A stretch of DNA of 64,000 nucleotides from an uncultured Alphaproteobacteria bacterium. Its GTDB lineage: Bacteria > Pseudomonadota > Alphaproteobacteria > Methylaequorales > Methylaequoraceae. Both the position numbers and the translations under genes were made by a program. The stretch spans positions 40,130 through 104,129 of the forward strand of contig CACEWP010000001.1 in the NCBI GenBank assembly GCA_902563305.1, read 5' to 3'. Position 1 is the stretch's first letter; each line of letters opens with the position of its first letter. Positions 1 through 64,000 of the stretch are shown here, piece after piece. Below the pieces are notes generated by a model that was given only the letters and a program-made list of their open reading frames with translations, had not been told where the DNA came from and did no database searches.

Positions 1-687
1 TGAAACAACCTCACCTTTTACCGAACGGATCATATCTGTTACTTCCTCAGGTCTTTCATCAATTAGGAGAACAATTAGATAAACTTCTGGATGATTTGTT
101 GTAATTGAATGAGCAATATTTTGTAGCATAACTGTCTTACCTGTTCTTGGTGGGGCAACAATTAGCGCTCTTTGTCCTTTTCCAAGTGGAGTTATTAAAT
201 CCATTACTCTGTTGGTTGTATCTTTAACCGTTGGATCATCAATTTCCATGTTAAGTTGGTCTTCTGGATATAGTGGTGTAAGGTTGTCAAAATTTATTCT
301 TTGTTTTGTTTTTTGAACTTCCTCAAAATTTATTTTATCAATTTTTGTTATTGCAAAATATCTTTCCGTGTCTCTTGGGGCTCTCATTTCTCCCTCTACT
401 GTGTCACCTGTTCTCAAACTGTTTTGTTTAATTTGAGAAGGAGACAGATAAATATCATCTGGTCCTGGAAGATAATTAGCATCAGGAGAGCGAAGGAAAC
501 CGAACCCGTCTTGAAGAATCTCTAAAACACCTTCGCCATAAATAGCATCATTGTTTTGAGCCATCTGCTTCAAAATCGAAAAGATCATATCTTGCTTTCT
601 TAAGGTCCCTGCATTTTCAATCTTCAGATCTTCTGCTATTTTGAGCAAGTCAGATGGATTTTTGGATTTTAGATCTTTTAAATGCAT
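1..687 (-). CDS. rho: Transcription termination factor Rho (5' part; runs off window edge)
   Basis: Not in the ORF track. Reading minus strand from ATG 687 gives [36 protein letters not shown]...GFGFLRS...[17 protein letters not shown]...[10 protein letters not shown], which are Rho motifs. Lies downstream of hemJ as usual in Alphaproteobacteria. Confidence 0.97.
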
Positions 688-742
688 TTTTTTTGGGAAA
701 AAAGGGAATTATCGTTATAGATTATTAGAATATATTTGTCAA

Positions 743-1177
743 TTAATTAGGTTTAAAAACTACCAAGAAAACTATGATAATAAATAATGTAGTTGGGATT
801 TCGTTTATCCATCTGTAAAAACTCTCGTCTTTGTTATTCTTTCCTTTTTCGAAACTTTTTCTTATCCTCGCGCAATACATATGAAAAACCGACAGTAAAA
901 AAACTAAAACAAACTTTAGATTCAGCCATAATTGATCGTAAACACTTATTTGATAGGTTAATAACGTTCCAAAAACCCAAGTTAAAATCATTGATGGGTT
1001 CATGATATACTTCATAAGTTTTCGTTCCATAGTTATGAAAGTTTGATAGCTTTTATCTTTCTTGGAAATCTTTGTATGATATACGTATAATCGAGGAAGG
1101 TAAAACAAGCCTGCCATCCAAGTAGTAAAAAAGATAATATGCAAAAATTTTAGAATATTATAATAATTAGTTTCCAT
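743..1177 (-). CDS. hemJ: Protoporphyrinogen oxidase HemJ
   Basis: LHIIFFTTWMAGLFYLPRLYVYH, MERKL and INEIPT motifs; in the hemE-hemH-hemJ-rho cluster. Confidence 0.95.
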   Translation of the reverse strand: METNYYNILKFLHIIFFTTWMAGLFYLPRLYVYHTKISKKDKSYQTFITMERKLMKYIMNPSMILTWVFGTLLTYQISVYDQLWLNLKFVLVFLLSVFHMYCARIRKSFEKGKNNKDESFYRWINEIPTTLFIIIVFLVVFKPN

Positions 1178-1180
1178 TTA

Positions 1181-2191
1181 TTAATTGTTCCTCAAATATC
1201 TTCTTATTAGCACTTCGAATAGATCAATGTGGGCATCATCATAGTTAAGGCATGGAACTGTCTGGAATTTTTTTCCCCCATTTTCCAAAAAAGTTTCCTT
1301 TCCTTCTATTGATATTTCCTCTAACGTTTCAACACAATCTGATGCAAAACCTGGACAAATGACTAATATTTTTTTTCTCCCCTCCGACGGTAACTTTTCA
1401 AAGGTTTTATCCGTGTAGGGTTGGAGCCATTCATCTGGTCCGAAACGTGATTGAAATGTTGTTATTATGGGAATCTTAGAATTTAGTTTTTCTCTTAGTA
1501 ATCGTGTTGTTTTTTGACAATAACAATGATACGGGTCTCCTTTTGTAAAATACTTTTTTGGTATCCCATGATAAGATGCAACTATAACATCTGGTTTCCA
1601 TTTTAATTTCTTCATTGTTGTTGTAATGCTATTCTTTAGTGCCTTAATATAAAGGGGTTCTGATTCATAATGAGGTATTATTTGAAGACTTGGTTGCCAT
1701 CTCATTCCCATAAGTGATCTATAAACCTCATCACAGACCGTTGCCGTGGTAGCTGCAGCATATTGAGGGTATAACGGTAGTATTATAATGTCTTCACAAC
1801 CTTTTTCCTTAAGCTCTTTAAGTTTATGTCTGATACTTGGATTGCCGTATCTCATTGCATAATCGATTTCAACTCTTTTGTTTTGTATTCTTTTTTTCGT
1901 TTTTTCAGTTTGTCGTTTCGTATAATATCTCAATGGCGACATATTTTCATTTTTCATCCAAATTTTTTTATATGCTTTTGCAGTTTTTGACGGTCTGAAG
2001 GTCAAAATAAAAATGTTGAGAATTATCTGCCACAGAATCGGATTAACTTCTATTACTCTTTTGTCTGATAAAAATTCTTTAAGGTATTTTCTTATGTCCC
2101 ACCAATCTGTAGAATCGGGAGTTCCGAGATTTACTAAAAGTACACCTTTCTTTCTTTCGGGTATTTTTGGGTGGTCATTTGGTAGAGTCAT
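1181..2191 (-). CDS. hemH: Ferrochelatase
   Basis: LLVNLGTP, LPLYPQY, SYHGIP, FQSRFG and DCVETLEE motifs. Confidence 0.97.
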   Translation of the reverse strand: MTLPNDHPKIPERKKGVLLVNLGTPDSTDWWDIRKYLKEFLSDKRVIEVNPILWQIILNIFILTFRPSKTAKAYKKIWMKNENMSPLRYYTKRQTEKTKKRIQNKRVEIDYAMRYGNPSIRHKLKELKEKGCEDIIILPLYPQYAAATTATVCDEVYRSLMGMRWQPSLQIIPHYESEPLYIKALKNSITTTMKKLKWKPDVIVASYHGIPKKYFTKGDPYHCYCQKTTRLLREKLNSKIPIITTFQSRFGPDEWLQPYTDKTFEKLPSEGRKKILVICPGFASDCVETLEEISIEGKETFLENGGKKFQTVPCLNYDDAHIDLFEVLIRRYLRNN

Positions 2192-3179
2192 AATTTCTCA
2201 CTATTTGTATTAGTTTCTCAACGTTTATAATTTTCGTGTCTGGTAAAATACCATGAGAGAGGTTAAATATATGATTGTTTTTTTTAAATTTATCTAATAC
2301 TTCTAAAACCTTCTCCTCCAGTTTCCGTCCCCCCTCTAATAATACAATAGGATCAAGATTTCCTTGAATAGCTATTTCTTTTTTTTTAACTTGTCCTATT
2401 ATTTCTTCAGGAAAATTTAAATCCAGTGATATTACATCGCAAAAGACATTTTCAATGAAGAGGCTGTATTTATCTTTTGACCCTCTTGGAAAATGAATTA
2501 TTTTAATTTTATCAGAATATTTTTTTAATTCCAAGCTTATCTCTTGATTTGGCTTTATTATAAAATTTTCGTACTCTTCTTTTTCTAGAAGCCCAGCCCA
2601 AGACTCAAATATTTGTAAATAATCTGCCCCACTGTCAACCTGTCGTTTTAAATACTCTATTGAAATTTCGGTTAGTATCTTAATTAACTCGAATGCTTTT
2701 TTCTTTTCCTGTGATACAAAGTTTTTGATCTTCCTATGATCAATTGAAGTTCCTCCTTCGATCATATAATTTAAGACTGTAAATGGACCTCCGCAAAATC
2801 CTATTAATTTTTTATCTTTTTTCTTCGAATTCAAGATACTTAATGTTTCAAAGATATTTGATATTTTATTAATATTTGCTTGTAAATTCTTATACTTCAA
2901 TTCTTTTATAGATGAAATAGGTGATAAAATAGGACCATGGTTTTTCTTAAAAGATACATTTTGGCCAAGAGCAAAGGGTATTACAAGAATATCAGAGAAA
3001 AGTATAATGAAATCCAGATCAAATCTCTCGATAGGTTGAAGGGAAATTTTAGCGGACAAATCTGGATTAAGGCATAGATTTAAAAAGGTTTTGTTCTGTG
3101 CCCTAATTCTTCTGTACTCTGGTAAATAACGTCCTGCCTGCCTCATAAACCAAATAGGTGTTTTATTAACATTTTCCAT
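2175..3179 (-). CDS. hemE: Uroporphyrinogen decarboxylase
   Basis: PIWFMRQAGRYLPEY, ILFSDIL, QGNLDP and FNLSHGI motifs. Confidence 0.97.
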   Translation of the reverse strand: MENVNKTPIWFMRQAGRYLPEYRRIRAQNKTFLNLCLNPDLSAKISLQPIERFDLDFIILFSDILVIPFALGQNVSFKKNHGPILSPISSIKELKYKNLQANINKISNIFETLSILNSKKKDKKLIGFCGGPFTVLNYMIEGGTSIDHRKIKNFVSQEKKKAFELIKILTEISIEYLKRQVDSGADYLQIFESWAGLLEKEEYENFIIKPNQEISLELKKYSDKIKIIHFPRGSKDKYSLFIENVFCDVISLDLNFPEEIIGQVKKKEIAIQGNLDPIVLLEGGRKLEEKVLEVLDKFKKNNHIFNLSHGILPDTKIINVEKLIQIVRNYDSTK

Positions 3180-3443
3180 ACTACTATATAATTTATTTAA
3201 AATAAGGTTGTTGTAGTTGTTGTATATATAATATTGGTGATAAACTTTATTAACAGATTACTAACAGGAAATGAAGTAATAAGTTTGTTAATAAGATGTG
3301 AATAAGTAAAAAACTCTTATAATATAAAATAAAAAAATGTGAAAAAGAAAAAACAGAATAACGTGAATATTAATGTTAGAAAAAAATAAACATCATTAAG
3401 CTGTGAAAAAAGTGTGCACAAATCATAATTTAAAAGCGTATTT
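3180..3443. other. Probable chromosomal replication origin (oriC)
   Basis: Largest intergenic gap in the window, between divergent hemE and maf, the known alphaproteobacterial oriC position. DnaA-box matches: TGTGAATAA 3297-3305, TGTGAAAAA 3338-3346 and 3402-3410. Near-matches: TTATTAACA 3247-3255, TTACTAACA 3258-3266, TGTTAATAA 3286-3294. AT-rich tract with trinucleotide repeats at 3181-3235. Confidence 0.7.
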
Positions 3444-4046
3444 ATGAAAAGTACGCACTTACTCACAAAACCGTATAAAGTTATACTTGCTTCCTCTAGT
3501 AAAACGAGAAGAATGTATATCAAGAAATTTATTAAAGAAGTCAAAATGATTGATCATTTAGTAAATGAAGAAAAAATTAAGAAAGAAATAAAGGACCCCA
3601 ATAAATTAGCATTGGTTCTTGCTCAACAAAAGGCAGAATCAGTAATGCACATGTTTCCTCAAGATATGATAATTGGTTCAGACCAAGTTTTAGTATGTGA
3701 TCACATGATTATGAGCAAGCCAACGAATCAAAATGATGCCATAAAAAATCTGTTATTTTTAAGAAATAAAAAACACACGTTAATAAGCTCTATATTTGTT
3801 TTTAAAAGTTCGAAACTATTTTTTAAACAAGTAAAAAAAGCACAAATTTTTTTCAAAAAAATAAGTAAAGAAGAAATAGAAAATTATGTAAATCAAAATG
3901 AAAATACAGTTTTTTCAACAGCAGGATCATATAAAATTGAAGAAAATAATAAACATAAATTTTTAGACATAATAACAGGAGACACTGATGTAATTATTGG
4001 TTTTCCCATGAAAGACTTTATAAGGAAGCTTAATGAAGACAGGTAA
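3444..4046 (+). CDS. maf: Maf family nucleotide pyrophosphatase
   Basis: ILASSS, IGSDQ and SKP motifs; maf-aroE-coaE synteny. Confidence 0.9.
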   Translation: MKSTHLLTKPYKVILASSSKTRRMYIKKFIKEVKMIDHLVNEEKIKKEIKDPNKLALVLAQQKAESVMHMFPQDMIIGSDQVLVCDHMIMSKPTNQNDAIKNLLFLRNKKHTLISSIFVFKSSKLFFKQVKKAQIFFKKISKEEIENYVNQNENTVFSTAGSYKIEENNKHKFLDIITGDTDVIIGFPMKDFIRKLNEDR

Positions 4047-4875
4047 ATATTTTGTAATCGGAAACCCGATAGAGCATTCTAAGTCTCCATTAATTCACAA
4101 CTATTGGCTCAAAAAATATTCAATTAACGCAACATACGAAAAATTAAAAGTTGAAGAGTCAGAAATAACAAATTTGATACAAAAATTAAGGAGAGGAGAA
4201 GTTCATGGATTCAACGTAACAATTCCTTATAAAAAAAAAATGTTAAAGTTCGTTGACGAATTAGATCAATCTGCTCTTAAAAGTAACGCTGTTAATACGG
4301 TTTATAAATCAGGGGAAAAAATAGTTGGTTGTAATACAGATGGTGTCGGATTTGTTTCTTCACTTGTAAACGACTTAAATTATCAAATAAAACCAAATAT
4401 AAATATTTTTATCATAGGGTCTGGTGGGGCGGCTTATGGAATTATTTCAAGTTTAATAGAGCTAAATCCCAAAATGATAGAGATTACTAATCGCACAATA
4501 TCATCGGTAGAAAAACTTATTTCCCACTTTGAAAGATTTGTTCCTAAAGGCACATTAATTATGAGGGCATGGGGACGCAGCCCAGGAAAAGAAACAAACT
4601 TAGTAATAAATTCATCAGCATGTGGAATGAAAAAAGGAGATACCTTTAATCTTAGTCTTCAGTCTTTGTTAGGCGAAGCATTTGTCTGTGACATTATCTA
4701 TAATCCAAGAAAAACAATTTTGATGAAACAGGCTGAGATTGAAAAAATAAAATCTTCAAATGGCATTTATATGTTGGTTCGGCAAGCTGCAGAATCTTTT
4801 AGAAAGTGGTTTAACATTTCTTTAAATAATTCGGATGTCAATGAAGTTATAAAGTTACTTGGAACAAGATTATGA
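4033..4875 (+). CDS. aroE: Shikimate dehydrogenase
   Basis: GNPIEHSKSP, NVTIPYK, AVNT, NTDG, GSGGAA and DIIYNP motifs. Confidence 0.96.
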   Translation: MKTGKYFVIGNPIEHSKSPLIHNYWLKKYSINATYEKLKVEESEITNLIQKLRRGEVHGFNVTIPYKKKMLKFVDELDQSALKSNAVNTVYKSGEKIVGCNTDGVGFVSSLVNDLNYQIKPNINIFIIGSGGAAYGIISSLIELNPKMIEITNRTISSVEKLISHFERFVPKGTLIMRAWGRSPGKETNLVINSSACGMKKGDTFNLSLQSLLGEAFVCDIIYNPRKTILMKQAEIEKIKSSNGIYMLVRQAAESFRKWFNISLNNSDVNEVIKLLGTRL

Positions 4876-5465
4876 TAAAGATTGGGATTACCGGTAATAT
4901 TGGTTCTGGAAAGTCAACGGTTTCAAATATTATTAAAAATTTAGGTTATAAAGTCTTTGATTCTGATCACGAGGTTTCAAAATTATTAGAAAATCAAGAA
5001 ATAATAAGATTAATTAAAGAAGAATTTAATTCGCAAATAAAAGGATTAATTAAAAGAAATAAAATAGATAGGTCTAAGCTCGGTGATTTTGTTTTCTCTA
5101 ATACAAATGGTCTAAAAAAATTAGAGAATATAATTCATCCGAAAGTTTGGAAAGAAAAAGAAAAATTTTTCACAGAAAACATTAAAGAGCAAATAGTTTT
5201 TTTAGACATTCCACTTTTGTTTGAAAACAAACTACAACGTAATTTCAATTATATAATTTACACTTTTGTGGCAAAAAGGATCCAAAAAGAAAGGGTACTA
5301 AAAAGAAAAAATATGAGTGAAAAAAGATTAAACCAAATAATCTCAAAACAAAACAAGCTATCAGATCATCAAAGGGCTAAAATTTCATTAAGGATTAATA
5401 CAAATAAAAATATAGTTCAAATTAAAAAAAAAATTGTGGATTTCTTATCAAGCATCTCTTCTTAA
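4872..5465 (+). CDS. coaE: Dephospho-CoA kinase
   Basis: ITGNIGSGKST P-loop, IIHP and DIPLLFE motifs. Confidence 0.95.
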   Translation: MIKIGITGNIGSGKSTVSNIIKNLGYKVFDSDHEVSKLLENQEIIRLIKEEFNSQIKGLIKRNKIDRSKLGDFVFSNTNGLKKLENIIHPKVWKEKEKFFTENIKEQIVFLDIPLLFENKLQRNFNYIIYTFVAKRIQKERVLKRKNMSEKRLNQIISKQNKLSDHQRAKISLRINTNKNIVQIKKKIVDFLSSISS

Positions 5466-6464
5466 AAAACAAAGTAATGTGTATAATAATGAAAAGGGAG
5501 AAGACCAAGTTCCATCTATTAGAGACTTTTTGCATTGATATAGTTTTCTTATCATTTGGTTAATTTCATCTAAAGTTAATTCTAGAACCTGTTTTTCAAA
5601 AAAAACTACGTCTTTAAAAAAAACTGGAGGCTTTAATTGTTTCAAAGCCTGCTTAATATCGAGCCCATCATTTAATTTATTTTTAATTACAAGCAGTCTA
5701 AAAAAATGCTCAAGAAGGTAGCTGACGAGCTTAATATTATCAGAACCAAAATTTGTGAAAGAATTATAGTTTTTTATAAAACCTTTGGTCTGTTTAGATG
5801 ACAATGAGAAAATAAATTTTGATTGATCACTATAACTTGACTCAGAAATATGAGAGAGAAAAAAATCAAAAGAATGTTGTTTACCAAAGTTCTTGAATAA
5901 TATAATTATTTTTTCCAATTCGCTTTTGATCTCCAATCTTTCATTTGGCAAACTATTACTTAAAATGTTTAATTCTGAGGTGTTAAACTCGATACCTTCC
6001 TTCTTAAGATAATTTTGAATATAAAGTAATTTTTCCTTGCTATTTTCTTCATAACAAGGAACACAAATAGCATTTTCATTTTTTTCAAAGAAGGATCTTA
6101 TTAAAGATTTGGGAGGCAATTGATCTGACTTTGCAACAACAACAAGATTATCTCCTTCAAGGTCAGACAATAAAGAAACAAACTCTTTTCCAATTTTATC
6201 ACTATTAATATATATTTTTAATAAAACTTTATTTCCAAAAAGATTCAGTGAACAATTTTCATTAAATACTCTAGACAGTTCACCTTTCTTTAATTCCTCA
6301 GAATGTAGATTAACTAACTCTATATTATTCTTTTCCCTTTTAAGGTTGATAATGAAGTTTGTACAATCCTCCACCTTTCCTTGGTTTGACCCGTGAAATA
6401 AGAAAAGTACGTTGTCTTTAAAGTAATCTGATTTATGTTCAAAGTTTTCAAATTTAATAATCAA
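5448..6464 (-). CDS. holA: DNA polymerase III delta subunit
   Basis: Follows leuS-lptE; SLNLFG, VPCYE, ELEKI and LKPPVFFK motifs; TTG start. Confidence 0.85.
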   Translation of the reverse strand: MIIKFENFEHKSDYFKDNVLFLFHGSNQGKVEDCTNFIINLKREKNNIELVNLHSEELKKGELSRVFNENCSLNLFGNKVLLKIYINSDKIGKEFVSLLSDLEGDNLVVVAKSDQLPPKSLIRSFFEKNENAICVPCYEENSKEKLLYIQNYLKKEGIEFNTSELNILSNSLPNERLEIKSELEKIIILFKNFGKQHSFDFFLSHISESSYSDQSKFIFSLSSKQTKGFIKNYNSFTNFGSDNIKLVSYLLEHFFRLLVIKNKLNDGLDIKQALKQLKPPVFFKDVVFFEKQVLELTLDEINQMIRKLYQCKKSLIDGTWSSPFSLLYTLLCFLRRDA

Positions 6465-6958
6465 GGGCTTACCTTGCGACTAAATTTTTGACCAACCACC
6501 AGATCGGCAAGATCACTTGAAAGAGATTTTACTAATTTTTCTGATGTATCTTCCATTGCCAACATATTGGCGTAATTATTAGTTGTATAATTAAAACTTG
6601 CTGTACTTCTTAGCTTTCCAGAGACTAGTTTCCCCCTTTTGTCAGAAAACAAATAATTAACATCTATAATAATCATTCTAGCATCTGAGCTTAAATCTTT
6701 ATTAATACCCATACCAACAACACTTCTTTTTAAAGAGACAATAAGCCTGAGATTGGATGATTTGGAGTTATTTTTATTTATTCTTTGATTTAGAAGTAAT
6801 TTCATAAGTGAAGCATTGTTTTCATATCTATCTTTTGATTTTATAACAATCTTTATTTTATGTGGGTGGTATAGATTAGATTTTTTGTAAAGCGGCTTGA
6901 AGGCGCACGAGATTAGAAGAAAAAAAACTAAGTTATAAATTATGACTCTTTTTTTCAT
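6461..6958 (-). CDS. lptE: LPS assembly lipoprotein LptE-like
   Basis: Lipobox LISC followed by AFKPLY; between leuS and holA. Confidence 0.75.
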
Positions 6959-9477
6959 ATTACAAAATTAATTATTTTATTTGGTATGAATATTACTTTT
7001 TTAACTTTTGTTTCATCTATATCATAGTCAGACTCTTTACCAAGAATAGTTTTCATCAGGGTTTCTTTCTTTAGGTCTTTCTTAACGTCCACGACGCCTT
7101 TTTTCTTTCCATTTATCTGTACCACAATATTTATTTTTTTATTTTCCACATGTGTTTTGTCAGAAACAGGCCAATCTAAATCCTCAACTAATCCCTCGAG
7201 GCCAGAATTTGTCGCTAAATCTTGAGCAAAATGAGGTATTATAATATAAATGAGACGAAGAAAAATAGACCAACAGAAATCAAACATATCTTTTTCAATT
7301 TTTGTCTTTATGAGAAGGTTAGATAACTCTCTTAATTTTGCTACAGCAGTATTGAAACGATAATTTTTAATATCTTCAGAATATTCTTCGATTACTTTAT
7401 TAGTGAAAGTATAAACCATCTTGTCTTGTTCAGACAACTTTCTTTTTTCGTAATTAATTGTAAACTCTAAATTATTAGAAAGCAGTGTATAGATTTTATC
7501 TAAATATTTCCTTGTTGCTTTTATACCATCTATTGACCACTCAAGGTCTCTTTCTGGTGGAGAGTCCGAAATCATAAAAAGACGCGCTGTGTCAGCACCA
7601 TATTCAGAAATTATTCTATCTGGATCCACTATATTTTTTTTGGATTTACTCATCTTTTCAGATCTCCCGCGTGTTAATTCTATTTTAGTATCGCCAGATT
7701 TTATCCAAAACTGATTGTTTTTAGAGAACACCTTTTCGGGTTCAATCCACTTGTTATCTTTAGTTTTAAATGTTTCATGACAAACCATCCCTTGGGTAAT
7801 TAATTTAGAAAAGGGTTCTTTAGGTATATCATAGCCGCATAATTTCAGCGCCCTTACAAAGAACCTTGAATAGAGTAAGTGAAGGATCGCATGTTCAACT
7901 CCACCTATATAATGATCAACTGGCATCCAATATAAAACCTCCCCTAGGTTAAAAGGTTCATCTGTAAGATTGGGTGAGCAGAACCTTAAGAAATACCAAG
8001 ATGAGTCAAAGAAAGTATCAAGAGTGTCTGTCTCTCTAATTGCTTTCAAACCAGTTTTAGGGCATTTTGTTCTTTTCCAGCTTTTGTGATTTTCTAATGG
8101 ATTACCAGGTAGATTAAGATTCGGATCCTTGGGAAGTTTCACAGGTAATTGATTTTCTTCCAAAGCTATAACTTTTCCATCTTCTCTATATATTATTGGT
8201 ATTGGACAGCCCCAATATCTTTGTCTTGAAACACCCCAATCTTTTAATCTAAATTTTGAACAAGAAACACCAACTTTTTTGTTCATAATTTCTTCTAAAA
8301 TAATTTTTTGTGCCTCGAAAACCCTTTTTCCATTGAGAAAATTGGAATTTGTTAAAATATCCTCTTCTTTCATATCACAGTAGGGAAGGTCGGACTCTTT
8401 TTTTTCGAAAATACAATTTATTTTTAGATTATATTTTTTAGCAAAATCATAATCTCTCTCATCGTGGGCGGGGCAACCGAAAATTGCACCATTTCCATAA
8501 TTAATTAAAACATAGTTACAAAAGTAAACTGGTAATTTGATATTCATAAGAAAGGGATGTTCTACAAAGAGCCCAGTTTTATAGCCAATTTTTTGTTGAC
8601 TTGACTCCCTAACTTCCTGCATTTTTAAGCATTGATTTCTGAATTCTATGAATTCTTTATTTTCTTTGAATTTTGATGAAATTGGGTGTTCAACCGATAA
8701 GGCCAAGAAGCTTGCTCCAAAAAGGGTTTCAGGTCTTGTGGTAAAAACATTGATTGATTTTTGTGAATTAACTAATTTAAACTTGATTTCAGCTCCATTG
8801 GATATTCCTATCCAGTTTTTCTGCATTAATTTAACTTTGTCAGGCCATGACTCTAATAATTCTAGATCACTTAAAAGCTCATTTGAAAACCTCGAGATTC
8901 TAAGAAACCATTGAGATAGTTTTTTTTTTTCAACAATTGCCCCCGATCGCCACCCTTTTCCGTCAATAACTTGCTCATTTGCTAGCACAGTTTTGTCAAC
9001 GGGGTCCCAATTAACAAAGCTATCTTTTTTGTAAACTAAGTCATTTTTAAAGAACTCGAGAAATAATTTTTGTTGATGCTTGTAGTAGTTTTTACTGCAC
9101 GTTGATATCTCCCTATCCCAGTCAATAGATAATCCAATTTTCATTAGTTGAGATTTCATATTTTTAATATTTTTCTCAGTCCAAGCTTCAGGACTTACAT
9201 TGTTTTCTATTGCAGCGTTTTCAGCAGGCATCCCAAAACTATCCCATCCCATGGGGTGCATAACATTATAGCCTTTTACTTTGTAAAATCTTGAAGTAAC
9301 GTCTCCAATTGTATAATTCCTCAGATGTCCCATGTGAATTTGACCTGATGGATATGGAAACATTTCTAGAACATAAAATTTTTTTTTCTCAGTGTTAGTC
9401 TCAGGTTTATATGTGTTTTTTTCAATCCAATAGCTTTGCCATCGTTGTTCAATTCTTTTATGATTGTATTTACCCAT
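6955..9477 (-). CDS. leuS: Leucine--tRNA ligase
   Basis: MFPYPSG, HMGH (HIGH), KMSKS and SRQRYWG motifs. Confidence 0.98.
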
Positions 9478-10060
9478 ATTTTTTTTTAAAAAAACTTATA
9501 GACCCAAAACCATAAACATATCTGTTAGGAATGGATTTGAAATTTTTATTATTAATTCCACCTAATCCAAAAATTACCTTTTCTTTAAAAAAAAAACAAA
9601 GAGAAATAAAAATATAATTTTTTAAGGGCTTCTTTCTAGGGTAAGACGGAGTTTTAAAAATTGGAGATAAAAAAACCATATCTACGCAGTCTTTTGCAAT
9701 GAAGGCTTCTTTTAAATTATGGACTTTAGAAACAATAAAATATCTTTTATTAGATTTATTCTTAAAGGAAAATGTTTTAAGTTTCTTATCTAATCTCACC
9801 ATTATACCAAAAGCTTTATATCTGTTTGCCCAGAAAATTGAATTGGGTATAATAAATTTAATTTTGCATCTTTGGCATAATACTACATATGGTTGGATTC
9901 CTATACAGAATTCATGAATGTTGAGATTATCGTTGAAAAAAATTACACCGGTTTTTTTTGGAATCTTTTTTACATCAATAAAATTGGGCTCAACTTCAGG
10001 GTTAAAAAAAAACCATTCATTGGGAATTGTAGAATTTTTTTTTTTATTTTGGTAAGACAT
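9470..10060 (-). CDS. Thiamine-phosphate-synthase-like (ThiE/TenI fold) protein, divergent
   Basis: C-terminal VH...[11 protein letters not shown]...GLGGI motif; divergent from yggS as in many Alphaproteobacteria. Confidence 0.6.
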
Positions 10061-10064
10061 ATTA

Positions 10065-10742
10065 ATGAATAAAATATTAACAAATTATAAGGGAATTTTA
10101 AAACAAATAGACGTATGTAAAAATAAATATCAGCATGATTACAAACCACCACAGCTAATAGCGGTTTCAAAGAAATTTCCAAAAGAAAAAATACAAACTT
10201 TACTGGATGCTGGACATAATGTTTTTGGTGAGAATAAAGTCCAAGAAGCAGAGTCCAAATGGATAAATATTAGAAAAGAGAACCCGAATAAAAGTATAGA
10301 GCTTCATTTAATAGGCCCACTTCAATCAAATAAAGTATTTAAGGCTTTGGATGTTTTTGATGTTATCCAGACCTTGGATAGAGAAAAGATAGCAACTAAA
10401 ATTAAAAAATATTTTGAAGAGAACCCTTTTAAAAAAAATAAAAAATTCTTCGTTCAAGTTAATATTGGAGAAGAATTGCAAAAAAGTGGGATTGAACTCA
10501 ATTTGGCAAACCAATTTGTTAGGTGGTGCTCATATGACCTACAGTTAAATATAATTGGGTTAATGTGTATACCACCTATAGATAAGCCCCCTGATTCTTT
10601 TTTTAAAAAAATCAGATGTTTATGTGATGAGTTGAAGCTTGATCACGCTAGCATGGGGATGACAAGTGATTATATTTCTGCGATTCAGCACGGATCTACC
10701 TTTATTAGAGTTGGAACCGGAATATTTGGAGAAAGAGATTAA
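10065..10742 (+). CDS. yggS: PLP homeostasis protein YggS
   Basis: AVSK, FGENKVQE, HLIGPLQSNK, SMGMTSDY and RVGTGIFG motifs. Confidence 0.95.
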   Translation: MNKILTNYKGILKQIDVCKNKYQHDYKPPQLIAVSKKFPKEKIQTLLDAGHNVFGENKVQEAESKWINIRKENPNKSIELHLIGPLQSNKVFKALDVFDVIQTLDREKIATKIKKYFEENPFKKNKKFFVQVNIGEELQKSGIELNLANQFVRWCSYDLQLNIIGLMCIPPIDKPPDSFFKKIRCLCDELKLDHASMGMTSDYISAIQHGSTFIRVGTGIFGERD

Positions 10743-11248
10743 TAAATTATTAGTTTAGACTGAGGTTTTATAACCTTAACTAATTTTACTAAATCCTTTT
10801 TTTCAAAAGCTAAACAACCTTCGGTAAACTTCTTTTTGGTTCCACAACAATGGATAAAAATAGCACTTCCTTTAAATTTTTTTGTGGGCCGTACATTATA
10901 ATTTAGGGTTATTAGAATATCGTAAAGTCCGTCATTTCTATAAAGCTCCTCACATAAAAATTTTTTTTTATTTTGATATCTATTATAAAACTTGCTTTTT
11001 GAATCAATGCACCAGAAAGAATTTTTATAAATTTTTTTAGTTGGTATATTAGCTTTTAGTCCTTCTACTTTGTCTGGTCTGTAATAAATTTCTAAAAATC
11101 GATAAGTACCCTTTGGTGTGACCATATCGCCTTCACGCATTTTTTTTTTAATGCCATTAGCTCCAACATAGCAACTTAGTTTGTTTTTTCTAAAGATTAA
11201 TTCTGCTATATTTTTTTTTTTTGTTTTAAAAACTTGAAGATTTGTCAC
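10739..11248 (-). CDS. L,D-transpeptidase (YkuD) family protein
   Basis: EGDMVTPKG and GSAIFIH...TEGC (HxxxC catalytic motif). Confidence 0.85.
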   Translation of the reverse strand: MTNLQVFKTKKKNIAELIFRKNKLSCYVGANGIKKKMREGDMVTPKGTYRFLEIYYRPDKVEGLKANIPTKKIYKNSFWCIDSKSKFYNRYQNKKKFLCEELYRNDGLYDILITLNYNVRPTKKFKGSAIFIHCCGTKKKFTEGCLAFEKKDLVKLVKVIKPQSKLIIY

Positions 11249-11260
11249 TATTAAAAGAAT

Positions 11261-11923
11261 ATGACAAAAAGTCCAGAGATAATAGTTATATTTAAAAACA
11301 ATTTACTTTTTCTAGAAATTAAAAAATTTCTAGCTAATGGGGGTTACAGAATCTGCAGAGAAAAAGACTTTAACTTTTTTAAAAAAGAAAATTGGAAAGA
11401 ATCTATTTTAATTATTCAAATTGATAACGAAAGAAATGTTGAGGCAGTTTCTTCATTTTTGGATAAAAAATTCAATAAAGTTTACATAATTTGCATTTTG
11501 AAGAGATCTCTTAGAATGCCATTAAATTACAAAAATTTGAAAACTTTAGTTCAACCTTTTACGTTCAATGAACTGCTGAACAATTTATCAATTCTTAAAA
11601 AGAATTTGTATAATTATAGGAATTCATTCAAATTAATTGATTTAGAGTATTTCCCAAATCATTCCAAATTTTTAGATAAAAGAAATAATAAAACAATTAA
11701 GTTGACTGATCTAGAAAATAAGTTGGTTTTATTTATTCTAAAAAATAACAATGGATGCAGCAAGTCAGAGATACTAAGAAATGTTTGGGAGCATAAAGCA
11801 AGACTTGATACCCATACCATGGAATCGTTAATTTATCGTTTGAGAAGAAAGATAGAGAATGATCCCAATAATCCAAAAATTTTAATAAAGATAAAAAATA
11901 AATATTTTTTAAAGACTATCTAA
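11261..11923 (+). CDS. OmpR-type winged-helix regulator with degenerate receiver domain
   Basis: C-terminal LTDLE...VW...THTMESLIYRLRRKIE Trans_reg_C motif. The N-terminal part lacks a clear receiver DD/D/K set, and KP is replaced by QP. Confidence 0.75.
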   Translation: MTKSPEIIVIFKNNLLFLEIKKFLANGGYRICREKDFNFFKKENWKESILIIQIDNERNVEAVSSFLDKKFNKVYIICILKRSLRMPLNYKNLKTLVQPFTFNELLNNLSILKKNLYNYRNSFKLIDLEYFPNHSKFLDKRNNKTIKLTDLENKLVLFILKNNNGCSKSEILRNVWEHKARLDTHTMESLIYRLRRKIENDPNNPKILIKIKNKYFLKTI

Positions 11924-12519
11924 TTAATTCTAAAAGGTATTTTTCTAGGATCTTCAGATTCAATATCGAATAATTTTGGTGAAAGTTTACGATCTAAAGA
12001 AAGACTGTCAAAAAAAACTTCAGTTTTAGTTTTATCAGTTTTAAAAATAGTCCATTTTTTCATTGAAAAAGGGTTGGTTTCAAAAATTATTTTTATAAAA
12101 CCTTTGTCCTCAAATTTTGAATTTATAACATCAATCGATAAGGTGTTTTCACTTTCAACTAAATTGAAGATCTTGATCTCGTTCATACTAAGTTTTTTAA
12201 ATAACAGAACATTAACCGGTATTTGATCAAAACTATGAAAGCTGATGCTCTTGAGTTCTTTATTAATTAAAGCCAAACGTTTTGAATCAGACATTAAAAT
12301 TAAAGGAGTTTGATTGTATTCAATTCTGAATTTTCCAGGGCGAGAGACAAATAATTTGCCAGACAATACATCCCCATTATTATTTATTTGAACAAAGTTT
12401 GAGCTTAGAGAAAAGAAGTTTTCAAGATAATCAATAATTCTTTCTCTATTAACATTGCTCATAGCATCATTGTGAATAAAGATATATATTAGAGTAAGAA
12501 ATAATATTTTTATAAACAT
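11920..12519 (-). CDS. lolA: Outer-membrane lipoprotein carrier LolA
   Basis: Signal peptide; FVQ...G...RPGKFRIEY motif. Confidence 0.85.
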   Translation of the reverse strand: MFIKILFLTLIYIFIHNDAMSNVNRERIIDYLENFFSLSSNFVQINNNGDVLSGKLFVSRPGKFRIEYNQTPLILMSDSKRLALINKELKSISFHSFDQIPVNVLLFKKLSMNEIKIFNLVESENTLSIDVINSKFEDKGFIKIIFETNPFSMKKWTIFKTDKTKTEVFFDSLSLDRKLSPKLFDIESEDPRKIPFRIN

Positions 12520-14404
12520 GAAAGCATCATATACGAACTTATCAAATCTGTATAATTCCAGATTAATTTTATTTTTGATTTTTTTCCTATTAAGTGGATG
12601 CCAATTAAATCAATCAGTAAATCTTATAAAAGAAAAACTTTTTTCCGAAACAGATGAGCTTGCCTCTGAAGAGGTTTCTCAAACAAATGGAGAAGAAGAT
12701 ATTAAAAATGAAATAAAAGATGAAGAAAATGACGAGATCTCAAAAGAGATAAAAGAATCAGAGACAGAAATGTCAGAGGTTAAAACAGAGGACGAATCAA
12801 AAGAATCTGATTCCCAGGATATAAAGATTTTAAATAAAATTAATAAAAAATCAGAGAATCAGATTTTAGCTTTTAAAGAAATGGGAAAGGCTAGGGATAA
12901 TGAAAGCAAGATTATTTCATTTTTTACTAAAATTTTTGATGATGATGAAGATCTAACCTCTGCTGAACCAGAAAAGTCTTTATTAACTAAAGAGAGTGAC
13001 ATTAAAGAAAGCAAAGTTGAGGAAGTTGGAGTTAATGAATCGAAAGAAAAAGCTGAGGTATCTAATGAAACTGTAAAAGAAGAGATCTATGAAGAGAGAA
13101 TATCCGAAACATCGAGGCAAGATTCAATTGAAGAATCATTTAATCAAACTTCAATGATTGATAAGGATGAAATTGACTTAGAGGAAGATTTGCGACCAGA
13201 GGATAGCAATGGGAATCAGGAAAGTTTTGCCTTTTTAAATCTTAAACCTACAGATCGAGACAAAAAAGTCCTAAAAAAATTAGAGGTTCAGGATAATTTG
13301 GTCGGTTTACTTCTACCTCTAACTGGACAAAAAAGTTCAGCAGGCAATTTGGTTATTAATTCTCTTAGATACAGTATGCTATTAAAACCCTATCAACTTG
13401 ATTTCAAAATCTTTGATACGAAAGGTACACCGGAGGGCTCAATATTAGCTGCAAAACAGGGTATAAAAAATAATGTAAAAACTTTTATTGGACCAATCTT
13501 TTCTGATGAAACGAGAGAAGTAAGAGATTTTTTTAAGAATAAAAATAACCTAACATTTTTCAGTCTTTCTCCAGATTTGAGCAATGTCTCAGAAAACGTT
13601 ATTGTTTCTGGACAAAACCCCGATGATCAAATTGCGTGTATTACAAAACATATAGTAGAGAGTAAAAAATCTGGTAAAACATTATTAATCTATCACGAAG
13701 ATAAATATGGGGAAGTAATTAAAAACAGCTTTACAAAATATATTAATAATTATGGGATTACTCAATTCATGTCTTCAGAATTTTTCGAGATAAATAAGAA
13801 TATCAATTTAAACGAGGAAATTAGAAAACTTAGTAGATTTGAAGAAAGAAAACTAAGATTAAGCAGTGAAATTAAAAAAATAACAAATGATAATAGCCTA
13901 GATAGTGATTATAGAAAAAGACAAATAAAATCTTTAGAAAGAAAACTTACAATTGACTCACCCTTTGATTCAATCATTATTGCATCTGAAGGCGATAAAT
14001 TACTTGAGATCCTTTCACACCTAGCTTTTTACGATATAAACTCTGAAAACACAAATATATATGGAACTGGATTATGGGAAGACACAGAAAGAAAAGACAA
14101 CGTTTTTAGAGGTGCTTTTTATGCATCAAGTCTGAAAGAAAAAAAAATTGAATTTATCAAAGACTTTAGGAATGTCTTTTCAAGAGATCCCATGTCCTTC
14201 AATTTTCATATGCACGATCTTCTAGAATTAGTACAAAATTACAAAAATATGGATAAAAAAGAAAAAGAAAACAGAGTTTTCCTTGGTGAATTTAGTAACA
14301 GCAGGATAAATTCTGGATTGTTACAAAGAGAGATTTTTATAAAGAGAATTAAAAACAGTCTCGATACAACCGAAGTTTTCAATTGCCAGTTAAATGTTCT
14401 GTAA
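12518..14404 (+). CDS. Penicillin-binding protein activator (LpoA-like) lipoprotein with acidic N-terminal extension
   Basis: Lipobox LSGC. VGLLLPLTG, DTKGTPEG and IGPIFS motifs of the LpoA C-terminal periplasmic-binding fold. About 200 aa Glu/Asp/Lys-rich segment. Confidence 0.75.
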   Translation: MKASYTNLSNLYNSRLILFLIFFLLSGCQLNQSVNLIKEKLFSETDELASEEVSQTNGEEDIKNEIKDEENDEISKEIKESETEMSEVKTEDESKESDSQDIKILNKINKKSENQILAFKEMGKARDNESKIISFFTKIFDDDEDLTSAEPEKSLLTKESDIKESKVEEVGVNESKEKAEVSNETVKEEIYEERISETSRQDSIEESFNQTSMIDKDEIDLEEDLRPEDSNGNQESFAFLNLKPTDRDKKVLKKLEVQDNLVGLLLPLTGQKSSAGNLVINSLRYSMLLKPYQLDFKIFDTKGTPEGSILAAKQGIKNNVKTFIGPIFSDETREVRDFFKNKNNLTFFSLSPDLSNVSENVIVSGQNPDDQIACITKHIVESKKSGKTLLIYHEDKYGEVIKNSFTKYINNYGITQFMSSEFFEINKNINLNEEIRKLSRFEERKLRLSSEIKKITNDNSLDSDYRKRQIKSLERKLTIDSPFDSIIIASEGDKLLEILSHLAFYDINSENTNIYGTGLWEDTERKDNVFRGAFYASSLKEKKIEFIKDFRNVFSRDPMSFNFHMHDLLELVQNYKNMDKKEKENRVFLGEFSNSRINSGLLQREIFIKRIKNSLDTTEVFNCQLNVL

Positions 14405-14993
14405 TTAACTTTTGCAAAGCAACACTTCTGTGATCAATTAAGATTTTTCTACAATGTACCATTTCAGCGAATGTTTTTTGTGAACCATCTGGGACAAAGA
14501 ATGGGTCGTACCCAAAACCATTATCTCCTTTTGGGGGCCAGACCAAACGACCTTTAACCTCACCTTCATATGAATATATAGATTTATTTTTGAACTTTAT
14601 CGATAAACTACATAAAAATCTGGCTGAGGAATTGAAAGGTTTTTTTCTTTTAACCTCGTCAAATATTTTTTTCATTGCATTAAACCATCCACCACATTCC
14701 TTTTGGAACCTTGAAGAATAAATGCCAGGTCTATCATCTAAATTTGAAACACATAGTCCCGAATCATCAGATATTCCTATAAAATCATCTGGGATACTTT
14801 TTACTTTAATTAATGCGTTCTCTTGAAATGTTCTTCCAGATTCTTCAATATCTTCGATTCCTAAATCGCTAGAAGTAATTATTTTTAGTTTATAAGCAGA
14901 AAGTAGTGTCTTAAATTCATTTATTTTCCCTTGATTGTGACTTGCAATTACAATGGTATCTCCTTTATGTATTTTTTCTTTATTTAATTGCAT
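14379..14993 (-). CDS. rdgB: dITP/XTP pyrophosphatase
   Basis: ASHNQGK, ENALIK, DDSGL, GFGYDPFF and HR motifs; start adjusted to ATG 14993. Confidence 0.93.
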   Translation of the reverse strand: MQLNKEKIHKGDTIVIASHNQGKINEFKTLLSAYKLKIITSSDLGIEDIEESGRTFQENALIKVKSIPDDFIGISDDSGLCVSNLDDRPGIYSSRFQKECGGWFNAMKKIFDEVKRKKPFNSSARFLCSLSIKFKNKSIYSYEGEVKGRLVWPPKGDNGFGYDPFFVPDGSQKTFAEMVHCRKILIDHRSVALQKLITEHLTGN

Positions 14994-15693
14994 TTTTTTG
15001 AATATCAAAAATTTGATTTACTATTTTCTTTGTTATATCTACCATCTGAGTAACAGATTGGTAATTGAAAGTACTGTTTTCCCCGGATATTTGTATTTCT
15101 GAGAACCCTGATTTTTTCGTCATTATAAAATTTGCATCCACATCGGCCGATGAATCTTCATCATAGTCTAGATCTACTAAAACTTTCCCATTTACTATTC
15201 CACATGAGATTGCTGCAACATAGTCTTTGACAGGATTACTTTTTATAAAATCTTTTTTAATAAATTTTTTTAAGGCTAAATTCAATGCTACAAATGATCC
15301 AGAAATACTTGCGGTTCTTGTGCCTCCATCAGCTTGAATGACATCGCAATCTAGGATTACCTGAAAACCATTTAGTTTTTCAAGTTCCACTACTGATCTC
15401 AAAGACCTTCCTATAAGCCTTTGAATCTCAATTGTTCTTCCTGACTGTTTTCCAACTCTTGATTCTCTTTTATTTCTTGTATTTGTAGAGCCTGGCAGCA
15501 TACCGTATTCTGCTGTTATCCAGCCTGTCTTCTTTTCTTTTAACCACCTTGGAAGATCGTCATCTACAGTTGCTGTACATATTACCTTTGTCATTCCATA
15601 ACTTATTAGGCACGATCCATCTGCGCTTTTACAAAAGTTTGGTTCAATTATGACCTTTCTAGATTCATCATTTTTCCTATTGAATTTTCTCAC
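14980..15693 (-). CDS. rph: Ribonuclease PH
   Basis: WITAEYGMLP, EIQRLIGRSLR and QADGGTR motifs; GTG start. Confidence 0.97.
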   Translation of the reverse strand: MRKFNRKNDESRKVIIEPNFCKSADGSCLISYGMTKVICTATVDDDLPRWLKEKKTGWITAEYGMLPGSTNTRNKRESRVGKQSGRTIEIQRLIGRSLRSVVELEKLNGFQVILDCDVIQADGGTRTASISGSFVALNLALKKFIKKDFIKSNPVKDYVAAISCGIVNGKVLVDLDYDEDSSADVDANFIMTKKSGFSEIQISGENSTFNYQSVTQMVDITKKIVNQIFDIQKNAIK

Positions 15694-15734
15694 ACCAAAA
15701 TATAACTTAGTTAAGTTATGTATTATTAATTTGT

Positions 15735-16835
15735 ATGGAAAAAAAAAACAATCCTAAAATTGTAAAAGATAATCTAAATGGACCTCAAAAATCTTTTATC
15801 CTTGATTTAGATCAAAGATCTAAGCAGATATTCAGATTAATAGTCAACGATTTTCTCAAGGATGGGAAACCCGTGGGATCTAGGAAGTTATCAATAAAAA
15901 TGGGCCAAAAACTCTCTGCCGCATCTGTTAGAAATGTAATGTTTGATTTGCAAGAGGCAGGGTTATTGAGATCAAACCACACCTCTTCAGGAAGAGTCCC
16001 AACCGACCTTGGTCTGAGATTTTTTGTAGATGGCCTTCTGCAAGTCGGAAGAATAACCAATAATCAGTGTTCAGAAATTGAAAAAGTAATTAATGGACAG
16101 TCACAGAATGTTGAAGAGATGTTTAGTGAGACTAGTTCAATGTTATCGGGCCTACTTGATTGCGCTGGAATAGTCCTAGCTCCTAAACTAGAAGGATTAA
16201 TTAAGCATATAGAGTTTGTACCTGTTAGTAATGAAAAGGCTTTAGTAATTCTTGTAACAGATTCTGGAATAATTGAGAATAGAATTATTGAGGTTCCTAA
16301 AGGTCTTCCTGCATCTTTACTAGTTGAAACAACTAACTATTTGAATTCAATCATTAAAGGAAGAACACTAAAAGAAAGTAAAAAAATAATAAGTACCCAA
16401 ATTAAGGATGATAAAAGGAACATCGATAAAGTTACAAAAAATTTAATCGAACAAGGTTTTGCTTGTTGGGATGATGCGAGTAAGAAAAATAAATTAATAG
16501 TGACTGGAACATCAAAACTTTTAGATGATGTCAAAGCAATGGAGCAGTTAGAAGATGTAAGGTTGCTGATAGAAAAATTAGAAAATAAAAAAAACTTAGT
16601 TGGAGTAATTGATGAAACACTCCAAGCTGAAGGTTTGCAAATTTTTATAGGATCTGAGAATAACCTTTTTGGATTAACAGGTTGTTCTACAATAATAAGC
16701 CCATTCAAAAATAAAAAGAAAGAGATAATTGGAGCAATTGGAGTTATCGGACCAATGAGAATAAATTATGCCAAAATTATTCCTGTTATTGACTACACAG
16801 CAAAGTTAATAGGCGAAAAGTTTGAAATCAAATAA
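15735..16835 (+). CDS. hrcA: Heat-inducible transcription repressor HrcA
   Basis: PVGS, SAASVRNVM, HTSSGRVPT and GVIGPMRINY motifs. Confidence 0.96.
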   Translation: MEKKNNPKIVKDNLNGPQKSFILDLDQRSKQIFRLIVNDFLKDGKPVGSRKLSIKMGQKLSAASVRNVMFDLQEAGLLRSNHTSSGRVPTDLGLRFFVDGLLQVGRITNNQCSEIEKVINGQSQNVEEMFSETSSMLSGLLDCAGIVLAPKLEGLIKHIEFVPVSNEKALVILVTDSGIIENRIIEVPKGLPASLLVETTNYLNSIIKGRTLKESKKIISTQIKDDKRNIDKVTKNLIEQGFACWDDASKKNKLIVTGTSKLLDDVKAMEQLEDVRLLIEKLENKKNLVGVIDETLQAEGLQIFIGSENNLFGLTGCSTIISPFKNKKKEIIGAIGVIGPMRINYAKIIPVIDYTAKLIGEKFEIK

Positions 16836-16854
16836 ATTTAGAAAAGGAGAATAA

Positions 16855-17466
16855 ATGAACAAACCTACTGATAAGAGCAAAAATGATTCAAAAGTTCCTA
16901 AATCTGAAGTGAAGGGCCAAGCTAAAAAGAACACAAAATTAGAAAAGGAAAATTTAAGCACTTCTGATTTAAAGGATAAAATAATTGGAGATTTAAAAGT
17001 TAAATTAAAAGATACGGAAGATAAATTGCTTAGAGAGTTAGCAGAAAACGATAACTTGAGAAAAAGACATGAAAAAGAAGTACAGGATAGTCTTAAATAT
17101 GCAATTAGAAATTTCTCTTCAGATCTTTTGAGTGTAACTGATAATTTTCAAAGAGCATTGGATTCAATATCAGGTGAAGATTTTGGTCAAAGTCCAAAAT
17201 TAAAAAATCTAAAAATTGGACTCGAAGCTGTGGAGAAAGAGATTTATGAGATTTTTGAAAAGAATGGAGTAAAGAAGTTTGATTCCTTAGAGAAAAAGTT
17301 TGACCCTGAGATTCATCAGGCTGTCTCAAAGATTTCAAGCGATCACCCTGAGGGTGTTATTGTTGAGGAATTTGCAAAAGGTTTTATGATTGGGGAGCGA
17401 CTTTTAAGGCCAGCGATGGTTGTGGTTTCTTCTGGAAAACAGAAAGAAGACAATAAAGGTTCATAA
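16855..17466 (+). CDS. grpE: Nucleotide exchange factor GrpE
   Basis: AENDNLRKR, FDPEIHQA and RLLRPAMVVV motifs; RBS AAAGGAG. Confidence 0.96.
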   Translation: MNKPTDKSKNDSKVPKSEVKGQAKKNTKLEKENLSTSDLKDKIIGDLKVKLKDTEDKLLRELAENDNLRKRHEKEVQDSLKYAIRNFSSDLLSVTDNFQRALDSISGEDFGQSPKLKNLKIGLEAVEKEIYEIFEKNGVKKFDSLEKKFDPEIHQAVSKISSDHPEGVIVEEFAKGFMIGERLLRPAMVVVSSGKQKEDNKGS

Positions 17467-18069
17467 TTCATATTTTCTCAAGGTTATATTTATTCTACAA
17501 TCATCCGGAAAACAATTATATTTAAGTTTATTAAATATATTTTTATCAGTTTTAATTATTTTGGGTACTCCATGATAGTAGAGTCGTGAGTCTCCTTTTA
17601 ATATTGCGATTGAACCTGATTTTAGATTTATTTTATTTAACTTATTCTTATTTTTACCAAATTTAAATATACAATCACTTCCTAGGGAAATTGATAATAT
17701 TGGGTGTTGAAAATTTTTTTCATCCTTATCTTGATGCACTCCTAAACTGGAGTCAGGGTAGTTGTAGAGATTTATAAGGCAAGAATCAGGTAAAGATTTA
17801 GAGTCGGTAAATTTTTTCCAAATACTTAGTAAATTATGAGGTATTTTAGCCCAACTCATTTTAGTTACTGGATGTTTTCTTATATATTTGTATCCTGTTA
17901 CATCAGAAGTCCATCCCCATTTGCCAGCGTTGGTTGTTTTTATTTTAAACGGTTTGTTAAATCTTGGTGTAGTTGGAGAAAAAAATGGATATTCTAAAAT
18001 TATTACACGAAGACTTTTAATTAATTCTACTTGCTCTGAATAGTTAAGCGTATTTAAAAAAAAAATCAT
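17461..18069 (-). CDS. alkB: AlkB family 2OG-Fe(II) dioxygenase
   Basis: CLINLY, HQDKDE (HxD), YHGV and RINITLR motifs. Confidence 0.9.
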   Translation of the reverse strand: MIFFLNTLNYSEQVELIKSLRVIILEYPFFSPTTPRFNKPFKIKTTNAGKWGWTSDVTGYKYIRKHPVTKMSWAKIPHNLLSIWKKFTDSKSLPDSCLINLYNYPDSSLGVHQDKDEKNFQHPILSISLGSDCIFKFGKNKNKLNKINLKSGSIAILKGDSRLYYHGVPKIIKTDKNIFNKLKYNCFPDDCRINITLRKYEL

Positions 18070-18197
18070 TTTTTTCTTGATTTAAAGTACTTTTTTATAA
18101 TATAAGAGAGTAGCTTTATAAACAATTGATTAAATGATGCCTATATGGGTCATTTAACAATTCTGTCCATTAATTTTAGGAAGAAAAGGAGCGTAAA

Positions 18198-20180
18198 ATG
18201 ACAGTAATAGGCATAGACCTCGGTACTACAAATTCATGTGTTGCCATCATGGATGGCAAAGAACCCAAAGTAATAGAAAATGTTGAAGGAGCTAGAACCA
18301 CTCCATCTATGGTTGCTTTTGCAGAAAACAACGAACAATTAGTTGGCCAGTCTGCCAAGAGGCAGGCAGTCACAAATCCAGAGAAAACTTTATTTGCAAT
18401 AAAAAGGTTAGTTGGAAGAAGAATGGATGATCCTTCCGTAAAAAAAGATATTGACATTTTGCCCTACAAAATTGTGTCTGGTGACAATGAGGATGCGTGG
18501 GTTTTGATTGATGACAAAAAATACTCACCTAGTCAAATCAGTGCAATGATTTTGCAGAAAATGAAAGAGACTGCTGAAAAGTTTCTTGGAAAACCTGTAA
18601 AAGAAGCTGTAATAACCGTCCCAGCCTATTTTAATGATGCACAAAGACAAGCAACAAAAGACGCTGGTAAAATTGCAGGGTTAGACGTTAAAAGGATAAT
18701 TAATGAGCCTACTGCGGCAGCACTTGCTTATGGTTTAGATAAAAAGAAAACTGGGACAGTAGCTGTTTATGATTTAGGTGGAGGAACATTTGATATTTCG
18801 ATTTTAGAAATAGGTGATGGTGTATTTGAAGTAAAGGCTACCAATGGAGATACTAAACTTGGTGGAGAAGACTTTGATAATGTACTGATTGATTATTTTG
18901 CTTCAGAATTTAAGAAGGAACAATCAATTGATCTTAAAAATGACAAATTAGCACTACAAAGACTTAAAGAGGCTGCAGAAAAAGCAAAGATTGAACTTTC
19001 AACCACACCACAAACAGAAGTTAATCTTCCATTTATAACTGCTGATGCATCTGGCCCAAAGCATTTAAATATTAAACTTTCGAGATCAAAGTTTGAAACA
19101 TTGGTTTCAGATTTAATTGATCAGTCAATTGTGCCATGTAAACAAGCACTCAAGGATGCAGGTCTAAGCGCAGGAGAAATTAATGATGTAATTTTAGTTG
19201 GTGGTATGACTAGAATGCCTAAAGTTATTGAAGCAGTAAAAAACTTTTTTGGTAAAGAACCTAATAGAAGTGTGAACCCGGATGAAGTTGTTGCGTTAGG
19301 AGCGGCCGTTCAAGGAGGGGTGTTATCCGGTGATGTAAAAGATGTGTTGTTATTAGATGTTACCCCTCTATCCTTAGGAATTGAAACACTTGGCGGTGTA
19401 TTTACAAAACTAATAGACAAAAACACCACCATCCCAACCAATAAAAGCCAAGTTTTTTCAACAGCTGATGATAACCAATCTGCTGTTACGATTAGAGTTT
19501 TTCAAGGTGAGAGGCAGATAGCTTCTGACAATAAACTTCTTGGTCAGTTTGATTTAGTTGGCATCCCACCTGCGCCAAAAGGAACACCACAAATTGAAGT
19601 TACTTTTGATATCGATGCAAATGGAATTGTAAAAGTTTCTGCCAAGGACAAAGCTACTGGCAAAGAACACCAGATTCAAATAAAAGCTTCTGGTGGTCTG
19701 TCAGACGAAGAAATTGAGAAAATGGTAAAGGACGCTGAAGCTAATGCAGATGCTGATAAAAAGAAGATCGAAGCAATTGAAGCTAGAAATAGCGCTGACT
19801 CAATAATAAATAGTACCGAAAAGAGTCTCAAAGAGCATGGCTCAAAGATTCCAAAAGAGGACAAGGATAAGATTGAGAAATCTTTAAATAATCTTAAAGA
19901 AATATTTAAAGATGAAAAAGCCGATACAAAAATTTTGAAGGAAAAGACAGATACTTTAATTCAAGATTCGATGAAACTAGGTGAAATTATGTACAAAGAG
20001 GCTCAGGAGAAAGCTGCTAAAGAAGCTCCGAAGGAAGGCTCGAAAGACTCAGGATCAACCAAAGGAAAAGAGAAAAAGAAGCAAAATAAAAAAGATGCTG
20101 AGGTTATGGACGCCGATTTTGAAGATGTAACTGAAAAAAAAGACAAAGATGACAATGATAAGAAAGAGAAATCTGCTTAA
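18198..20180 (+). CDS. dnaK: Chaperone DnaK
   Basis: [15 protein letters not shown] and DLGGGTFD motifs; RBS AAAGGAG. Confidence 0.99.
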
Positions 20181-20192
20181 CTTTAGATTAAT

Positions 20193-21314
20193 ATGTCAAA
20201 AAGCGATTACTATGACGTTCTAGGGGTTTCTAAAAATTCTGATTCTGGAACCATTAAAAGTTCTTACAGGAAGCTTGCGATGAAATTTCACCCTGATAAA
20301 AACCCAGGGGACAAAGAAGCAGAAAAGAAATTTAAAGAGATTTCCGAAGCTTATGAAGTCCTGTCTAACCCTGAAAAAAAAGAAGCGTACGACACATATG
20401 GCCATGACGCGTTTTCTCAAAGTGGTGCTGGATTCTCAGAAGGATTTGGAGGAGGTTTTGGAAATTTTTCAGATATATTTGAAGATTTCTTTGGAGATTT
20501 TGGGGGCAAATCTTCGAGGAAAAGGGAACAAAGAGGTCAAGATTTAAAATATGAAGTTGAAATAGATTTACGTGAGGCATACACAGGACTCAAAAAAGAA
20601 ATATCCTTCGACACCTTGATAAGATGTGATGATTGTAATGGCTCCGGTTCAGAAAAAGGTAGCGGACTGCGAGATTGCGACGTCTGTGGTGGCTCTGGAC
20701 GCACCAGAGCCTCTCAAGGATTCTTCACGGTAGAAAGAACATGTTCTTCTTGTGGAGGAGCAGGTCAAATTATTACAGATCCTTGCACCTCTTGTAATGG
20801 TGAGGGTAGAAGAAGAAGAAATAGAAAATTAGAGGTAAATATCCCTGCTGGAGTAGAGGATGGTAGTAGGATAAGACTTTCAGGTGAAGGTGCAGTTGGA
20901 CAGAACGGTTCAACTCCTGGGGATTTATATTTATTTGTAAATATGCCAGAACACCCTATTTTCGGAAGAAATGGGACAGAGATTTTTTGTAATGTTCCTA
21001 TATCAATTGTAGACGCTTCATTAGGAGGTTCGGTAGATGTTCCAACTGTGTCTGGTGGTAAAGTGAAGGTTAAAATCCCAGCTGGATCTCAAAATGGGGA
21101 TCAGTTTCGACTTAATGGTAAAGGCATGCCTACAATAAGATCCACTTCATTTGGGGATATGATAATATCGTTAACAGTTGAAATACCTAAAAACTTGTCA
21201 GAGAACCAGAAAAGACTTTTAAAAGAATTTAATGAAGAGCTCACTCAAAATAATAGTCCAGAAAGATCAGGGTTTTTCTCAAAAGTAAAAGACTTTTGGG
21301 ATGGATTAACCTAA
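20193..21314 (+). CDS. dnaJ: Chaperone DnaJ
   Basis: HPD J-domain, G/F region and four CxxCxGxG repeats. Confidence 0.99.
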
Positions 21315-21323
21315 AATTACAAT

Positions 21324-22106
21324 ATGAAGAAAATTAATATTGGTATTTTTGGCCCTTTCGGAAGGATGGGAAAAGATTTAATTGAACAAATTGTAAACTT
21401 TGATTCACTGAATCTTTCTTTTTTATGTGAAAAAAAAAACCATAGATCTATCGGAAAAAAAATTAGAGATATTTTTGTAAGAGATAGTATAAAAGATCTT
21501 ATTAACACTAGTGATGTAATTATTGATTTTACAACTCCAAGTGCAACTCTTGAATTATTAAAAATTATGAACAATCAAAAAACGAAAGTTTGCTTAGTGA
21601 CAGGAACAACAGGGTATAGCAAGGTGGAGGAAAAAAAATTCCATTCCTTGCTTAATGGAAGAACTATTTTACGTTCATTTAATATGAGTATAGGTATTAA
21701 TTTACTAAAAAATTTATTGAAGATTTCGTCAAAGAATATTGGGAATGAATCAGAGATAGAAATCGTAGAAGTTCATCACAATAAAAAAAGGGATATACCT
21801 TCAGGCACAGCACTCTCTCTTGCTCAATCAATTAATGAGGGGACCAATAACTTAAAAAAATTTAAATATAGAGAGGAAAACAAAAACAGAATTAGAGGAA
21901 AAAATGAAATTGGTTTTGCCTCAATTCGAGGAGGAGATGTAATAGGTGAACATAGTGTATATTTTTTTTTAGATGGGGAAAGAATTGAACTAAAACATAT
22001 TGCGTCTAGTAGGAGTATATTTTCTATTGGTGCACTAGAGGCTGCTAAATGGCTTTACAAAAAAAAACCAGGCTTGTATACGACAATGGATATGGTAAAA
22101 AATTAA
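21324..22106 (+). CDS. dapB: 4-hydroxy-tetrahydrodipicolinate reductase
   Basis: GRMG, IDFT, GTTG, EVHHNKKRDIPSGTA and RGGDVIGEH motifs. Confidence 0.95.
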   Translation: MKKINIGIFGPFGRMGKDLIEQIVNFDSLNLSFLCEKKNHRSIGKKIRDIFVRDSIKDLINTSDVIIDFTTPSATLELLKIMNNQKTKVCLVTGTTGYSKVEEKKFHSLLNGRTILRSFNMSIGINLLKNLLKISSKNIGNESEIEIVEVHHNKKRDIPSGTALSLAQSINEGTNNLKKFKYREENKNRIRGKNEIGFASIRGGDVIGEHSVYFFLDGERIELKHIASSRSIFSIGALEAAKWLYKKKPGLYTTMDMVKN

Positions 22107-22108
22107 TT

Positions 22109-22663
22109 ATGCTAGCTAGAAATTTTATATTATTAATTTCATTTTTTATTATTTCCGTGTCATGTGAGGAGAAAGTCTCTGAGAGTGATCTAAATGATTA
22201 CAAATCAATAATGGATGTTAGATTAGGCCACCTTGGGAATGCAATTATTTTGCAAGGAAGACTTCTCGATGCTTTCAATTTAAGAAATGATAGGTCAGAT
22301 GAAGATCACTTCAAAGAAGCAGAAGAATTAGTTCGAGGACATCTTGAATCATTTGGTCGACCTGATGATTTGGAAGATTTAAAAATACCCAATTCAAGAA
22401 AAATTCAGGAGATTCATAGGTCACTGATTGAAGCATCAGAACTGATGATATCAGCAACTAATGCACTCGAGGATAATGCTTGGCTTGGTGGATCTGTATC
22501 TTTTGCTGAAAGAAACTTAGAGGTAGCAAGATTTAATTTCCAAAATGCTGTTAAACTAGTTTATAAAGTTGAAGATGATAAGGAGGTAAAACCTGTTATG
22601 GAATACGAAGAATATGAAGTAGGAGAAACCCCTATTAAATCTGATAAACTTCAATCAGATTGA
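22109..22663 (+). CDS. Hypothetical lipoprotein (helical)
   Basis: Start adjusted to ATG 22109, 2 nt after the dapB stop. Hydrophobic stretch plus ISVSC lipobox; no family recognised. Confidence 0.6.
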   Translation: MLARNFILLISFFIISVSCEEKVSESDLNDYKSIMDVRLGHLGNAIILQGRLLDAFNLRNDRSDEDHFKEAEELVRGHLESFGRPDDLEDLKIPNSRKIQEIHRSLIEASELMISATNALEDNAWLGGSVSFAERNLEVARFNFQNAVKLVYKVEDDKEVKPVMEYEEYEVGETPIKSDKLQSD

Positions 22664-22670
22664 TATAAAA

Positions 22671-23579
22671 TTACTTGTTTATCATTGATCGATTTACCAT
22701 CCACCCACCTAAAACAATTAAGAGTAAACCATAAAGCATGTTTTGTGACAAACTTTCTCCTAAAAATAAAAAACCCCAAATTGAACCAAAACACGGAATT
22801 AGATAGTTGCTTTGACTTGCAAATACAGCTGTTCTTATTTTAATTAAGTTAAAAAAGATCAGGATTGCAAGTCCTGTACAAACAACACCAAGAATACTGG
22901 CTGAGAGGAAACTTTCCAAGCTTATATTTTGAAGATGAAAAATTTCAGAATTACCTGAAAAGAACAAATGAGAAACTAAAACTGGAAATGACAATATTGT
23001 TGCCAAAACAGTTGAAAAAGTAGCTATCTCAAGGGGTGTATTGTTATTAATTTTTTTAACTAAATTTGCTGATAAGCCATAGCAAAAAGAAGAGAAAATA
23101 ATTAAACACGAGAAACTTATAGTTGTCGACAAAATTGATAGATTTGAAGGATTAATAAAAACAATCATTCCAAAAAAACCAACCAATAAGCCAAAAACAC
23201 TAAAGAAGTTTAACTCAGTACCTCTAAATAATATAAAAGAAATCAGCAAGGTAAACAGAGGCATTGTTCCTATAAGAGTGGATGCAACAATACTATCTAC
23301 ATAAATTTCACTTAGACTAATAAGGTTGAATGGCAAAACATTCCCAAAAACAGCTATCCCGATTAATAGACCTGTATTTTTAGAAAACATTTTTTTAAAA
23401 GTATTTCTTTGGCAAAAAAACATAAGAAAGAATGATGCAATTAGAAGTCTATAAAAGGTCAAAAGACTTGGAGGGATTGTATCAATACTTAATTTTATAA
23501 ATAAGAAAGAGCTTCCCCATATGGCTGACAGTGAAATTAATGCTACATAACTTTTGAAGGGGATATTAAGATTTTTCAG
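22671..23579 (-). CDS. DMT/EamA family transporter (probable CTG start)
   Basis: The track ORF starts at TTG 23462, but the frame stays open upstream and encodes the EamA hallmark IWGSSFLFIK. An in-frame CTG lies at 23579. Confidence 0.8.
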   Translation of the reverse strand: MKNLNIPFKSYVALISLSAIWGSSFLFIKLSIDTIPPSLLTFYRLLIASFFLMFFCQRNTFKKMFSKNTGLLIGIAVFGNVLPFNLISLSEIYVDSIVASTLIGTMPLFTLLISFILFRGTELNFFSVFGLLVGFFGMIVFINPSNLSILSTTISFSCLIIFSSFCYGLSANLVKKINNNTPLEIATFSTVLATILSFPVLVSHLFFSGNSEIFHLQNISLESFLSASILGVVCTGLAILIFFNLIKIRTAVFASQSNYLIPCFGSIWGFLFLGESLSQNMLYGLLLIVLGGWMVNRSMINK

Positions 23580-23582
23580 ATT

Positions 23583-24050
23583 TTATCCAATACTATTTGA
23601 AAGTTTCAGAGCAGATTGAATTTGTGAAAGAAGTTTTTTTTTGTCATTATAATTTAAGAAAGATCCTAAAAGTACAACCTTATCCTTGGACTTAACAATT
23701 AAATTATGTTGGTGTCTGGCTGGATTTAAAATTTCCACCTTCGTCCAGTATGAGTCAAGATTCCAAGTTTGCATTTTTCCAGATGGAAAATTTCTAGTAA
23801 TACAGAGTTTTTGACTGAGCACCTTAACTGTCTCGAAGATTTCGCCTGACTTATAATTAATTTTAAAAGCGTAGTAAAGTAACAAAACATCTAGACCTAA
23901 AAATCCGAAGACTGGCCAAGCCCCAATATACCAAAAGAAAACGCCCACAGCAAAAAAAACAAAAGACACAATAAACATCAGGTTTCTAAAGCCTTTTTTG
24001 GATAGACTTCTATATGGAAGCACAGTTATATCTAAAAAAGTTTTTTCCAT
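23583..24050 (-). CDS. DUF2244 family membrane protein
   Basis: PYRSLS and GAWPVFGFLGLDV motifs; GSFL near the C-terminus. Confidence 0.85.
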   Translation of the reverse strand: MEKTFLDITVLPYRSLSKKGFRNLMFIVSFVFFAVGVFFWYIGAWPVFGFLGLDVLLLYYAFKINYKSGEIFETVKVLSQKLCITRNFPSGKMQTWNLDSYWTKVEILNPARHQHNLIVKSKDKVVLLGSFLNYNDKKKLLSQIQSALKLSNSIG

Positions 24051-24154
24051 ACAACTATATAAAGCTATTTTTTTTATTTTTAAAGTTATATTTATGTGAA
24101 ATATTTTTGAAATTCTATAATATCAAAATTTATATTATAAAAAGAAAGAATTAT

Positions 24155-25123
24155 ATGAATAAAAAAATTTTAGGAATGGGGAATGCAGTTTTGGATATTG
24201 TTTCATCCGTTTCAGATGATTTTCTGGCAAGTGCAAATTTAACAAAAGGGGCTATGACATTGGTAGACCAGAATGTATCTGATAAGATTCTAAAAAAAAT
24301 TAACCCAATAAAAAAAGATTCTGGTGGGTCAGTAGCAAATACAATAGTGGGAATCTCACTTCTAGGATTAAATTCATTTTTCTGTGGAAAAGTCAGAGAC
24401 GATGAGCTTGGCGACGAATTTATTTCAGATATGGAAAAAACTAAAACTAAATTTCTTTGCAAACAATCCACTCAAGGTTTGCCGACTGCAAGATGTATTG
24501 TATTCGTTTCGCCAGACGGTGAACGTTCAATGCAAACTTTCTTAGGAGCGAGCACAACTCTTGGGAAAGAGGATATAAAATCTGACTTTTTTAATGATAT
24601 AGATTATTTATTAATTGAAGGTTACTTATGGAGTTCAGAAAGCGCAAGAGAGGCAATCTATAAAGCTATCGAAATTGCGAAGATTAAAAAAATTAAAATT
24701 GTTTTTTCACTATCTGATCCAAACTTAGTGAAGATGTACAGGGATGACTTTCTTAAACTATTAAAGTCTGAGATAAATATTTTAATAGGTAACGAACATG
24801 AATTTAAAGAATTATTAGGTAATAACAATTTATTAAATTTTTTAAAAACACAGACAGTTGAAATGTTACTTAAAACAATGGGTAATAAGGGTGTTGAAGT
24901 TGTTGATTCTGAGGGATCTGAAATAATACCTTCATTCCAAGTTGAATCGGTATTAGATACTACAGGAGCTGGAGATATGTTTGCTGCGGGATTCTTATAC
25001 AAGTTATTAAAAGGCGAGTCGCCAAAAAAATCTGCTTTATTTGGCTGTAAAGTTGCGTCATTGATCATTCAGCAATACGGAGCAAGACTAACAGAAGAGA
25101 CTTTAAGTAATCTAGCTAACTAG
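24155..25123 (+). CDS. PfkB family (adenosine) kinase
   Basis: GMGNAVLD, SGGSVAN, GERSM and DTTGAGD motifs; start adjusted to ATG 24155. Confidence 0.9.
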   Translation: MNKKILGMGNAVLDIVSSVSDDFLASANLTKGAMTLVDQNVSDKILKKINPIKKDSGGSVANTIVGISLLGLNSFFCGKVRDDELGDEFISDMEKTKTKFLCKQSTQGLPTARCIVFVSPDGERSMQTFLGASTTLGKEDIKSDFFNDIDYLLIEGYLWSSESAREAIYKAIEIAKIKKIKIVFSLSDPNLVKMYRDDFLKLLKSEINILIGNEHEFKELLGNNNLLNFLKTQTVEMLLKTMGNKGVEVVDSEGSEIIPSFQVESVLDTTGAGDMFAAGFLYKLLKGESPKKSALFGCKVASLIIQQYGARLTEETLSNLAN

Positions 25124-25352
25124 TTAAAAAAAAGTTAATTATTCCAAATGCAAAAATTGGTATTTGAAAACCAAAATTTGTGAGAATCGCTTTATCTCTT
25201 AATAGATAGCCACTAACACTCCAGAATATAACACCTGAGCCATGTAAAAAAATATTTAAAGGATAGTAATTAAGGTTTGTCAAAAGTATGCCACTTAAGA
25301 CAAGGATAGTACCTATCCACTTATTTACTTCTGCAACTTTATTCATGAGCAT
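25116..25352 (-). CDS. Small three-TM membrane protein (DUF6552-like)
   Basis: KWIGT...YPLNI...W...D.AI..N pattern; fully hydrophobic. Confidence 0.55.
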   Translation of the reverse strand: MLMNKVAEVNKWIGTILVLSGILLTNLNYYPLNIFLHGSGVIFWSVSGYLLRDKAILTNFGFQIPIFAFGIINFFLTS

Positions 25353-25393
25353 AACTATTTGCTTTCCTAAATTTTTTGAGATTTTTACTGCTT

Positions 25394-27283
25394 CTAAAAA
25401 TCTATAATCGTTTTTAATTTTCTTAGTACCAAGTTAACAGGAATAGCATTAATATTTGTAGATTTAAAGGTCTTTTGAGAAGATATTGAAACATGAAGAG
25501 GATTACCAATTGGAGCAAACTTTTCAGCACTAGTTGGTCCAAAAAGCGTTAAGGTTGGAGTCCCAGTTGAGGAAATTAAATGACCACATCCTGTGTCATT
25601 ACTTATCCCTGCTTTGCAATTTTTTACAATTTTAATTGTTTCCATTGGGTTATTGCTTTTGAAAATTTTTATCTTCCCCCCAAACTCTCTAATTAAATTT
25701 CTCTCTAGATCAGTTTCTTTTGGACCTAAAATGAAGACTGGAAGAAGATTCCTTCTAATTAAATGTTCTGCGATATCAATGAAATTTTCAAAGGCCCATC
25801 GTTTCCAAATAACCGAAGCACCAGGACAAATAGCAATTTTATTATTATTAACCTTATTGTTAAGATTTGAAAATTTGACTTTTGAGGGACTGAGAACTTC
25901 AGACAAATTTACCAAGTGTTGACTAATATTTTTTTCGTCAGGATTTTCTGGAATTAAATCAGAAAACAAGTAATTTGCACATGAAGAAACAAAAATTTTA
26001 GTTTTAATTTTTTGTAAGATAAGGGTGGTTAAAAATCTTTTTTGAGTATCTATAACAATATCATAAGTTCCAAATTTATTTTTTTTAAACAAATCAAGAA
26101 TATTAGAACCAAAATCTTCTTCATAAATATTATCTATGAGGCCTGAAGCAATAGAACTTAGCTCGGTTCTAAAAATTGAATTTCCTTTTCCTGCTAACCA
26201 CGTTATTTGTGCATTAGGAAATATTTGTCTAAGACATTTAAGAAGAGGTAGTTTTAACAAAGCATCTCCTAGTAGATCTAATCCAACATAAACTAAAATT
26301 TTTACTTTCGATTTATCCTTTTTTTGGATTTTTCTTATTTCTTCATTGGAAACCCAAGTTCTGAATACCTGATAACGAACAACTTTAGGATTAATCCTTG
26401 GGTTAACTTTGCTGAAACAATATGTGAGAAGAAATTTATTAAAAAGTTTTTCTTTGTTTACTCTTCTTCTCCAAGATAAACACCGTGCAACTATCTTTCT
26501 TAGCGCCTTCCTTTTCAATGCTTTATTAACAAATGCTGCTTTTTCTAAAAAATTAAGAGTTGCTATTGAGAGGTCATAAAGGGTTTGAGCATTATTACTC
26601 ATTATCCTTTCTTTTATGAAAGAAGGTCCAACACATATAATTTTCTCAGTAGAAAAAACATTGAACTTTCTGGAGGTTTTTGAAATATATTGATTCCCAG
26701 CCACACGAAGCGGAAGTGAATAATCTTGAACAAAAACAGTTTCGTCGCAGCCCTTTACCTCCAAAATAGTTTCGGTTCTAATCATGAGATTGCTCGACCC
26801 ACCCCAACCATTTACAAGAAACTTTTCGAATGTATTTTGAATTTCTGAGGATTCAGGCTTATTATTTGTGAAATTATACTTATTAGGATCTGGACTCCAA
26901 TCCCAATCACCATACAAAAGATCGATATCTTTTTTTTGCATTTGTGATTTCATATATTTCAAACTATCTGGAGCGAGTATATCGTCGCCATCTAAAAGTT
27001 TGATATAAGAGTACTTGACAAACTTAAGAGCATTATTTGTTGCGATACTTGGTCCTGAGTTTTTCTGAGTAAAAATTTTATAATCTATTTTGCTAGATTT
27101 TAGAAAGTCTTTAGCAATTTTATATGAACGGTCTTTGGAACCGTCATCTACAACGATGACTTGATATTTTTCGGATTCTTCAAATTGATTTGTAGCGGAG
27201 TTTAAGGTTTGTAGAATATATTCTTCTTTATTATATAACGTGACAATTATTGATATGCCGTCTTTATATTTTACTCTTTGCAC
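25394..27283 (-). CDS. Fused GT2 glycosyltransferase + GT9 (heptosyltransferase-like) protein
   Basis: N-terminal SIIVTLYN, VVDDGSKD and LDGDD (GT2). C-terminal LLGD, CPGAS..KRW, SNDTG..H and LFGPT (GT9). One continuous ORF with GTG start. Confidence 0.85.
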   Translation of the reverse strand: MQRVKYKDGISIIVTLYNKEEYILQTLNSATNQFEESEKYQVIVVDDGSKDRSYKIAKDFLKSSKIDYKIFTQKNSGPSIATNNALKFVKYSYIKLLDGDDILAPDSLKYMKSQMQKKDIDLLYGDWDWSPDPNKYNFTNNKPESSEIQNTFEKFLVNGWGGSSNLMIRTETILEVKGCDETVFVQDYSLPLRVAGNQYISKTSRKFNVFSTEKIICVGPSFIKERIMSNNAQTLYDLSIATLNFLEKAAFVNKALKRKALRKIVARCLSWRRRVNKEKLFNKFLLTYCFSKVNPRINPKVVRYQVFRTWVSNEEIRKIQKKDKSKVKILVYVGLDLLGDALLKLPLLKCLRQIFPNAQITWLAGKGNSIFRTELSSIASGLIDNIYEEDFGSNILDLFKKNKFGTYDIVIDTQKRFLTTLILQKIKTKIFVSSCANYLFSDLIPENPDEKNISQHLVNLSEVLSPSKVKFSNLNNKVNNNKIAICPGASVIWKRWAFENFIDIAEHLIRRNLLPVFILGPKETDLERNLIREFGGKIKIFKSNNPMETIKIVKNCKAGISNDTGCGHLISSTGTPTLTLFGPTSAEKFAPIGNPLHVSISSQKTFKSTNINAIPVNLVLRKLKTIIDF

Positions 27284-27334
27284 TGAAGATTCCCTTAATC
27301 TTTCTTCTCCTCTGTTTTTAATATTAACACAAGT

Positions 27335-28024
27335 CTAATCTTTATCAATAGAGTAGCCAGAGGACCTGATAGTCCTTATAAAGTTTTTTTTTCCTTCGAT
27401 ATTTAATGATTTTCTAAGCCTCCTTATGTGAGTGTCAACAGTTCTTCGTTCAACATAAATCCCGTGTCCCCAAACAGAATCTAGAAGTTGTTCTCTTGAA
27501 AATACTCTGCAAGGGTTTTCCATAAGATGCTTTAAAAGATTATATTCCGTGGGTCCAAGATGAACTCTCGTTTTTCCTCTGAATACTTTATGTTCATTAT
27601 CCAAAATTTTAATGTCTTCAAACTCTAATATGTTGTTTTGAGTAGAAGTTGATCTTCTAATAAGGGCTTTTATTCTTGCAATAAGTTCTGCAGGGCTAAA
27701 AGGTTTTGATATGTAATCATCCGCCCCATATTCCAAACCCCTTATTCTGTCTTCCTCTTCCTCTCTGGCAGTCAACATTATAATCGGTAAATTACTGGTT
27801 TCTTGTTTTCTTCGCAGAATTTTACAAAGCTCTAATCCATTTGGTTCAGGAATCATCCAATCAAATATAGCCAATGATGGAATTTCTTCTTTAATCAACA
27901 ATAGTGCTTCTTCACCGTTAGTGGCTGATTTTACCTGAAATCCGTTTTTTTCAATATTGTAGGTAATCATTGGTAGTAATGATTTATCATCCTCCACCAC
28001 AAGAATTGTTTTTTTAGTTTCCAT
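27335..28024 (-). CDS. phoB: Phosphate regulon response regulator PhoB
   Basis: VEDD, FDWMIP, MLTAR, GADDYISKPFS, LGPTEY and RTVDTHIRRLRK motifs; follows phoU. Confidence 0.96.
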   Translation of the reverse strand: METKKTILVVEDDKSLLPMITYNIEKNGFQVKSATNGEEALLLIKEEIPSLAIFDWMIPEPNGLELCKILRRKQETSNLPIIMLTAREEEEDRIRGLEYGADDYISKPFSPAELIARIKALIRRSTSTQNNILEFEDIKILDNEHKVFRGKTRVHLGPTEYNLLKHLMENPCRVFSREQLLDSVWGHGIYVERRTVDTHIRRLRKSLNIEGKKNFIRTIRSSGYSIDKD

Positions 28025-28678
28025 TTATTTAAGAGTACCTTGAAGATTATAAATAACTTCTTTTGATATTACTTTTGATAGATCTCCAATTCTTTCTAAT
28101 TCTTTAGCGATAAATAACATTTGTGTACAAAACCCAATAATATCTCTATCTTCCATCATCAAATGTAAATGCTCTCTAAAACAAGTTTCATACACAGAGT
28201 TAATTGTGATATCTTCGGTAGGAACAGATCGTGCAATTTCTTTTGACTCTTGATCATAAGCACTTAGGGCTGTGGAAAAATTTTTTAAAACTAAAAGGCC
28301 AAGTTGGTGAATTGAATCAGTGCTATAGCTATCAGGAGATTTTTTTACTGATAATATCCTTCCAGCCACGTTGGATGCATGATCACCGATGCGTTCTAGT
28401 ATACTTGATATTTTCAGAGAAATAATAATCTGCCTAAGATCATCTGCAAGAGGTTGTCTTTTTGACAACGTAATGGTCGCAAATCCTCTTATTTTTTTTT
28501 CTAAAGCATCAATGCCTTTATCATTTTCTATAACTTCATTAGCTTTTGAAATATTGATTATTTTTATCAAGTCAACTGCTTGGAAGATTTGTTTTTCAAC
28601 ATTCAAACCCATTTTTGTTAAGTTGCTTTTTAGAGAATTTAAATCTTCATCATATGTTGTTACAATATGTTCTTTCAT
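28025..28678 (-). CDS. phoU: Phosphate signalling protein PhoU
   Basis: QPLADDLR and two LERIGD repeats. Confidence 0.95.
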   Translation of the reverse strand: MKEHIVTTYDEDLNSLKSNLTKMGLNVEKQIFQAVDLIKIINISKANEVIENDKGIDALEKKIRGFATITLSKRQPLADDLRQIIISLKISSILERIGDHASNVAGRILSVKKSPDSYSTDSIHQLGLLVLKNFSTALSAYDQESKEIARSVPTEDITINSVYETCFREHLHLMMEDRDIIGFCTQMLFIAKELERIGDLSKVISKEVIYNLQGTLK

Positions 28679-28681
28679 TTT

Positions 28682-29458
28682 TTAACCTATTTTTCCTGTT
28701 ATATAATCTTGAGTTTTTTTTTGGCTTGGTGTTGAAAAAATTTGATCTGTGCGCCCTACCTCGATTAAATTACCCATATGAAAAAAAGCAGTTTGCTGTG
28801 AAACTCTTGCAGCTTGCTGCATAGAGTGAGTAACTATTACAATAGTAAAGTTTTTAACTAACTCATCAATAAGTTCTTCAATTACAGCAGTTGCTATTGG
28901 ATCTAGTGCTGAGCAAGGTTCATCCATTAGAATGATTTGTGGACTAATTGCAATGGCTCTGGCTATGCATAGTCTTTGTTGTTGTCCCCCCGATAAAGAG
29001 GTTCCTGAATCATTTAGCCTATCTTTTACCTCTTCAAACAAACCAGCTTTTTTTAAGCTATATATAACTAGCTCCTCTAATTCATCATCGCTATTAACAA
29101 TTCCATGAATTTTTGGTCCGTAGGCAACATTATCAAAAATTGACTTAGGGAATGGATTAGGTTTTTGGAACACCATTCCTATCTTTGCCCTAAGTAAAAC
29201 CGGGTCGACTTCTGTGGAATATATATCTTCTTCATCAACAATAATTTTTCCTTCTATCCTACAAATATCAATCGTATCATTCATACGATTTATACATCTA
29301 AGAAAAGTAGATTTTCCACAACCACTTGGACCTATTAAGGCTGTGACCTTATTTGTAGGAATTTCAAGATTGATTTTATCAAGTGCTTTCTTCTGGCCAT
29401 AGTAAACATTAACATTTTTACTTTTTATTTTAATTTTTTCTGTCATAAAACCTCTCAT
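28682..29458 (-). CDS. pstB: Phosphate ABC transporter ATPase
   Basis: [25 protein letters not shown] and DEPCSALDP motifs; the start may be ATG 29446. Confidence 0.97.
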
Positions 29459-29464
29459 AATATT

Positions 29465-30739
29465 TTACCATTTTTTTTCAAACTTTTGTCTAATATATAC
29501 TGCCAATCCGTTCATCAAAATAAGAAAAGAAAGTAAAACCATTACCCCTGCCGCAGTAAGCTCAACAAAACCTCTAGCAGCAGTACTTTTCCAAAGATAA
29601 ATTTGAACTGGAAGAACAGTAGAGGAATCTAAAAATGACCCTGGAACATCAACAATAAACGCAACCATTCCTATCATTAATAATGGTGCGGACTCTCCAA
29701 GTGCTTGAGACATTCCAATGATGGTTCCTGTCAGAATACCTGGCAAAGAAAGTGGAAGTACATGATGAGTAACTGTCTGAAACTTCGTTGCACCTAAACC
29801 AATTGCAGCTTCTCTAATTGACGGTGGTACAGCCTTTAATGAAGCTCTGGTGGCAATAATAATTGTTGGAAGAGTCATAAGAGCTAAAACCATTCCGCCA
29901 ACGATGGGGGCAGATCTCGGTAAATGCATGACATTGAGAAAAATTGCTAAACCTAATAATCCAAATATTATAGAGGGTACGGCTGCTAAGTTATTAATAT
30001 TAACCTCAATAAAATCTGTAAATTTATTTTTTGGTGCAAGCTCCTCAAGAAAGACTCCTGCGGCAACGGCAATTGGAAATGATAGAATTAATGTTACAAA
30101 TAATGTAAAGAATGAGCCTACAAGCGAGCCCCAGATTCCTGCTTGTTCCGGTTCTGTTGAATCTGCCTTTACAAAAAAGTTTTTATTAAAATTACTTTCA
30201 ATATTATTTGCTGATCTTATTTCATTCAGCCAATTCAATTCGAGGTTAGAAATCAATCTATCTTCTTCTGCTATCAACTCCATGTCTGGATTTTTATTTA
30301 TAACATCAATTTTTGAGGAGGCTAATAACCATAAGGTGACTTTCTGGCCTATTAGTTGTTTGTTTTCTAGAACAAGTCTCATAAGGTTTTCTTCCTCTGA
30401 ACTAGAGATAAAGTTACTTAATTTGCGTAATTCGCCCTTGTCAGAAATTTCTGGAAAAAAACTATTTAAAGAGTTTTTGATTATTTTTTGAAAATTTGCG
30501 AATTTTATATCTTCTTCTTTTTGGTCATTGTCTGTGTAAATTATATCAGGATCAAAATATACTTCTAATTTTATATAAGTACTTAAAAAAGCTTTTTTCC
30601 CCTCCATAAAAATTGAACTAAGAATAATACATAAAAATGTGACTGCAGATGTTATACCTAGCAAACCATAAATCTTGAATCGTGATTCTTGTCTTTTTCT
30701 TTTTTTTAGAGAATATTCTATTTTTTTTAGGTTATTCAT
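29465..30739 (-). CDS. pstA: Phosphate ABC transporter permease PstA
   Basis: NLAAVPSIIFG, EAA loop and GESAPL motifs. Confidence 0.95.
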   Translation of the reverse strand: MNNLKKIEYSLKKRKRQESRFKIYGLLGITSAVTFLCIILSSIFMEGKKAFLSTYIKLEVYFDPDIIYTDNDQKEEDIKFANFQKIIKNSLNSFFPEISDKGELRKLSNFISSSEEENLMRLVLENKQLIGQKVTLWLLASSKIDVINKNPDMELIAEEDRLISNLELNWLNEIRSANNIESNFNKNFFVKADSTEPEQAGIWGSLVGSFFTLFVTLILSFPIAVAAGVFLEELAPKNKFTDFIEVNINNLAAVPSIIFGLLGLAIFLNVMHLPRSAPIVGGMVLALMTLPTIIIATRASLKAVPPSIREAAIGLGATKFQTVTHHVLPLSLPGILTGTIIGMSQALGESAPLLMIGMVAFIVDVPGSFLDSSTVLPVQIYLWKSTAARGFVELTAAGVMVLLSFLILMNGLAVYIRQKFEKKW

Positions 30740-32117
30740 ATCTTTCCCTGTATTTACTTACAATTTTGAGTGCCAATAAATTTAAAAAAAGGGTTGCAAC
30801 AAAAAGTGTGATTCCTAGGGCAAAAGCAGCAAGTGTTTTTGCACTATCAAACTCTTGGTCGCCAATTAAGAGTGTAACTATTTGTACTGTGACAGTTGTT
30901 ACAGCTTCAAAAGGATTAGCTGTTAAGTTTGCTGCAATTCCTGCAGCCATAACAACTATCATAGTTTCGCCTATAGCACGAGAAACTGCGAGAAGAATTG
31001 CTCCAATTATACCAGGCAAAGCAGCTGGAAGTATTATTTTTTTAACTGTTTCTGATTTTGTTGCTCCCATAGCATAAGATGCATCACGTAAGGACTTTGG
31101 CACGGCACTGATAACATCATCTGATAAAGATGAAATAAAAGGAATAATCATTATTCCCATAACACCACCAGCGGCTATTGCACTTTCAGAGGCAATATTA
31201 AATCCACTATAGTTTGCTAAATCTTTAAAAAAAGGACCAACTGTAATAGCTGCAAAAAATCCATACACTACAGTAGGTACGCCTGCTAGTATTTCTAAGA
31301 TTGGTTTAAAGGTTTGTCGAACTTTGGGAGTTGCATATTCTGATAAATATACAGCAGAAAGCAAACCAACTGGAATTGCCACAGACATTGCTATCAGGGT
31401 GATCAAAAGTGTTCCTGAAAAAATCGGGATTGCTCCAAAAACACCTTGACTTGCAATTTGTCCTTCTCTAATTGCTGTTTGAGGGCTCCAAGATAGACCA
31501 AATAAGAAATCAAAAAAAGGTATTTCATCAAAAAATCTTAAAGCTTCAAAAATCAGAGAAAAAATAATTCCTATAGTTGTAATTATTGCGATTGTCGAAG
31601 AGAATATTAATAGATTTATATTTGATTTTTCTACTGCCTGTCTTGCCTTAAATGTGGTTGAAATCTTTTTTAATGAAAAATAGCTAGAGAGAAAAGCAAC
31701 AATTAAAATAGAAAAATATGCAAAAGAGTTTGAGTAATTATTTAGGTCTTTAAAATATGTCGCGCTTTCCACTATCAAAGGATTTGTTCCTGGGAAAATT
31801 CTCTCGAGATCGACTGCTTTTATGCTATCAACTAGCATTGAGGGGGCTCCATCGAAGTTTGCTGATAATTGCTCCGGGATGTTTTGTAATAAAATGTATT
31901 CCAGAATAAAGGGCTTACCAACTAACCAGAGCAGAAGCAATGATGATGTTGGGAAAATAATTAATAGGAGTGAATATGTTCCGTAGTAAGATGGCAGAGA
32001 GGGAAGTTTTGATCCTTTTTCTAATTTAGCATTAAGTTTTAAGGCTTTGTTGGTTGCATACCAGTGAACTGATAGCCCCAACACTACTAAAATAAAGAAA
32101 AAGGACCAAAAACCCAT
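30732..32117 (-). CDS. pstC: Phosphate ABC transporter permease PstC
   Basis: ILAGVPTVVYG and SRAIGETM motifs. Confidence 0.95.
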   Translation of the reverse strand: MGFWSFFFILVVLGLSVHWYATNKALKLNAKLEKGSKLPSLPSYYGTYSLLLIIFPTSSLLLLWLVGKPFILEYILLQNIPEQLSANFDGAPSMLVDSIKAVDLERIFPGTNPLIVESATYFKDLNNYSNSFAYFSILIVAFLSSYFSLKKISTTFKARQAVEKSNINLLIFSSTIAIITTIGIIFSLIFEALRFFDEIPFFDFLFGLSWSPQTAIREGQIASQGVFGAIPIFSGTLLITLIAMSVAIPVGLLSAVYLSEYATPKVRQTFKPILEILAGVPTVVYGFFAAITVGPFFKDLANYSGFNIASESAIAAGGVMGIMIIPFISSLSDDVISAVPKSLRDASYAMGATKSETVKKIILPAALPGIIGAILLAVSRAIGETMIVVMAAGIAANLTANPFEAVTTVTVQIVTLLIGDQEFDSAKTLAAFALGITLFVATLFLNLLALKIVSKYRERYE

Positions 32118-32143
32118 AACGTAACATTAAAGAATTCCTTCTT

Positions 32144-33190
32144 CTACTTCAAGACCTTAGCATCAAATTTAGCAAGAGTTTTACCATCTTTTTCAAATTG
32201 AGCTCTCTCGCTTTCACCAAGTGGAATAAGGCCCTTTGATACTAAATAACCGTCAGAACCAATTGCTTTTGAAGAGGTAAATTCTCTTACATATTCTTTT
32301 ATTCCTGGAATAACCGATGCATGAGCATTTTTTATGTAGAAAAACAATGATCTTGAGACTGGATATTTACCAGATGAGATAGCCTCAAACTCTGGAAAAA
32401 CACCATCAACTTTTGCCGCTTTGACCTTATCTCGATTTTGATCAAGAAAAGAATAACCAAAGACTCCCAATGCGCCAGGGTCAGCAACCAACTTTTCGAT
32501 AATTAAGTTGTCGTTTTCTCCAGCTTCAACATAGGGACCATCTTCTCTGACACTTCGGCATTGACTTTTATAAAGTTTTTTGTCTTTTTTCTTCAGTGCT
32601 TTTCTTCCAGGAAATTTTTTGCAACCTCTTTCAATAGCTAATTCATTGAAAGCATCACGTGTCCCAGAAGTCGGAGGTGGCCCAATTACAACAATAGGCG
32701 CAGCTGGTAATGCTGGGTTTACTTCGTTCCACATTTTGTAAGGGTTAGGTTTTACAGTATTTCCTTCGGGATCCGCAGGAACGTCTTTAGCCAGAGCAAG
32801 ATAAATATCCTTTAATGATAATTCCAGCATAGGACCAGATTTAGCGTTAGCCATGGCAATTCCATCAAAGCCGACTTTTATTTCGGTAATATCAGTTACG
32901 CCATTTTCTGAGCATTTTTTTACTTCCTTGGATTTTATTCTTCTAGAAGCATTAGTAATGTCTGGATGTTCGGTTCCTAGGCCTTTGCAGAAAAGCTTAA
33001 GACCTCCACCTGAACCTGTAGATTCAATTACAGGAGTTTTAAAACCGCTTGTTTTCCCGAATCTTTCTGCCACTACCGTAGCAAAAGGATAAACTGTGGA
33101 AGAACCAACAATTTTTATTTGGTCGCGTGCTATTGATTCAGTGCTAAAAGCAAATGCCAAAGCAACAATAGCAAGTGAAGATTTTTTCAT
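32144..33190 (-). CDS. pstS: Phosphate ABC transporter substrate-binding protein
   Basis: Signal peptide; VGSSTVYPF, STGSGGG and SGTRDAF motifs. Confidence 0.95.
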   Translation of the reverse strand: MKKSSLAIVALAFAFSTESIARDQIKIVGSSTVYPFATVVAERFGKTSGFKTPVIESTGSGGGLKLFCKGLGTEHPDITNASRRIKSKEVKKCSENGVTDITEIKVGFDGIAMANAKSGPMLELSLKDIYLALAKDVPADPEGNTVKPNPYKMWNEVNPALPAAPIVVIGPPPTSGTRDAFNELAIERGCKKFPGRKALKKKDKKLYKSQCRSVREDGPYVEAGENDNLIIEKLVADPGALGVFGYSFLDQNRDKVKAAKVDGVFPEFEAISSGKYPVSRSLFFYIKNAHASVIPGIKEYVREFTSSKAIGSDGYLVSKGLIPLGESERAQFEKDGKTLAKFDAKVLK

Positions 33191-33251
33191 ATTTCCTCTC
33201 TTTATAGTTAAAGGTTAAAAGCAAACAATAAGCAATTAAGTGTATAGAAAT

Positions 33252-33280
33252 ATGACATTTATGTTACATTTTTATGACAA
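33252..33280 (-). promoter_or_regulatory. Pho box (three PhoB half-sites) upstream of pstS
   Basis: Minus strand TTGTCAT-AAAA-ATGTAAC-ATAA-ATGTCAT; 11-bp period matching CTGTCAT-N4-CTGT(A/C)A(C/T). Confidence 0.9.
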
Positions 33281-33312
33281 TGTACTTTTATTACTTTTTA
33301 CTCATTTAAGGT

Positions 33313-33828
33313 TCACAAATCTTTAGGTTTTGTATAAAAATTTATTTTTGATACTGATTTATTAATCTCAAACCATTCTTTACACTTGAAGCTTACATTA
33401 AAAAAAGCAGAAGTTGTATATTCTTCAATAGCATTTAGATAATATTTATTGTTGCTTCCACTAAAAAAATTCTCAATTGAACTGGAAATTAAGGGTTCAT
33501 GTGATACTACCAAAACTCTGTTTAGTTTTGCGTGTAACATAACCGTATCAAATATATTTATTCCTGATGAATGATATAAGTCCTCTAAATAATAGATCTT
33601 CGGATCATTGGAAACTTTTTCTAATAATAGCTTTAATGTTTCTTTGGTTCTCCTCGATGGAGAACAAAAAATTTCTTTAAACACTATTTTTTTTTCTTTT
33701 TTCTCTAAAAATTTTAGTATTTTTTCGGTTTTTTTTTTACCCTTCATCGAAATAGGTCTTGACATATCGTCTCCATCGAAATTACTCCAATCTGACTTAG
33801 CATGCCTAATTAACGATAAATTTAGCAT
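33313..33828 (-). CDS. sixA: Histidine phosphatase, SixA family
   Basis: RHAKSDW, RP.S..G, SPSRRT and VSHEP motifs. Confidence 0.85.
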   Translation of the reverse strand: MLNLSLIRHAKSDWSNFDGDDMSRPISMKGKKKTEKILKFLEKKEKKIVFKEIFCSPSRRTKETLKLLLEKVSNDPKIYYLEDLYHSSGINIFDTVMLHAKLNRVLVVSHEPLISSSIENFFSGSNNKYYLNAIEEYTTSAFFNVSFKCKEWFEINKSVSKINFYTKPKDL

Positions 33829-33970
33829 AAAGTGTAGATTAACAATTTAGATAAAAATTTAAAAGGTAAATTAAGTCATTCATGATTTATTTTAATTAAT
33901 AAACATATTTTAAAAAAGTGTGAGAGTGAAATGCGTGAGAGTAAATTGAAACCCTTAATGAAAGTGCCTT

Positions 33971-35425
33971 TTAATTACTTTTTAATGATTCAAAGGCATC
34001 TGAAATATTTTTCATGCCCCTTTCAAACGATTGTCCGAAAAGCAGATAGGTTTTTTTTGCTTTAAAATTAACCTTATTTATGGAATTAATTGTTAATTTA
34101 CAATGATCCAAATTATTATAGTTAAGTCTGCCTGTGATATGATGCGCCATTCTTAAAAGTTGTCCCAATATTTTAACTTTAATGAGATTTTTTTTTGAAA
34201 TCTTTTCTGAATAAGACAAAGCAAAATTTTCCTTAAGATTGTTTGAATATCTAAAGTAAAGAATTAAAGCAAGCATAATTCTATTTTGCCTATCTAGGTG
34301 AAAAAATTGATGGTATAAGATTTTTTCAAGAGCAAAAATTCTTCTATGCTCTGGATGCAAAGCCGACGCTATGTTTGTAAGCCAGCATGCTGAAAGTAAA
34401 AGATTTTGATCCATTTTCAAAATATCATTAAACGGTAAAATCCAACTGAATAATTTCTCGGCATTTCTTTTCTTAATTGTTCCGCGAGCTATTTTTCTAA
34501 TTTGGCTTAAAAACGGATCCACGCCTTTGTCTTTAACTAGATCATATAGAACACCTTCTCTAACTCCAGTGTTAGTAAAAAAGATTTTTTTTATCGACAA
34601 CTTTTGAACTAACATTTCTAAAACATTAAAGGTGTATGGGATCGATTTTTTTCTTGATTTGAATAACTGGCTTAAAAACTTTTCATCAACTGTATTTTTA
34701 TTTACAAAAATTCTTGTTCTTAATTCATTCAAAAATTCAGCTGAATCAACTTTATAATCTTGAATTATTTTTAAATCTTCACTTTTTATATGCATATGCA
34801 ATTTTGCTAATGCTCTAAAGGACCCTCCAACTGCATAAAAATTTGAGTATTTATTTAATTTTACTTTTTGTATGGAATCTTTAATATATTTAAATACCTT
34901 TTTGTCATCAAAATTGCCAATTTTTTTAAGGACTACATGTCCTATAATTAAAGATTCAATAAATTTTATTTGTTTCGAAGTATTAACTTCAGTTAATTCA
35001 AGACTACCGCCGCCAAAATCGCCAACAATTCCATCGACTTCGTGGTGTGAAAAAAAAACACCTTTTGCTGATAACTCTCCCTCTTCTTCTTCCGTTAAAA
35101 CTCTTATATCATGGTCGAACTCAGATCTTAGTTTTTTTACAATAAGATTTTGATTTTCTGCAAGTCGCAAAGCAGCTGATCCAAAAATATGAAGATTTTT
35201 TTTTTTAACATTTTTACATAAATAAAAAAATCTTTTTAATACCTTCATTAAATTTTGGAGTTCTGATTCATCTATTCTTTTCATGAATATTCCTTTTCCC
35301 AAATTTAAAGTAACTTTTTCATTAAAGATGACACTAGCTGAAAACTTTTGCTCATCAAAAATGACAAGCCTAACTGAAGATGAGCCAATATCAATTATGG
35401 CAATTGGATTATTTTTATTACTCAT
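33971..35425 (-). CDS. ppx: Exopolyphosphatase Ppx/GppA
   Basis: IDIGSSSVRL, AALR.A.N, DFGGGSLE and GVREG motifs; ATGA overlap with the ppk stop. Confidence 0.92.
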   Translation of the reverse strand: MSNKNNPIAIIDIGSSSVRLVIFDEQKFSASVIFNEKVTLNLGKGIFMKRIDESELQNLMKVLKRFFYLCKNVKKKNLHIFGSAALRLAENQNLIVKKLRSEFDHDIRVLTEEEEGELSAKGVFFSHHEVDGIVGDFGGGSLELTEVNTSKQIKFIESLIIGHVVLKKIGNFDDKKVFKYIKDSIQKVKLNKYSNFYAVGGSFRALAKLHMHIKSEDLKIIQDYKVDSAEFLNELRTRIFVNKNTVDEKFLSQLFKSRKKSIPYTFNVLEMLVQKLSIKKIFFTNTGVREGVLYDLVKDKGVDPFLSQIRKIARGTIKKRNAEKLFSWILPFNDILKMDQNLLLSACWLTNIASALHPEHRRIFALEKILYHQFFHLDRQNRIMLALILYFRYSNNLKENFALSYSEKISKKNLIKVKILGQLLRMAHHITGRLNYNNLDHCKLTINSINKVNFKAKKTYLLFGQSFERGMKNISDAFESLKSN

Positions 35426-37515
35426 TTTTTTTTAAATTTTGATCCTCTGCCAGATAAAGATGGATTGTCTATAAAATACTTATGTGCAGAAAAACCAACT
35501 GATTTTGAAGCAATGCGTTCGTAAGACCCGTTAGATTTTAATTTCCAACTATTTTTTTTATCTTTTAAGTATGCAACCATTATTTGATTCAGAATTTGTT
35601 TTTGAACAGTTTCGTTGGCTATGGGAATAAAAGCTTCTACCCTTCTATCAAGATTTCTTGTCATAAGGTCAGCTGAAGAAATAAAAACGAAATTTTTTTC
35701 ATTTGGCATTTTATTCCCGTTGGCAAAACAAAAAATTCTGCTGTGCTCCAAAAACCTTCCTATAATACTTTTTACCTCAATATTCTCAGAAAAACCAGGA
35801 ATTCCTGGCCTTAGTCCGCATATACCTCTTACTATTAGTTTTATTTTAACTCCATTCTGTGAAGCAAAATATAATTGATCAATGATATTACTATCAATTA
35901 ATGAATTAACTTTGATCCATATTTGAGCAGGTAGATTCTTTTTTTTATTTGTAATTTCATTGTTGATAAGAGAGGTCAATTTTTCCCTTAGAAATTTTGG
36001 TGAATATGTCAACACATTCATTTTTTCTGGCTTTGTATAACCAGTTATAAAATTAAAAACTTTTAAAGCGTCATTTGCCAAATCTTTATTACATGAAAAA
36101 AAAGATAAATCAGTATAAGTTTTTGCAGTTATAGGGTGATAATTTCCAGTTCCAAAATGAACATACGACACAAGCTCATCACTTTCCTTTCTTGTTACAA
36201 CAGAAATCTTAGCGTGAGTTTTGAGATTTACAAATCCATATACGATGTGCACACCAGCTTTTTCTAAATCACGCGCCCATTTGATATTTTTCTCTTCATC
36301 AAAACGAGCTTTCAATTCCACTATTGCTGTTACTGACTTGCCATTATTAGAAGCATCAATTAAAGCTTTAATTATTGGCGAGTTTTTGCTCGTTCTATAA
36401 AGTGTTTGTTTAATCGATACAACAAAATCATCTATTGCTGCTTGTTCCAAAAAGTTTACAACAACATCAAAACTCTCAAAGGGATGGTGAACGATAATAT
36501 CCTTTTTCTTAATTGCTGAAAAACAACTCCCATTATAATCTATGATTCTTTGCGGAAATCTTGGCTTTATTTTTTTAAATTTAAGATCTTGATCGGCGTG
36601 CTCGACAATCTCATTTAGTGAATTAATATCCAAAAGTGAATTTACTCGAAAAATTCTTTCCTCACTAACTTTGAGCGATTTTTTAATAAAAGAAAGTAAT
36701 TTTTTTTCTACTCTTCCTTGAATATATAAACCAATAACTGTTCCTCTCCTTCTTTTTTTTAGAGCAGTTTCGAATGAGAGAATTAAATCCTCAGCCTCTT
36801 CTTCAAATTCAATATCACTGTCTCTGATAACTCTAATTAATGAAAAACTTTTTAGCTTAAAATCTGGAAAGATAATTTTGATGTTATTTTTTATAATATC
36901 CTCGGATTTAGCAAAATTATTGGGATTTGAAACTTTGAAAAATCTTTGGAGTTTTGGTGGAAAAATAACTAGAGAATAGGATAGCTTCCCTTTTTTATTT
37001 ATTAAAGCACACACCATTGTAATGCTTTGATTTGGAAGAAATGGAAATGGATGGGCACCATCAATTGCTAATGGTGTTAAAGAGGGCAGAATTGATTTTT
37101 TGAATACTTCAACTGTTTTTTTTTCTTCTTTTTTGAAATCTTTTGGTATTTCCAAAACTTTTATTTTTTTTTTACTTAATTCTTTTTTAAGGCTATTCCA
37201 AATATTTTGTTGTTTTTTTAAAAGTGACCTCAAAGATTTTGTAACGTCATTAAACTGTTGCCTAGTTGTTCTTCCGTCATCAGTTCTCATGGAAACTTTC
37301 TGTTTCATCAGTCGGTAAAGTCCTGCAACTCTTACCATATGAAATTCATCTAAATTATTTCCTGAAATTGATAGAAATCTTAGTCTCTCTATTAACAGAT
37401 TCCGAAGGTTTTCTGATTCGCTCAAAACTCTATCATTGAAACTCAACCAAGATAACTCTCTATTGATGAAACGCATCGGAGAATTTTGAATGTTTTTATT
37501 AAATTTTTTGTTCAT
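35422..37515 (-). CDS. ppk1: Polyphosphate kinase 1
   Basis: NRELSWL, NLDEF, HHPFESF, ELKARFDE, KTHAK, GTGNYH, FLEHSR and SADLMTRNLDRRVE motifs. Confidence 0.98.
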   Translation of the reverse strand: MNKKFNKNIQNSPMRFINRELSWLSFNDRVLSESENLRNLLIERLRFLSISGNNLDEFHMVRVAGLYRLMKQKVSMRTDDGRTTRQQFNDVTKSLRSLLKKQQNIWNSLKKELSKKKIKVLEIPKDFKKEEKKTVEVFKKSILPSLTPLAIDGAHPFPFLPNQSITMVCALINKKGKLSYSLVIFPPKLQRFFKVSNPNNFAKSEDIIKNNIKIIFPDFKLKSFSLIRVIRDSDIEFEEEAEDLILSFETALKKRRRGTVIGLYIQGRVEKKLLSFIKKSLKVSEERIFRVNSLLDINSLNEIVEHADQDLKFKKIKPRFPQRIIDYNGSCFSAIKKKDIIVHHPFESFDVVVNFLEQAAIDDFVVSIKQTLYRTSKNSPIIKALIDASNNGKSVTAIVELKARFDEEKNIKWARDLEKAGVHIVYGFVNLKTHAKISVVTRKESDELVSYVHFGTGNYHPITAKTYTDLSFFSCNKDLANDALKVFNFITGYTKPEKMNVLTYSPKFLREKLTSLINNEITNKKKNLPAQIWIKVNSLIDSNIIDQLYFASQNGVKIKLIVRGICGLRPGIPGFSENIEVKSIIGRFLEHSRIFCFANGNKMPNEKNFVFISSADLMTRNLDRRVEAFIPIANETVQKQILNQIMVAYLKDKKNSWKLKSNGSYERIASKSVGFSAHKYFIDNPSLSGRGSKFKKK

Positions 37516-38761
37516 TATAACTTTCCTGGAGGAAGGATGTTAAATACAAACAAAAAGCAATCATGATTGTTGATAATGCTAAGCTTAAAGTTAGCCCGCC
37601 AAATTGATAAGATAATCCAGATAAAAGGGTTCCGAAAAACCTTCCAGTAGCATTAGCCATATAGTAAAAGCCAACATCAAGAGAAACTCTGTTCATTTTT
37701 GAGAAATGCAAAATCAAATAAGAATGAATAGACGAATTTACAGCAAATATTCCACAAAAAATAAAAAGACCAGAAAATAAAAAAATTGTTGTCAGAAAAA
37801 TTTCACTGAAAAAAAATAGTAAAAAAGTTAATAAGATTAGATTAATTAGGAGGTAGAGAACCCAATTTTTTGAGATATCTACCAAGTTAATTTTTCTGTT
37901 GTCCTTCTTTAAGAATAATTTTGGTGAGTAAGCTTGAATTATTCCGTAGAGAATTATCCATGCGGCCATAAAGCTCCCAATTATAAAGAAGGCTTTTTTA
38001 TTCCCATCTACCGAACCATCCGAAAAAATACTGTAAAAAAAAATTGGCAATCCAACCACAAACCAAACATCACGTGCTCCAAATAAAAAAATTCTTGCTG
38101 CAGATAGAAAGTTAATGTTTTTAGATTTTGAAAATACATCGAATATTTTTGCTTTATTATTTTTATTTATAAGATCATCCTTTAAGAAAATAAAACTACA
38201 TACCAAAATAAAGGTAACAATAACAACCATTGAAATTAATGAATTATAAAAACCTATCGTTGCTAATAATGTACAGCCCAGCAAAAATCCGAAACCTTTT
38301 ACAGCATTTTTCGAACCTGTTAAGATTGCCACCCACTTAAAGAGGCTCGATTGATTATCTGGTGCTAAAAGTTTAACTGCTGATTTAGAGGACATCTTTG
38401 TTAAATCTTTTGCAATACCGCTTAATCCTTGGACGATTAAAACATAAAAAATCGAAAAGTTTTGACTCCAATTTTCATCCAATTGTGATAGAGAGTAAAG
38501 AGAAATTATTTGAACAGTCAAACCTGCATATAAAGTAAGCTTAAGACCGTATCGAGCGGCTAACCATCCAGCTGAAGGATTTGTAAAAATCCCAGCCAGT
38601 TCATAAAATAGAAATAAATATGCGAGTTGTAGTGGTGAAAAACCATTTTGATGAAAATGAAGTAAAACTAACATTCTCAGTGCCCCATCACTAAGCATAA
38701 ATACCCAATAAGCAAAGGTAACTATCAAATAAGAGAATTGTTCTTTAGACAATAAAATCAT
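37499..38761 (-). CDS. arsJ: Organoarsenical (1-arseno-3-phosphoglycerate) efflux MFS transporter ArsJ
   Basis: YW.F.LSDGALRMLV, GIAKDLTKMSSKSA, LTGSKNA.KG, FGARDVWFVVGLP and DVGFYYMANA motifs; directly after a GAPDH gene. Confidence 0.9.
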   Translation of the reverse strand: MILLSKEQFSYLIVTFAYWVFMLSDGALRMLVLLHFHQNGFSPLQLAYLFLFYELAGIFTNPSAGWLAARYGLKLTLYAGLTVQIISLYSLSQLDENWSQNFSIFYVLIVQGLSGIAKDLTKMSSKSAVKLLAPDNQSSLFKWVAILTGSKNAVKGFGFLLGCTLLATIGFYNSLISMVVIVTFILVCSFIFLKDDLINKNNKAKIFDVFSKSKNINFLSAARIFLFGARDVWFVVGLPIFFYSIFSDGSVDGNKKAFFIIGSFMAAWIILYGIIQAYSPKLFLKKDNRKINLVDISKNWVLYLLINLILLTFLLFFFSEIFLTTIFLFSGLFIFCGIFAVNSSIHSYLILHFSKMNRVSLDVGFYYMANATGRFFGTLLSGLSYQFGGLTLSLALSTIMIAFCLYLTSFLQESYNEQKI

Positions 38762-39756
38762 AGAGATTCACTTACAAATTCGCAAATATCAACCATTCTT
38801 TTTGCATAAGCGATTTCGTTGTCATACCATGCATAAACTTTCAGTTGCCTCTTGTTTATAACCATAGTAGAACACGCATCAATAATTGCTGACCTGGTAT
38901 CATTTACATAATCTGCTGATACAAGCTGAGCTTCCTCATAGCCTAAAATCCCTTTCAAATCATTCTCAGAGGCATCTTTAAAAAAGTTATTTACTTCTTC
39001 TTCAGAAGTATCTCGTTTTAATTCAAAAACACAATCCGTTAATGATGAATTTAAAAGTGGGACTCTGACAGCATGACCATTAAGTTTTCCTTCTAATTGA
39101 GGATAAATAAGAGATATTGCTTTCGCACTTCCTGTTGTTGTGGGAATCAAAGAATTTAAAGAGGACCTAGATCGTCTGATATCTTTTCCAGGTTTGTCGA
39201 CAATTGTCTGTGTGTTAGTTACGTTATGTATTGTTGTAATTGACCCATGTACTATGCCAATATTTTCGTGGAGTACTTTTACAACAGGTGCTAAACAGTT
39301 TGTTGTACAACTAGCAGCTGTAATTATTTTATGAGTATCGGGAATATATGTTTTATGGTTTATTCCAAATACTATATTTGCAACATTTTTTTCATTAATT
39401 GGTGCAGAGACAATTACTTTCTTAACACCATTATCAAAATAAGGGGCTAATTTTTTTTCTGATTTGAAGACTCCCGTGCAATCTAAAACAATATCTACAC
39501 CTTCTAGTTTTAAATTTTCAATTTTATTGTGATTATTAAAAATTAGTCTTCGATCATCAATTGAAATTATATTCTGGTCGGTAGAAAATTTGGCATTCCA
39601 CCGACCATGAACAGTGTCAAACTCCAACAAATGGCAATGTGTGTTTATAGTTCCAACTGCATCATTAATCCAAGCTAAATCTAAATTTTTTTCTAGAAGA
39701 AATTTGAGTACATATTTACCAATCCTTCCTATTCCATTAATTGCATACGTTGTCAT
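38758..39756 (-). CDS. gap: ArsJ-associated glyceraldehyde-3-phosphate dehydrogenase
   Basis: INGIGRIG, ASCTTNCLAP and WYDNE motifs; start adjusted to ATG 39756 (MTTYAING); ATGA overlap with arsJ. Confidence 0.92.
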   Translation of the reverse strand: MTTYAINGIGRIGKYVLKFLLEKNLDLAWINDAVGTINTHCHLLEFDTVHGRWNAKFSTDQNIISIDDRRLIFNNHNKIENLKLEGVDIVLDCTGVFKSEKKLAPYFDNGVKKVIVSAPINEKNVANIVFGINHKTYIPDTHKIITAASCTTNCLAPVVKVLHENIGIVHGSITTIHNVTNTQTIVDKPGKDIRRSRSSLNSLIPTTTGSAKAISLIYPQLEGKLNGHAVRVPLLNSSLTDCVFELKRDTSEEEVNNFFKDASENDLKGILGYEEAQLVSADYVNDTRSAIIDACSTMVINKRQLKVYAWYDNEIAYAKRMVDICEFVSESL

Positions 39757-39778
39757 GATGAACGAGTACTTTGGTAGT

Positions 39779-39796
39779 GTTACAGTTTTATGACAA
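39779..39796 (-). promoter_or_regulatory. Pho box upstream of gapdh-arsJ-ppk1-ppx
   Basis: Minus strand TTGTCAT-AAAA-CTGTAAC, close to consensus, 22 nt before the ATG. Confidence 0.88.
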
Positions 39797-39822
39797 AAGC
39801 TCCTAAATAGCCAAAAATACAC

Positions 39823-39859
39823 ATGTCATCTTACGTAAAAGTGTTACGTAAGGTGACAT
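39823..39859. terminator. Long inverted repeat; probable terminator of the Lys-rich gene (or an operator)
   Basis: ATGTCATCTTACGTAA-AAGTG-TTACGTAAGGTGACAT, 16-bp arms with one mismatch, 12 nt after the stop at 39872. Followed by GTGTATTTTT on the minus strand. Confidence 0.55.
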
Positions 39860-39871
39860 ATTATATTTTAT

Positions 39872-40489
39872 TTATTTTGTTGTCTCAGGTTTTTCTTCTG
39901 ATGAAGGAGAGGTGATATCCGTTTTTATGTTTATATTTTGAGTAGAAACTTTATCTAAGCTCCCATTTGATTTTGTTAAATCAATTTTTTTTGTTTTTGA
40001 CTTATTTTTGACAGTGGACTGAGAAGTTTTTGTAGTTTTTTTATCACTTTTTTTAAGTCGAGCTTTTAACTTTTTATTGTTACTTTTTAATTTTTTAATA
40101 ACTTTTTTAGGTTTATTAAGTTTAGATTCTAATTTCTTATTATCCTTTTTTAATTTACTAACGTTTTTATTAGGTTTCTTAAGTTTGGATTCTAACTTTT
40201 TATTAACCCTTTTTAATTTACTAACCTTTTTTTTAGGTTTTTTGAATTTAATTATTTTAGCTTTTAAATTTTTATTTTTCTTTTTTAAAACCTGAATTTC
40301 TTTTTTTTGATCAGATTTTTTTTTCGCACCTTCAATTGCTAAACACCCTAATTTTACAATTTTTGGTAGCTTTTTAGATTTACTCATTTTTTTAAGACTT
40401 AAACCTGTTAAGCGAGAAAATTTCTTATTAGAAATCTTATTTTTTTTCCCCCATCTTTTAAGCTGAGTTGGTTTTTTAAGTGGTTGCAT
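39872..40489 (-). CDS. Lysine-rich (histone-H1-like) protein with degenerate HTH-paralogue N-terminus and 21-aa repeats
   Basis: Strong RBS AAAGGAGG before ATG 40489; 70 Lys in 205 aa by hand count; N-terminus aligns by eye with the XRE protein at 41094. Confidence 0.75.
   Translation of the reverse strand: MQPLKKPTQLKRWGKKNKISNKKFSRLTGLSLKKMSKSKKLPKIVKLGCLAIEGAKKKSDQKKEIQVLKKKNKNLKAKIIKFKKPKKKVSKLKRVNKKLESKLKKPNKNVSKLKKDNKKLESKLNKPKKVIKKLKSNNKKLKARLKKSDKKTTKTSQSTVKNKSKTKKIDLTKSNGSLDKVSTQNINIKTDITSPSSEEKPETTK
40055..40243 (-). repeat. Three tandem 63-bp (21-aa) coding repeats
   Basis: KKPKKKVSKLKRVNKKLESKL / KKPNKNVSKLKKDNKKLESKL / NKPKKVIKKLKSNNKKLKARL; the similarity is also visible in the DNA. 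Confidence 0.85.
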
Positions 40490-40549
40490 TTTAATTCCTC
40501 CTTTTAACTTTACATTTATGCATTGCAATTCCTGGGAACAGCATATACA

Positions 40550-40577
40550 AATATACGCAATTATTGCATGTTGTCAA
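40550..40577 (-). promoter_or_regulatory. Sigma70-type promoter with palindromic operator in the spacer (for the Lys-rich gene)
   Basis: Minus strand TTGACA (40577-40572)-N16-TATATT (40555-40550); CGCAA-TTA-TTGCA at 40556-40568. Confidence 0.65.
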
Positions 40578-40886
40578 TTATTTAAAGCTTTTGTTGTTTG
40601 TTGTATTTTCTGTTAATTTTTGTTTAAGGGACTCTAAATCCTGATCTAACTTATAGTGTGACCAATCACTAAAAGACAAACAAACGGAATATTTCTTTTT
40701 TAAAATATTGTTATTTTCTTTTATGTTTGAAGCGCTTTTAAGTTGGCCGTTAATTATCTCAGACATAAACCTACAAGAATTCTGAGTATTATATGTTTCT
40801 GTGGTAGTTTTACTTACGTCTGTTACAAAGCCGTCAGAATCATAAAGAGGGCCAAAAAACGTTACAAAAACAATAACCCAAGTCAT
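40578..40886 (-). CDS. Hypothetical protein with short hydrophobic N-terminus and two Cys
   Basis: 102-aa ORF; its ATG overlaps the TGA of the upstream small ORF (ATGA). Confidence 0.6.
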   Translation of the reverse strand: MTWVIVFVTFFGPLYDSDGFVTDVSKTTTETYNTQNSCRFMSEIINGQLKSASNIKENNNILKKKYSVCLSFSDWSHYKLDQDLESLKQKLTENTTNNKSFK

Positions 40887-40957
40887 TTTCTTTTCGTTTG
40901 GTTGTCTAAGCTTCTTTTTTTAAAAACAAAGTCCCAATATAGCAAATGTCCATACAT
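40883..40957 (-). CDS. Unannotated 24-aa small ORF MYGHLLYWDFVFKKRSLDNQTKRK
   Basis: RBS AGGAG 7 nt upstream of ATG 40957; TGA at 40885-40883 overlaps the next ATG; lies just downstream of the TTGACA-N17-TATATT promoter. Confidence 0.6.
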   Translation of the reverse strand: MYGHLLYWDFVFKKRSLDNQTKRK

Positions 40958-40975
40958 ATATAATCTCCTAAGCAG

Positions 40976-41037
40976 TTATCCACACGCAACTATTGCGCGT
41001 TTATTATAAATATACGCACTGATTGCGCATATGTCAA
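40976..41037 (-). promoter_or_regulatory. Sigma70-type promoter with two palindromic operators and a perfect DnaA box
   Basis: Minus strand TTGACA (41037-41032)-N17-TATATT (41014-41009). CGCAC-TGA-TTGCG at 41015-41027 sits in the spacer, CGCAA-CTA-TTGCG at 40985-40997, and TTATCCACA at 40976-40984. Confidence 0.7.
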
Positions 41038-41093
41038 TATTATTTTGTAATAATTTTTTTTTTTTGGTATTAATACTTACTTTCTTAAAGTCT

Positions 41094-41297
41094 ATGGAAA
41101 AAGAACAGTTCAAAAAATGGAGAAAAAAGAATGGTTTTTCTCAAGCAGAGGCTGCTAATGTACTTGGCCTAAAAAGGAGAATGATCCAGTATTATGAGAA
41201 GGGTAAAAAAGGAGAAAAAGATATAAAAATACCCAAATATATAAAATTAGCATGTGAAGCGATAGAACTTAAGAAAAAGTTAAAGAAACTGGTTTAA
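41094..41297 (+). CDS. XRE/Cro-type helix-turn-helix regulator
   Basis: FKKWRKKNGFSQAEAANVLGLKRRMIQYYEKG is a classic HTH_3 pattern; start adjusted to ATG 41094. Confidence 0.88.
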   Translation: MEKEQFKKWRKKNGFSQAEAANVLGLKRRMIQYYEKGKKGEKDIKIPKYIKLACEAIELKKKLKKLV

Positions 41298-41316
41298 TTT
41301 TAAAAGGAGTAAACTT

Positions 41317-41862
41317 ATGAGCGATAATTTTGACATCAAAGTTGGTGAGTCACTAATTGCTGGAGGACCACCAGGAACAGCAGCTGAGCCGGAAGTAGTT
41401 ATCGGAAAATTTAACGGCCCATTTGGAACAGCTTTCGCCACCTTACTAGGCAATCAAGTTAAAGGACATACAAAAGTTCTTGCGATAATGAACACAGACG
41501 TAATGGTTAGGCCAGCAACATTAATGGTGAGCAAGGTCACTGTCAAAGACGACAGATATACCAATATTTTAATGGGAACAGTTCAAGGAGCTATTGCTAA
41601 TGGTGTGTTAGATTCCGTTAGAGAGGGTTATATTCCAAAGAAAATAGTTAATGATGTAGGCATTATTGTATCAGTTTGGTTGAATCCAAGTGTAGCTGAA
41701 GACAAAAATTTAGATCACAAAATACTTTTTGATATTCATCGTAAGGCGACCACGAGTGCAATAAAGAAAGCAATGAAGGACGAGCCATCGATAGATTGGC
41801 TTTTAGAAAACCAAGATAAAATTGTTCATAAATACTTTGAAAAAGCATTAGATTCCAAGTAA
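41317..41862 (+). CDS. fae: Formaldehyde-activating enzyme (Fae)-like protein
   Basis: KVGESLI, GHTKVLA, VRPATLMVSKVT, GTVQGAIANGVLDSVREG and EPSIDWLL match the Fae family; RBS AAAGGAG. The canonical AHID catalytic motif is absent. Confidence 0.8.
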   Translation: MSDNFDIKVGESLIAGGPPGTAAEPEVVIGKFNGPFGTAFATLLGNQVKGHTKVLAIMNTDVMVRPATLMVSKVTVKDDRYTNILMGTVQGAIANGVLDSVREGYIPKKIVNDVGIIVSVWLNPSVAEDKNLDHKILFDIHRKATTSAIKKAMKDEPSIDWLLENQDKIVHKYFEKALDSK

Positions 41863-41863
41863 C

Positions 41864-41953
41864 AGTGTATATGCACATAAGATAGATTTCTAATGGATTT
41901 TAGGCGTTCTTTTAAATTAACCTGCAATTTCACATAAATAGTGCATATACACT
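41864..41953. repeat. 90-bp intergenic element bounded by perfect 13-bp inverted repeats
   Basis: AGTGTATATGCAC (41864-41876) and GTGCATATACACT (41941-41953), between two convergent stop codons. Confidence 0.7.
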
Positions 41954-43346
41954 AAAAAAATCTCTTCAATATGGATACATAAGTAACAAACACAAAAACA
42001 AGTGAGCAAAGAACAGCTGCACTGCCTAAATCTTTGGCTCTTTTTGAAAGGTCGTGATGTGAAAAAGAAATTCTGTCAATGGTGGCTTCAATGCTTGAAT
42101 TAAGTAATTCAATTATGAGTAAAAGCATAATACTTCCAATCATGAGAAGTTTTTCTGTAGTCTCGGTTGGAAATATAAAAGCAAGAGGGATTAATATCAA
42201 AGTGAGAAGTAGTTCTTGTCTGAAAGCACTCTCCTCCTTAAAAGCAAATATAAATCCTGAGAGACTATTTATTAAAGCAAAATATAATCTCCTCAACCCA
42301 GTATTCTTTTTATGTGGATTCTCTTTAAAGACATATGTTTTTGGATCCCTTTTTTTTGAATTTTGTAGATTAGATTCAAAGATATTGACAACATTCTCCC
42401 AGGTGAATTTTTTTACATAATGTAAAGGTTTGTTGGCCGGTATTTTTAATGCATTTAAACACGCTATTTTAAGATTTTTATTTAGAACCCCTGCTCCACT
42501 TTTTCCAATAACATTGATTGGGCCTGCAACTGGAAATGCGGCTACTGGTAATCCGCATGCCATAGCTTCTAGTAATACTAGCCCGAAAGTATCGGTTTTG
42601 CTTGGAAAAACGAATAAATCTGCTTTTCCATAGTATTCATGTAATTCATGTTGTTTTTTTTCACCAAAAAATTTGACATTTGGATATTTTTTTTCGAGTT
42701 TGCGTCTATCAGGACCATCACCTACAATCCATTTTTCACAGTCGAGATCTAATTTTAAAAACGCTTCTAAGTTTTTTTCAATAGCAACTCTTCCTATGTT
42801 TATCAAAATAGGTTTGCCATTTTTCTTTTTTTGCAAAGGGGGTTTGAAAAGCTTAAAATCAACACCTCGTGGCCATATTGTAGTATTATGTATATTCCAC
42901 TTTTTTAAATCTTCTATTACTGATTTTGTAGGAACAAGTATTTTATGTGCTTTACTATGAAACCATTTTAGATAACCATAACCTATAAAAAGAGGAACTT
43001 TAGTTCTCTTATATATATATTCCGCAAATTTTGTATGAAATGAAGTTGTATAAACAAGTCCATTTTTTACCACATAATTTCTTCCTGCTAAACCTAGTGG
43101 ACCCTCAGTTGCAATATGAATCGCATCTGGATTGAATTCTTTAATTAACTTTTTAACTTTGTTCCCTGGAAAAAAAGATAACCGGATTTCAGGGTAAGTA
43201 GGACAAGGAAATGTTTTAAACAGATCAGGTGTTATCATTAAAACATTATGACCTTTTTTTTCTAAAAGTTCTTTTGTTTTAGATAACGTATGGACCACTC
43301 CATTAACTTGAGGGTGCCAGGCATCTGAGATAATTACTATTTTCAT
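41952..43346 (-). CDS. GT4 glycolipid glycosyltransferase (Agt-like) fused to diacylglycerol kinase DgkA
   Basis: N-terminal SDAWHPQVNGVV, HIATEGPLG and FPSKTDTFGLVLLEAMACG (GT4/Agt). C-terminal ESAFRQE, ELLNSSIEATIDR and AKDLGSAAV (DgkA). Start adjusted to ATG 43346. Confidence 0.9.
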   Translation of the reverse strand: MKIVIISDAWHPQVNGVVHTLSKTKELLEKKGHNVLMITPDLFKTFPCPTYPEIRLSFFPGNKVKKLIKEFNPDAIHIATEGPLGLAGRNYVVKNGLVYTTSFHTKFAEYIYKRTKVPLFIGYGYLKWFHSKAHKILVPTKSVIEDLKKWNIHNTTIWPRGVDFKLFKPPLQKKKNGKPILINIGRVAIEKNLEAFLKLDLDCEKWIVGDGPDRRKLEKKYPNVKFFGEKKQHELHEYYGKADLFVFPSKTDTFGLVLLEAMACGLPVAAFPVAGPINVIGKSGAGVLNKNLKIACLNALKIPANKPLHYVKKFTWENVVNIFESNLQNSKKRDPKTYVFKENPHKKNTGLRRLYFALINSLSGFIFAFKEESAFRQELLLTLILIPLAFIFPTETTEKLLMIGSIMLLLIIELLNSSIEATIDRISFSHHDLSKRAKDLGSAAVLCSLVFVFVTYVSILKRFF

Positions 43347-43356
43347 AACTAGGAAA

Positions 43357-44157
43357 TTAAGTTTTTTGTGGGAGCTGAAAGTGACTTGAATGCTCTTGAG
43401 AAATTCTAGATGACCAGTCAACAATCTCTAGATTACCATCGATATGTTCTACAATTGCGGTCATAGACTCTACCCAATCACCGCTATTACAATATATTAT
43501 ATCATGAATTGATTTGAATTCTGCTTTGTGTATATGCCCACAAACAACACCATCAAACCCTCTTCTTTTTGCCTCCTTAGTCATTACTAATTCATAGGCA
43601 GTAATAAATGAAACAGCTTTTTTTACCTTTTGTTTAATAAACTTTGATAATGACCAGTAAGGTAGCTTTAAAAATTGTCTAATATTATTAAATAGATTGT
43701 TTAAGCGGATTAACATAGCATAACACTTGTCACCAACATATGCGAGCCAACGAGCATGTCTAATAACGCTATCAAATTGATCTCCATGAATGATCCATAA
43801 TTTCTTACCCTTGAGAGTGGTATGGTGAGCTTCCTTTTCAATTATTATATCTCCGAAATTCACACCAATATATTTACGCGCAGCTTCATCATGGTTACCT
43901 GGTATAAATACAACTTTTACTCCTTTCCTAGCTTTTCTTAGTAATTTTTGGATAACATCATTGTGAGCTTGTGGCCAATACCATTTTTTCTTCAATCGCC
44001 ATCCATCGATAATGTCTCCTACAAGAAAAATTTTTTCGGACTTTGAAACTTTAAGAAACTCTAAAAGAAGTTCTGCTTTGCAACCGCTTGTACCTAGATG
44101 AACATCTGAAATCCATATTGTTCTGTAACGATTATGTTTAAAGGATACGCCATCCAT
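43357..44157 (-). CDS. plcP: Phospholipase C PlcP (LpxH-like metallophosphoesterase) for lipid remodelling
   Basis: SDVHLG, GDIIDGW, GNHD, HGDQFD, CGHIH and NSGDWVES motifs; next to an Agt-like gene and under a Pho box. Confidence 0.85.
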   Translation of the reverse strand: MDGVSFKHNRYRTIWISDVHLGTSGCKAELLLEFLKVSKSEKIFLVGDIIDGWRLKKKWYWPQAHNDVIQKLLRKARKGVKVVFIPGNHDEAARKYIGVNFGDIIIEKEAHHTTLKGKKLWIIHGDQFDSVIRHARWLAYVGDKCYAMLIRLNNLFNNIRQFLKLPYWSLSKFIKQKVKKAVSFITAYELVMTKEAKRRGFDGVVCGHIHKAEFKSIHDIIYCNSGDWVESMTAIVEHIDGNLEIVDWSSRISQEHSSHFQLPQKT

Positions 44158-44179
44158 TCATATTATTTATCAAATAAAT

Positions 44180-44197
44180 GTGTCAAAATTATTACAA
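44180..44197 (-). promoter_or_regulatory. Pho box upstream of plcP
   Basis: Minus strand TTGTAAT-AATT-TTGACAC, 22 nt before the ATG, the same spacing as at gapdh. Confidence 0.65.
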
Positions 44198-44231
44198 CAC
44201 CACATATAGTGTTACTAATATGATATGACAC

Positions 44232-44262
44232 AAAAAAAAAGAGGCTTATAAAGCCTCTTTTT
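44232..44262 (-). terminator. Rho-independent terminator of the porin gene
   Basis: AAAAAGAGGCT-TATAA-AGCCTCTTTTT hairpin, with a T9 tail on the minus strand. Confidence 0.9.
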
Positions 44263-44291
44263 AATTTTTGAAATTACTAAGGAAGGAAAAC

Positions 44292-45743
44292 TTAGTATTT
44301 TAGATGTAGTCGAGCTTGAATTGACGAAATTTCAGAGTCTCTCATTCCATTTGAGTTATCTGAACCATAATCACCGTAAGTGTATTCAGCCATCAGTCTA
44401 ACGTTTGAGTTAAAGTAGTGATTGAAACCGAAAGTATGAGCTTCGCCAGAACCACCATTTCTATCTCCAGTACCGGTTACATTTGTATCATGATCTGTTT
44501 GATCTATCCATTCGTATTGATACTTTGGCATAAAACAATGTCTTTTACATTTTAGTCCACCTAATGCACCTTTTTTTCCGCTATGTTTAAATTTGCCAGA
44601 AAATGCGTACGCTACACTTATCGACCCACCATGATAATTGAAATCTTCTTCAGCAATAGTAGTACTATTTGGAGCTGAATATTCATATTTACCTACTTGG
44701 TATTCAGCCTGCGAAAATAGCTGTCCGTAAATCAGACTATATTGAGGACCAAAAAAGTGATGATATTTAAGATTGGTTTCATCACCTAAATCTATTGGTT
44801 TGTCAACTAAGGTATGAAGTCCGTTTGCTCTAGCACTATTTGTGTCATAACGACCAGTGGCATTACGATCACCACCTGTATCAGTATCTGTATTACTAAG
44901 GTCTAATGCACCAAAATGAGCACCTATAAGAAGAGAAGTACCTTCTCCAAAATAGTTAGGAGCCTTACTTTTAATAACTTGGTATTGTGTTGCAACACTA
45001 CCTCCAAACGATTCGTTATTTTTCTCAGTACCTACTACATTTTCTGACCCATCAGAAATATTTTGTTCGATAGCACTTTCCATACCGTGGAAAAGAGTCG
45101 CCTTTAAGTGAAACCTGCTACCAAATGCTCCAGCTGTATCATAACCAATACCGGTTCTGTGACCAAAATTCATAGTTTCATTATGCATTGGTCTTTCCAT
45201 AAATATCAAATTGTTAGAACTTGTATTTTCATACAATCCTGCTGCTGCTTTTTGGTTACCAAATGTAAGCTTACCAAATCCTTTAATGCTTTTTGAAATA
45301 AGAGCATCTTTAAATATAACAGTTCTGTCTGCAAGGTCATCCCCTCCATCAGCAAAGTCAGGTTGGAAAGCAAAACCCCATCCATTTCCAATATCACCTT
45401 TTAATGTGAATCTTAGTCTTCTGAATTCTGATCCTAAACCGGCTTCAGTGATTTTTCCTGTTGTTCCATCTGCAAGAGTCCCGTCATAATCAAGAAGGCC
45501 TCCGACATCGTACATAATTCTGCCTTTAATCTGAAACTTATATTTTCCGTCAGTGCTTTTGATACGCAAACCCTTGCCTTTTTCAAAGTAAGCCTTACCT
45601 TTATCACCTTTGGACATCTGTTCTTTCATTTTTAGTATTTCGTTTTGCAGTGCGTCGATCTGTGCACCAACGTCTTGTGCTTTGGCGTTTGTAATCAGAC
45701 CGCTCATTGCCATGATTGCAATACCTGAGTATAATTTTTTCAT
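44292..45743 (-). CDS. Phosphate-selective porin, OprO/OprP family
   Basis: Signal peptide and coiled coil, then S.DG.Y.F...GR...D, EFRRLR, TSSNNL.FMER and G.NHYFN.NVR motifs; C-terminal aromatic residue; Pho box upstream. Confidence 0.85.
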   Translation of the reverse strand: MKKLYSGIAIMAMSGLITNAKAQDVGAQIDALQNEILKMKEQMSKGDKGKAYFEKGKGLRIKSTDGKYKFQIKGRIMYDVGGLLDYDGTLADGTTGKITEAGLGSEFRRLRFTLKGDIGNGWGFAFQPDFADGGDDLADRTVIFKDALISKSIKGFGKLTFGNQKAAAGLYENTSSNNLIFMERPMHNETMNFGHRTGIGYDTAGAFGSRFHLKATLFHGMESAIEQNISDGSENVVGTEKNNESFGGSVATQYQVIKSKAPNYFGEGTSLLIGAHFGALDLSNTDTDTGGDRNATGRYDTNSARANGLHTLVDKPIDLGDETNLKYHHFFGPQYSLIYGQLFSQAEYQVGKYEYSAPNSTTIAEEDFNYHGGSISVAYAFSGKFKHSGKKGALGGLKCKRHCFMPKYQYEWIDQTDHDTNVTGTGDRNGGSGEAHTFGFNHYFNSNVRLMAEYTYGDYGSDNSNGMRDSEISSIQARLHLKY

Positions 45744-45786
45744 AATATTCCCTCGTAAAGTTAAAAATGTAAGCTAGTAATTTTTT

Positions 45787-45804
45787 GTTACAACTTTATG
45801 ACAA
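45787..45804 (-). promoter_or_regulatory. Pho box upstream of the porin
   Basis: Minus strand TTGTCAT-AAAG-TTGTAAC, followed 10 nt later by the -10-like TAGCTT. Confidence 0.88.
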
Positions 45805-45898
45805 ACAAGCTTTTAACAAAATTTAAACAAGTTTGTTGCAAAAAAACAACAACAACAATTTATATCAACAAAATAACACTAAATTAAAAGACAATTTT

Positions 45899-47158
45899 CT
45901 AAGAAGATTTGTATTTTTCAAACGTTATAGAAAATGATGACCCTTTGTTAACTTCGGATTGAATATTTAATTGTGCATTATGTCTGTTTAAAATATGTTT
46001 GACAATTGAGAGACCAAGGCCGGTGTGACCAGTATCTCTTGGTCTTGAGGTATCAATTCTATAGAACCTTTTGGTCAGCATTGGAATATTTTGATTTGAA
46101 ATTCCAATGCCAAAATCTTGCACAAGAAACACTACGGTATTTAGTTTTGTCATTAATTTTATTTGTACAGGTTTCTTGGACTGACTGTGGGTTAAAGCAT
46201 TTTCTATGATATTAAAAAAAACTTGCTCTAATTCTGATTCATCACCAATAATCTCAGTTTTTCTTCTAGGAATTGAAAACTGATATTTTGTTTTGCTCAA
46301 AAACTTTCTTTCTTTACATGTTTTTCGAATATTTTCCAAAATTTCGTTAAGATTAACCTTGCCTTCAGGGGGGATATATTCAATCCTTTCAATTCGTGTA
46401 AGAGAAAGCAGATCTTTAACTAACGATGACATTCGGCTAGCTTCATTGAACATAGTTTTAAGGAATTCTTCCTTTTTTGAATTTTTTTTGGGAGACTCAT
46501 TTATTAAAGTCTCACAGTATCCAATAATTGATGCAATTGGAGTTTTTAATTCATGACTAGCATTTGCTATAAAATCTCTCTGAATATTCTGAATATTGTG
46601 TTGAGATGTCGTATCAAATAGTCTGATGAAATTTAATTTATTTTTCCCCAAATCTCTTCTGCCAGAAACCCAAATATTAAAGATTTTTTCCTTTGGATAA
46701 ATTAAATTCAACTCTCTCTCAACAGGTTTCTTTTGCTTAACAGATTCGTCAATAAGCAAACTTAGTTCTGGAATTCTAAGCGTTGAATAAATATTTTTTT
46801 GTTTTGAATCTTCTCCAAAAAATTCAATAGCTTGTTCATTCATTTCAATAATAATATTATTCTGGTCAATAATAAGAAGTGGATCTGGGAAAAACTGAAA
46901 AAAATAGTCATAAAAAAAAATTCTCAAGCGGGCGGATTTAGAATTTTCGTTTAGACTTTTGATAATTAGATTTGTATTAAAAATAATTGGTTGAAATAAA
47001 TTAAAAAAGAAAACTTTGTCTGAGCGAATACCCTTCCCTTTGAAGCTTTGAAGGGATTTACTAATAATCTTCAAATCTTTTATGAAAATTACCAATAAAA
47101 CTAATAGGATTAAAAACATAAAAAGAAATACGATAATTATGTCTTTATGAATAAACAT
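45899..47158 (-). CDS. phoR: Phosphate regulon sensor histidine kinase PhoR
   Basis: TM, PAS, DFIANASHELKTP H-box, N/G boxes, RFYRID..R and TGLGLSIVKH motifs; context within the Pho island. Confidence 0.88.
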   Translation of the reverse strand: MFIHKDIIIVFLFMFLILLVLLVIFIKDLKIISKSLQSFKGKGIRSDKVFFFNLFQPIIFNTNLIIKSLNENSKSARLRIFFYDYFFQFFPDPLLIIDQNNIIIEMNEQAIEFFGEDSKQKNIYSTLRIPELSLLIDESVKQKKPVERELNLIYPKEKIFNIWVSGRRDLGKNKLNFIRLFDTTSQHNIQNIQRDFIANASHELKTPIASIIGYCETLINESPKKNSKKEEFLKTMFNEASRMSSLVKDLLSLTRIERIEYIPPEGKVNLNEILENIRKTCKERKFLSKTKYQFSIPRRKTEIIGDESELEQVFFNIIENALTHSQSKKPVQIKLMTKLNTVVFLVQDFGIGISNQNIPMLTKRFYRIDTSRPRDTGHTGLGLSIVKHILNRHNAQLNIQSEVNKGSSFSITFEKYKSS

Positions 47159-47197
47159 GAAAATGATTTAATAGATTGTATACTAATTTAAATTAAT

Positions 47198-49870
47198 ATG
47201 AAATTAAAACAACCTGATATAAAAGGTTTCACCTCTGATAAAAAAAAAATAGAGTCCTCAAAACCAACCCCAATGATGCAACAATACCTTGAGGTAAAAG
47301 ATAGGCATCAAGATTATTTACTTTTTTATAGGATGGGCGATTTTTATGAGCTTTTTTTTGAAGATGCTGTTTTAGCTTCGTCAGTATTAGGTATTGCCCT
47401 TACTAAGCGAGGTAAATTAAATGATAAAGATATTCCAATGTGCGGAGTTCCAGCACATGCATCTCAAACATATTTATCTAGATTAATTGACCAAGGTCAC
47501 AAAGTAGCAGTTGCAGAACAGTTGGAGGATAAAGATTCTTCACCAAAAAATAAGAAAATCTTCACAAGAGATGTTGTAAAAATAATTACACCTGGAACAA
47601 TTCTGGATGATTCATTATTAGATTCCAAGTTTAATAATCATCTTGCAAGTATTTCATTTGTAAAAGGTGAAATTTCAATTTCATGGACTGATATGTCTAC
47701 AGGATCAATAAAGCTTCAGACAATAACAGGGAGTAATTCAATAAACGATGTATATGAATTAATAAATAAAATTGAACCCGAAGAAATAATATTATCTGAC
47801 CAAATTAATAAAATAAAGTTACTCGATTCAAGATTTAATTTATTTGAAAAAATAATTTCAAAGGTTCCCAATGAATTTTTTGATCCTCAAAATAATAAAT
47901 TAAAAATACAAGATTTTTTTCAAAACACTGCTATTGAATCTTTTGGTGACCTAAGAGAATCAGATTTTAGTGCTCTTGGGGCATTGATAAATTATGTAGA
48001 ACTTACACAAAAACAAAATATTCCACTGATCAATGACTTCCAAATCGTTAATAAATTAAACTTTATGCAAATAGACAACTTTTCTATGAGAAGCTTAGAA
48101 ATATTTGAAAAAAATGATGGGCAAAAAACCGGATGTCTTTTGGAAGTAATCGATAAAACCAAGACTGCAGCAGGTGGAAGACTATTAAAAGATTATTTAA
48201 AATATCCTTTAATAGAAAATAAAGAAATAAAAAAAAGACATCAGTTTGTTGAAACTTTTATAAAAAACTCCCTAACCATGACAAGAATAATTAACTTATT
48301 ATCATCTCAATCTGATGTCGAACGAGCTTTGTCGAGAGTTAGTGCAAAAATTAATAATCCGAGAGACTTATTACTACTAAAGAATTTCATAGAAAATTCT
48401 GAAAAAATTTTTCTGGAAGTCAAAGAAATCAAGAAAAAAGAGCTAGAGCATTTGTATCCAAGTAAGCAATCTATGGAAAACGCATCTAGAATAAAAGATC
48501 TTATTTCAAAAAATATAATTGAAGCCCCACCAATAAACCTAAATGAAGGAGGTGTTTTTAGGCAATATGTATCAAAGGATCTCGATTCGTTAAGAAATAT
48601 AAAAAATGAGAAACAAAAAGAAATTTTGGCTATGCAAGAAAAATATTGTCGAATTACTAACATATCAAACTTAAAAATAAAGTTTAATAACATTCATGGA
48701 TATTTTATTGAAGTGACAAATAAGAATGCAGAAAAAATTTCATATTCAAATGAATTTAAATTTACATTGATTCAAAATACAGTAAACAATTCCAGATTTC
48801 AAACAGACGAACTCTTAAAGGCTTCAATTGAAATACAAAACGCTCAAGAAGATGCAATTTTACTTGAGAAGAAACTATATTCACAAATCTGCAATGACAT
48901 TAATAAATCAAGTCAAGACGTTTATGTAATTTCAAAGAAAATTGCATTTATTGATGTCATTACGAATTTTGCTAACCTGGCAATAATAAAGAATTTCGTA
49001 AAACCTAATCTAATTGAGGAAACATCTTTAGATATTGTCGGAGGACGACATCCAGTAGTAGAGGAGAGTTTGCTGGAGAAATCCCAAGAATTCACTCCAA
49101 ATGACTGTAAAATGAATAGGGAAAACTTTGCATGGTTAATGACAGGGCCAAATATGGCGGGAAAAAGTACTTTTTTAAGACAAGTTGCAATAATTATTAT
49201 TATGAATCAGATAGGGTCTTTTGTACCAGCTGATTCTGCAAATATTGGAGTATTCGATAAAATTTTTACAAGGATTGGAGCTTCGGATAATTTGTCCAAA
49301 GGCATGTCAACATTTATGACAGAGATGGTTGAAACATCAAGAATCTTGAACGAAGCTACCAAAAACTCTTTAGTAATATTAGATGAGCTAGGAAGAGGTA
49401 CATCTACAGAAGATGGGTTGGCTATTGCACAAGCAGTATTAGAATATATTTTGATGAAAGTAAATTGTTTGACGTTATTTGCAACACATTTTAAGCAATT
49501 GTGTTTTTTAGCAGATCATTACAGTTCACTTAACTTAAAAACACTAAAAATAAAAAAATGGAATGATGAAATAGTTTTTCTTTACAAATTAATCGATGGA
49601 ATATCCGAGGGATCTTTTGGTATTCATGTAGCAAGTATGGCTGGAATTAAAAAACCAATTTTAGAAAGATCCAAAAAAATTCTTCAGAAGATTAATCCAG
49701 GCCAAAATGTAAACAAAGAATTAATTGATAAAGATGGTTTCAATAAAAAAACAGAAGAGGATAGAAAAAAAATTAATGATCTTATCAATATGCTTAATAG
49801 ATTAAATTTAGATGAAGTTAGTCCAAAAGATGCTCTAGATATTCTTTATGCTATGAAAAAAAACTTCTAG
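47198..49870 (+). CDS. mutS: DNA mismatch repair protein MutS
   Basis: TPMMQQY, RMGDFYE, TGPNMAGKST and DELGRGT motifs. Confidence 0.98.
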   Translation: MKLKQPDIKGFTSDKKKIESSKPTPMMQQYLEVKDRHQDYLLFYRMGDFYELFFEDAVLASSVLGIALTKRGKLNDKDIPMCGVPAHASQTYLSRLIDQGHKVAVAEQLEDKDSSPKNKKIFTRDVVKIITPGTILDDSLLDSKFNNHLASISFVKGEISISWTDMSTGSIKLQTITGSNSINDVYELINKIEPEEIILSDQINKIKLLDSRFNLFEKIISKVPNEFFDPQNNKLKIQDFFQNTAIESFGDLRESDFSALGALINYVELTQKQNIPLINDFQIVNKLNFMQIDNFSMRSLEIFEKNDGQKTGCLLEVIDKTKTAAGGRLLKDYLKYPLIENKEIKKRHQFVETFIKNSLTMTRIINLLSSQSDVERALSRVSAKINNPRDLLLLKNFIENSEKIFLEVKEIKKKELEHLYPSKQSMENASRIKDLISKNIIEAPPINLNEGGVFRQYVSKDLDSLRNIKNEKQKEILAMQEKYCRITNISNLKIKFNNIHGYFIEVTNKNAEKISYSNEFKFTLIQNTVNNSRFQTDELLKASIEIQNAQEDAILLEKKLYSQICNDINKSSQDVYVISKKIAFIDVITNFANLAIIKNFVKPNLIEETSLDIVGGRHPVVEESLLEKSQEFTPNDCKMNRENFAWLMTGPNMAGKSTFLRQVAIIIIMNQIGSFVPADSANIGVFDKIFTRIGASDNLSKGMSTFMTEMVETSRILNEATKNSLVILDELGRGTSTEDGLAIAQAVLEYILMKVNCLTLFATHFKQLCFLADHYSSLNLKTLKIKKWNDEIVFLYKLIDGISEGSFGIHVASMAGIKKPILERSKKILQKINPGQNVNKELIDKDGFNKKTEEDRKKINDLINMLNRLNLDEVSPKDALDILYAMKKNF

Positions 49871-49883
49871 AAAACAAAACTAA

Positions 49884-52448
49884 ATGGAGAAAATAATACT
49901 TCAAAAAATTAATCCAATTAAAAAATTTTTTTTAGTTGAAAGAGATAAAAACAAGAAAAAATTTTTGTTAGAAAATAAGGCACTAGGATACTGCAAACGA
50001 AACTCCAAATTAATTGACAGCCTGATCAATCAAATTTTTATTAATCTGAATGATTTAAAAATAAAATTAAATATTAACTTTTGTATTTGTGCGGTCGGTG
50101 GTTATGGAAGGGAGACAGTTGCACCATATTCTGATTTGGACCTTCTATTTTTATTTAATGATCAAACTGATAACACTAATATGCAAAAGATTGTTGAATT
50201 TATCCTTTTCCCTTTGTGGGATTTAGGCTTTAGCATTGGATATGCTGTGAGGAATATTGAAGAATCTATTTCTCTTTCGAGTAAGGACCACGTTATTCAA
50301 ACATCAATGTTAGACGCCAGATTTATTTGTGGGTCGCAAAAATTATATAACGATTTAATGAAAAGATTTAAAAATCAAATTGAAAAAAGTGGACTCAAAC
50401 TTCTTAAGAGTAAAATTATTGAGAGAAAAAAAAGATTAAATCAGATTAATTTTGATTACTTCAAAAATGAACCAAATTTAAAAGAAAGCGAGGGTTCATT
50501 GAGAGATATAAATCTTGTATTCTGGGGGCTAAACATTCTAAAGCTAACAAATAAACCCGAATTAAATAATTTTTCAAATTTTTTAACTATAAAAGAAAGA
50601 AGATTGCTTTTATCATCATACGAATTTCTATTACTTCTGAGATGTCATCTTCATCTTCAAAGTCAAAGATCCAACGACAAATTATCTTTTGATTATCAAA
50701 AAGCTATTTCAAAGAAAATTTATCAATCATCAATAATACAGGAAAAGGATAGCCCTAATATTTTTGCTGAAAAAATGATTAAAGATTATTTTAAACATAG
50801 TAAAAATACTAAAAATTTGGCAGAAATTTTTTCCAACATAATTGAAAATATTTTAAATAAAGAAATTAAAAAATATCTTTTTTCAATGCCTGAAAAAAAA
50901 CCTGTATCAATTCTTCAAAATTTTTTGACTAAACTTTCTAAGGGACGAGATAATGCCAAGGATAAGAGAATTATTCTAGAATATTTAAATAAATTAGATA
51001 AGTCTGAGATTTTAAATTCAAAAAATCTTAAACTCTTTAAAGAAATTTTCTTTTCAACTGAAAAGGAGAAGTTTATTACACTTTTTGATTTAGGTATCAT
51101 TTCAAAAATGATTCCCGAGTTTTCCAAAATCTATTATTTACCTCAATTTGATAGATATCATTCCTTATCTGTCGGGCAACACACATTAAAAGCTCTGAGT
51201 ATCCTAAAAGACCTTGAGCAGAAGAAAATCAGAAAAAGTAAATATAATTTTTTCTATGAAGAAATAAAAAAAAAATTTAATAAGAAGGCACTCTATTATG
51301 CAACATTACTTCATGACATAGGTAAAGGAAAAGGTGGTGCTCATAATGAAAAGGGAGCTAAAATTGCTAGAAAAGTTGTTTTAAGATTTGGAGAAAGTTT
51401 CAAAACAGCAGACGATACTTTTTGGTTGGTTTATAATCATTCAATATTAAGTGATGTTGCATTTAAAAAAGACTTAGAAGATCACTCAGTCATTAGAAAT
51501 ATTGCAAAAAAAATTAAAAATTTACAAAGGTTGAGAGCTTTATTTCTTCTTACAATTACAGATATTTCTGCAGTAGAGCAAGGGATATGGAATAATTGGA
51601 AAGCGACCTTACTAGGTAATCTATATTTAAAGCTTGAAAGACAAATTAAAAGCCCTGATAGAATTGTTGGTTTGAATGAAAAAATAGAGAAAATCAAAGA
51701 TAATATTTTGAGACATTCAAAAAAAATAACAATATCAAAATTGGATGAAATAGCAAAAATAACTTATCCAAATTATTGGCTTCTCCAATCCGAGAAAATG
51801 ATAATTTTTCAAATAGAGCATTTTAATTTAACTAAAGATAAATATTTTAATTTTATAATTAAAAAATCCGAAGATCAGTTTTTTGATTTGATACTAGTCA
51901 CACAAGACAGACCCAGGCTTTTCTTAAACTTAATATCGATTTTTGTTTCTGAGAATATTTCAGTTTATGAGGCAAGAATTTTTACATTAGATAATGGGAC
52001 AGTAATTGATACATTTAAATTTTCCCTTAACGATGAGAATAATTTTAATAAAACGGATTCGAAAAGAATATTAAACTCAATTAAAAAAAAAATTACAAAT
52101 CTAGGTGAAGGTAAAGAAATGCAAATCGGCAAAAATTTAGAATCTAAGATTAAAATTTTAAAAAGAAAAGTTGATGTAAATTTTGATAATGAATCTTCAT
52201 CGACTTACAGTATTTTAATTGTAAAAACAAATAATCGACCAAAGCTTCTTTATGATATCTCAAAGATCTTGATCAAAAATAATCTTATTATTTCAATGGC
52301 GAAGATTTCAACTAATGGAGATTTTGTTGAAGATAGCTTTCATTTGAGAAGCGAGTATGGTTTGAAGATTGAAAATAAAGATTCAATTAAAAATTTAGTG
52401 AATGAAATCATTGATAAACTTAATCATAATCTAAACGATGTTATTTAA
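49884..52448 (+). CDS. glnD: PII uridylyltransferase/uridylyl-removing enzyme
   Basis: AVGGYGR..PYSDLD, EPNLKE, QFDRYH, LLHDIGKG (HD) motifs and two ACT domains. Confidence 0.93.
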   Translation: MEKIILQKINPIKKFFLVERDKNKKKFLLENKALGYCKRNSKLIDSLINQIFINLNDLKIKLNINFCICAVGGYGRETVAPYSDLDLLFLFNDQTDNTNMQKIVEFILFPLWDLGFSIGYAVRNIEESISLSSKDHVIQTSMLDARFICGSQKLYNDLMKRFKNQIEKSGLKLLKSKIIERKKRLNQINFDYFKNEPNLKESEGSLRDINLVFWGLNILKLTNKPELNNFSNFLTIKERRLLLSSYEFLLLLRCHLHLQSQRSNDKLSFDYQKAISKKIYQSSIIQEKDSPNIFAEKMIKDYFKHSKNTKNLAEIFSNIIENILNKEIKKYLFSMPEKKPVSILQNFLTKLSKGRDNAKDKRIILEYLNKLDKSEILNSKNLKLFKEIFFSTEKEKFITLFDLGIISKMIPEFSKIYYLPQFDRYHSLSVGQHTLKALSILKDLEQKKIRKSKYNFFYEEIKKKFNKKALYYATLLHDIGKGKGGAHNEKGAKIARKVVLRFGESFKTADDTFWLVYNHSILSDVAFKKDLEDHSVIRNIAKKIKNLQRLRALFLLTITDISAVEQGIWNNWKATLLGNLYLKLERQIKSPDRIVGLNEKIEKIKDNILRHSKKITISKLDEIAKITYPNYWLLQSEKMIIFQIEHFNLTKDKYFNFIIKKSEDQFFDLILVTQDRPRLFLNLISIFVSENISVYEARIFTLDNGTVIDTFKFSLNDENNFNKTDSKRILNSIKKKITNLGEGKEMQIGKNLESKIKILKRKVDVNFDNESSSTYSILIVKTNNRPKLLYDISKILIKNNLIISMAKISTNGDFVEDSFHLRSEYGLKIENKDSIKNLVNEIIDKLNHNLNDVI

Positions 52449-54012
52449 AATAATTTCTATTGTAGGTTCTTTAACCTTTGTTAGCAGAATACTTGGTTAT
52501 ATGAGAGATTTACTTATTGCGAGAGTAATTGGTGCAGGTATGGTCTCTGATTGTTTTTTTGTAGCATTTAAGTTACCCAACTTATTTAGAAGAATTTTTG
52601 GAGAAGGAGCTATGAATGCAGCCTTTATTCCGGTTGTTTCTGGAGTCAAAACTAATTCTGGTAAAAAGGAATCAGATTATTTCTTTTCAAATATTTTTTC
52701 AATTTTATTAGTTTTTCTTTTTATTTTTATAATTTTAGTAGAAATTTTCATGCCATTATTCATTAGACTTATAGCTCCAGGCTTTTACTCAAATTCTGAT
52801 AAATTTATGCTTTCAATTGATTTGTCAAGGTTATCATTTCCATTTGTACTGTTTATTTGCTTAACATCATTAATGGGCGCATATTTAAACACACTAGGAA
52901 AATTTGCCTCTATGGCTGTAACACCTATTATTTTAAATATTACATTGATATTTGTTTTACTCATTTTTTTTAAAAATGAAGATAAAGTTTTAATCTCAAA
53001 TTCATTGAGTTTGTCTCTATCAATTGCAGGAATCATTCAAGCAATCTGGATGTATTACAATTTAAGGAAAAATAACTCAGGCTTATATTTAAATTTTTCT
53101 TTTAATAAGCTATTTAAGAAAAACAGAGAAAATCAAAAGTTTTTCAAATTACTATTTCCGGCAATTTTGGGAAATGGTGCATATCAACTAAACTTACTTA
53201 TCGATATGATTTTAGCATCAACATTACCAGACGGTTCTATATCTTATCTATATTATGCAGACAGAGTTAATCAACTACCACTCGGAGTATTAGGTATTGC
53301 AATAAGTACAGCATTATTGCCTCTATTATCATCCCAGATAAAAAAAAACCAATTACAAGAAGCAAATGAGAGTATTTCTAAAGCAGTAAAATTTGGAATA
53401 TTATTTTCTATTCCTGCATTTTTTGGAATTTTAATTTTTTCAAATGAAATAATTTCCTTTTTGTTCTTCAGGGGGGCGTTTGAATATACAGATGTGGGAC
53501 TAACCGCAACAGCATTAGTTGCTTTAAGTTTTGGTTTACCAGCTTTTATTATGATAAAAATTTTAGTTGTTCCATTCTTTGCAAATGAAGATACAAAAAC
53601 TCCAATAAAGATATCTTTAGCATGTATGTTAATTAATTTAATTTTAAACTTAATTTTAATCAGAGACTTTTATCATGTTGGATTAGCGATTTCGACATCA
53701 GCATCAGCCTGGATAAATACTTTTTTACTTTTTTATATATTAAAAAAAAGAAATAATTTTTCCTTTGACAAATCTATTATAAAAGTTTGTTTAAAAGTAT
53801 TTACGTCCTCAATTACAATGTCAATTCTAACCATTCAAATTCATAAAATGTTTTTAATAAATTTGTCGGAGTATTCTTTTTTTAATACCAATTTTGCTCT
53901 TGTTGTGTGTATAATTTTTGGAATAATTATTTATATTGCTACATTATATATTTTGGGCATAAAAGAATTTGAAATTGACAAATGGAAAAATCAGAAGAAG
54001 AAGCTAAACTAA
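52438..54012 (+). CDS. murJ: Lipid II flippase MurJ
   Basis: SRILGYMRD, AFKLPNLFRRIFGEGA and YADRVNQLPLG motifs. Confidence 0.96.
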   Translation: MLFKIISIVGSLTFVSRILGYMRDLLIARVIGAGMVSDCFFVAFKLPNLFRRIFGEGAMNAAFIPVVSGVKTNSGKKESDYFFSNIFSILLVFLFIFIILVEIFMPLFIRLIAPGFYSNSDKFMLSIDLSRLSFPFVLFICLTSLMGAYLNTLGKFASMAVTPIILNITLIFVLLIFFKNEDKVLISNSLSLSLSIAGIIQAIWMYYNLRKNNSGLYLNFSFNKLFKKNRENQKFFKLLFPAILGNGAYQLNLLIDMILASTLPDGSISYLYYADRVNQLPLGVLGIAISTALLPLLSSQIKKNQLQEANESISKAVKFGILFSIPAFFGILIFSNEIISFLFFRGAFEYTDVGLTATALVALSFGLPAFIMIKILVVPFFANEDTKTPIKISLACMLINLILNLILIRDFYHVGLAISTSASAWINTFLLFYILKKRNNFSFDKSIIKVCLKVFTSSITMSILTIQIHKMFLINLSEYSFFNTNFALVVCIIFGIIIYIATLYILGIKEFEIDKWKNQKKKLN

Positions 54013-55001
54013 TATTTTCTGGAGTTCAACCTACAGGAAATCTTCATCTAGGTAATTATCTTGGAGCTATAAAAAATTGGGTTGAATTACAAAAAAAAAC
54101 AAAATGTATCTTTTGTATCGTTGACCTTCATGCAATCACAACTCAAGATAATCAAAATCGAATTCTTAAAAATACGCGAGAGGTTGCTGCTGCATATATA
54201 GCATCAGGAATAGATCCAAAAAAAAATATTATTTTTGTTCAATCAAATGTAACAGGTCACAGTGAGCTTTCATGGATTTTAAGTTGTCACACTCCAATAG
54301 GTTGGTTGAACCGTATGACACAATTTAAAGACAAGGCTGGAAAAAATAAAGAAAGAGCTGCTCTAGGTTTGTATTCATATCCTGTCTTAATGGCTGCCGA
54401 TATTTTACTATACAAATCCACACATGTTCCTGTTGGAGAAGATCAAAAACAACACCTTGAATTAAGTAGAGATATAGCCCAAGCTTTTAACAGATATTAT
54501 GATGTAAATTTCTTTCCAGTTCCAGAACCAATTATAACTGGAAACGCAACTAGGGTTATGAGCTTAAAAGATGGTTCAAAAAAAATGAGCAAATCAGACC
54601 CTTCAGATCAATCTAGAGTAAATCTTTCAGATGATTCCGAAGAAATAAAAAAGAAAATACAAAAAGCTAAAACTGATTCTGAGCCATTTCCATCAAGTTT
54701 AGAAAATTTAGATGATCGTCCTGAAATTAAAAATTTAATAAATATTTTTTCTTCTCTCAAAAATAATTCACCAGAAGAAACTATTGCTCAATATTTATCA
54801 AAGGATTTTAAATATTTTAAAGAAGAACTAAGTAACTTGATCATAGAGAGAGTTTCAAAGATTTCATCTGAAATGCAAAAGCTTCTTAGAGATTATACTT
54901 ATCTTGATTCAATATTAATTCAAGGGAGTGAAAGAGCTAACGAGATTGCTGAAACAAACATTAAAGAGCTTAAAAAAATTATTGGATTTTTTGGATCATG
55001 A
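53982..55001 (+). CDS. trpS: Tryptophan--tRNA ligase
   Basis: SGVQPTG, HLGN, VGEDQ and KMSKS motifs. Confidence 0.98.
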   Translation: MEKSEEEAKLIFSGVQPTGNLHLGNYLGAIKNWVELQKKTKCIFCIVDLHAITTQDNQNRILKNTREVAAAYIASGIDPKKNIIFVQSNVTGHSELSWILSCHTPIGWLNRMTQFKDKAGKNKERAALGLYSYPVLMAADILLYKSTHVPVGEDQKQHLELSRDIAQAFNRYYDVNFFPVPEPIITGNATRVMSLKDGSKKMSKSDPSDQSRVNLSDDSEEIKKKIQKAKTDSEPFPSSLENLDDRPEIKNLINIFSSLKNNSPEETIAQYLSKDFKYFKEELSNLIIERVSKISSEMQKLLRDYTYLDSILIQGSERANEIAETNIKELKKIIGFFGS

Positions 55002-55912
55002 GTTTCTACCTTCCAATTGCAGATATCCAAATAAATTTATTATTGATTTTATTTTTTGGTTTTTTAGTTGGTTTCATGTCTGGATTATTTGGCGTAGGAG
55101 GTGGTTTTTTAATGACACCTTTATTGATATTTATGGGGATACCACCTGCTACAGCTGTGGGAACGGAGTCAGTTCAGATTCTTGGTTCTTCAGTCTCTGG
55201 AGCAATGGCACATGGACTTAAGAAAAATATAGATTATGAGATAGGAATCTTCCTTTTGATAGGAGGGATATTTGGTTCAACCATTGGTGTAATCTTATTT
55301 AACTTTTTAAAAGAATCAGGGAATATTGATCTTATTATAAAATTCTTGTACATACTTTTTTTGGCGATTATCGGAACATTAATGTTTATTGAAAGTACAA
55401 TATCACTTTTAAGGGACAATAAAGTTGAAATTTCTTCAAGAAAAAGAAAAAGAAGTTTTTTAGATTATTTACCTTTGAAACTCAAATTTAGACAATCTAA
55501 AATTTTTATTTCAATATTATTACCAATCTTTGTGGGAATTTTTGTTGGATTTTTGTCTTCCTTTATGGGTGTCGGTGGAGGTTTTGTAATGGTTCCCGCA
55601 ATGATTTATATCTTTGGAATGGGTACAGTGGTAGCAATTGGAACTTCGCTTTTCCAGATTGTTTTTGTAACTTTAAATGTTACAATCCTTCATGCTACTT
55701 TCAATTATTCTGTAGACCTAATATTGGCAATTTTTCTATTAGTTGGCGGTGTTATTGGAGCACAATATGGGTCAAAATTTACCTCAAGATTTAAAGGAGA
55801 GCAGATCAGAATTCTTTTAGCACTTATTGTTTTAATGGTTTGTATTAAGATGGGTATTGAATTAGTAAGTGAACCAAATGCAAACTCAAGGATAATTCTT
55901 CAAAATGTTTAG
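54998..55912 (+). CDS. TauE/SafE (TSUP) sulfite exporter family protein
   Basis: Two GLFGVGGG/MGVGGG repeats; multi-TM. Confidence 0.9.
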   Translation: MSFYLPIADIQINLLLILFFGFLVGFMSGLFGVGGGFLMTPLLIFMGIPPATAVGTESVQILGSSVSGAMAHGLKKNIDYEIGIFLLIGGIFGSTIGVILFNFLKESGNIDLIIKFLYILFLAIIGTLMFIESTISLLRDNKVEISSRKRKRSFLDYLPLKLKFRQSKIFISILLPIFVGIFVGFLSSFMGVGGGFVMVPAMIYIFGMGTVVAIGTSLFQIVFVTLNVTILHATFNYSVDLILAIFLLVGGVIGAQYGSKFTSRFKGEQIRILLALIVLMVCIKMGIELVSEPNANSRIILQNV

Positions 55913-56630
55913 AAATAAGAGATACATTGTTATGTTATTACTTTTTTCATTTTTTCTCGTAAAAAATGGTGAATCAGAAACTCTCATTTTTGATTTATCT
56001 GAGCGTTTTATTGAGGTTTCAGGTAACAAAAATAATCCAGACTTCACAATTTTCGGTTTCACTGATTCAAAAAGTTCTTTAGTTTTAAAAATAAAAGGTC
56101 CAGATCAAAAGGTAATTCTACAAAACAAGAAAAAAGTTTTAGGAATGTGGTCTTGGAATAAAACAGGAGAATTTATTTATCCAGGTCTTTTTCACTATTA
56201 TACTAATAAAAATGATGATGAAATTGATTTTGAAGTTAAAAAAGATCTTTTTGATAATGTTAAGTTAATAGGTAAAGATAATGATAATTTAAAAAAAGAT
56301 CTAATAAAAAAAAAAATGTCACTTGGTTTGTTCTTAATCAAAAACAATTCTTTTGAAACAATTAACAAGAAGTTGCCAAGTTTTTTCAAGATACCAATAA
56401 AATTACCTAAGAATTCTCCAGAAGGCACATACACAGTAAGTTTAAATATAATCGATAGTATTAACAATTTTGAAAGTAAGAAAGTAAAAATTAAGATCTA
56501 TAAACCAGGATTAAGTTCATTTATTTTTAAATTTGCCCATAAATTCTCATTTATATATGGACTTTTTTCTGCTATAATTGCGATAGGTCTAGGTTTATCA
56601 GCTGGTTTGATTTTTAGAAGATTTTTATGA
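55905..56630 (+). CDS. TIGR02186-like transmembrane protein
   Basis: Signal peptide, GP...KK..GMW, LP.N.P.G.Y and a C-terminal TM; usual partner of the TSUP gene. Confidence 0.7.
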   Translation: MFRNKRYIVMLLLFSFFLVKNGESETLIFDLSERFIEVSGNKNNPDFTIFGFTDSKSSLVLKIKGPDQKVILQNKKKVLGMWSWNKTGEFIYPGLFHYYTNKNDDEIDFEVKKDLFDNVKLIGKDNDNLKKDLIKKKMSLGLFLIKNNSFETINKKLPSFFKIPIKLPKNSPEGTYTVSLNIIDSINNFESKKVKIKIYKPGLSSFIFKFAHKFSFIYGLFSAIIAIGLGLSAGLIFRRFL

Positions 56631-57097
56631 CAGAAAAAGAACTTATATTCCTTGTTGTTCTTGATGATTCAAAGGAAATTTTTAATGCACTAAGGTATGC
56701 GGCAAGAAGAACAGCAAGAACTAATGGAAGGGTTGCGTTGCTTTATACTTTTGAGACACTTGAGTTTAGCCACTGGAAGGCAGTAGAGGATATTGCTGAG
56801 ATTGAGTTAAGGGAGGAGGCCGAGTCGAAAATCAAAGAGTATGAAAATTATGTTCTAACTTTTTCTAATAAGAAACCTAAAAAATTTATAATGAAGGGTG
56901 ACAGATTGGAATGTATTATTAAATTTTTAGATGCAAATAAGTTTATTTCAAATTTTGTATTAGCCTCTTCACTTAATAAATCTGGAGGTGGCCCTCTAAT
57001 TAATGCTTTTACAATGAAGCATAATGATAAGATCAAAGTTCCAATAACCATAATTCCTCCACTTTTAACAGAAGAAGAAATTGACAATTTGTCCTGA
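56627..57097 (+). CDS. Universal stress protein
   Basis: FLVVLDDS, ALRYAARR, GPLI and PITIIP motifs. Confidence 0.85.
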   Translation: MTEKELIFLVVLDDSKEIFNALRYAARRTARTNGRVALLYTFETLEFSHWKAVEDIAEIELREEAESKIKEYENYVLTFSNKKPKKFIMKGDRLECIIKFLDANKFISNFVLASSLNKSGGGPLINAFTMKHNDKIKVPITIIPPLLTEEEIDNLS

Positions 57098-57115
57098 TTT
57101 AATTATTTTATAAAT

Positions 57116-57688
57116 ATGTTTATACAAACAGAACAGACACCTAATCCCTCCACCCTTAAATTTTTACCAGGTATGGTACTTTTAAAGTCAGGAACATTGG
57201 AATTTAAAACTAAAGAAGAAGCTACAAAAAATTCATTGGCGAAGATTTTATTTTCTTTAAATAATGTAATGGGAGTTTTTATCGGTAAAGATTTTCTCAC
57301 AATTACTAAATCTGATGAAGTTGAGTGGGAAATGCTAAAACCAACAATTCTATCGGCTATACTCGACTTTTTTTCATCTGGTGGATTAATCGAAACAGAC
57401 GTTTCGCAAAAGACAGATTCAAAAGCTAAACTTCATAAGTACTCAAAAAAAGATCAAGAAATGGTGAATAAGATCAATGAACTTTTAGAAGAGAGAATTA
57501 AACCAGCTGTAGCTCAAGATGGTGGAGATATAAGTTTTGTTAAATTAAAAAATGGTGTCGTTTTTTTAGAACTTAGAGGAGCATGTTCTGGATGTCCTAG
57601 CTCAACAATTACTCTTAAATCAGGGATTGAAAATATGTTGAAGTATTATATTCCAGAAATTAAATCTGTTGAAGCTGTCAACCAGTAA
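57116..57688 (+). CDS. NifU/Nfu family Fe-S carrier
   Basis: MFIQTEQTPNPSTLKFLPG, PAVAQDGGDI and GACSGCPSS motifs. Confidence 0.93.
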   Translation: MFIQTEQTPNPSTLKFLPGMVLLKSGTLEFKTKEEATKNSLAKILFSLNNVMGVFIGKDFLTITKSDEVEWEMLKPTILSAILDFFSSGGLIETDVSQKTDSKAKLHKYSKKDQEMVNKINELLEERIKPAVAQDGGDISFVKLKNGVVFLELRGACSGCPSSTITLKSGIENMLKYYIPEIKSVEAVNQ

Positions 57689-58641
57689 TGGAAAAAAGCC
57701 AGGCAGTCTATAGAAATTTAGTTGTATTAATTGTTTCACTTGTTTTTATTAACCTAGCAATAGGATTCTATAAAAGCTTTTCTAAAATTAAAAATGTCGG
57801 AACTTCATCAATTAGTTTTAGAATTCAAGATAAAACTGCTCTAAATTATTTTACAAATAGATCTACAGTAGATTTTATAAGTCAAGCAGAGGAAATGATC
57901 GATATTTTTGAAAAATATGATTTTTCAGTCGATAATTTTATGAATGATCAATCCTCAAATTTAATTATTTTTTCAAGCTGGCCAAATGATTTCCTTGACA
58001 TTAAATCAATTAACAAAAGAAAAAAACTTTTTATTAATACTTTGCTACCAATAATTTTTCTAGAAAATAGAAAAATTTTAGAGGACAGAAAAAAGATTCT
58101 CGATTGGTGGAATCAATCAGATGGAGAGAGTTTTTCTAGAGAATTTTGGCCGAACTGGTTGTTTGAATTAAGTGAAAAATATAATTATACAGAATCGAGT
58201 TTGGGTAATCTATTAATAAGAGTAGATATAGTTCCATTATCATTAGCACTATCTCAAGCTGCTATAGAAAGTGGTTGGGGAACATCAAGATATATGAATG
58301 AAGGCAATGCTATTTTTGGACAATATACCTATGATAGTAAGGCGGGCATAAAACCAAAACAAAGATCAGAAAAAGAAAGGTTTTTTGTCAAGAAATTTTC
58401 AAGTTTATCTGATTCTGTGAAGTCCTATCTTAAAAATATAAATACTCACAATGCGTATGAAGATTTTAGACAGGAGAGAAGGAAATTAAGAATGAACGGT
58501 GAGGATTTATTAGGCAATGTTTTAGCTAATTATCTAACAAATTACTCGGAGAGAAATAAAGAATACGTTAAGGACCTTAAACTCTTAATAGAAACCAATA
58601 ATTTTATGAAGTTTGACAAAGCAGCAGGTCTTTTGAATTAA
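57688..58641 (+). CDS. Glucosaminidase-domain (Bax-like) protein
   Basis: QAAIESGWGTSR, GNAIFG, NINTH.AY and YSER motifs. Confidence 0.85.
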   Translation: MEKSQAVYRNLVVLIVSLVFINLAIGFYKSFSKIKNVGTSSISFRIQDKTALNYFTNRSTVDFISQAEEMIDIFEKYDFSVDNFMNDQSSNLIIFSSWPNDFLDIKSINKRKKLFINTLLPIIFLENRKILEDRKKILDWWNQSDGESFSREFWPNWLFELSEKYNYTESSLGNLLIRVDIVPLSLALSQAAIESGWGTSRYMNEGNAIFGQYTYDSKAGIKPKQRSEKERFFVKKFSSLSDSVKSYLKNINTHNAYEDFRQERRKLRMNGEDLLGNVLANYLTNYSERNKEYVKDLKLLIETNNFMKFDKAAGLLN

Positions 58642-59648
58642 AGTAGTCGTTTAATCATTTTCCCAAACCAAAAAACGTCTCCTTTTTGATCTATCAATGT
58701 GCAATTTATTCTATATCTAGTTCCAATCCTTAGGTTTTCTATGTATAATTGAACTTCATTCAAAAAGTTTTTTTTCCGTAACTTTGCATAATTATTTATA
58801 AAACAATTAATCATTTCTGAAGGGAAGTTTGATTTGAAATTTAATCTAAAACTACTTGAATTTACAACTGTGTCTTTAAATGAAATATCATAAGCATTTA
58901 ATGGTTTAGATTTAACAATTGTTTTAAACCTTTTCAAACTTCCAAATTCGTTATTAAGAGAAAAACGTGGAAGCCGAAATTTATTATCATTTTTTTGGAT
59001 TGGAGCTGAAAATTGAGAGAAAGCAAATTCATAATTTAACATTTTTATTAAACCTTCTATATCGGAATTACTTTCTCCAAAAGGATATGAAAATATTTTT
59101 GGCTGAACACCTAACCTCTTTTCAATTATTTCCTGATTTTCTATGACTTCCTTTATCAAGTCACTTCGGTTTATTTCAAGAAAACTCATGTGGCTTTTAG
59201 AGTGATTAAGAACTAGTCCATTATTTTCCGAAATTTCTTTAAGCATGGACCAACTCATAGAATCTGAATTAGATTCACTGGATACAAAATCAGAAGAAAC
59301 GAATATACTAAAGGGTAATTTATGTTTTTTTAAAATCGGAAAACCATGGTGGTAAAAAGACTTGAAAGCATCGTCGATCGTTATAAAAACAGATCTTTCT
59401 GGTAATTTTTTTTTCATTTTGAAATAATTAATTAAATCAGATAAGGGAAGAATTTTAATGTTTTCTTCAATTAAAAAATTAATGTGTTCTTCAAAAAGAA
59501 CTTTGGAAATACTAGTGCTTGGATACTTATTTTCATTAAATCTGTGGTACATCAAAACTACAATATTGGAATCGTCAGATTTAGTATCTTTTGGAAATAA
59601 AAAACATAGAATTAGAAAAATTAATTTGATGGTAAAATTAGATATCAT
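58638..59648 (-). CDS. Polysaccharide deacetylase family protein
   Basis: LMYHRF, ITIDD, NHSKSH and FSYPFG motifs. Confidence 0.88.
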   Translation of the reverse strand: MISNFTIKLIFLILCFLFPKDTKSDDSNIVVLMYHRFNENKYPSTSISKVLFEEHINFLIEENIKILPLSDLINYFKMKKKLPERSVFITIDDAFKSFYHHGFPILKKHKLPFSIFVSSDFVSSESNSDSMSWSMLKEISENNGLVLNHSKSHMSFLEINRSDLIKEVIENQEIIEKRLGVQPKIFSYPFGESNSDIEGLIKMLNYEFAFSQFSAPIQKNDNKFRLPRFSLNNEFGSLKRFKTIVKSKPLNAYDISFKDTVVNSSSFRLNFKSNFPSEMINCFINNYAKLRKKNFLNEVQLYIENLRIGTRYRINCTLIDQKGDVFWFGKMIKRLL

Positions 59649-60174
59649 TTATAATTGGAAATTTTTTCGAATTAAAAAGTTGATAGTGCCACCACTCATT
59701 TCTAAAGAAATCCCATCCCGCATCTGTCATAATCCCTAAGAGTATTAATCTATTCTTGTAAGACTCCTTTGAAATGTCATGACAACCATGATAAGAAAGT
59801 CTAGAAAATTCATCAAATCCAGTTCCCATATCTAGTTCACTTCCTTGTAAGTCGGTTAAAGTCAGATCAATTGCAACGCCCCTTGAATGAGGAGAACCTT
59901 TATCCGGAGGTGCTATAAAGCTTGGGTCTGGTAAGCATTCCCAAAGTTTTTTTTGTACATAGACAGGTCTATAAGCGTCAAATATTTTTATAAGAAGATT
60001 TTGTTTTTTTGCGATTTTGACTGCCAGATCAAGATGTTCATATGCGATCTTGTGAATAAAACATTCATTAGATTTGTATACTTTTTCATTAGTAAAGTTA
60101 TTTGATGTTGAATATCTAAGGTCAATCAGTACTTCTATTTTTTTTTTGTTTACTTTAACTAAATTTTGATTCAT
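59638..60174 (-). CDS. ddpX: D-Ala-D-Ala dipeptidase (M15)
   Basis: DAYRP, SPHSRGVAIDLTL, DMGTGFD and EWWHY motifs. Confidence 0.92.
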   Translation of the reverse strand: MNQNLVKVNKKKIEVLIDLRYSTSNNFTNEKVYKSNECFIHKIAYEHLDLAVKIAKKQNLLIKIFDAYRPVYVQKKLWECLPDPSFIAPPDKGSPHSRGVAIDLTLTDLQGSELDMGTGFDEFSRLSYHGCHDISKESYKNRLILLGIMTDAGWDFFRNEWWHYQLFNSKKFPIINDI

Positions 60175-60189
60175 TTTGGGAATTAAGTC

Positions 60190-60828
60190 ATGTTATCATT
60201 ATCAATTTTTAGTTCAAGTCAAAGAATTTCTGTCGCGCTTTATAATGAGAACAATTTAAAGAGATCATACGAACAAAAACTAAATCAAAAAAAAATTGAA
60301 GCAATTTTTTTATTTTTGAGGAAAATTTTGATAAATAATAAAAAGAAAATTAATAGAATTTTTTTTTCTGTGGGCCCAGGTAGTTACACTGCATTACGAT
60401 CTATTAAAGCTATTTCTCAGGGAATCGCACTCTTTTACGATTCCAAAATTGTAAACGTCACTGATTTTGAAATATACCTTGCAGAAATTAAAAATAACAA
60501 AAATGATGCCCTTATTTTTTTTGAAACTTTTAACGGAAAGTTTTTTTACCAGTTATTTAAACCCTATAAGAATATTTATAAACCAAACTCAAATTGTTTG
60601 AATGGAGATTTAAAAAATTTAAATAAATTTATTATAGATGAAATGAAGAAAAATAAAAAACTCAATTTGATTTCTGATAATAGAAAAAATTTTTCATCTC
60701 TAAAATTAAAAGATGTCAAAAAGAAAGTTATTGTAATACCTTGCGCAAAAAAAATGGCAAATGCAGTTTTTTCTGGTTATGGGTCTGAAAGCCAGGAAAT
60801 AATATATCCCCATACATATTATGAATGA
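60190..60828 (+). CDS. tsaB: tRNA t6A biosynthesis protein TsaB (divergent)
   Basis: GPGSYTALR motif; precedes rimI. Confidence 0.75.
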   Translation: MLSLSIFSSSQRISVALYNENNLKRSYEQKLNQKKIEAIFLFLRKILINNKKKINRIFFSVGPGSYTALRSIKAISQGIALFYDSKIVNVTDFEIYLAEIKNNKNDALIFFETFNGKFFYQLFKPYKNIYKPNSNCLNGDLKNLNKFIIDEMKKNKKLNLISDNRKNFSSLKLKDVKKKVIVIPCAKKMANAVFSGYGSESQEIIYPHTYYE

Positions 60829-61282
60829 TTATTTATTTAAAAGATTAGATGAAATTCATTCCAAGGAGATTTTTATTCTTCAGAATAAAAATATTAAAGA
60901 TTTTGGACAAAACATCTGGAAAACTAGGGAATTGCAAAAATCAATTAAACAAAAAATTTTCGAAGGGAATGTTTTTGTATACAATAGTAAAATAAATGGT
61001 TTTTGTTTTTTTAGAAAGATAGATGATTATATAGAGATTTATTCTCTCTTTGTAACACCTTTATTTAGACAAAAAGGTATAGCAAAAATATTTTTAGAAC
61101 GCTGCAAAGAATACTGTGAGCAAAACAATCTAAGAAAAATTATATTAGATGTAAACGAGACAAATCATAGAGCTATTAAATTTTACAAAAAAAACAACTT
61201 CCTTTTTTGTGGCAAAAGAAAAAATTACTATAGAAATAGTACCAGTTTTAATGACTCTTTTACAATGTATAAGTTATTGTAA
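60821..61282 (+). CDS. rimI: RimI-like GNAT acetyltransferase
   Basis: RQKGIA, LDVNETN.RA..FY and RKNYY motifs; tsaB-rimI synteny. Confidence 0.75.
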   Translation: MNDYLFKRLDEIHSKEIFILQNKNIKDFGQNIWKTRELQKSIKQKIFEGNVFVYNSKINGFCFFRKIDDYIEIYSLFVTPLFRQKGIAKIFLERCKEYCEQNNLRKIILDVNETNHRAIKFYKKNNFLFCGKRKNYYRNSTSFNDSFTMYKLL

Positions 61283-61284
61283 GA

Positions 61285-61497
61285 CTAACTCAGTTCAATT
61301 TCAAATATATCACTTTTTTTTTGTGTAACTTTTATTTCAAAATTTTTTTTTAGACTATTAGATAACAGGTTATATTCTTTTTTCCCTTTTAAGATAATTA
61401 CTTTTTTTTGATTAAAGTTTTCTTTAATGAATTCTTTTGTTTTAAGAAAACTCATTGGGCATTTCAAGTCTGTTATATCTAAAACTTTTTTTGTCAT
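61285..61497 (-). CDS. TusA-family sulfurtransferase
   Basis: LDITDLKCPM motif; 70 aa. Confidence 0.75.
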   Translation of the reverse strand: MTKKVLDITDLKCPMSFLKTKEFIKENFNQKKVIILKGKKEYNLLSNSLKKNFEIKVTQKKSDIFEIELS

Positions 61498-61602
61498 TTT
61501 TTTACTTCTTGTGTTATAATTCTCTTAATGGAGAATAAAACTCATTAGACCTTATTATAACGCAATAAAAGTTTAATAAAACTTAAATAAAAGGTTAACT
61601 AA

Positions 61603-62022
61603 ATGAATGAACTATTAGAAAAAATTAATAATTTAGGTCTAAAGATGACCGAGCAAAGGAAAATAATTGTTAAAGTTCTTTCAGATTCAAAAGATCATCC
61701 TGATGTTGAATCTGTCCACAAAAGGGCTTCTAAAATAGATAAAAAAATTGGAATTGCTACTGTTTACAGAACTATTAAGCTATTTGAGGATAATAATCTT
61801 TTGGAAAAACATGAATTTAGAGGCTATAGCTCAAGATATGAAACAGTAAGAGAGAACCATCATCACTTGATAGATATAAGAAGTGGGAAGGTTAAGGAAT
61901 TTAGAAACACTTTGGTAGATGCGATGCAAAAGCAGATTGCAAAAGAAATGGGTTATAACTTAGTAGATTATAGACTGGAAATATATGCCGTTCCAATTAA
62001 AAATAAAACAACAAAAAAATAA
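61603..62022 (+). CDS. fur: Fur family transcriptional regulator
   Basis: MTEQR, DHPD, ATVYRT and HHHLID motifs. Confidence 0.9.
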   Translation: MNELLEKINNLGLKMTEQRKIIVKVLSDSKDHPDVESVHKRASKIDKKIGIATVYRTIKLFEDNNLLEKHEFRGYSSRYETVRENHHHLIDIRSGKVKEFRNTLVDAMQKQIAKEMGYNLVDYRLEIYAVPIKNKTTKK

Positions 62023-62938
62023 AGAAAATTCTCAGAGTTTTTCTAAAATTGAAAAATTCAAATCTATATTAGATAAGGTGAAGTTTGCAGCAAGAAATGT
62101 CATTTACGTAAAAAATTGGTCAGACTCTCTGCAAAGATCACTCGATAAAAAAATATATTTATCCAAACATGTTTTGAATCCTAGGGACTTAAATATTAAT
62201 TTAAGTTGTTTCTCGATTAAAATTGTTAATGATACTCATCCTTTGATTCATAAAGTTAAGGAGTTGAGACAAAAAAGTTTTTTTAAAAATTCAGGAGAAA
62301 AAGAATCTGATTCCGATGAATTTGATAAGTTTTGTGATCATTTAGTTGTTATTGATAAATCAATATCAAAAGACTTTGTAGTAGGAACATATAGATTACT
62401 TCTAAAACCAAAGTTTTTAAAAAGTCAAAAATTTTACAGTCAATCAGAATTTAATATTAAAAATTTATTAAATAGTAAAAATTTAACATTACTTGAAGCA
62501 GGAAGATCCTGTGTTCATGAGAATTATAGAGATGGTAGGATAATTAAATTATTATGGAGGGGGCTAGCAACATATATTTCAAATAATCATGTTGATTTGA
62601 TTTTTGGTTGTGCAAGTTTTCCTTCAAGTAATTATAAATTATTTATTAAACAGCTTTCTTATTTGTATCACTATCACAGAACACCTGATTACTTATGTAC
62701 TGAACCCGTTGAAAAACTTAAAGCAAATTTTGATGTTCTAAAAAAAAACTCCCTTGATGTAAATGAAAGTTTTAGACAACTTCCACCACTTATAAAAGCA
62801 TATATAAGAGTTGGTGCATGGATCGGACCAGGAGCAATTGTTGATAAAAAATTTGATACTACCGATGTTTTAATTGTTTTAAATTCAAAAAAAATTTTAA
62901 AGAAATATTCTCAACTTTCCTTTCAAAAATTTTCCTGA
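61985..62938 (+). CDS. olsB: Ornithine N-acyltransferase OlsB-like GNAT (start uncertain)
   Basis: D.FD..CDHL, VVGTYRLL, FYSQSEF, EAGRSCV..YR, FGCASF, LPPLIKAY and D..F.TTD motifs. Confidence 0.8.
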   Translation: MPFQLKIKQQKNKENSQSFSKIEKFKSILDKVKFAARNVIYVKNWSDSLQRSLDKKIYLSKHVLNPRDLNINLSCFSIKIVNDTHPLIHKVKELRQKSFFKNSGEKESDSDEFDKFCDHLVVIDKSISKDFVVGTYRLLLKPKFLKSQKFYSQSEFNIKNLLNSKNLTLLEAGRSCVHENYRDGRIIKLLWRGLATYISNNHVDLIFGCASFPSSNYKLFIKQLSYLYHYHRTPDYLCTEPVEKLKANFDVLKKNSLDVNESFRQLPPLIKAYIRVGAWIGPGAIVDKKFDTTDVLIVLNSKKILKKYSQLSFQKFS

Positions 62939-63756
62939 TGCTTTATTCTCCAATATTATCTTTTTTTAGATTCTTGGCACTTGTCCCCTGGATATTAATT
63001 ACGGTGGGTTTTCATACTATAAGTATGATAATCTCACAAAAATTTTTCTTTATATTTTACAAATTTTTATTCTTTGGCTTAACTAAAATTTTTGGAATTA
63101 AAATTAATTCTTTTGGAAATAAAAAAAATAAAAAAGTTTTATTTATTTCAAATCATATCTCATATTTGGATATAATAATATTAGGTTCAACTATTGATGC
63201 AATCTTCGTAGCAAAATCTGAAATTAAGAATTGGCCAATTATTAATAAATTATGTTTTTTAGGTAAAACAATTTTTGTTGAGAGAGAAAATCTAAGGTCA
63301 ATAAAAATGCAAGCGGAAAATATTAAAACAAATTTGAGAAATGGTTTTAATGTAATTTTATTTCCTGAAGGAACATCAAGTGACGGATCAAGGGTGCTTA
63401 ATTTTAAGAGTTCCCTTTTTCAGGTAATAAATCACAATGAATTGAAAAACTACTCTATTCAACCAATTTCCATTTCTTATAATAAGTTAGATGGGTTGCC
63501 TCTGGACAAAACCTACAGACCATTTTTAGCATGGTTTGGAGCAATGGATCTTGTATCACATGCTTGGAAGTTCCTAGGACTTGGTGTTAGTGAGGTGAGC
63601 GTTCATTTTCATGAGTCCAAAAAATTTTCTTCTTTCGCAAATAGAAAACATGCATGTAGTTTTTGTCATGAAAAAATATCTCAACAAGTAATTAATGATT
63701 TTCGTTCGTTAGAGATTGATGATAAAATTAAACTAAATGAATTTAAATTCTTGTAA
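62938..63756 (+). CDS. Lysophospholipid/lyso-ornithine-lipid acyltransferase (PlsC/OlsA)
   Basis: NHISYLD (HX4D), FVAK and FPEGTS motifs; directly after the olsB-like gene. Confidence 0.85.
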   Translation: MLYSPILSFFRFLALVPWILITVGFHTISMIISQKFFFIFYKFLFFGLTKIFGIKINSFGNKKNKKVLFISNHISYLDIIILGSTIDAIFVAKSEIKNWPIINKLCFLGKTIFVERENLRSIKMQAENIKTNLRNGFNVILFPEGTSSDGSRVLNFKSSLFQVINHNELKNYSIQPISISYNKLDGLPLDKTYRPFLAWFGAMDLVSHAWKFLGLGVSEVSVHFHESKKFSSFANRKHACSFCHEKISQQVINDFRSLEIDDKIKLNEFKFL

Positions 63757-63787
63757 TACAAAAAAAATCATTTAATTATTTATAGAC

Positions 63788-64000
63788 ATGAATCAGTCTT
63801 TTTTTATTAAAACATATGGTTGTCAGATGAATGAATACGACTCAGAAAAGCTAAACGAGTTGTTAAAATTTAATGGCTATAAGGCGTCAAAAAATTTTGA
63901 AGAATCAGATATTGCAATACTTAATACATGTCATATAAGAGAAAAGGCATCAGAGAAATTATATTCGGATTTAGGCAGGCTTTCAAAGTTTAAAGAAAAC
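63788..64000 (+). CDS. miaB: tRNA methylthiotransferase MiaB (5' part; runs off window edge)
   Basis: Not in the ORF track. From ATG 63788 it reads [19 protein letters not shown]...[12 protein letters not shown]. Confidence 0.93.

Follow-up and report, generated by a model that had tools for sequence, protein, structure and literature searches.

The GAPDH-ArsJ arsenate-efflux pair of ars operons was described in Pseudomonas aeruginosa DK2 (Chen, Yoshinaga, Garbinski and Rosen, 2016, as told in the excerpted text of PMC5930303). The same excerpts describe the arsenic island of Halomonas sp. GFAJ-1, in which pstBACS adjoins mfs1-mfs2(arsJ)-gapdh and arsH1-acr3-2-arsH2, and report that arsenate resistance without arsenate reduction was shown genetically in this strain (PMC5930303). 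Among cyanobacteria, the available part of PMC9846622 presents a P-stress cluster of Nodularia, arsR-sphX-gap-arsJ, whose ArsJ-associated GAPDH rises by log2 1.6-2.4 and whose ArsJ rises by 0.3-1.2 under P limitation, and an excerpt of PMC10504305 presents a P-acquisition island of Prochlorococcus holding arsR, gap1, mfs, chrA, phoBR and pstS. Here we describe a gapdh-arsJ pair in a 64,000-nucleotide stretch of DNA from an uncultured alphaproteobacterium (the window), where gapdh-arsJ-ppk1-ppx is probably a PhoB-activated operon within a phosphate island of about 20 kb, in a marine alphaproteobacterium with a streamlined genome (Table 1). The system itself is known; what is new is its probable regulation, from a phosphate-starvation promoter instead of an arsenic sensor, though similar links have been reported before. 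In P-starved MED4, gap1 and mfs are said to be induced, a result credited to Martiny et al. in 2006.

Table 1. Features of the operon and the surrounding phosphate island, in window coordinates and in the direction of transcription.
Feature	Position	Strand	Support or remarks
phoR, phosphate-regulon sensor kinase	45899-47158	minus	best family TIGR02966, 278 bits, E 1e-82; below cut-off 334
Pho box TTGTCATAAAGTTGTAAC	45787-45804	minus	43 nt 5' of porin gene
OprO/OprP-type phosphate-selective porin	44292-45743	minus	Pfam PF07396 (Porin_O_P) 115 bits, E 6e-33
Metallophosphoesterase	43357-44157	minus	Pfam Metallophos; weak LpxH-family match
GT4 glycosyltransferase fused to diacylglycerol-kinase domain	41952-43424	minus	Pfam Glycos_transf_1, Glyco_transf_4, DAGK_prokar
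Hairpin terminator 3' of lysine-rich gene	39823-39859	minus	-21.5 kcal/mol, z -7.35; terminator-like match
Pho box TTGTCATAAAACTGTAAC	39779-39796	minus	22 nt to gapdh ATG at 39756
-10 hexamer TACTCG, putative, weak	39763-39768	minus	10 nt past Pho box, 6 nt from ATG
gapdh, ArsJ-associated glyceraldehyde-3-phosphate dehydrogenase	38758-39756	minus	NF033735 521 bits (cut-off 450)
arsJ, MFS permease, predicted by homology to export 1-arseno-3-phosphoglycerate	37499-38761	minus	NF033734 500.1 bits (cut-off 400); Pfam MFS_1
ppk1, polyphosphate kinase 1	35422-37515	minus	TIGR03705 844 bits (cut-off 466); four PPK domains
ppx, Ppx/GppA-family exopolyphosphatase	33971-35425	minus	Pfam Ppx-GppA 126 bits (cut-off 27); Ppx_C
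SixA-like histidine phosphatase	33313-33828	minus	Pfam His_Phos_1; TIGR00249 51 bits, below cut-off
pstS Pho boxes	33252-33280	minus	three 11-bp-phased half-sites, TTGTCAT-aaaa-ATGTAAC-ataa-ATGTCAT
pstS-pstC-pstA-pstB-phoU-phoB	27335-33190	minus	PstB, PhoU, PhoB exceed their cut-offs

Like the P. aeruginosa DK2 pair, the locus places a dedicated GAPDH paralogue immediately 5' of an MFS permease, and both proteins exceed the NCBIfam cut-offs for that pair; unlike the DK2 ars operon, it has no ArsR, ArsC or arsenite pump adjacent or found in the genome, and where 22 of 30 other alphaproteobacterial loci carry an ars gene within 3 kb it carries a Pho box, with ppk1-ppx then following in the operon. 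As in GFAJ-1, the pst operon is physically linked to the gapdh/arsJ pair, but GFAJ-1 comes from an arsenic-rich lake and keeps typical ars genes in its island, for which the available part of PMC5930303 does not mention Pho-box control, whereas in the window the setting is an oligotroph's phosphate-starvation island, without ars genes. Among the sampled loci, two (L040 and L041) read pstSCAB-arsR-gapdh-arsJ and are similar to GFAJ-1 in type. The cyanobacterial clusters, as far as the excerpts describe them, likewise set a gapdh and MFS/ArsJ pair among phosphate-acquisition genes (with gap1/mfs as the putative pair in Prochlorococcus), but they include an ArsR gene, lack ppk1-ppx and belong to another phylum. 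Pairs of gapdh-arsJ linked to pst/pho genes and without a nearby ars-type gene also occur in SAR116 single-cell genomes, where 5 of the 6 loci with sufficient flanking sequence have phoR-pstSCAB-phoU(-phoB) divergent from gapdh-arsJ, and in locus L062, which reads pstCAB-phoB-gapdh-arsJ and then alkaline phosphatase; although they adjoin pst/pho genes, these loci differ in having neither ppk1-ppx nor, with up to 3 mismatches allowed, a Pho box directly before gapdh. Besides SAR116, Halomonas GFAJ-1 and cyanobacteria, three other alphaproteobacterial families show linkage of pst to arsJ.

The genome has one copy of arsJ, whose product is predicted by homology to export 1-arseno-3-phosphoglycerate and so to confer arsenate resistance. 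Its partner GAPDH keeps the catalytic Cys and His, with SCTTNC and a downstream His aligning to those of a second, housekeeping GAPDH that is encoded on contig 2 and is 40% identical, with scores of 327 (NF033735) and 388 (TIGR01534); the order gapdh then arsJ is kept in all 32 alphaproteobacterial loci sampled. Ppx scores 213 on TIGR03706, under the cut-off of 307, so we keep its assignment to the Ppx/GppA family only. The ORF table and junction sequences confirm the overlaps described in an earlier note on this DNA, of 4 nt (ATGA) for gapdh/arsJ, 17 nt for arsJ/ppk1 and 4 nt (ATGA) for ppk1/ppx. For ppk1, the start at 37515 follows a Shine-Dalgarno sequence, GGAAAG, that lies inside arsJ, and is backed by N-terminal alignment with a relative that lacks a Met where the next possible start would fall. 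On either side, the operon is flanked by phoR and by pstSCAB-phoU-phoB, with the regulators phoB, phoU and phoR all within 12 kb; PhoB scores 311 bits on TIGR02154 (cut-off 296), and a homologue of the porin carries the annotation oprP in the accessible part of the PMC12542740 supplement.

The earlier note proposed that the Pho regulon, rather than an arsenic sensor, controls the gapdh-arsJ pair, and this is supported by the identity of its Pho box, the conservation of that box, the failure to find an ArsR-family gene nearby or in the genome, and covariation in the field. The box lies before gapdh at the distance first claimed and has the same 16 bases as the pstS and porin boxes. When both strands of the 1,343,338-bp assembly are counted, this form, TTGTCATAAANNTGTAAC (16 fixed bases), is present exactly 3 times, against 0.0047 copies expected from base composition; the three copies precede gapdh, the OprP-type phosphate porin and pstS, with no other copy in the assembly, and stand on one strand within 12.5 kb, 22, 43 and 72 nt 5' of start codons. 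With up to 3 mismatches allowed, the window holds 3 matches where shuffles give 0.12. The gapdh box consists of two 7-bp direct repeats at an 11-bp phase, in agreement with the organism's own pstS box. It is kept across three diverged lineages despite differing intergenic flanks, with 0-1 mismatch in L005-L010, 2 mismatches in L011 (GAPDH 77% identical) and 1 mismatch in genus g2 (L060/L061), and the spacing of 22-23 nt to the ATG is kept in each. At PhoB promoters of E. coli, the box takes the -35 position, about 10 bp upstream of the -10 hexamer; at the putative -10 position before gapdh, relatives have TA at an equal offset (TACTGG, TACAGG, TATGAG, TAGAGA).

The window holds no arsR, arsC or acr3, as had been noted, and the same is true of the assembly, in which the HTH_5, LMWPc and Acr3 models gave 0 matches, although at 77.9% completeness this does not prove absence. 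On another contig, one ORF of the ArsC/Spx family falls short of the TIGR00014 cut-off, with 61 bits where 106 are required. By tblastn, ArsR-type genes included, none of the 18 loci examined from this lineage and SAR116 had an ars-type gene near arsJ, and L060/L061 likewise have them in 0 of 2. Elsewhere the expectation that ArsJ normally sits beside ars regulators holds: among 30 other arsJ loci of Alphaproteobacteria, 22 have an ars-type gene (ArsR or other) within 3 kb. Across five family genomes, HTH_5 matches are marginal only (20-24 bits, cut-off 22), the one sharing the arsJ contig being 123 kb from arsJ, and Acr3 exceeds its cut-off in 0 of 5. With no ArsR gene, and no ArsC or Acr3 by these models, beside the operon or found in the 77.9%-complete genome, the locus does not correspond to a classical ArsR-controlled ars operon.

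We propose that when phosphate is scarce PhoR would phosphorylate PhoB, as in the established Pho model, and that phosphorylated PhoB would bind the single Pho box in place of a -35 element. Transcription would begin at or beside the gapdh ATG and yield a leaderless mRNA, which we predict because the box stands only 22 nt from the start codon, with a weak putative -10 hexamer beginning in TA in that space, and one transcript would then be translated into the products of the four overlapping genes. Arsenate would enter through the induced high-affinity Pst importer, the dedicated GAPDH paralogue would join it to glyceraldehyde-3-phosphate, and ArsJ, judging from the homologous systems of P. aeruginosa and Halomonas, would export the unstable 1-arseno-3-phosphoglycerate, giving net arsenate efflux without reduction. 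Ppk1 and Ppx would act as ordinary Pho-regulon polyphosphate enzymes on the shared promoter. Pho-controlled arsenate export would suit an organism of seawater, in which arsenate is more abundant than phosphate.

Expression in the field was followed in the accessible part of the PMC12542740 supplement table, in which 35 seawater metatranscriptomes are mapped to AG-892-F10 (the record of L009), a 96.5%-identical relative. Our correlations cover 26 of the roughly 1,400 rows of the table, and the time series behind them is autocorrelated and low in counts; in these rows, summed arsJ+ppk+ppx followed pstS (Spearman rho 0.75) and oprP (0.70) and did not follow the upstream lysine-rich gene (0.01; n=35). 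Taken alone, arsJ gave 0.52 with pstS and 0.63 with oprP, comparable to the pst-operon genes pstA, pstB, phoU and phoB (0.41-0.58), and seven rows for which no Pho link is expected ranged from -0.27 to 0.26. Singly, ppk and ppx correlated weakly with pstS (0.46 and 0.33), and the lysine-rich gene gave -0.15, 0.30 and -0.09 with arsJ, ppk and ppx. Covariation among island genes could also come from strain composition. In the same table, the operon stands at about 50 TPM in seawater, against about 21,000 for pstS and about 2,200 for oprP; the gapdh operon promoter, if PhoB-driven, is very weak.

These expression data bear on a different account, in which read-through from the lysine-rich gene, itself transcribed constitutively and at a very high level, would supply most of the operon's expression and the Pho box would be vestigial or a minor modulator. 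The annotated gap row of the table (480 TPM) indeed follows the lysine-rich gene (rho 0.73) and not pstS (0.31), RNA-library contigs cross the intergenic region and extend from the lysine-rich gene into gapdh, and an operon TPM more than 200 times below that of the lysine-rich gene, as tabulated, is a level that a leaky terminator could supply. However, the gap CDS in the table begins 102 nt ahead of the true ATG and 13 nt past the lysine-rich gene, so that the row counts that gene's 3' end, while arsJ, ppk and ppx track pstS and oprP instead. Moreover, the terminator hairpin stands between the lysine-rich gene and the gapdh promoter, both of its arms vary together in L009 and L010, and the Pho box is conserved where the intergenic sequence otherwise differs. 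We consider it unlikely that read-through is the main driver; the behaviour of the gap row and the contigs entering gapdh do indicate that read-through or 3'-UTR spill-over contributes at the 5' end.

A single PhoB-activated operon, the reading that we prefer, must also be set against a division into two units, with gapdh-arsJ driven from the Pho box, ppk1-ppx driven from a separate promoter lying within arsJ, at its 3' end, and the adjacency merely physical. The best sigma-70-like match in the region, near consensus at 11/12 (TTAACA-18-TATAAT, 37514-37543), lies directly before ppk1; in genus g2, a gap of 56 nt, with no overlap, separates arsJ from ppk1; and ppk and ppx singly are weakly correlated with arsJ in situ (rho 0.16 and 0.10 in the available table). 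Yet the -10 hexamer of this match overlaps the ppk1 ATG and the next Met is not conserved, so a transcript starting there would lose the conserved Ppk1 N-terminus, and in DNA of 30% GC such as this, promoter-like matches are no more frequent than chance predicts (28 against 33 expected). Mean TPM in the table is near equal for arsJ, ppk and ppx (53, 46 and 65; n=35), and the 17-nt overlap, with the ppk1 Shine-Dalgarno inside arsJ, also argues against separate units, which we judge improbable. Terminator-like matches within the operon are at chance level as well (3 against 2.3 expected), and among its junctions RNA-library contigs bridge gapdh/arsJ only.

The earlier note went further and saw arsenate export fused to polyphosphate metabolism, as a proofreading step for Pst that keeps arsenate out of the ATP/polyP pool. 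Mechanistic coupling of this kind, which would sort phosphate from co-imported arsenate, draws on the common promoter and overlapping reading frames, and on an arrangement shared by two genera (ArsJ 72%, Ppx 52% identical). Against it, the linkage is restricted to one family, with ppk1-ppx next to arsJ in 2 of 2 other members and ppk1 or ppx within 3 kb of arsJ in 0 of 30 loci outside it; the related lineage L011 has gapdh-arsJ directly 5' of pstS without ppk1, its 38%-identical ppx being located elsewhere; the SAR116 loci have neither gene at the pair; one genus-mate is without the entire gapdh-arsJ-ppk1-ppx cassette; and full-text literature on ArsJ with polyphosphate kinase or phosphate starvation yielded no proposal of such coupling. 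Given a linkage restricted to one family, absent in the related lineage and missing with the cassette in a genus-mate, functional coupling is unsupported, and we rate it very unlikely. The restricted linkage has the look of two Pho-regulon modules packed together in a phosphate island that is flexible, and operon packing, not biochemical coupling, most likely accounts for the co-location of ppk1-ppx. Pho-regulated ppk(-ppx) operons, adjacent and overlapping, serve the phosphate-starvation response in Gammaproteobacteria (Klebsiella, Acinetobacter, E. coli); unlike those, ppk1-ppx is here without a promoter region of its own and is carried behind gapdh-arsJ.

A broader reading, which we hold to be quite improbable, is that ArsR-independent, PhoB-driven 1-arseno-3-phosphoglycerate export is a general but overlooked arsenate defence of marine oligotrophs (TMED127, SAR116, possibly picocyanobacteria), with polyphosphate coupling added in TMED127. 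The coupling could then consist in phosphate being trapped as polyphosphate and leftover arsenate channelled to GAPDH-ArsJ, a sorting behind the Pst importer. If true, such a general defence would give arsenate, not arsenite, back to seawater. Elsewhere in the island, the metallophosphoesterase may have a PlcP-like role in lipid remodelling.

The earlier note had placed a near-consensus Pho box just upstream of gapdh, and the box is indeed there (Table). Searching both strands of the 1.34-Mb assembly for the form TTGTCATAAANNTGTAAC returned exactly three occurrences, against 0.005 expected from base composition; the gapdh box is not a chance match. A second copy lies 72 nt upstream of pstS and is followed by a third phased half-site, and the remaining copy lies 43 nt upstream of a gene whose 483-residue product matches the Pfam family of phosphate-selective OprO/OprP porins (115 bits); thus, two of the three copies front textbook Pho-regulon genes. 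The genes phoR, phoU and phoB are found within the same 20 kb as the operon. A relaxed search of the assembly (2-3 mismatches) returned 46 sites, and the six that we inspected were intragenic or without a downstream ORF, save one on contig 14. This Pho-box-like site, TTGTCATAAAATTTTAAT (positions 12001-12018, 2 mismatches), adjoins the start of a 600-residue ORF, read by eye from its sequence as a RelA/SpoT-type (p)ppGpp enzyme.

The space between the box and the gapdh ATG consists of a 10-nt spacer, the TA-initiated hexamer TACTCG and 6 nt. Because there is room for nothing more, the gapdh transcript is probably leaderless. Relatives keep this geometry of box, hexamer and ATG, with TACTGG, TACAGG, TATGAG or TAGAGA as the hexamer. 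On the other side, the gapdh promoter is set apart by a hairpin 3' of the lysine-rich gene (-21.5 kcal/mol, z -7.4), both arms of which change in relatives.

Family models place the four genes of the operon firmly, ppx as a member of the Ppx/GppA family (Table). A second GAPDH, encoded on another contig, is 40% identical and scores 327 bits on the ArsJ-associated model, which it fails, and the gapdh of the operon is therefore a dedicated paralogue. The overlapping reading frames described in the earlier note were borne out in the window sequence: gapdh and arsJ join at an ATGA, arsJ and ppk1 overlap by 17 nt, and ppk1 and ppx again join at an ATGA. For ppk1, a start at 37515 is indicated by the ribosome-binding site GGAAAG within arsJ and by alignment to the start of a relative in which the next candidate position is not a methionine.

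Table. Operon genes, Pho box and neighboring features in the window.
Feature	Positions	Strand	Remarks
Two-domain glycosyltransferase (GT2 + heptosyltransferase-like)	25394-27283		629 residues; directly 3' of phoB
SixA-like gene	33313-33828
ppx, Ppx/GppA-family phosphatase	33971-35425	minus	above Pfam threshold, below the stricter TIGR03706 cut-off
ppk1	35422-37515	minus	PPK1 model, 844 bits (cut-off 466)
arsJ, permease	37499-38761	minus	ArsJ model, 500 bits (cut-off 400)
gapdh, ArsJ-associated GAPDH	38758-39756	minus	NCBIfam model, 521 bits (cut-off 450)
Pho box, TTGTCATAAAACTGTAAC	39779-39796	minus	22 nt 5' of the gapdh ATG
Lysine-rich ORF	39872-40528	minus	218 residues, extremely rich in lysine; no family match
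orf102	40578-40886		small ORF; no family match
GT4 glycosyltransferase + diacylglycerol-kinase domain	41952-43424		one 490-residue ORF

The absence of arsR, arsC and acr3, claimed for the window, extends to the assembly: in this 77.9%-complete genome, the HTH_5, LMWPc and Acr3 models had no matches, and one ArsC/Spx-family ORF fell below threshold. More complete genomes of the family yielded at most marginal HTH_5 matches, far from arsJ, and no Acr3.

To place the operon among arsJ loci at large, we sampled 401 alphaproteobacterial genomes evenly; ArsJ is encoded in 33 of them (this genome included), and the 32 other loci were compared. All 32 have gapdh upstream of arsJ. Outside the family, a tblastn search with 15 ars queries drawn from the loci themselves revealed an ars-type gene within 3 kb in 22/30 loci, in most cases coding for ArsR or for a fusion of ArsR with ArsC and placed immediately upstream, in keeping with the expectation that arsJ usually resides among ars genes. 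We rejected a count of 13/30, obtained with greedy longest-ORF calls and Pfam (E <= 1e-8), because in high-GC loci spurious antisense ORFs had concealed small arsR genes from it. In four of the 30, pst or pho genes lie nearby: two are arranged as pstSCAB-arsR-gapdh-arsJ (L040 and L041), one as pstS-arsC-gapdh-arsJ (L049), and one as pstCAB-phoB-gapdh-arsJ without an ars gene (L062). In L040 (7542-7913) and L041 (11310-11675), both from large-genome Alphaproteobacteria, the short gene between pstB and gapdh belongs to the ArsR family and its product ends in a CC...C motif; an antisense ORF masked it in the longest-ORF call. The SAR116 single-cell genomes offer six loci with enough flank, and in five of them gapdh-arsJ is divergent from phoR-pstSCAB-phoU, with no ars genes nearby and no clear box 5' of gapdh. 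In the survey, as proposed in the earlier note, the Pho box is kept in two genera of the family and in the related locus L011, and the generic Pho-box pattern is found 5' of gapdh neither in the four pst- or pho-linked loci nor in SAR116. The joining of arsJ to ppk1 and ppx had been read as tying arsenate efflux functionally to polyphosphate, but neither polyphosphate gene accompanies arsJ in any of the 30 loci outside the family; because of this distribution the coupling is unsupported, and we consider it improbable.

Scanning one genome per species identified 18 loci with a close ArsJ. Five (L005, L007-L010) are 96.5-98% identical in DNA and have the whole arrangement with 0-1 mismatch in the box; L006, a short contig, carries gapdh-arsJ only, behind a box with one mismatch. 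Two loci of a second genus of the family (L060 and L061) keep the order Pho box-gapdh-arsJ-ppk1-ppx at 72% identity in ArsJ and 52% in Ppx, with the box 23 nt 5' of the gapdh ATG and a gap of 56 nt between arsJ and ppk1. At L011 (ArsJ 86% identical), box and gapdh-arsJ are followed by a second tandem box and pstSCAB-phoU-phoB; ppk1 was not found at this locus, and a divergent ppx is located elsewhere. A genus-mate genome (93% complete) reads phoR-oprP-fae-pstSCAB-phoUB, with no match to the stretch from orf102 to the SixA-like gene, nor to the two candidate lipid genes behind the porin gene. This pattern of presence and absence across relatives marks the operon as accessory, a cassette within a phosphate island of flexible content. 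Homology to the five close relatives ends at window position 33788, 40 nt into the SixA-like gene, and in these relatives about 5.5 kb of extra sequence separates ppx from a complete SixA-like gene just 5' of pstS. The extra genes encode a hypothetical protein, an acetyltransferase-like protein, a lysophospholipid acyltransferase, a further hypothetical protein and an alkaline phosphatase (L005 12930-17260; L061 14400-18860). The 5' end of the SixA-like gene is present in a further, short copy at the left edge of the L005 insert; recombination between repeats may thus have removed or added the segment.

A published supplement provides TPM for 35 surface-seawater metatranscriptomes on AG-892-F10, the TMED127 reference genome of that study (PMC12542740) and the record to which locus L009 belongs. 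ArsJ, ppk and ppx are annotated in the supplement; neither 'arsen' nor 'polyphosphate' occurs in the main text. Expression of the operon in situ is low: mean TPM was 53 for arsJ, 46 for ppk and 65 for ppx, as compared to 21,364 for pstS and 2,159 for oprP. The annotated 'gap' has a mean of 480; its CDS starts 102 nt 5' of the true ATG and 13 nt past the lysine-rich gene, so its TPM counts the 3' end of that gene, and it fits this that the row follows the lysine-rich gene (rho 0.73) rather than pstS (0.31) across the 35 samples. The AG-892-F10 homologs of the lysine-rich ORF and orf102, at mean TPM of 12,095 and 18,147, are among the most transcribed genes in seawater and are reported to be TMED127-specific (PMC12542740).

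We compared 26 of the roughly 1,400 rows of this table by Spearman correlation across the 35 samples, which form a time series with low counts and in which strain composition could tie island genes together. Taken together, arsJ, ppk and ppx covary with pstS (0.75) and oprP (0.70), with 0.01 for the lysine-rich gene; arsJ alone gave 0.52, 0.63 and -0.15, and the single values of ppk and ppx with pstS were weak (0.46 and 0.33). For pstA, pstB, phoU and phoB, genuine members of the pst operon, the values with pstS were 0.41-0.58, and seven rows without an expected Pho link ranged from -0.27 to 0.26. Contigs from four seawater RNA libraries, in which DNA carry-over is possible, contain parts of all four genes and bridge gapdh and arsJ; some begin in the lysine-rich gene and extend into gapdh. 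The arsJ/ppk1 junction is found in none of the contigs listed, with the bin 37513-37739 empty in 4/4 libraries; as contigs cannot show absence, this gap is uninformative on co-transcription.

Together, these data are best explained by a weak, PhoB-dependent and probably leaderless promoter from which a single transcript would encode the putative non-reductive arsenate-efflux pair, gapdh and arsJ, along with two polyphosphate enzymes. PhoB would bind the box, transcription would start close to the gapdh ATG, and the function of the pair is predicted by homology to the Pseudomonas and Halomonas systems (PMC5930303).

The operon is real, and can be regarded as a known system with new regulatory wiring; partial parallels in cyanobacteria and Halomonas, and its low expression in situ, temper its value. 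Prochlorococcus gap1 and mfs are reportedly induced by P starvation, an observation attributed to Martiny et al. in 2006. P-acquisition islands of that genus carry arsR, gap1 and an mfs gene (PMC10504305), the P-limitation stimulon of Nodularia includes ArsJ and its GAPDH with modest induction (PMC9846622), and the arsenic island of Halomonas GFAJ-1 resembles the window in linking pst genes with gapdh/arsJ (PMC5930303). In the passages covered from the ArsJ literature, mostly outside subscription journals, neither a Pho box before gapdh-arsJ nor an arsJ-ppk operon is described.

Studies of marine arsenic have dealt mainly with methylation, arsenite efflux and reduction. Only ArsC and an aquaporin have been reported from SAR11, in a study which also states that arsenate can outnumber phosphate many-fold in phosphate-depleted surface oceans (PMC6426599); given such an excess, high-affinity Pst uptake takes in the poison with the nutrient. 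If our reading holds, abundant methylotrophs and SAR116 would have a non-reductive arsenate pump, switched on by starvation, as an added pathway of detoxification without arsenite output, which would bear on the use of arsenite/arsenate profiles as proxies for phosphate stress. The operon would also show clearly how the sensory input of a resistance module can change, with a nutrient sensor taking the place of an arsenic sensor, through a regulatory element that is short and well defined.

The porin gene with the Pho box is followed, still within these 20 kb, by a metallophosphoesterase gene and a fusion of glycosyltransferase and diacylglycerol kinase, which together look like a phosphate-sparing lipid-remodelling unit; in the other genus (L061 4456-5854), the two domains of the fusion are encoded by separate ORFs (330 and 143 residues) that overlap. 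Seawater transcripts of the homolog of the two-domain glycosyltransferase follow those of pstS (rho 0.59), so that read-through from the pst-phoUB operon may reach this gene.

Follow-up and report, generated by a model that had tools for sequence, protein, structure and literature searches.

A chromosomal XRE repressor-operator module in the variable phosphate island of TMED127/Methylaequorales: a candidate switch for two lineage-specific units

Introduction

Small XRE/Cro-C1 repressors that consist only of a helix-turn-helix (HTH) domain of ~70 aa are found in phage switches, among C.BclI-type C-proteins and as Aca1. In these systems, repeated palindromes overlap strong promoters in a geometry that implies autoregulation, and the module described here has both the same type of protein and the same geometry. 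In coliphage 186, the phage promoters are arranged face to face, offering a comparison for the putatively opposed promoters of the module.

Described counterparts are also available for two other genes at this locus. In Pseudomonas aeruginosa, polyphosphate (polyP) granules are spaced by AlgP, a histone H1-like protein (PMC9239181); it is very basic and lysine-rich and contains repeats, as does one product of the module. Fae2 and Fae3 are distant paralogues of the formaldehyde-activating enzyme (Fae). Methylotrophs with Fae2 or Fae3 carry, like the genome examined here, a divergent second Fae-family gene besides canonical Fae and the complete H4MPT pathway, and fae2 and fae3 single and double mutants were reported to show wild-type growth with methanol and with methylamine (PMC5023235).

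Among the methanol oxidisers of the oligotrophic surface ocean, TMED127/Methylaequorales were reported to have the highest transcriptional activity (PMC12542740). Two of their hypothetical genes, AG-892-F10.CDS.256 and CDS.257, exceeded 10^4 TPM alongside pstS at BATS in the P-poor Sargasso surface; one of the pair was recorded as '34% lysine', and homologues were reported only in TMED127 (Glass et al. 2025, PMC12542740).

Results

Anatomy and spread of the module

The window, i.e. the whole stretch of 64,000 nucleotides analysed, includes the five genes, three palindromes and two consensus-like promoters that an earlier note on this DNA had described, and their positions are listed in Table 1; both promoters are 11/12 sigma-70 matches on the minus strand. 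The conserved start of the XRE gene is the ATG at 41094, not 41031, and the true start of the lysine-rich gene is the ATG at 40489, which is preceded by AAGGAGG.

Table 1. Positions of module features in the window
Feature	Coordinates	Strand	Remarks
XRE	41094-41297	+	67 aa, HTH domain alone; Pfam HTH_3
Fae-like paralogue	41317-41862	+	begins 19 nt past XRE; Pfam Fae
24-aa peptide MYGHLLYWDFVFKKRSLDNQTKRK	40883-40957	-	AGGAG in front
orf102	40578-40886	-	102-aa orphan; alignments across loci
Lysine-rich HTH paralogue ('H1-like')	39872-40489	-	205 aa; alignment across loci
Operator O1	40555-40569		within P_H spacer
Operators O2 and O3	40984-40998 and 41014-41028		ACGCAA-N3-TTGCGY; 30 bp centre to centre
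Promoter P_H	40550-40577	-	TTGACA-N16-TATATT, 11/12; serves lysine-rich gene
Promoter P(-)	41009-41037	-	TTGACA-N17-TATATT, 11/12; serves peptide and orf102
Candidate XRE promoter	40979-41007	+	TCCACA-N17-TATTAT, 9/12; O2 in spacer
Left hairpin	39823-39859	-	terminator of lysine-rich gene; terminator-like on both strands
Right inverted repeat	41864-41876 and 41941-41953		13-nt arms

The genes were found together in other genomes, as the note had proposed to check by a gene-neighbourhood search. The module, with XRE, orf102 and the lysine-rich gene side by side, is conserved in 12 of the family's 42 genomes, across three to four genera, and contig ends cut two further loci. The anatomy of the module is conserved across genera. 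Taken singly, XRE is full length in 17 of the 42 genomes and partial in two further, orf102 was found in 16/42, and the lysine-rich gene is full length in 12/42, with three further copies cut by contig ends. As genus g2 keeps XRE, the peptide and orf102 while the lysine-rich gene is absent, the lysine-rich gene is not obligatory.

The stop codon of the peptide overlaps the ATG of orf102 (ATGA), so that the two are translationally coupled. In 14 of 16 module loci, a 23-25-codon ORF was found that shares the peptide motif and whose stop overlaps the orf102 start in the same way. When this ORF was compared between genera, second codon positions varied least. Alignments of orf102 revealed seven invariant residues (G12, P13, C38, N46, G47, K64 and C69), but no family could be assigned using Pfam, NCBIfam, PADLOC or PHROG. 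A profile search returned eight matches among 1.8 billion representatives. The AF2 model of orf102 (pLDDT 63.6) gave no Foldseek match in the PDB at E <= 0.001, and the only matches in the ESM Atlas were to viral hypothetical clusters, at 0.86. Rfam returned nothing relevant for the module, the sole match being a chance miRNA (E = 0.99).

Operators and promoters

The 15-bp palindrome ACGCAA-N3-TTGCGY, searched as ACGCANNNATTGC, occurs three times in the window (40555, 40984 and 41014) against 0.01 expected, in agreement with the shared operator in three copies that had been noted earlier. The pattern ACGCAMNNNTTGC occurs five times in the 1.34-Mb genome, three times in the module and twice within ORFs, and a control pattern occurs twice. 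In 12 of 16 loci (genera g1, g9 and g13), O1-O3 are at fixed distances from the XRE ATG, and the operator half-sites are kept while the central bases vary.

As P(-) and P_H are both on the minus strand, they are not divergent from each other. Each has one operator in its spacer, O3 in P(-) and O1 in P_H, and O2 is immediately downstream of the inferred P(-) transcription start. P(-) was found by regular expression in 13/16 module loci, and the combination of P_H with O1 in 11 of the 15 loci with available DNA. The total of promoter-like sites across the region was not above chance (11, where 10.5 +/- 3.9 were expected). The candidate promoter of XRE itself would face P(-), with overlapping -10 regions, but is only a 9/12 match where P(-) is 11/12; TTATCCACACGCAA, which flanks it, is invariant in four genera as read by eye.

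Because O3 and O1 are in promoter spacers and O2 is just downstream of P(-), bound XRE should silence both minus-strand units, and because O2 and O3 overlap the candidate XRE promoter, it should also limit its own synthesis. The three operators, the two overlapped promoters and their conservation in the loci point to the self-contained XRE-operator switch that the note had envisaged, and the position of O1 in the P_H spacer likewise predicts the proposed repression of the very basic protein by XRE.

A wider XRE subfamily with matching operators

The XRE protein scored 33.4 bits for HTH_3 in Pfam (PF01381; cut-off 23, E = 4.6e-8) and has no sensor domain. Its relatives (341 in genome contigs; 397 protein clusters at E <= 1e-8) form a broad alphaproteobacterial subfamily, the members of which are named just 'helix-turn-helix transcriptional regulator' in the source records. 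At least one [CT]GCA-N5-TGC[GA] site was located no more than 220 nt upstream in 46 of 62 XRE-homologue loci from beyond the family compared with 73 of 2313 control windows (3.2%), and at least two in 13/62 compared with 0/2313. Operator spacings were 30-32 nt in 19 of 29 cases, and the same palindrome type with 30-32 bp spacing precedes XRE homologues in other orders, often in three copies. The XRE family is associated with this operator type across the Alphaproteobacteria. As genes of the subfamily carry the matching palindrome upstream, binding of the XRE protein to O1-O3 is a well-supported prediction. Among 18 distant XRE-homologue loci examined, a divergent promoter of the form 'TTGACA + operator + (C/T)ATATT' was present in five, and a simple motif test detected no conserved divergent small ORF upstream.

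The conserved Cys of XRE had been put forward as a possible sensory input. However, this residue sits in an 'LAC' helix that is common to the whole subfamily and to PDB 2AUW and is therefore not special to the module, and the suggestion is not supported.

A small HTH protein with operators that tightly overlay strong promoters, next to a peptide that is small, aromatic and cationic, could also belong to a toxin-antitoxin-like or abortive-infection-like unit, with XRE as an antitoxin-type repressor of a harmful peptide or polycation. The HTH does resemble MqsA/HigA-type antitoxins, but below the thresholds for MqsA/HigA/Y4mF-type antitoxins, scoring 25.1 bits against a cut-off of 61.8 for TIGR03830 and 19.6 against 71.65 for TIGR03070. 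The peptide, orf102 and the lysine-rich protein matched no toxin or defence family in Pfam, NCBIfam, PADLOC or PHROGs, the last two giving generic HTH and coiled-coil matches alone for the module. The genes are also divergent, the peptide, orf102 and lysine-rich genes being transcribed opposite XRE, and do not form a two-gene operon. More than 10^4 TPM in healthy natural populations, as published in PMC12542740, fits a toxin poorly, and a unit of this kind is very unlikely.

The Fae-like gene is a neighbour of the module

The Fae-like protein matched Pfam Fae (PF08714) with 198.9 bits (cut-off 27; 6.7e-59) and TIGR03126 with 134 bits (cut-off 118.05). It is not the canonical Fae of this organism, which is encoded in the H4MPT cluster (L118:5470-5979) adjoining the mch, mtdB-like and fhcD genes, and which matches PDB 1Y5Y at 5.9e-80 compared with 2.8e-18 for the Fae-like protein. 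A complete H4MPT pathway is encoded in the family. Fae-type enzymes are named in the reference list alone of a paper on SAR11 C1 metabolism (PMC3160333).

The earlier note had included the Fae-like protein as a possible sensory part. The XRE and Fae-like genes share one orientation and are separated by 19 nt that contain no terminator, the order XRE then Fae-like was seen in 10 of 20 loci fetched around the Fae-like gene, and a 3' XRE remnant is directly upstream of the Fae-like gene in three genomes, which would suit a formaldehyde or C1-stress operon in which XRE chiefly regulates the Fae-like gene and the minus-strand genes are accessory. However, of the 37 family genomes that were searched, 28 have the Fae-like gene, and in all eight module-less loci with visible upstream DNA it directly adjoins pstS with no XRE. 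The Fae-like gene is decoupled from XRE in genus g2, where an inverted XRE-peptide-orf102 unit is located downstream of it. The operators occupy the spacers of the minus-strand promoters, and none of the inspected loci of XRE homologues elsewhere has a neighbouring Fae gene. Regulation of the Fae-like gene as the main task of XRE is hence unlikely. The Fae-like gene, which at the window locus lies between pstS and the phosphate porin, is a core neighbour paralogue outside the module, and a sensory role for it in the system is not supported.

Position in the Pho island

A search of the window for Pho boxes with the pattern TGTMAYN5TGTMAY (11-bp direct repeats) found four, against 0.12 expected. 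Two of them, which overlap, are at pstS, and the others are at gapdh and the porin. The stretch 39823-41953 contains none, and the module was correctly described as having no Pho box of its own; the gapdh operon is served by a box (39779-39795) located 28 nt left of the module. The lineage is TMED127/Methylaequorales. Assignments to SAR11 and to HIMB59 were discarded, since the family encodes the whole H4MPT pathway, the HIMB59 paper PMC10308909 mentions neither methanopterin, methanol nor xoxF, and L033, a relative, comes from the TMED127 SAG described in PMC12542740; the HIMB59 phosphate island (PMC10734472) is used here only as an analogy for flexible phosphate islands.

Of the inverted repeats reported at the two ends, both exist, but the left one is not an element end. 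It was picked up by a terminator scan and folds at -22.6 and -22.2 kcal/mol (z = -6.0 and -6.8), and hairpins of unrelated sequence occupy this position in genera g1, g9 and g13. As the hairpin is kept in place in three genera while the sequences differ, the left repeat is a terminator, and it insulates the module from the Pho-box promoter of gapdh. The right repeat is weaker (z = -2.7 and -1.3).

Alternatively, the module could have no function for the host and be what is left of a decaying immunity switch from a mobile element or prophage. XRE weakly matches phage repressor families (RstR and PHROG regulators) at sub-threshold scores, distribution within genera is patchy, and genus g10 has truncated copies beside a tRNA gene with an XRE 95% identical to that in the window. 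However, three to four genera have the module in one and the same syntenic position, with its proteins conserved, and searches of 50,697 phage and 72,556 plasmid records with XRE gave no match. Neither an integrase nor any further mobility gene was found at the module, in line with the initial description, the GC content equals that of the flanks (0.298 compared with 0.304), and the published transcript levels are very high (PMC12542740). A remnant of this kind is considered unlikely.

The lysine-rich protein

The lysine-rich protein is 34% Lys with a net charge of +61 and a pI of 10.7. Its polycationic region includes three 21-aa repeats (a 63-nt DNA repeat in 3.0 copies), and an invariant motif, NGSLDKVS.QNINIKTDIT.P, is located in the tail. 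A search of 5.8 billion proteins yielded just 11 clusters, and apart from two apparent chimeras these belong to no Pfam family. No homology to H1 or AlgP families was detected in Pfam or NCBIfam, where the only matches were sub-threshold coiled-coil ones.

The head (about residues 1-55) is a degenerate XRE-like domain. It was recognised in comparisons with XRE by BLASTP (E = 0.008) and hhalign (91.5% probability, E = 8.7e-7), which bear out the pairing of the two as paralogous HTH proteins, and the lysine-rich protein evidently arose from a duplicated XRE gene. The hhalign alignment has a 9-residue gap in the recognition-helix region, and with these residues missing, sequence-specific DNA binding by the head is doubtful. 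A predicted complex of XRE with the head scored 0.16 against a mark of 0.32. In the AF2 model, three short helices are followed by a single helix over residues 43-155 and a disordered tail, with pLDDT 76-94 over residues 61-150.

The lysine-rich gene sits three genes away from ppk and ppx. In the family, ppk is present in all 14 genomes with the lysine-rich gene compared with 6 of the 28 others, but this association is confounded by physical linkage and shared ancestry. It is tentatively suggested that the lysine-rich protein may be an abundant structural binder of polyanions (DNA, polyP or RNA) made under P scarcity.

Relation to published Sargasso transcripts

Contig L033 belongs to the SAG AG-892-F10, and its lysine-rich orthologue is 34.1% Lys. 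Of the 2266 ORFs in the window's own genome that are 60 aa or longer, the lysine-rich gene alone reaches 30% Lys. A crude gene count on L033 places the orf102/lysine-rich pair between ordinals 247/248 and 260/261. Like CDS.256 and CDS.257 of 'Methylaequor' (PMC12542740), the module pair is adjacent, has a 34% lysine member, is confined to TMED127 and fits the contig position, and CDS.256 and CDS.257 are most likely orf102 and the lysine-rich gene. If so, the pair is strongly on in situ, suggesting that repression is not in force there and that XRE may be a mere modulator. The published high transcript level alongside pstS (PMC12542740) fits the idea of a nucleoid or polyP output. Separately, 16 RNA-labelled runs contain about half of the sampled words from 39750-41960, from which nothing on expression was drawn.

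As the orphans rank with the most abundant transcripts of a methylotroph that depends on lanthanides (PMC12542740), they might instead serve lanthanide scavenging or storage. However, they belong to the Pho island, which about 186 kb of the same contig separates from the H4MPT cluster, and CDS.256 and CDS.257 were reported to show no diel pattern, in contrast to xoxF5 (PMC12542740). A +61 polycation is unsuited to Ln3+ binding, and orf102 has no charged signal-peptide n-region, its N-terminus being modelled as a buried strand. A lanthanide role is highly improbable.

Discussion

On balance, the module seems to be a repressor switch on the chromosome that belongs to the phosphate-scarcity version of the variable Pho island in TMED127/Methylaequorales, and XRE appears to gate two lineage-specific units. 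As read from the sequence, the 67-aa XRE would bind the three 15-bp palindromes and shut off both unit (i), the peptide with orf102, and unit (ii), the 205-aa polycationic protein; once repression is lifted, both units would fire very strongly. With the Fae-like gene removed from the system, what is left is a concrete control circuit for a highly transcribed pair, predicted to comprise one repressor, three operators and two consensus promoters. Two of the most abundant transcripts of TMED127, the function of which is not known, would now be placed inside a phosphate-scarcity island, one of these orphans being derived from the gene of the XRE repressor itself. The comparison further revealed an unnamed XRE subfamily, widespread in Alphaproteobacteria, in which up to three operators form a stereotyped array.

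A bolder proposal, which is speculative and judged unlikely to hold, is that the lysine-rich protein is a new polyanion scaffold, with a ~110-residue polycationic helix on a repressor-derived head, that organises polyP and/or the nucleoid when P-starved, with the opposed promoters forming a bistable switch and the very basic XRE being titrated off by polyP or by its paralogue. If true, polyphosphate storage, nucleoid state and P limitation would be linked in a streamlined marine bacterium, the host being the ocean's dominant lanthanide-dependent methylotroph.

The AlgP repeats are Ala/Pro-rich units. Those of the lysine-rich protein are 21-aa K/L/N/S repeats modelled as one long helix, and its head is XRE-derived, unlike AlgP. 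The Fae-like gene differs from Fae2/Fae3, as these are presented in the available text of PMC5023235, in being embedded between pstS and a phosphate porin. Where the transcripts are concerned, the available text of PMC12542740 gives hypothetical genes alone, with no mention of XRE, operators, the peptide, paralogy or the Pho-island context.

For XRE itself, the best match of the profile to a solved structure was the C-terminal HTH of NE0471 of Nitrosomonas europaea (PDB 2AUW; E = 1.6e-6), with which it shares an 'IP..I.LAC' helix. NE0471 differs in having 170 aa and two domains, of which the HTH part alone aligns, and its function is not assigned. The module is likewise distinct from the switches of phages, restriction-modification and anti-CRISPR systems, as it is chromosomal, has no partner genes of those kinds and uses a repressor of a distinct alphaproteobacterial subfamily.

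Gene content and genetic context

The region lies within a Pho island, recognised in the window by Pfam, in a host genome with a GC content of 30%. The order of the island is phoB, phoU, pstBACS, a SixA-like phosphatase gene, ppx, ppk, an MFS (ArsJ-like) gene, gapdh, the module, a Fae-family gene, and then a GT4-diacylglycerol-kinase fusion, a metallophosphoesterase and a phosphate-selective porin. The five genes that an earlier note had placed here were all recovered by ORF listing and alignment across genera, which were also used to set the gene limits. The Pho-box pattern TGTMAYN5TGTMAY was found four times in the window (0.12 expected), and a scan with this pattern found none in 39823-41953, in agreement with the earlier statement that the region has no Pho box of its own.

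Features of the module and its surroundings (window coordinates)
Feature	Position	Strand	Remarks
phoB	27335-28024		first gene of the island order
Pho boxes	upstream of pstS, gapdh (39779-39795) and porin		TGTMAYN5TGTMAY
Lysine-rich protein gene	39872-40489	-	205 aa; ORF listing and cross-genus alignment
P_H	40577-40550	-	putative promoter, 11/12 match; O1 in spacer
orf102	40578-40886	-	102 aa; ORF listing and cross-genus alignment
Peptide gene	40883-40957	-	24 aa; stop codon overlaps start of orf102
P(-)	41037-41009	-	putative promoter, 11/12 match; O3 in spacer, O2 just past inferred start
XRE gene	41094-41297	+	67 aa; HTH_3 above threshold
Fae-like gene	41317-41862	+	ORF listing and cross-genus alignment

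The Pho box preceding gapdh and the MFS transporter gene (37499-39822) is only ~22 nt from the gapdh ATG, suggesting that the gapdh mRNA is leaderless or has a very short leader. This pair resembles the GAPDH/ArsJ arsenate-detoxification couple. The GT4 glycosyltransferase-diacylglycerol kinase fusion overlaps the metallophosphoesterase gene (41952-44157), and the two resemble a pair of the PlcP/Agt type, which would remodel lipids to spare phosphorus.

Operators, promoters and terminator

The shared three-copy palindrome described earlier was confirmed, with ACGCAA-N3-TTGCGY present at 40555, 40984 and 41014 (putative operators O1-O3) against 0.01 expected. A looser pattern matched five times in the whole genome, at the three module sites and twice within ORFs, and a control pattern matched twice. 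The two consensus-like promoters, P(-) for peptide-orf102 and P_H for the lysine-rich gene, were likewise found; as both of these 11/12 matches read the minus strand, the genes form three transcription units rather than the two divergent units that had been proposed. The best candidate for an XRE promoter, TCCACA-N17-TATTAT (9/12), is of uncertain assignment and would face P(-) with the -10 elements abutting. The 9-mer TTATCCACA at 40975-40983, which adjoins O2 and is unchanged in four genera, equals what we take to be the DnaA-box consensus, though another possibility is that it forms the -35 region of the XRE promoter.

Inverted repeats had been noted at both ends of the region. The left repeat folds strongly as a hairpin (z about -6), and a hairpin is found at the same position in three genera with unrelated sequences, indicating that it serves as terminator for the lysine-rich gene. 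The repeat on the right is weak. Long-range inverted repeats of the form AGTGTATATGCAC / GTGCATATACACT were observed downstream of the Fae-like gene (window 41864-41953; loci L025 and L023) in genera g1, g9 and g11, and are absent in g13.

Conservation within the family

In a survey of 42 family genomes from 14 genera, the XRE gene was full length in 17, partial in two and present as a 3' remnant in three, orf102 was found in 16, and the lysine-rich gene was full length in 12, cut by contig ends in three and truncated in two. Co-occurrence elsewhere, one of the checks set for the original proposal, was found, with the XRE gene, orf102 and the lysine-rich gene adjacent in 12/42 genomes (g1, g9 and g13) and two further loci ending inside the module. 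Relative to the XRE start, the three operators hold constant positions (-538 to -549, -109 to -115 and -79 to -84) in 12 of 16 module loci, with half-sites kept and central bases variable. Of these 16 loci, 14 retain the peptide ORF, which between genera shows fewest changes at second codon positions. In g2, an inverted XRE-peptide-orf102 unit is located downstream of the Fae-like gene and the lysine-rich gene is absent.

Two g10 genomes (L115 in G024 and L116 in G032) carry truncated module copies at another locus beside a tRNA gene, in which the XRE gene directly adjoins the C-terminal half of the lysine-rich gene and both orf102 and the operators are missing. The XRE of these copies is 95% identical to that in the window, suggesting that they were acquired laterally not long ago and have since decayed. 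In G028 (L019, 3931-4141), the 3' portions of the SixA-like and XRE genes meet at one deletion junction, and ppx, ppk, the MFS gene, gapdh and the module have been lost. This single deletion explains the XRE remnant upstream of the Fae-like gene, and shows directly how the long version of the island turns into the short one.

The Fae-like gene

The Fae-like gene is a neighbour of the module and not, as had been suggested, a part of the system. Of the 37 family genomes searched, 28 carry it. Where the module is missing and the flanks are visible (8/8 loci), it is the immediate neighbour of pstS, with the Pho boxes between the two; the inverted g2 unit is also consistent with this. A reading of the module as a Fae regulon fits less well. 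The H4MPT pathway is present in the family (Mch and Ftr each in 30/42 genomes), and the canonical Fae, located in the H4MPT cluster, matches PDB 1Y5Y at 5.9e-80, against 2.8e-18 for the Fae-like protein of the window. The Fae-like protein (also at L019-L022, L024 and L029-L031) is a distant paralogue, 33% identical to canonical Fae. Its gene belongs to the core set and lies between pstS, along with the Pho boxes of pstS, and the phosphate-selective porin. From this position, a Fae-family protein may have taken on a function connected with phosphate in a methylotroph already equipped with canonical Fae.

XRE relatives in other Alphaproteobacteria

Species-representative genomes encode 341 relatives of the XRE protein, with ~60% identity in Parvularculaceae, Hyphomicrobiales and others, and the only name given to them in the sources is 'helix-turn-helix transcriptional regulator'. 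At least one [CT]GCA-N5-TGC[GA] site was found upstream of 46/62 of the genes for XRE relatives compared with 73/2313 control windows, and at least two sites upstream of 13/62 compared with 0/2313. Site spacing was 30-32 nt in 19 of 29, and a divergent 'TTGACA + operator + CATATT' promoter was seen at several loci. The prediction that XRE binds the palindromes draws its main support from this joint inheritance of regulator and site. No XRE relatives were found in phage and plasmid records; the possibility that the module is a decayed mobile switch fits less well.

At the loci examined in other Alphaproteobacteria (L050-L112), this widespread, unnamed subfamily of ~70-90 aa is accompanied by as many as three GCGCAC-N3-GTGCGC palindromes at a spacing of 30-32 nt, often with a divergent TTGACA promoter that has an operator in its spacer, and the neighbours are housekeeping genes (nrdJ, carB, NDUFA12-like, sspB and thyA).

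The lysine-rich protein

The 205-aa protein (34% Lys, net charge +61) contains three repeats of 21 aa, for which the gene has 3.0 copies of a 63-nt repeat, and a C-terminal motif that is invariant in the cross-genus alignment. An AF2 model predicts three short helices, one long helix (residues 43-155) and a disordered tail. The pair of paralogous HTH proteins recognised earlier was borne out, as the first ~55 residues match XRE by BLASTP (E = 0.008) and hhalign (91.5% probability, E = 8.7e-7), and on this sequence evidence the head is an XRE paralogue, with a 9-residue gap at the end of the XRE recognition helix. Both cargo proteins are restricted to the lineage, with 11 clusters of the lysine-rich protein among 5.8 billion proteins and eight matches to orf102 among 1.8 billion representatives.

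Four metagenome clusters are chimera-like: P0007 joins the lysine-rich head, the XRE C-terminus and the lysine-rich tail, in P0010 and P0011 the lysine-rich tail follows unrelated N-termini, and P0018 joins the Fae-like N-terminus to the orf102 C-terminus. They could have arisen in assembly, as artefacts, or by natural recombination between the paralogues.

Transcription in the ocean and proposed role

The single-cell genome AG-892-F10, which includes contig L033, is the reference genome of PMC12542740, a paper that also mentions a cultured TMED127 isolate, CM1_5m.P40. According to section 7 of that paper, AG-892-F10.CDS.256 and CDS.257 exceed 10^4 TPM at BATS without a diel rhythm, belong to the same transcript class as pstS and proteorhodopsin, and have homologues only in TMED127; one of the two is described as '34% lysine'. 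The L033 orthologue of the lysine-rich protein has 34.1% Lys, no other of the 2266 ORFs of 60 aa or longer in the genome of the window reaches 30% Lys besides the lysine-rich gene, and by a rough count of genes orf102 and the lysine-rich gene are numbers 247/248 to 260/261 on L033. From composition and position we infer that CDS.256 and CDS.257 correspond to orf102 and the lysine-rich gene.

In the proposed working, XRE would bind O1-O3 and could shut both strong promoters and its own; in surface water poor in P the cargo is strongly on. As a best guess, the lysine-rich protein would be an abundant structural protein that binds polyanions and is produced under P scarcity. ppk is present in 14/14 genomes with the lysine-rich gene and 6/28 others, an association that is weak evidence because the two genes are linked. 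A toxin-antitoxin-like unit and a role in lanthanide scavenging both fit less well.

The cargo genes are already in print, in PMC12542740, as unnamed hypotheticals. Literature searches and the available portions of that paper gave no mention of the circuit, the paralogy, the peptide or the island context.
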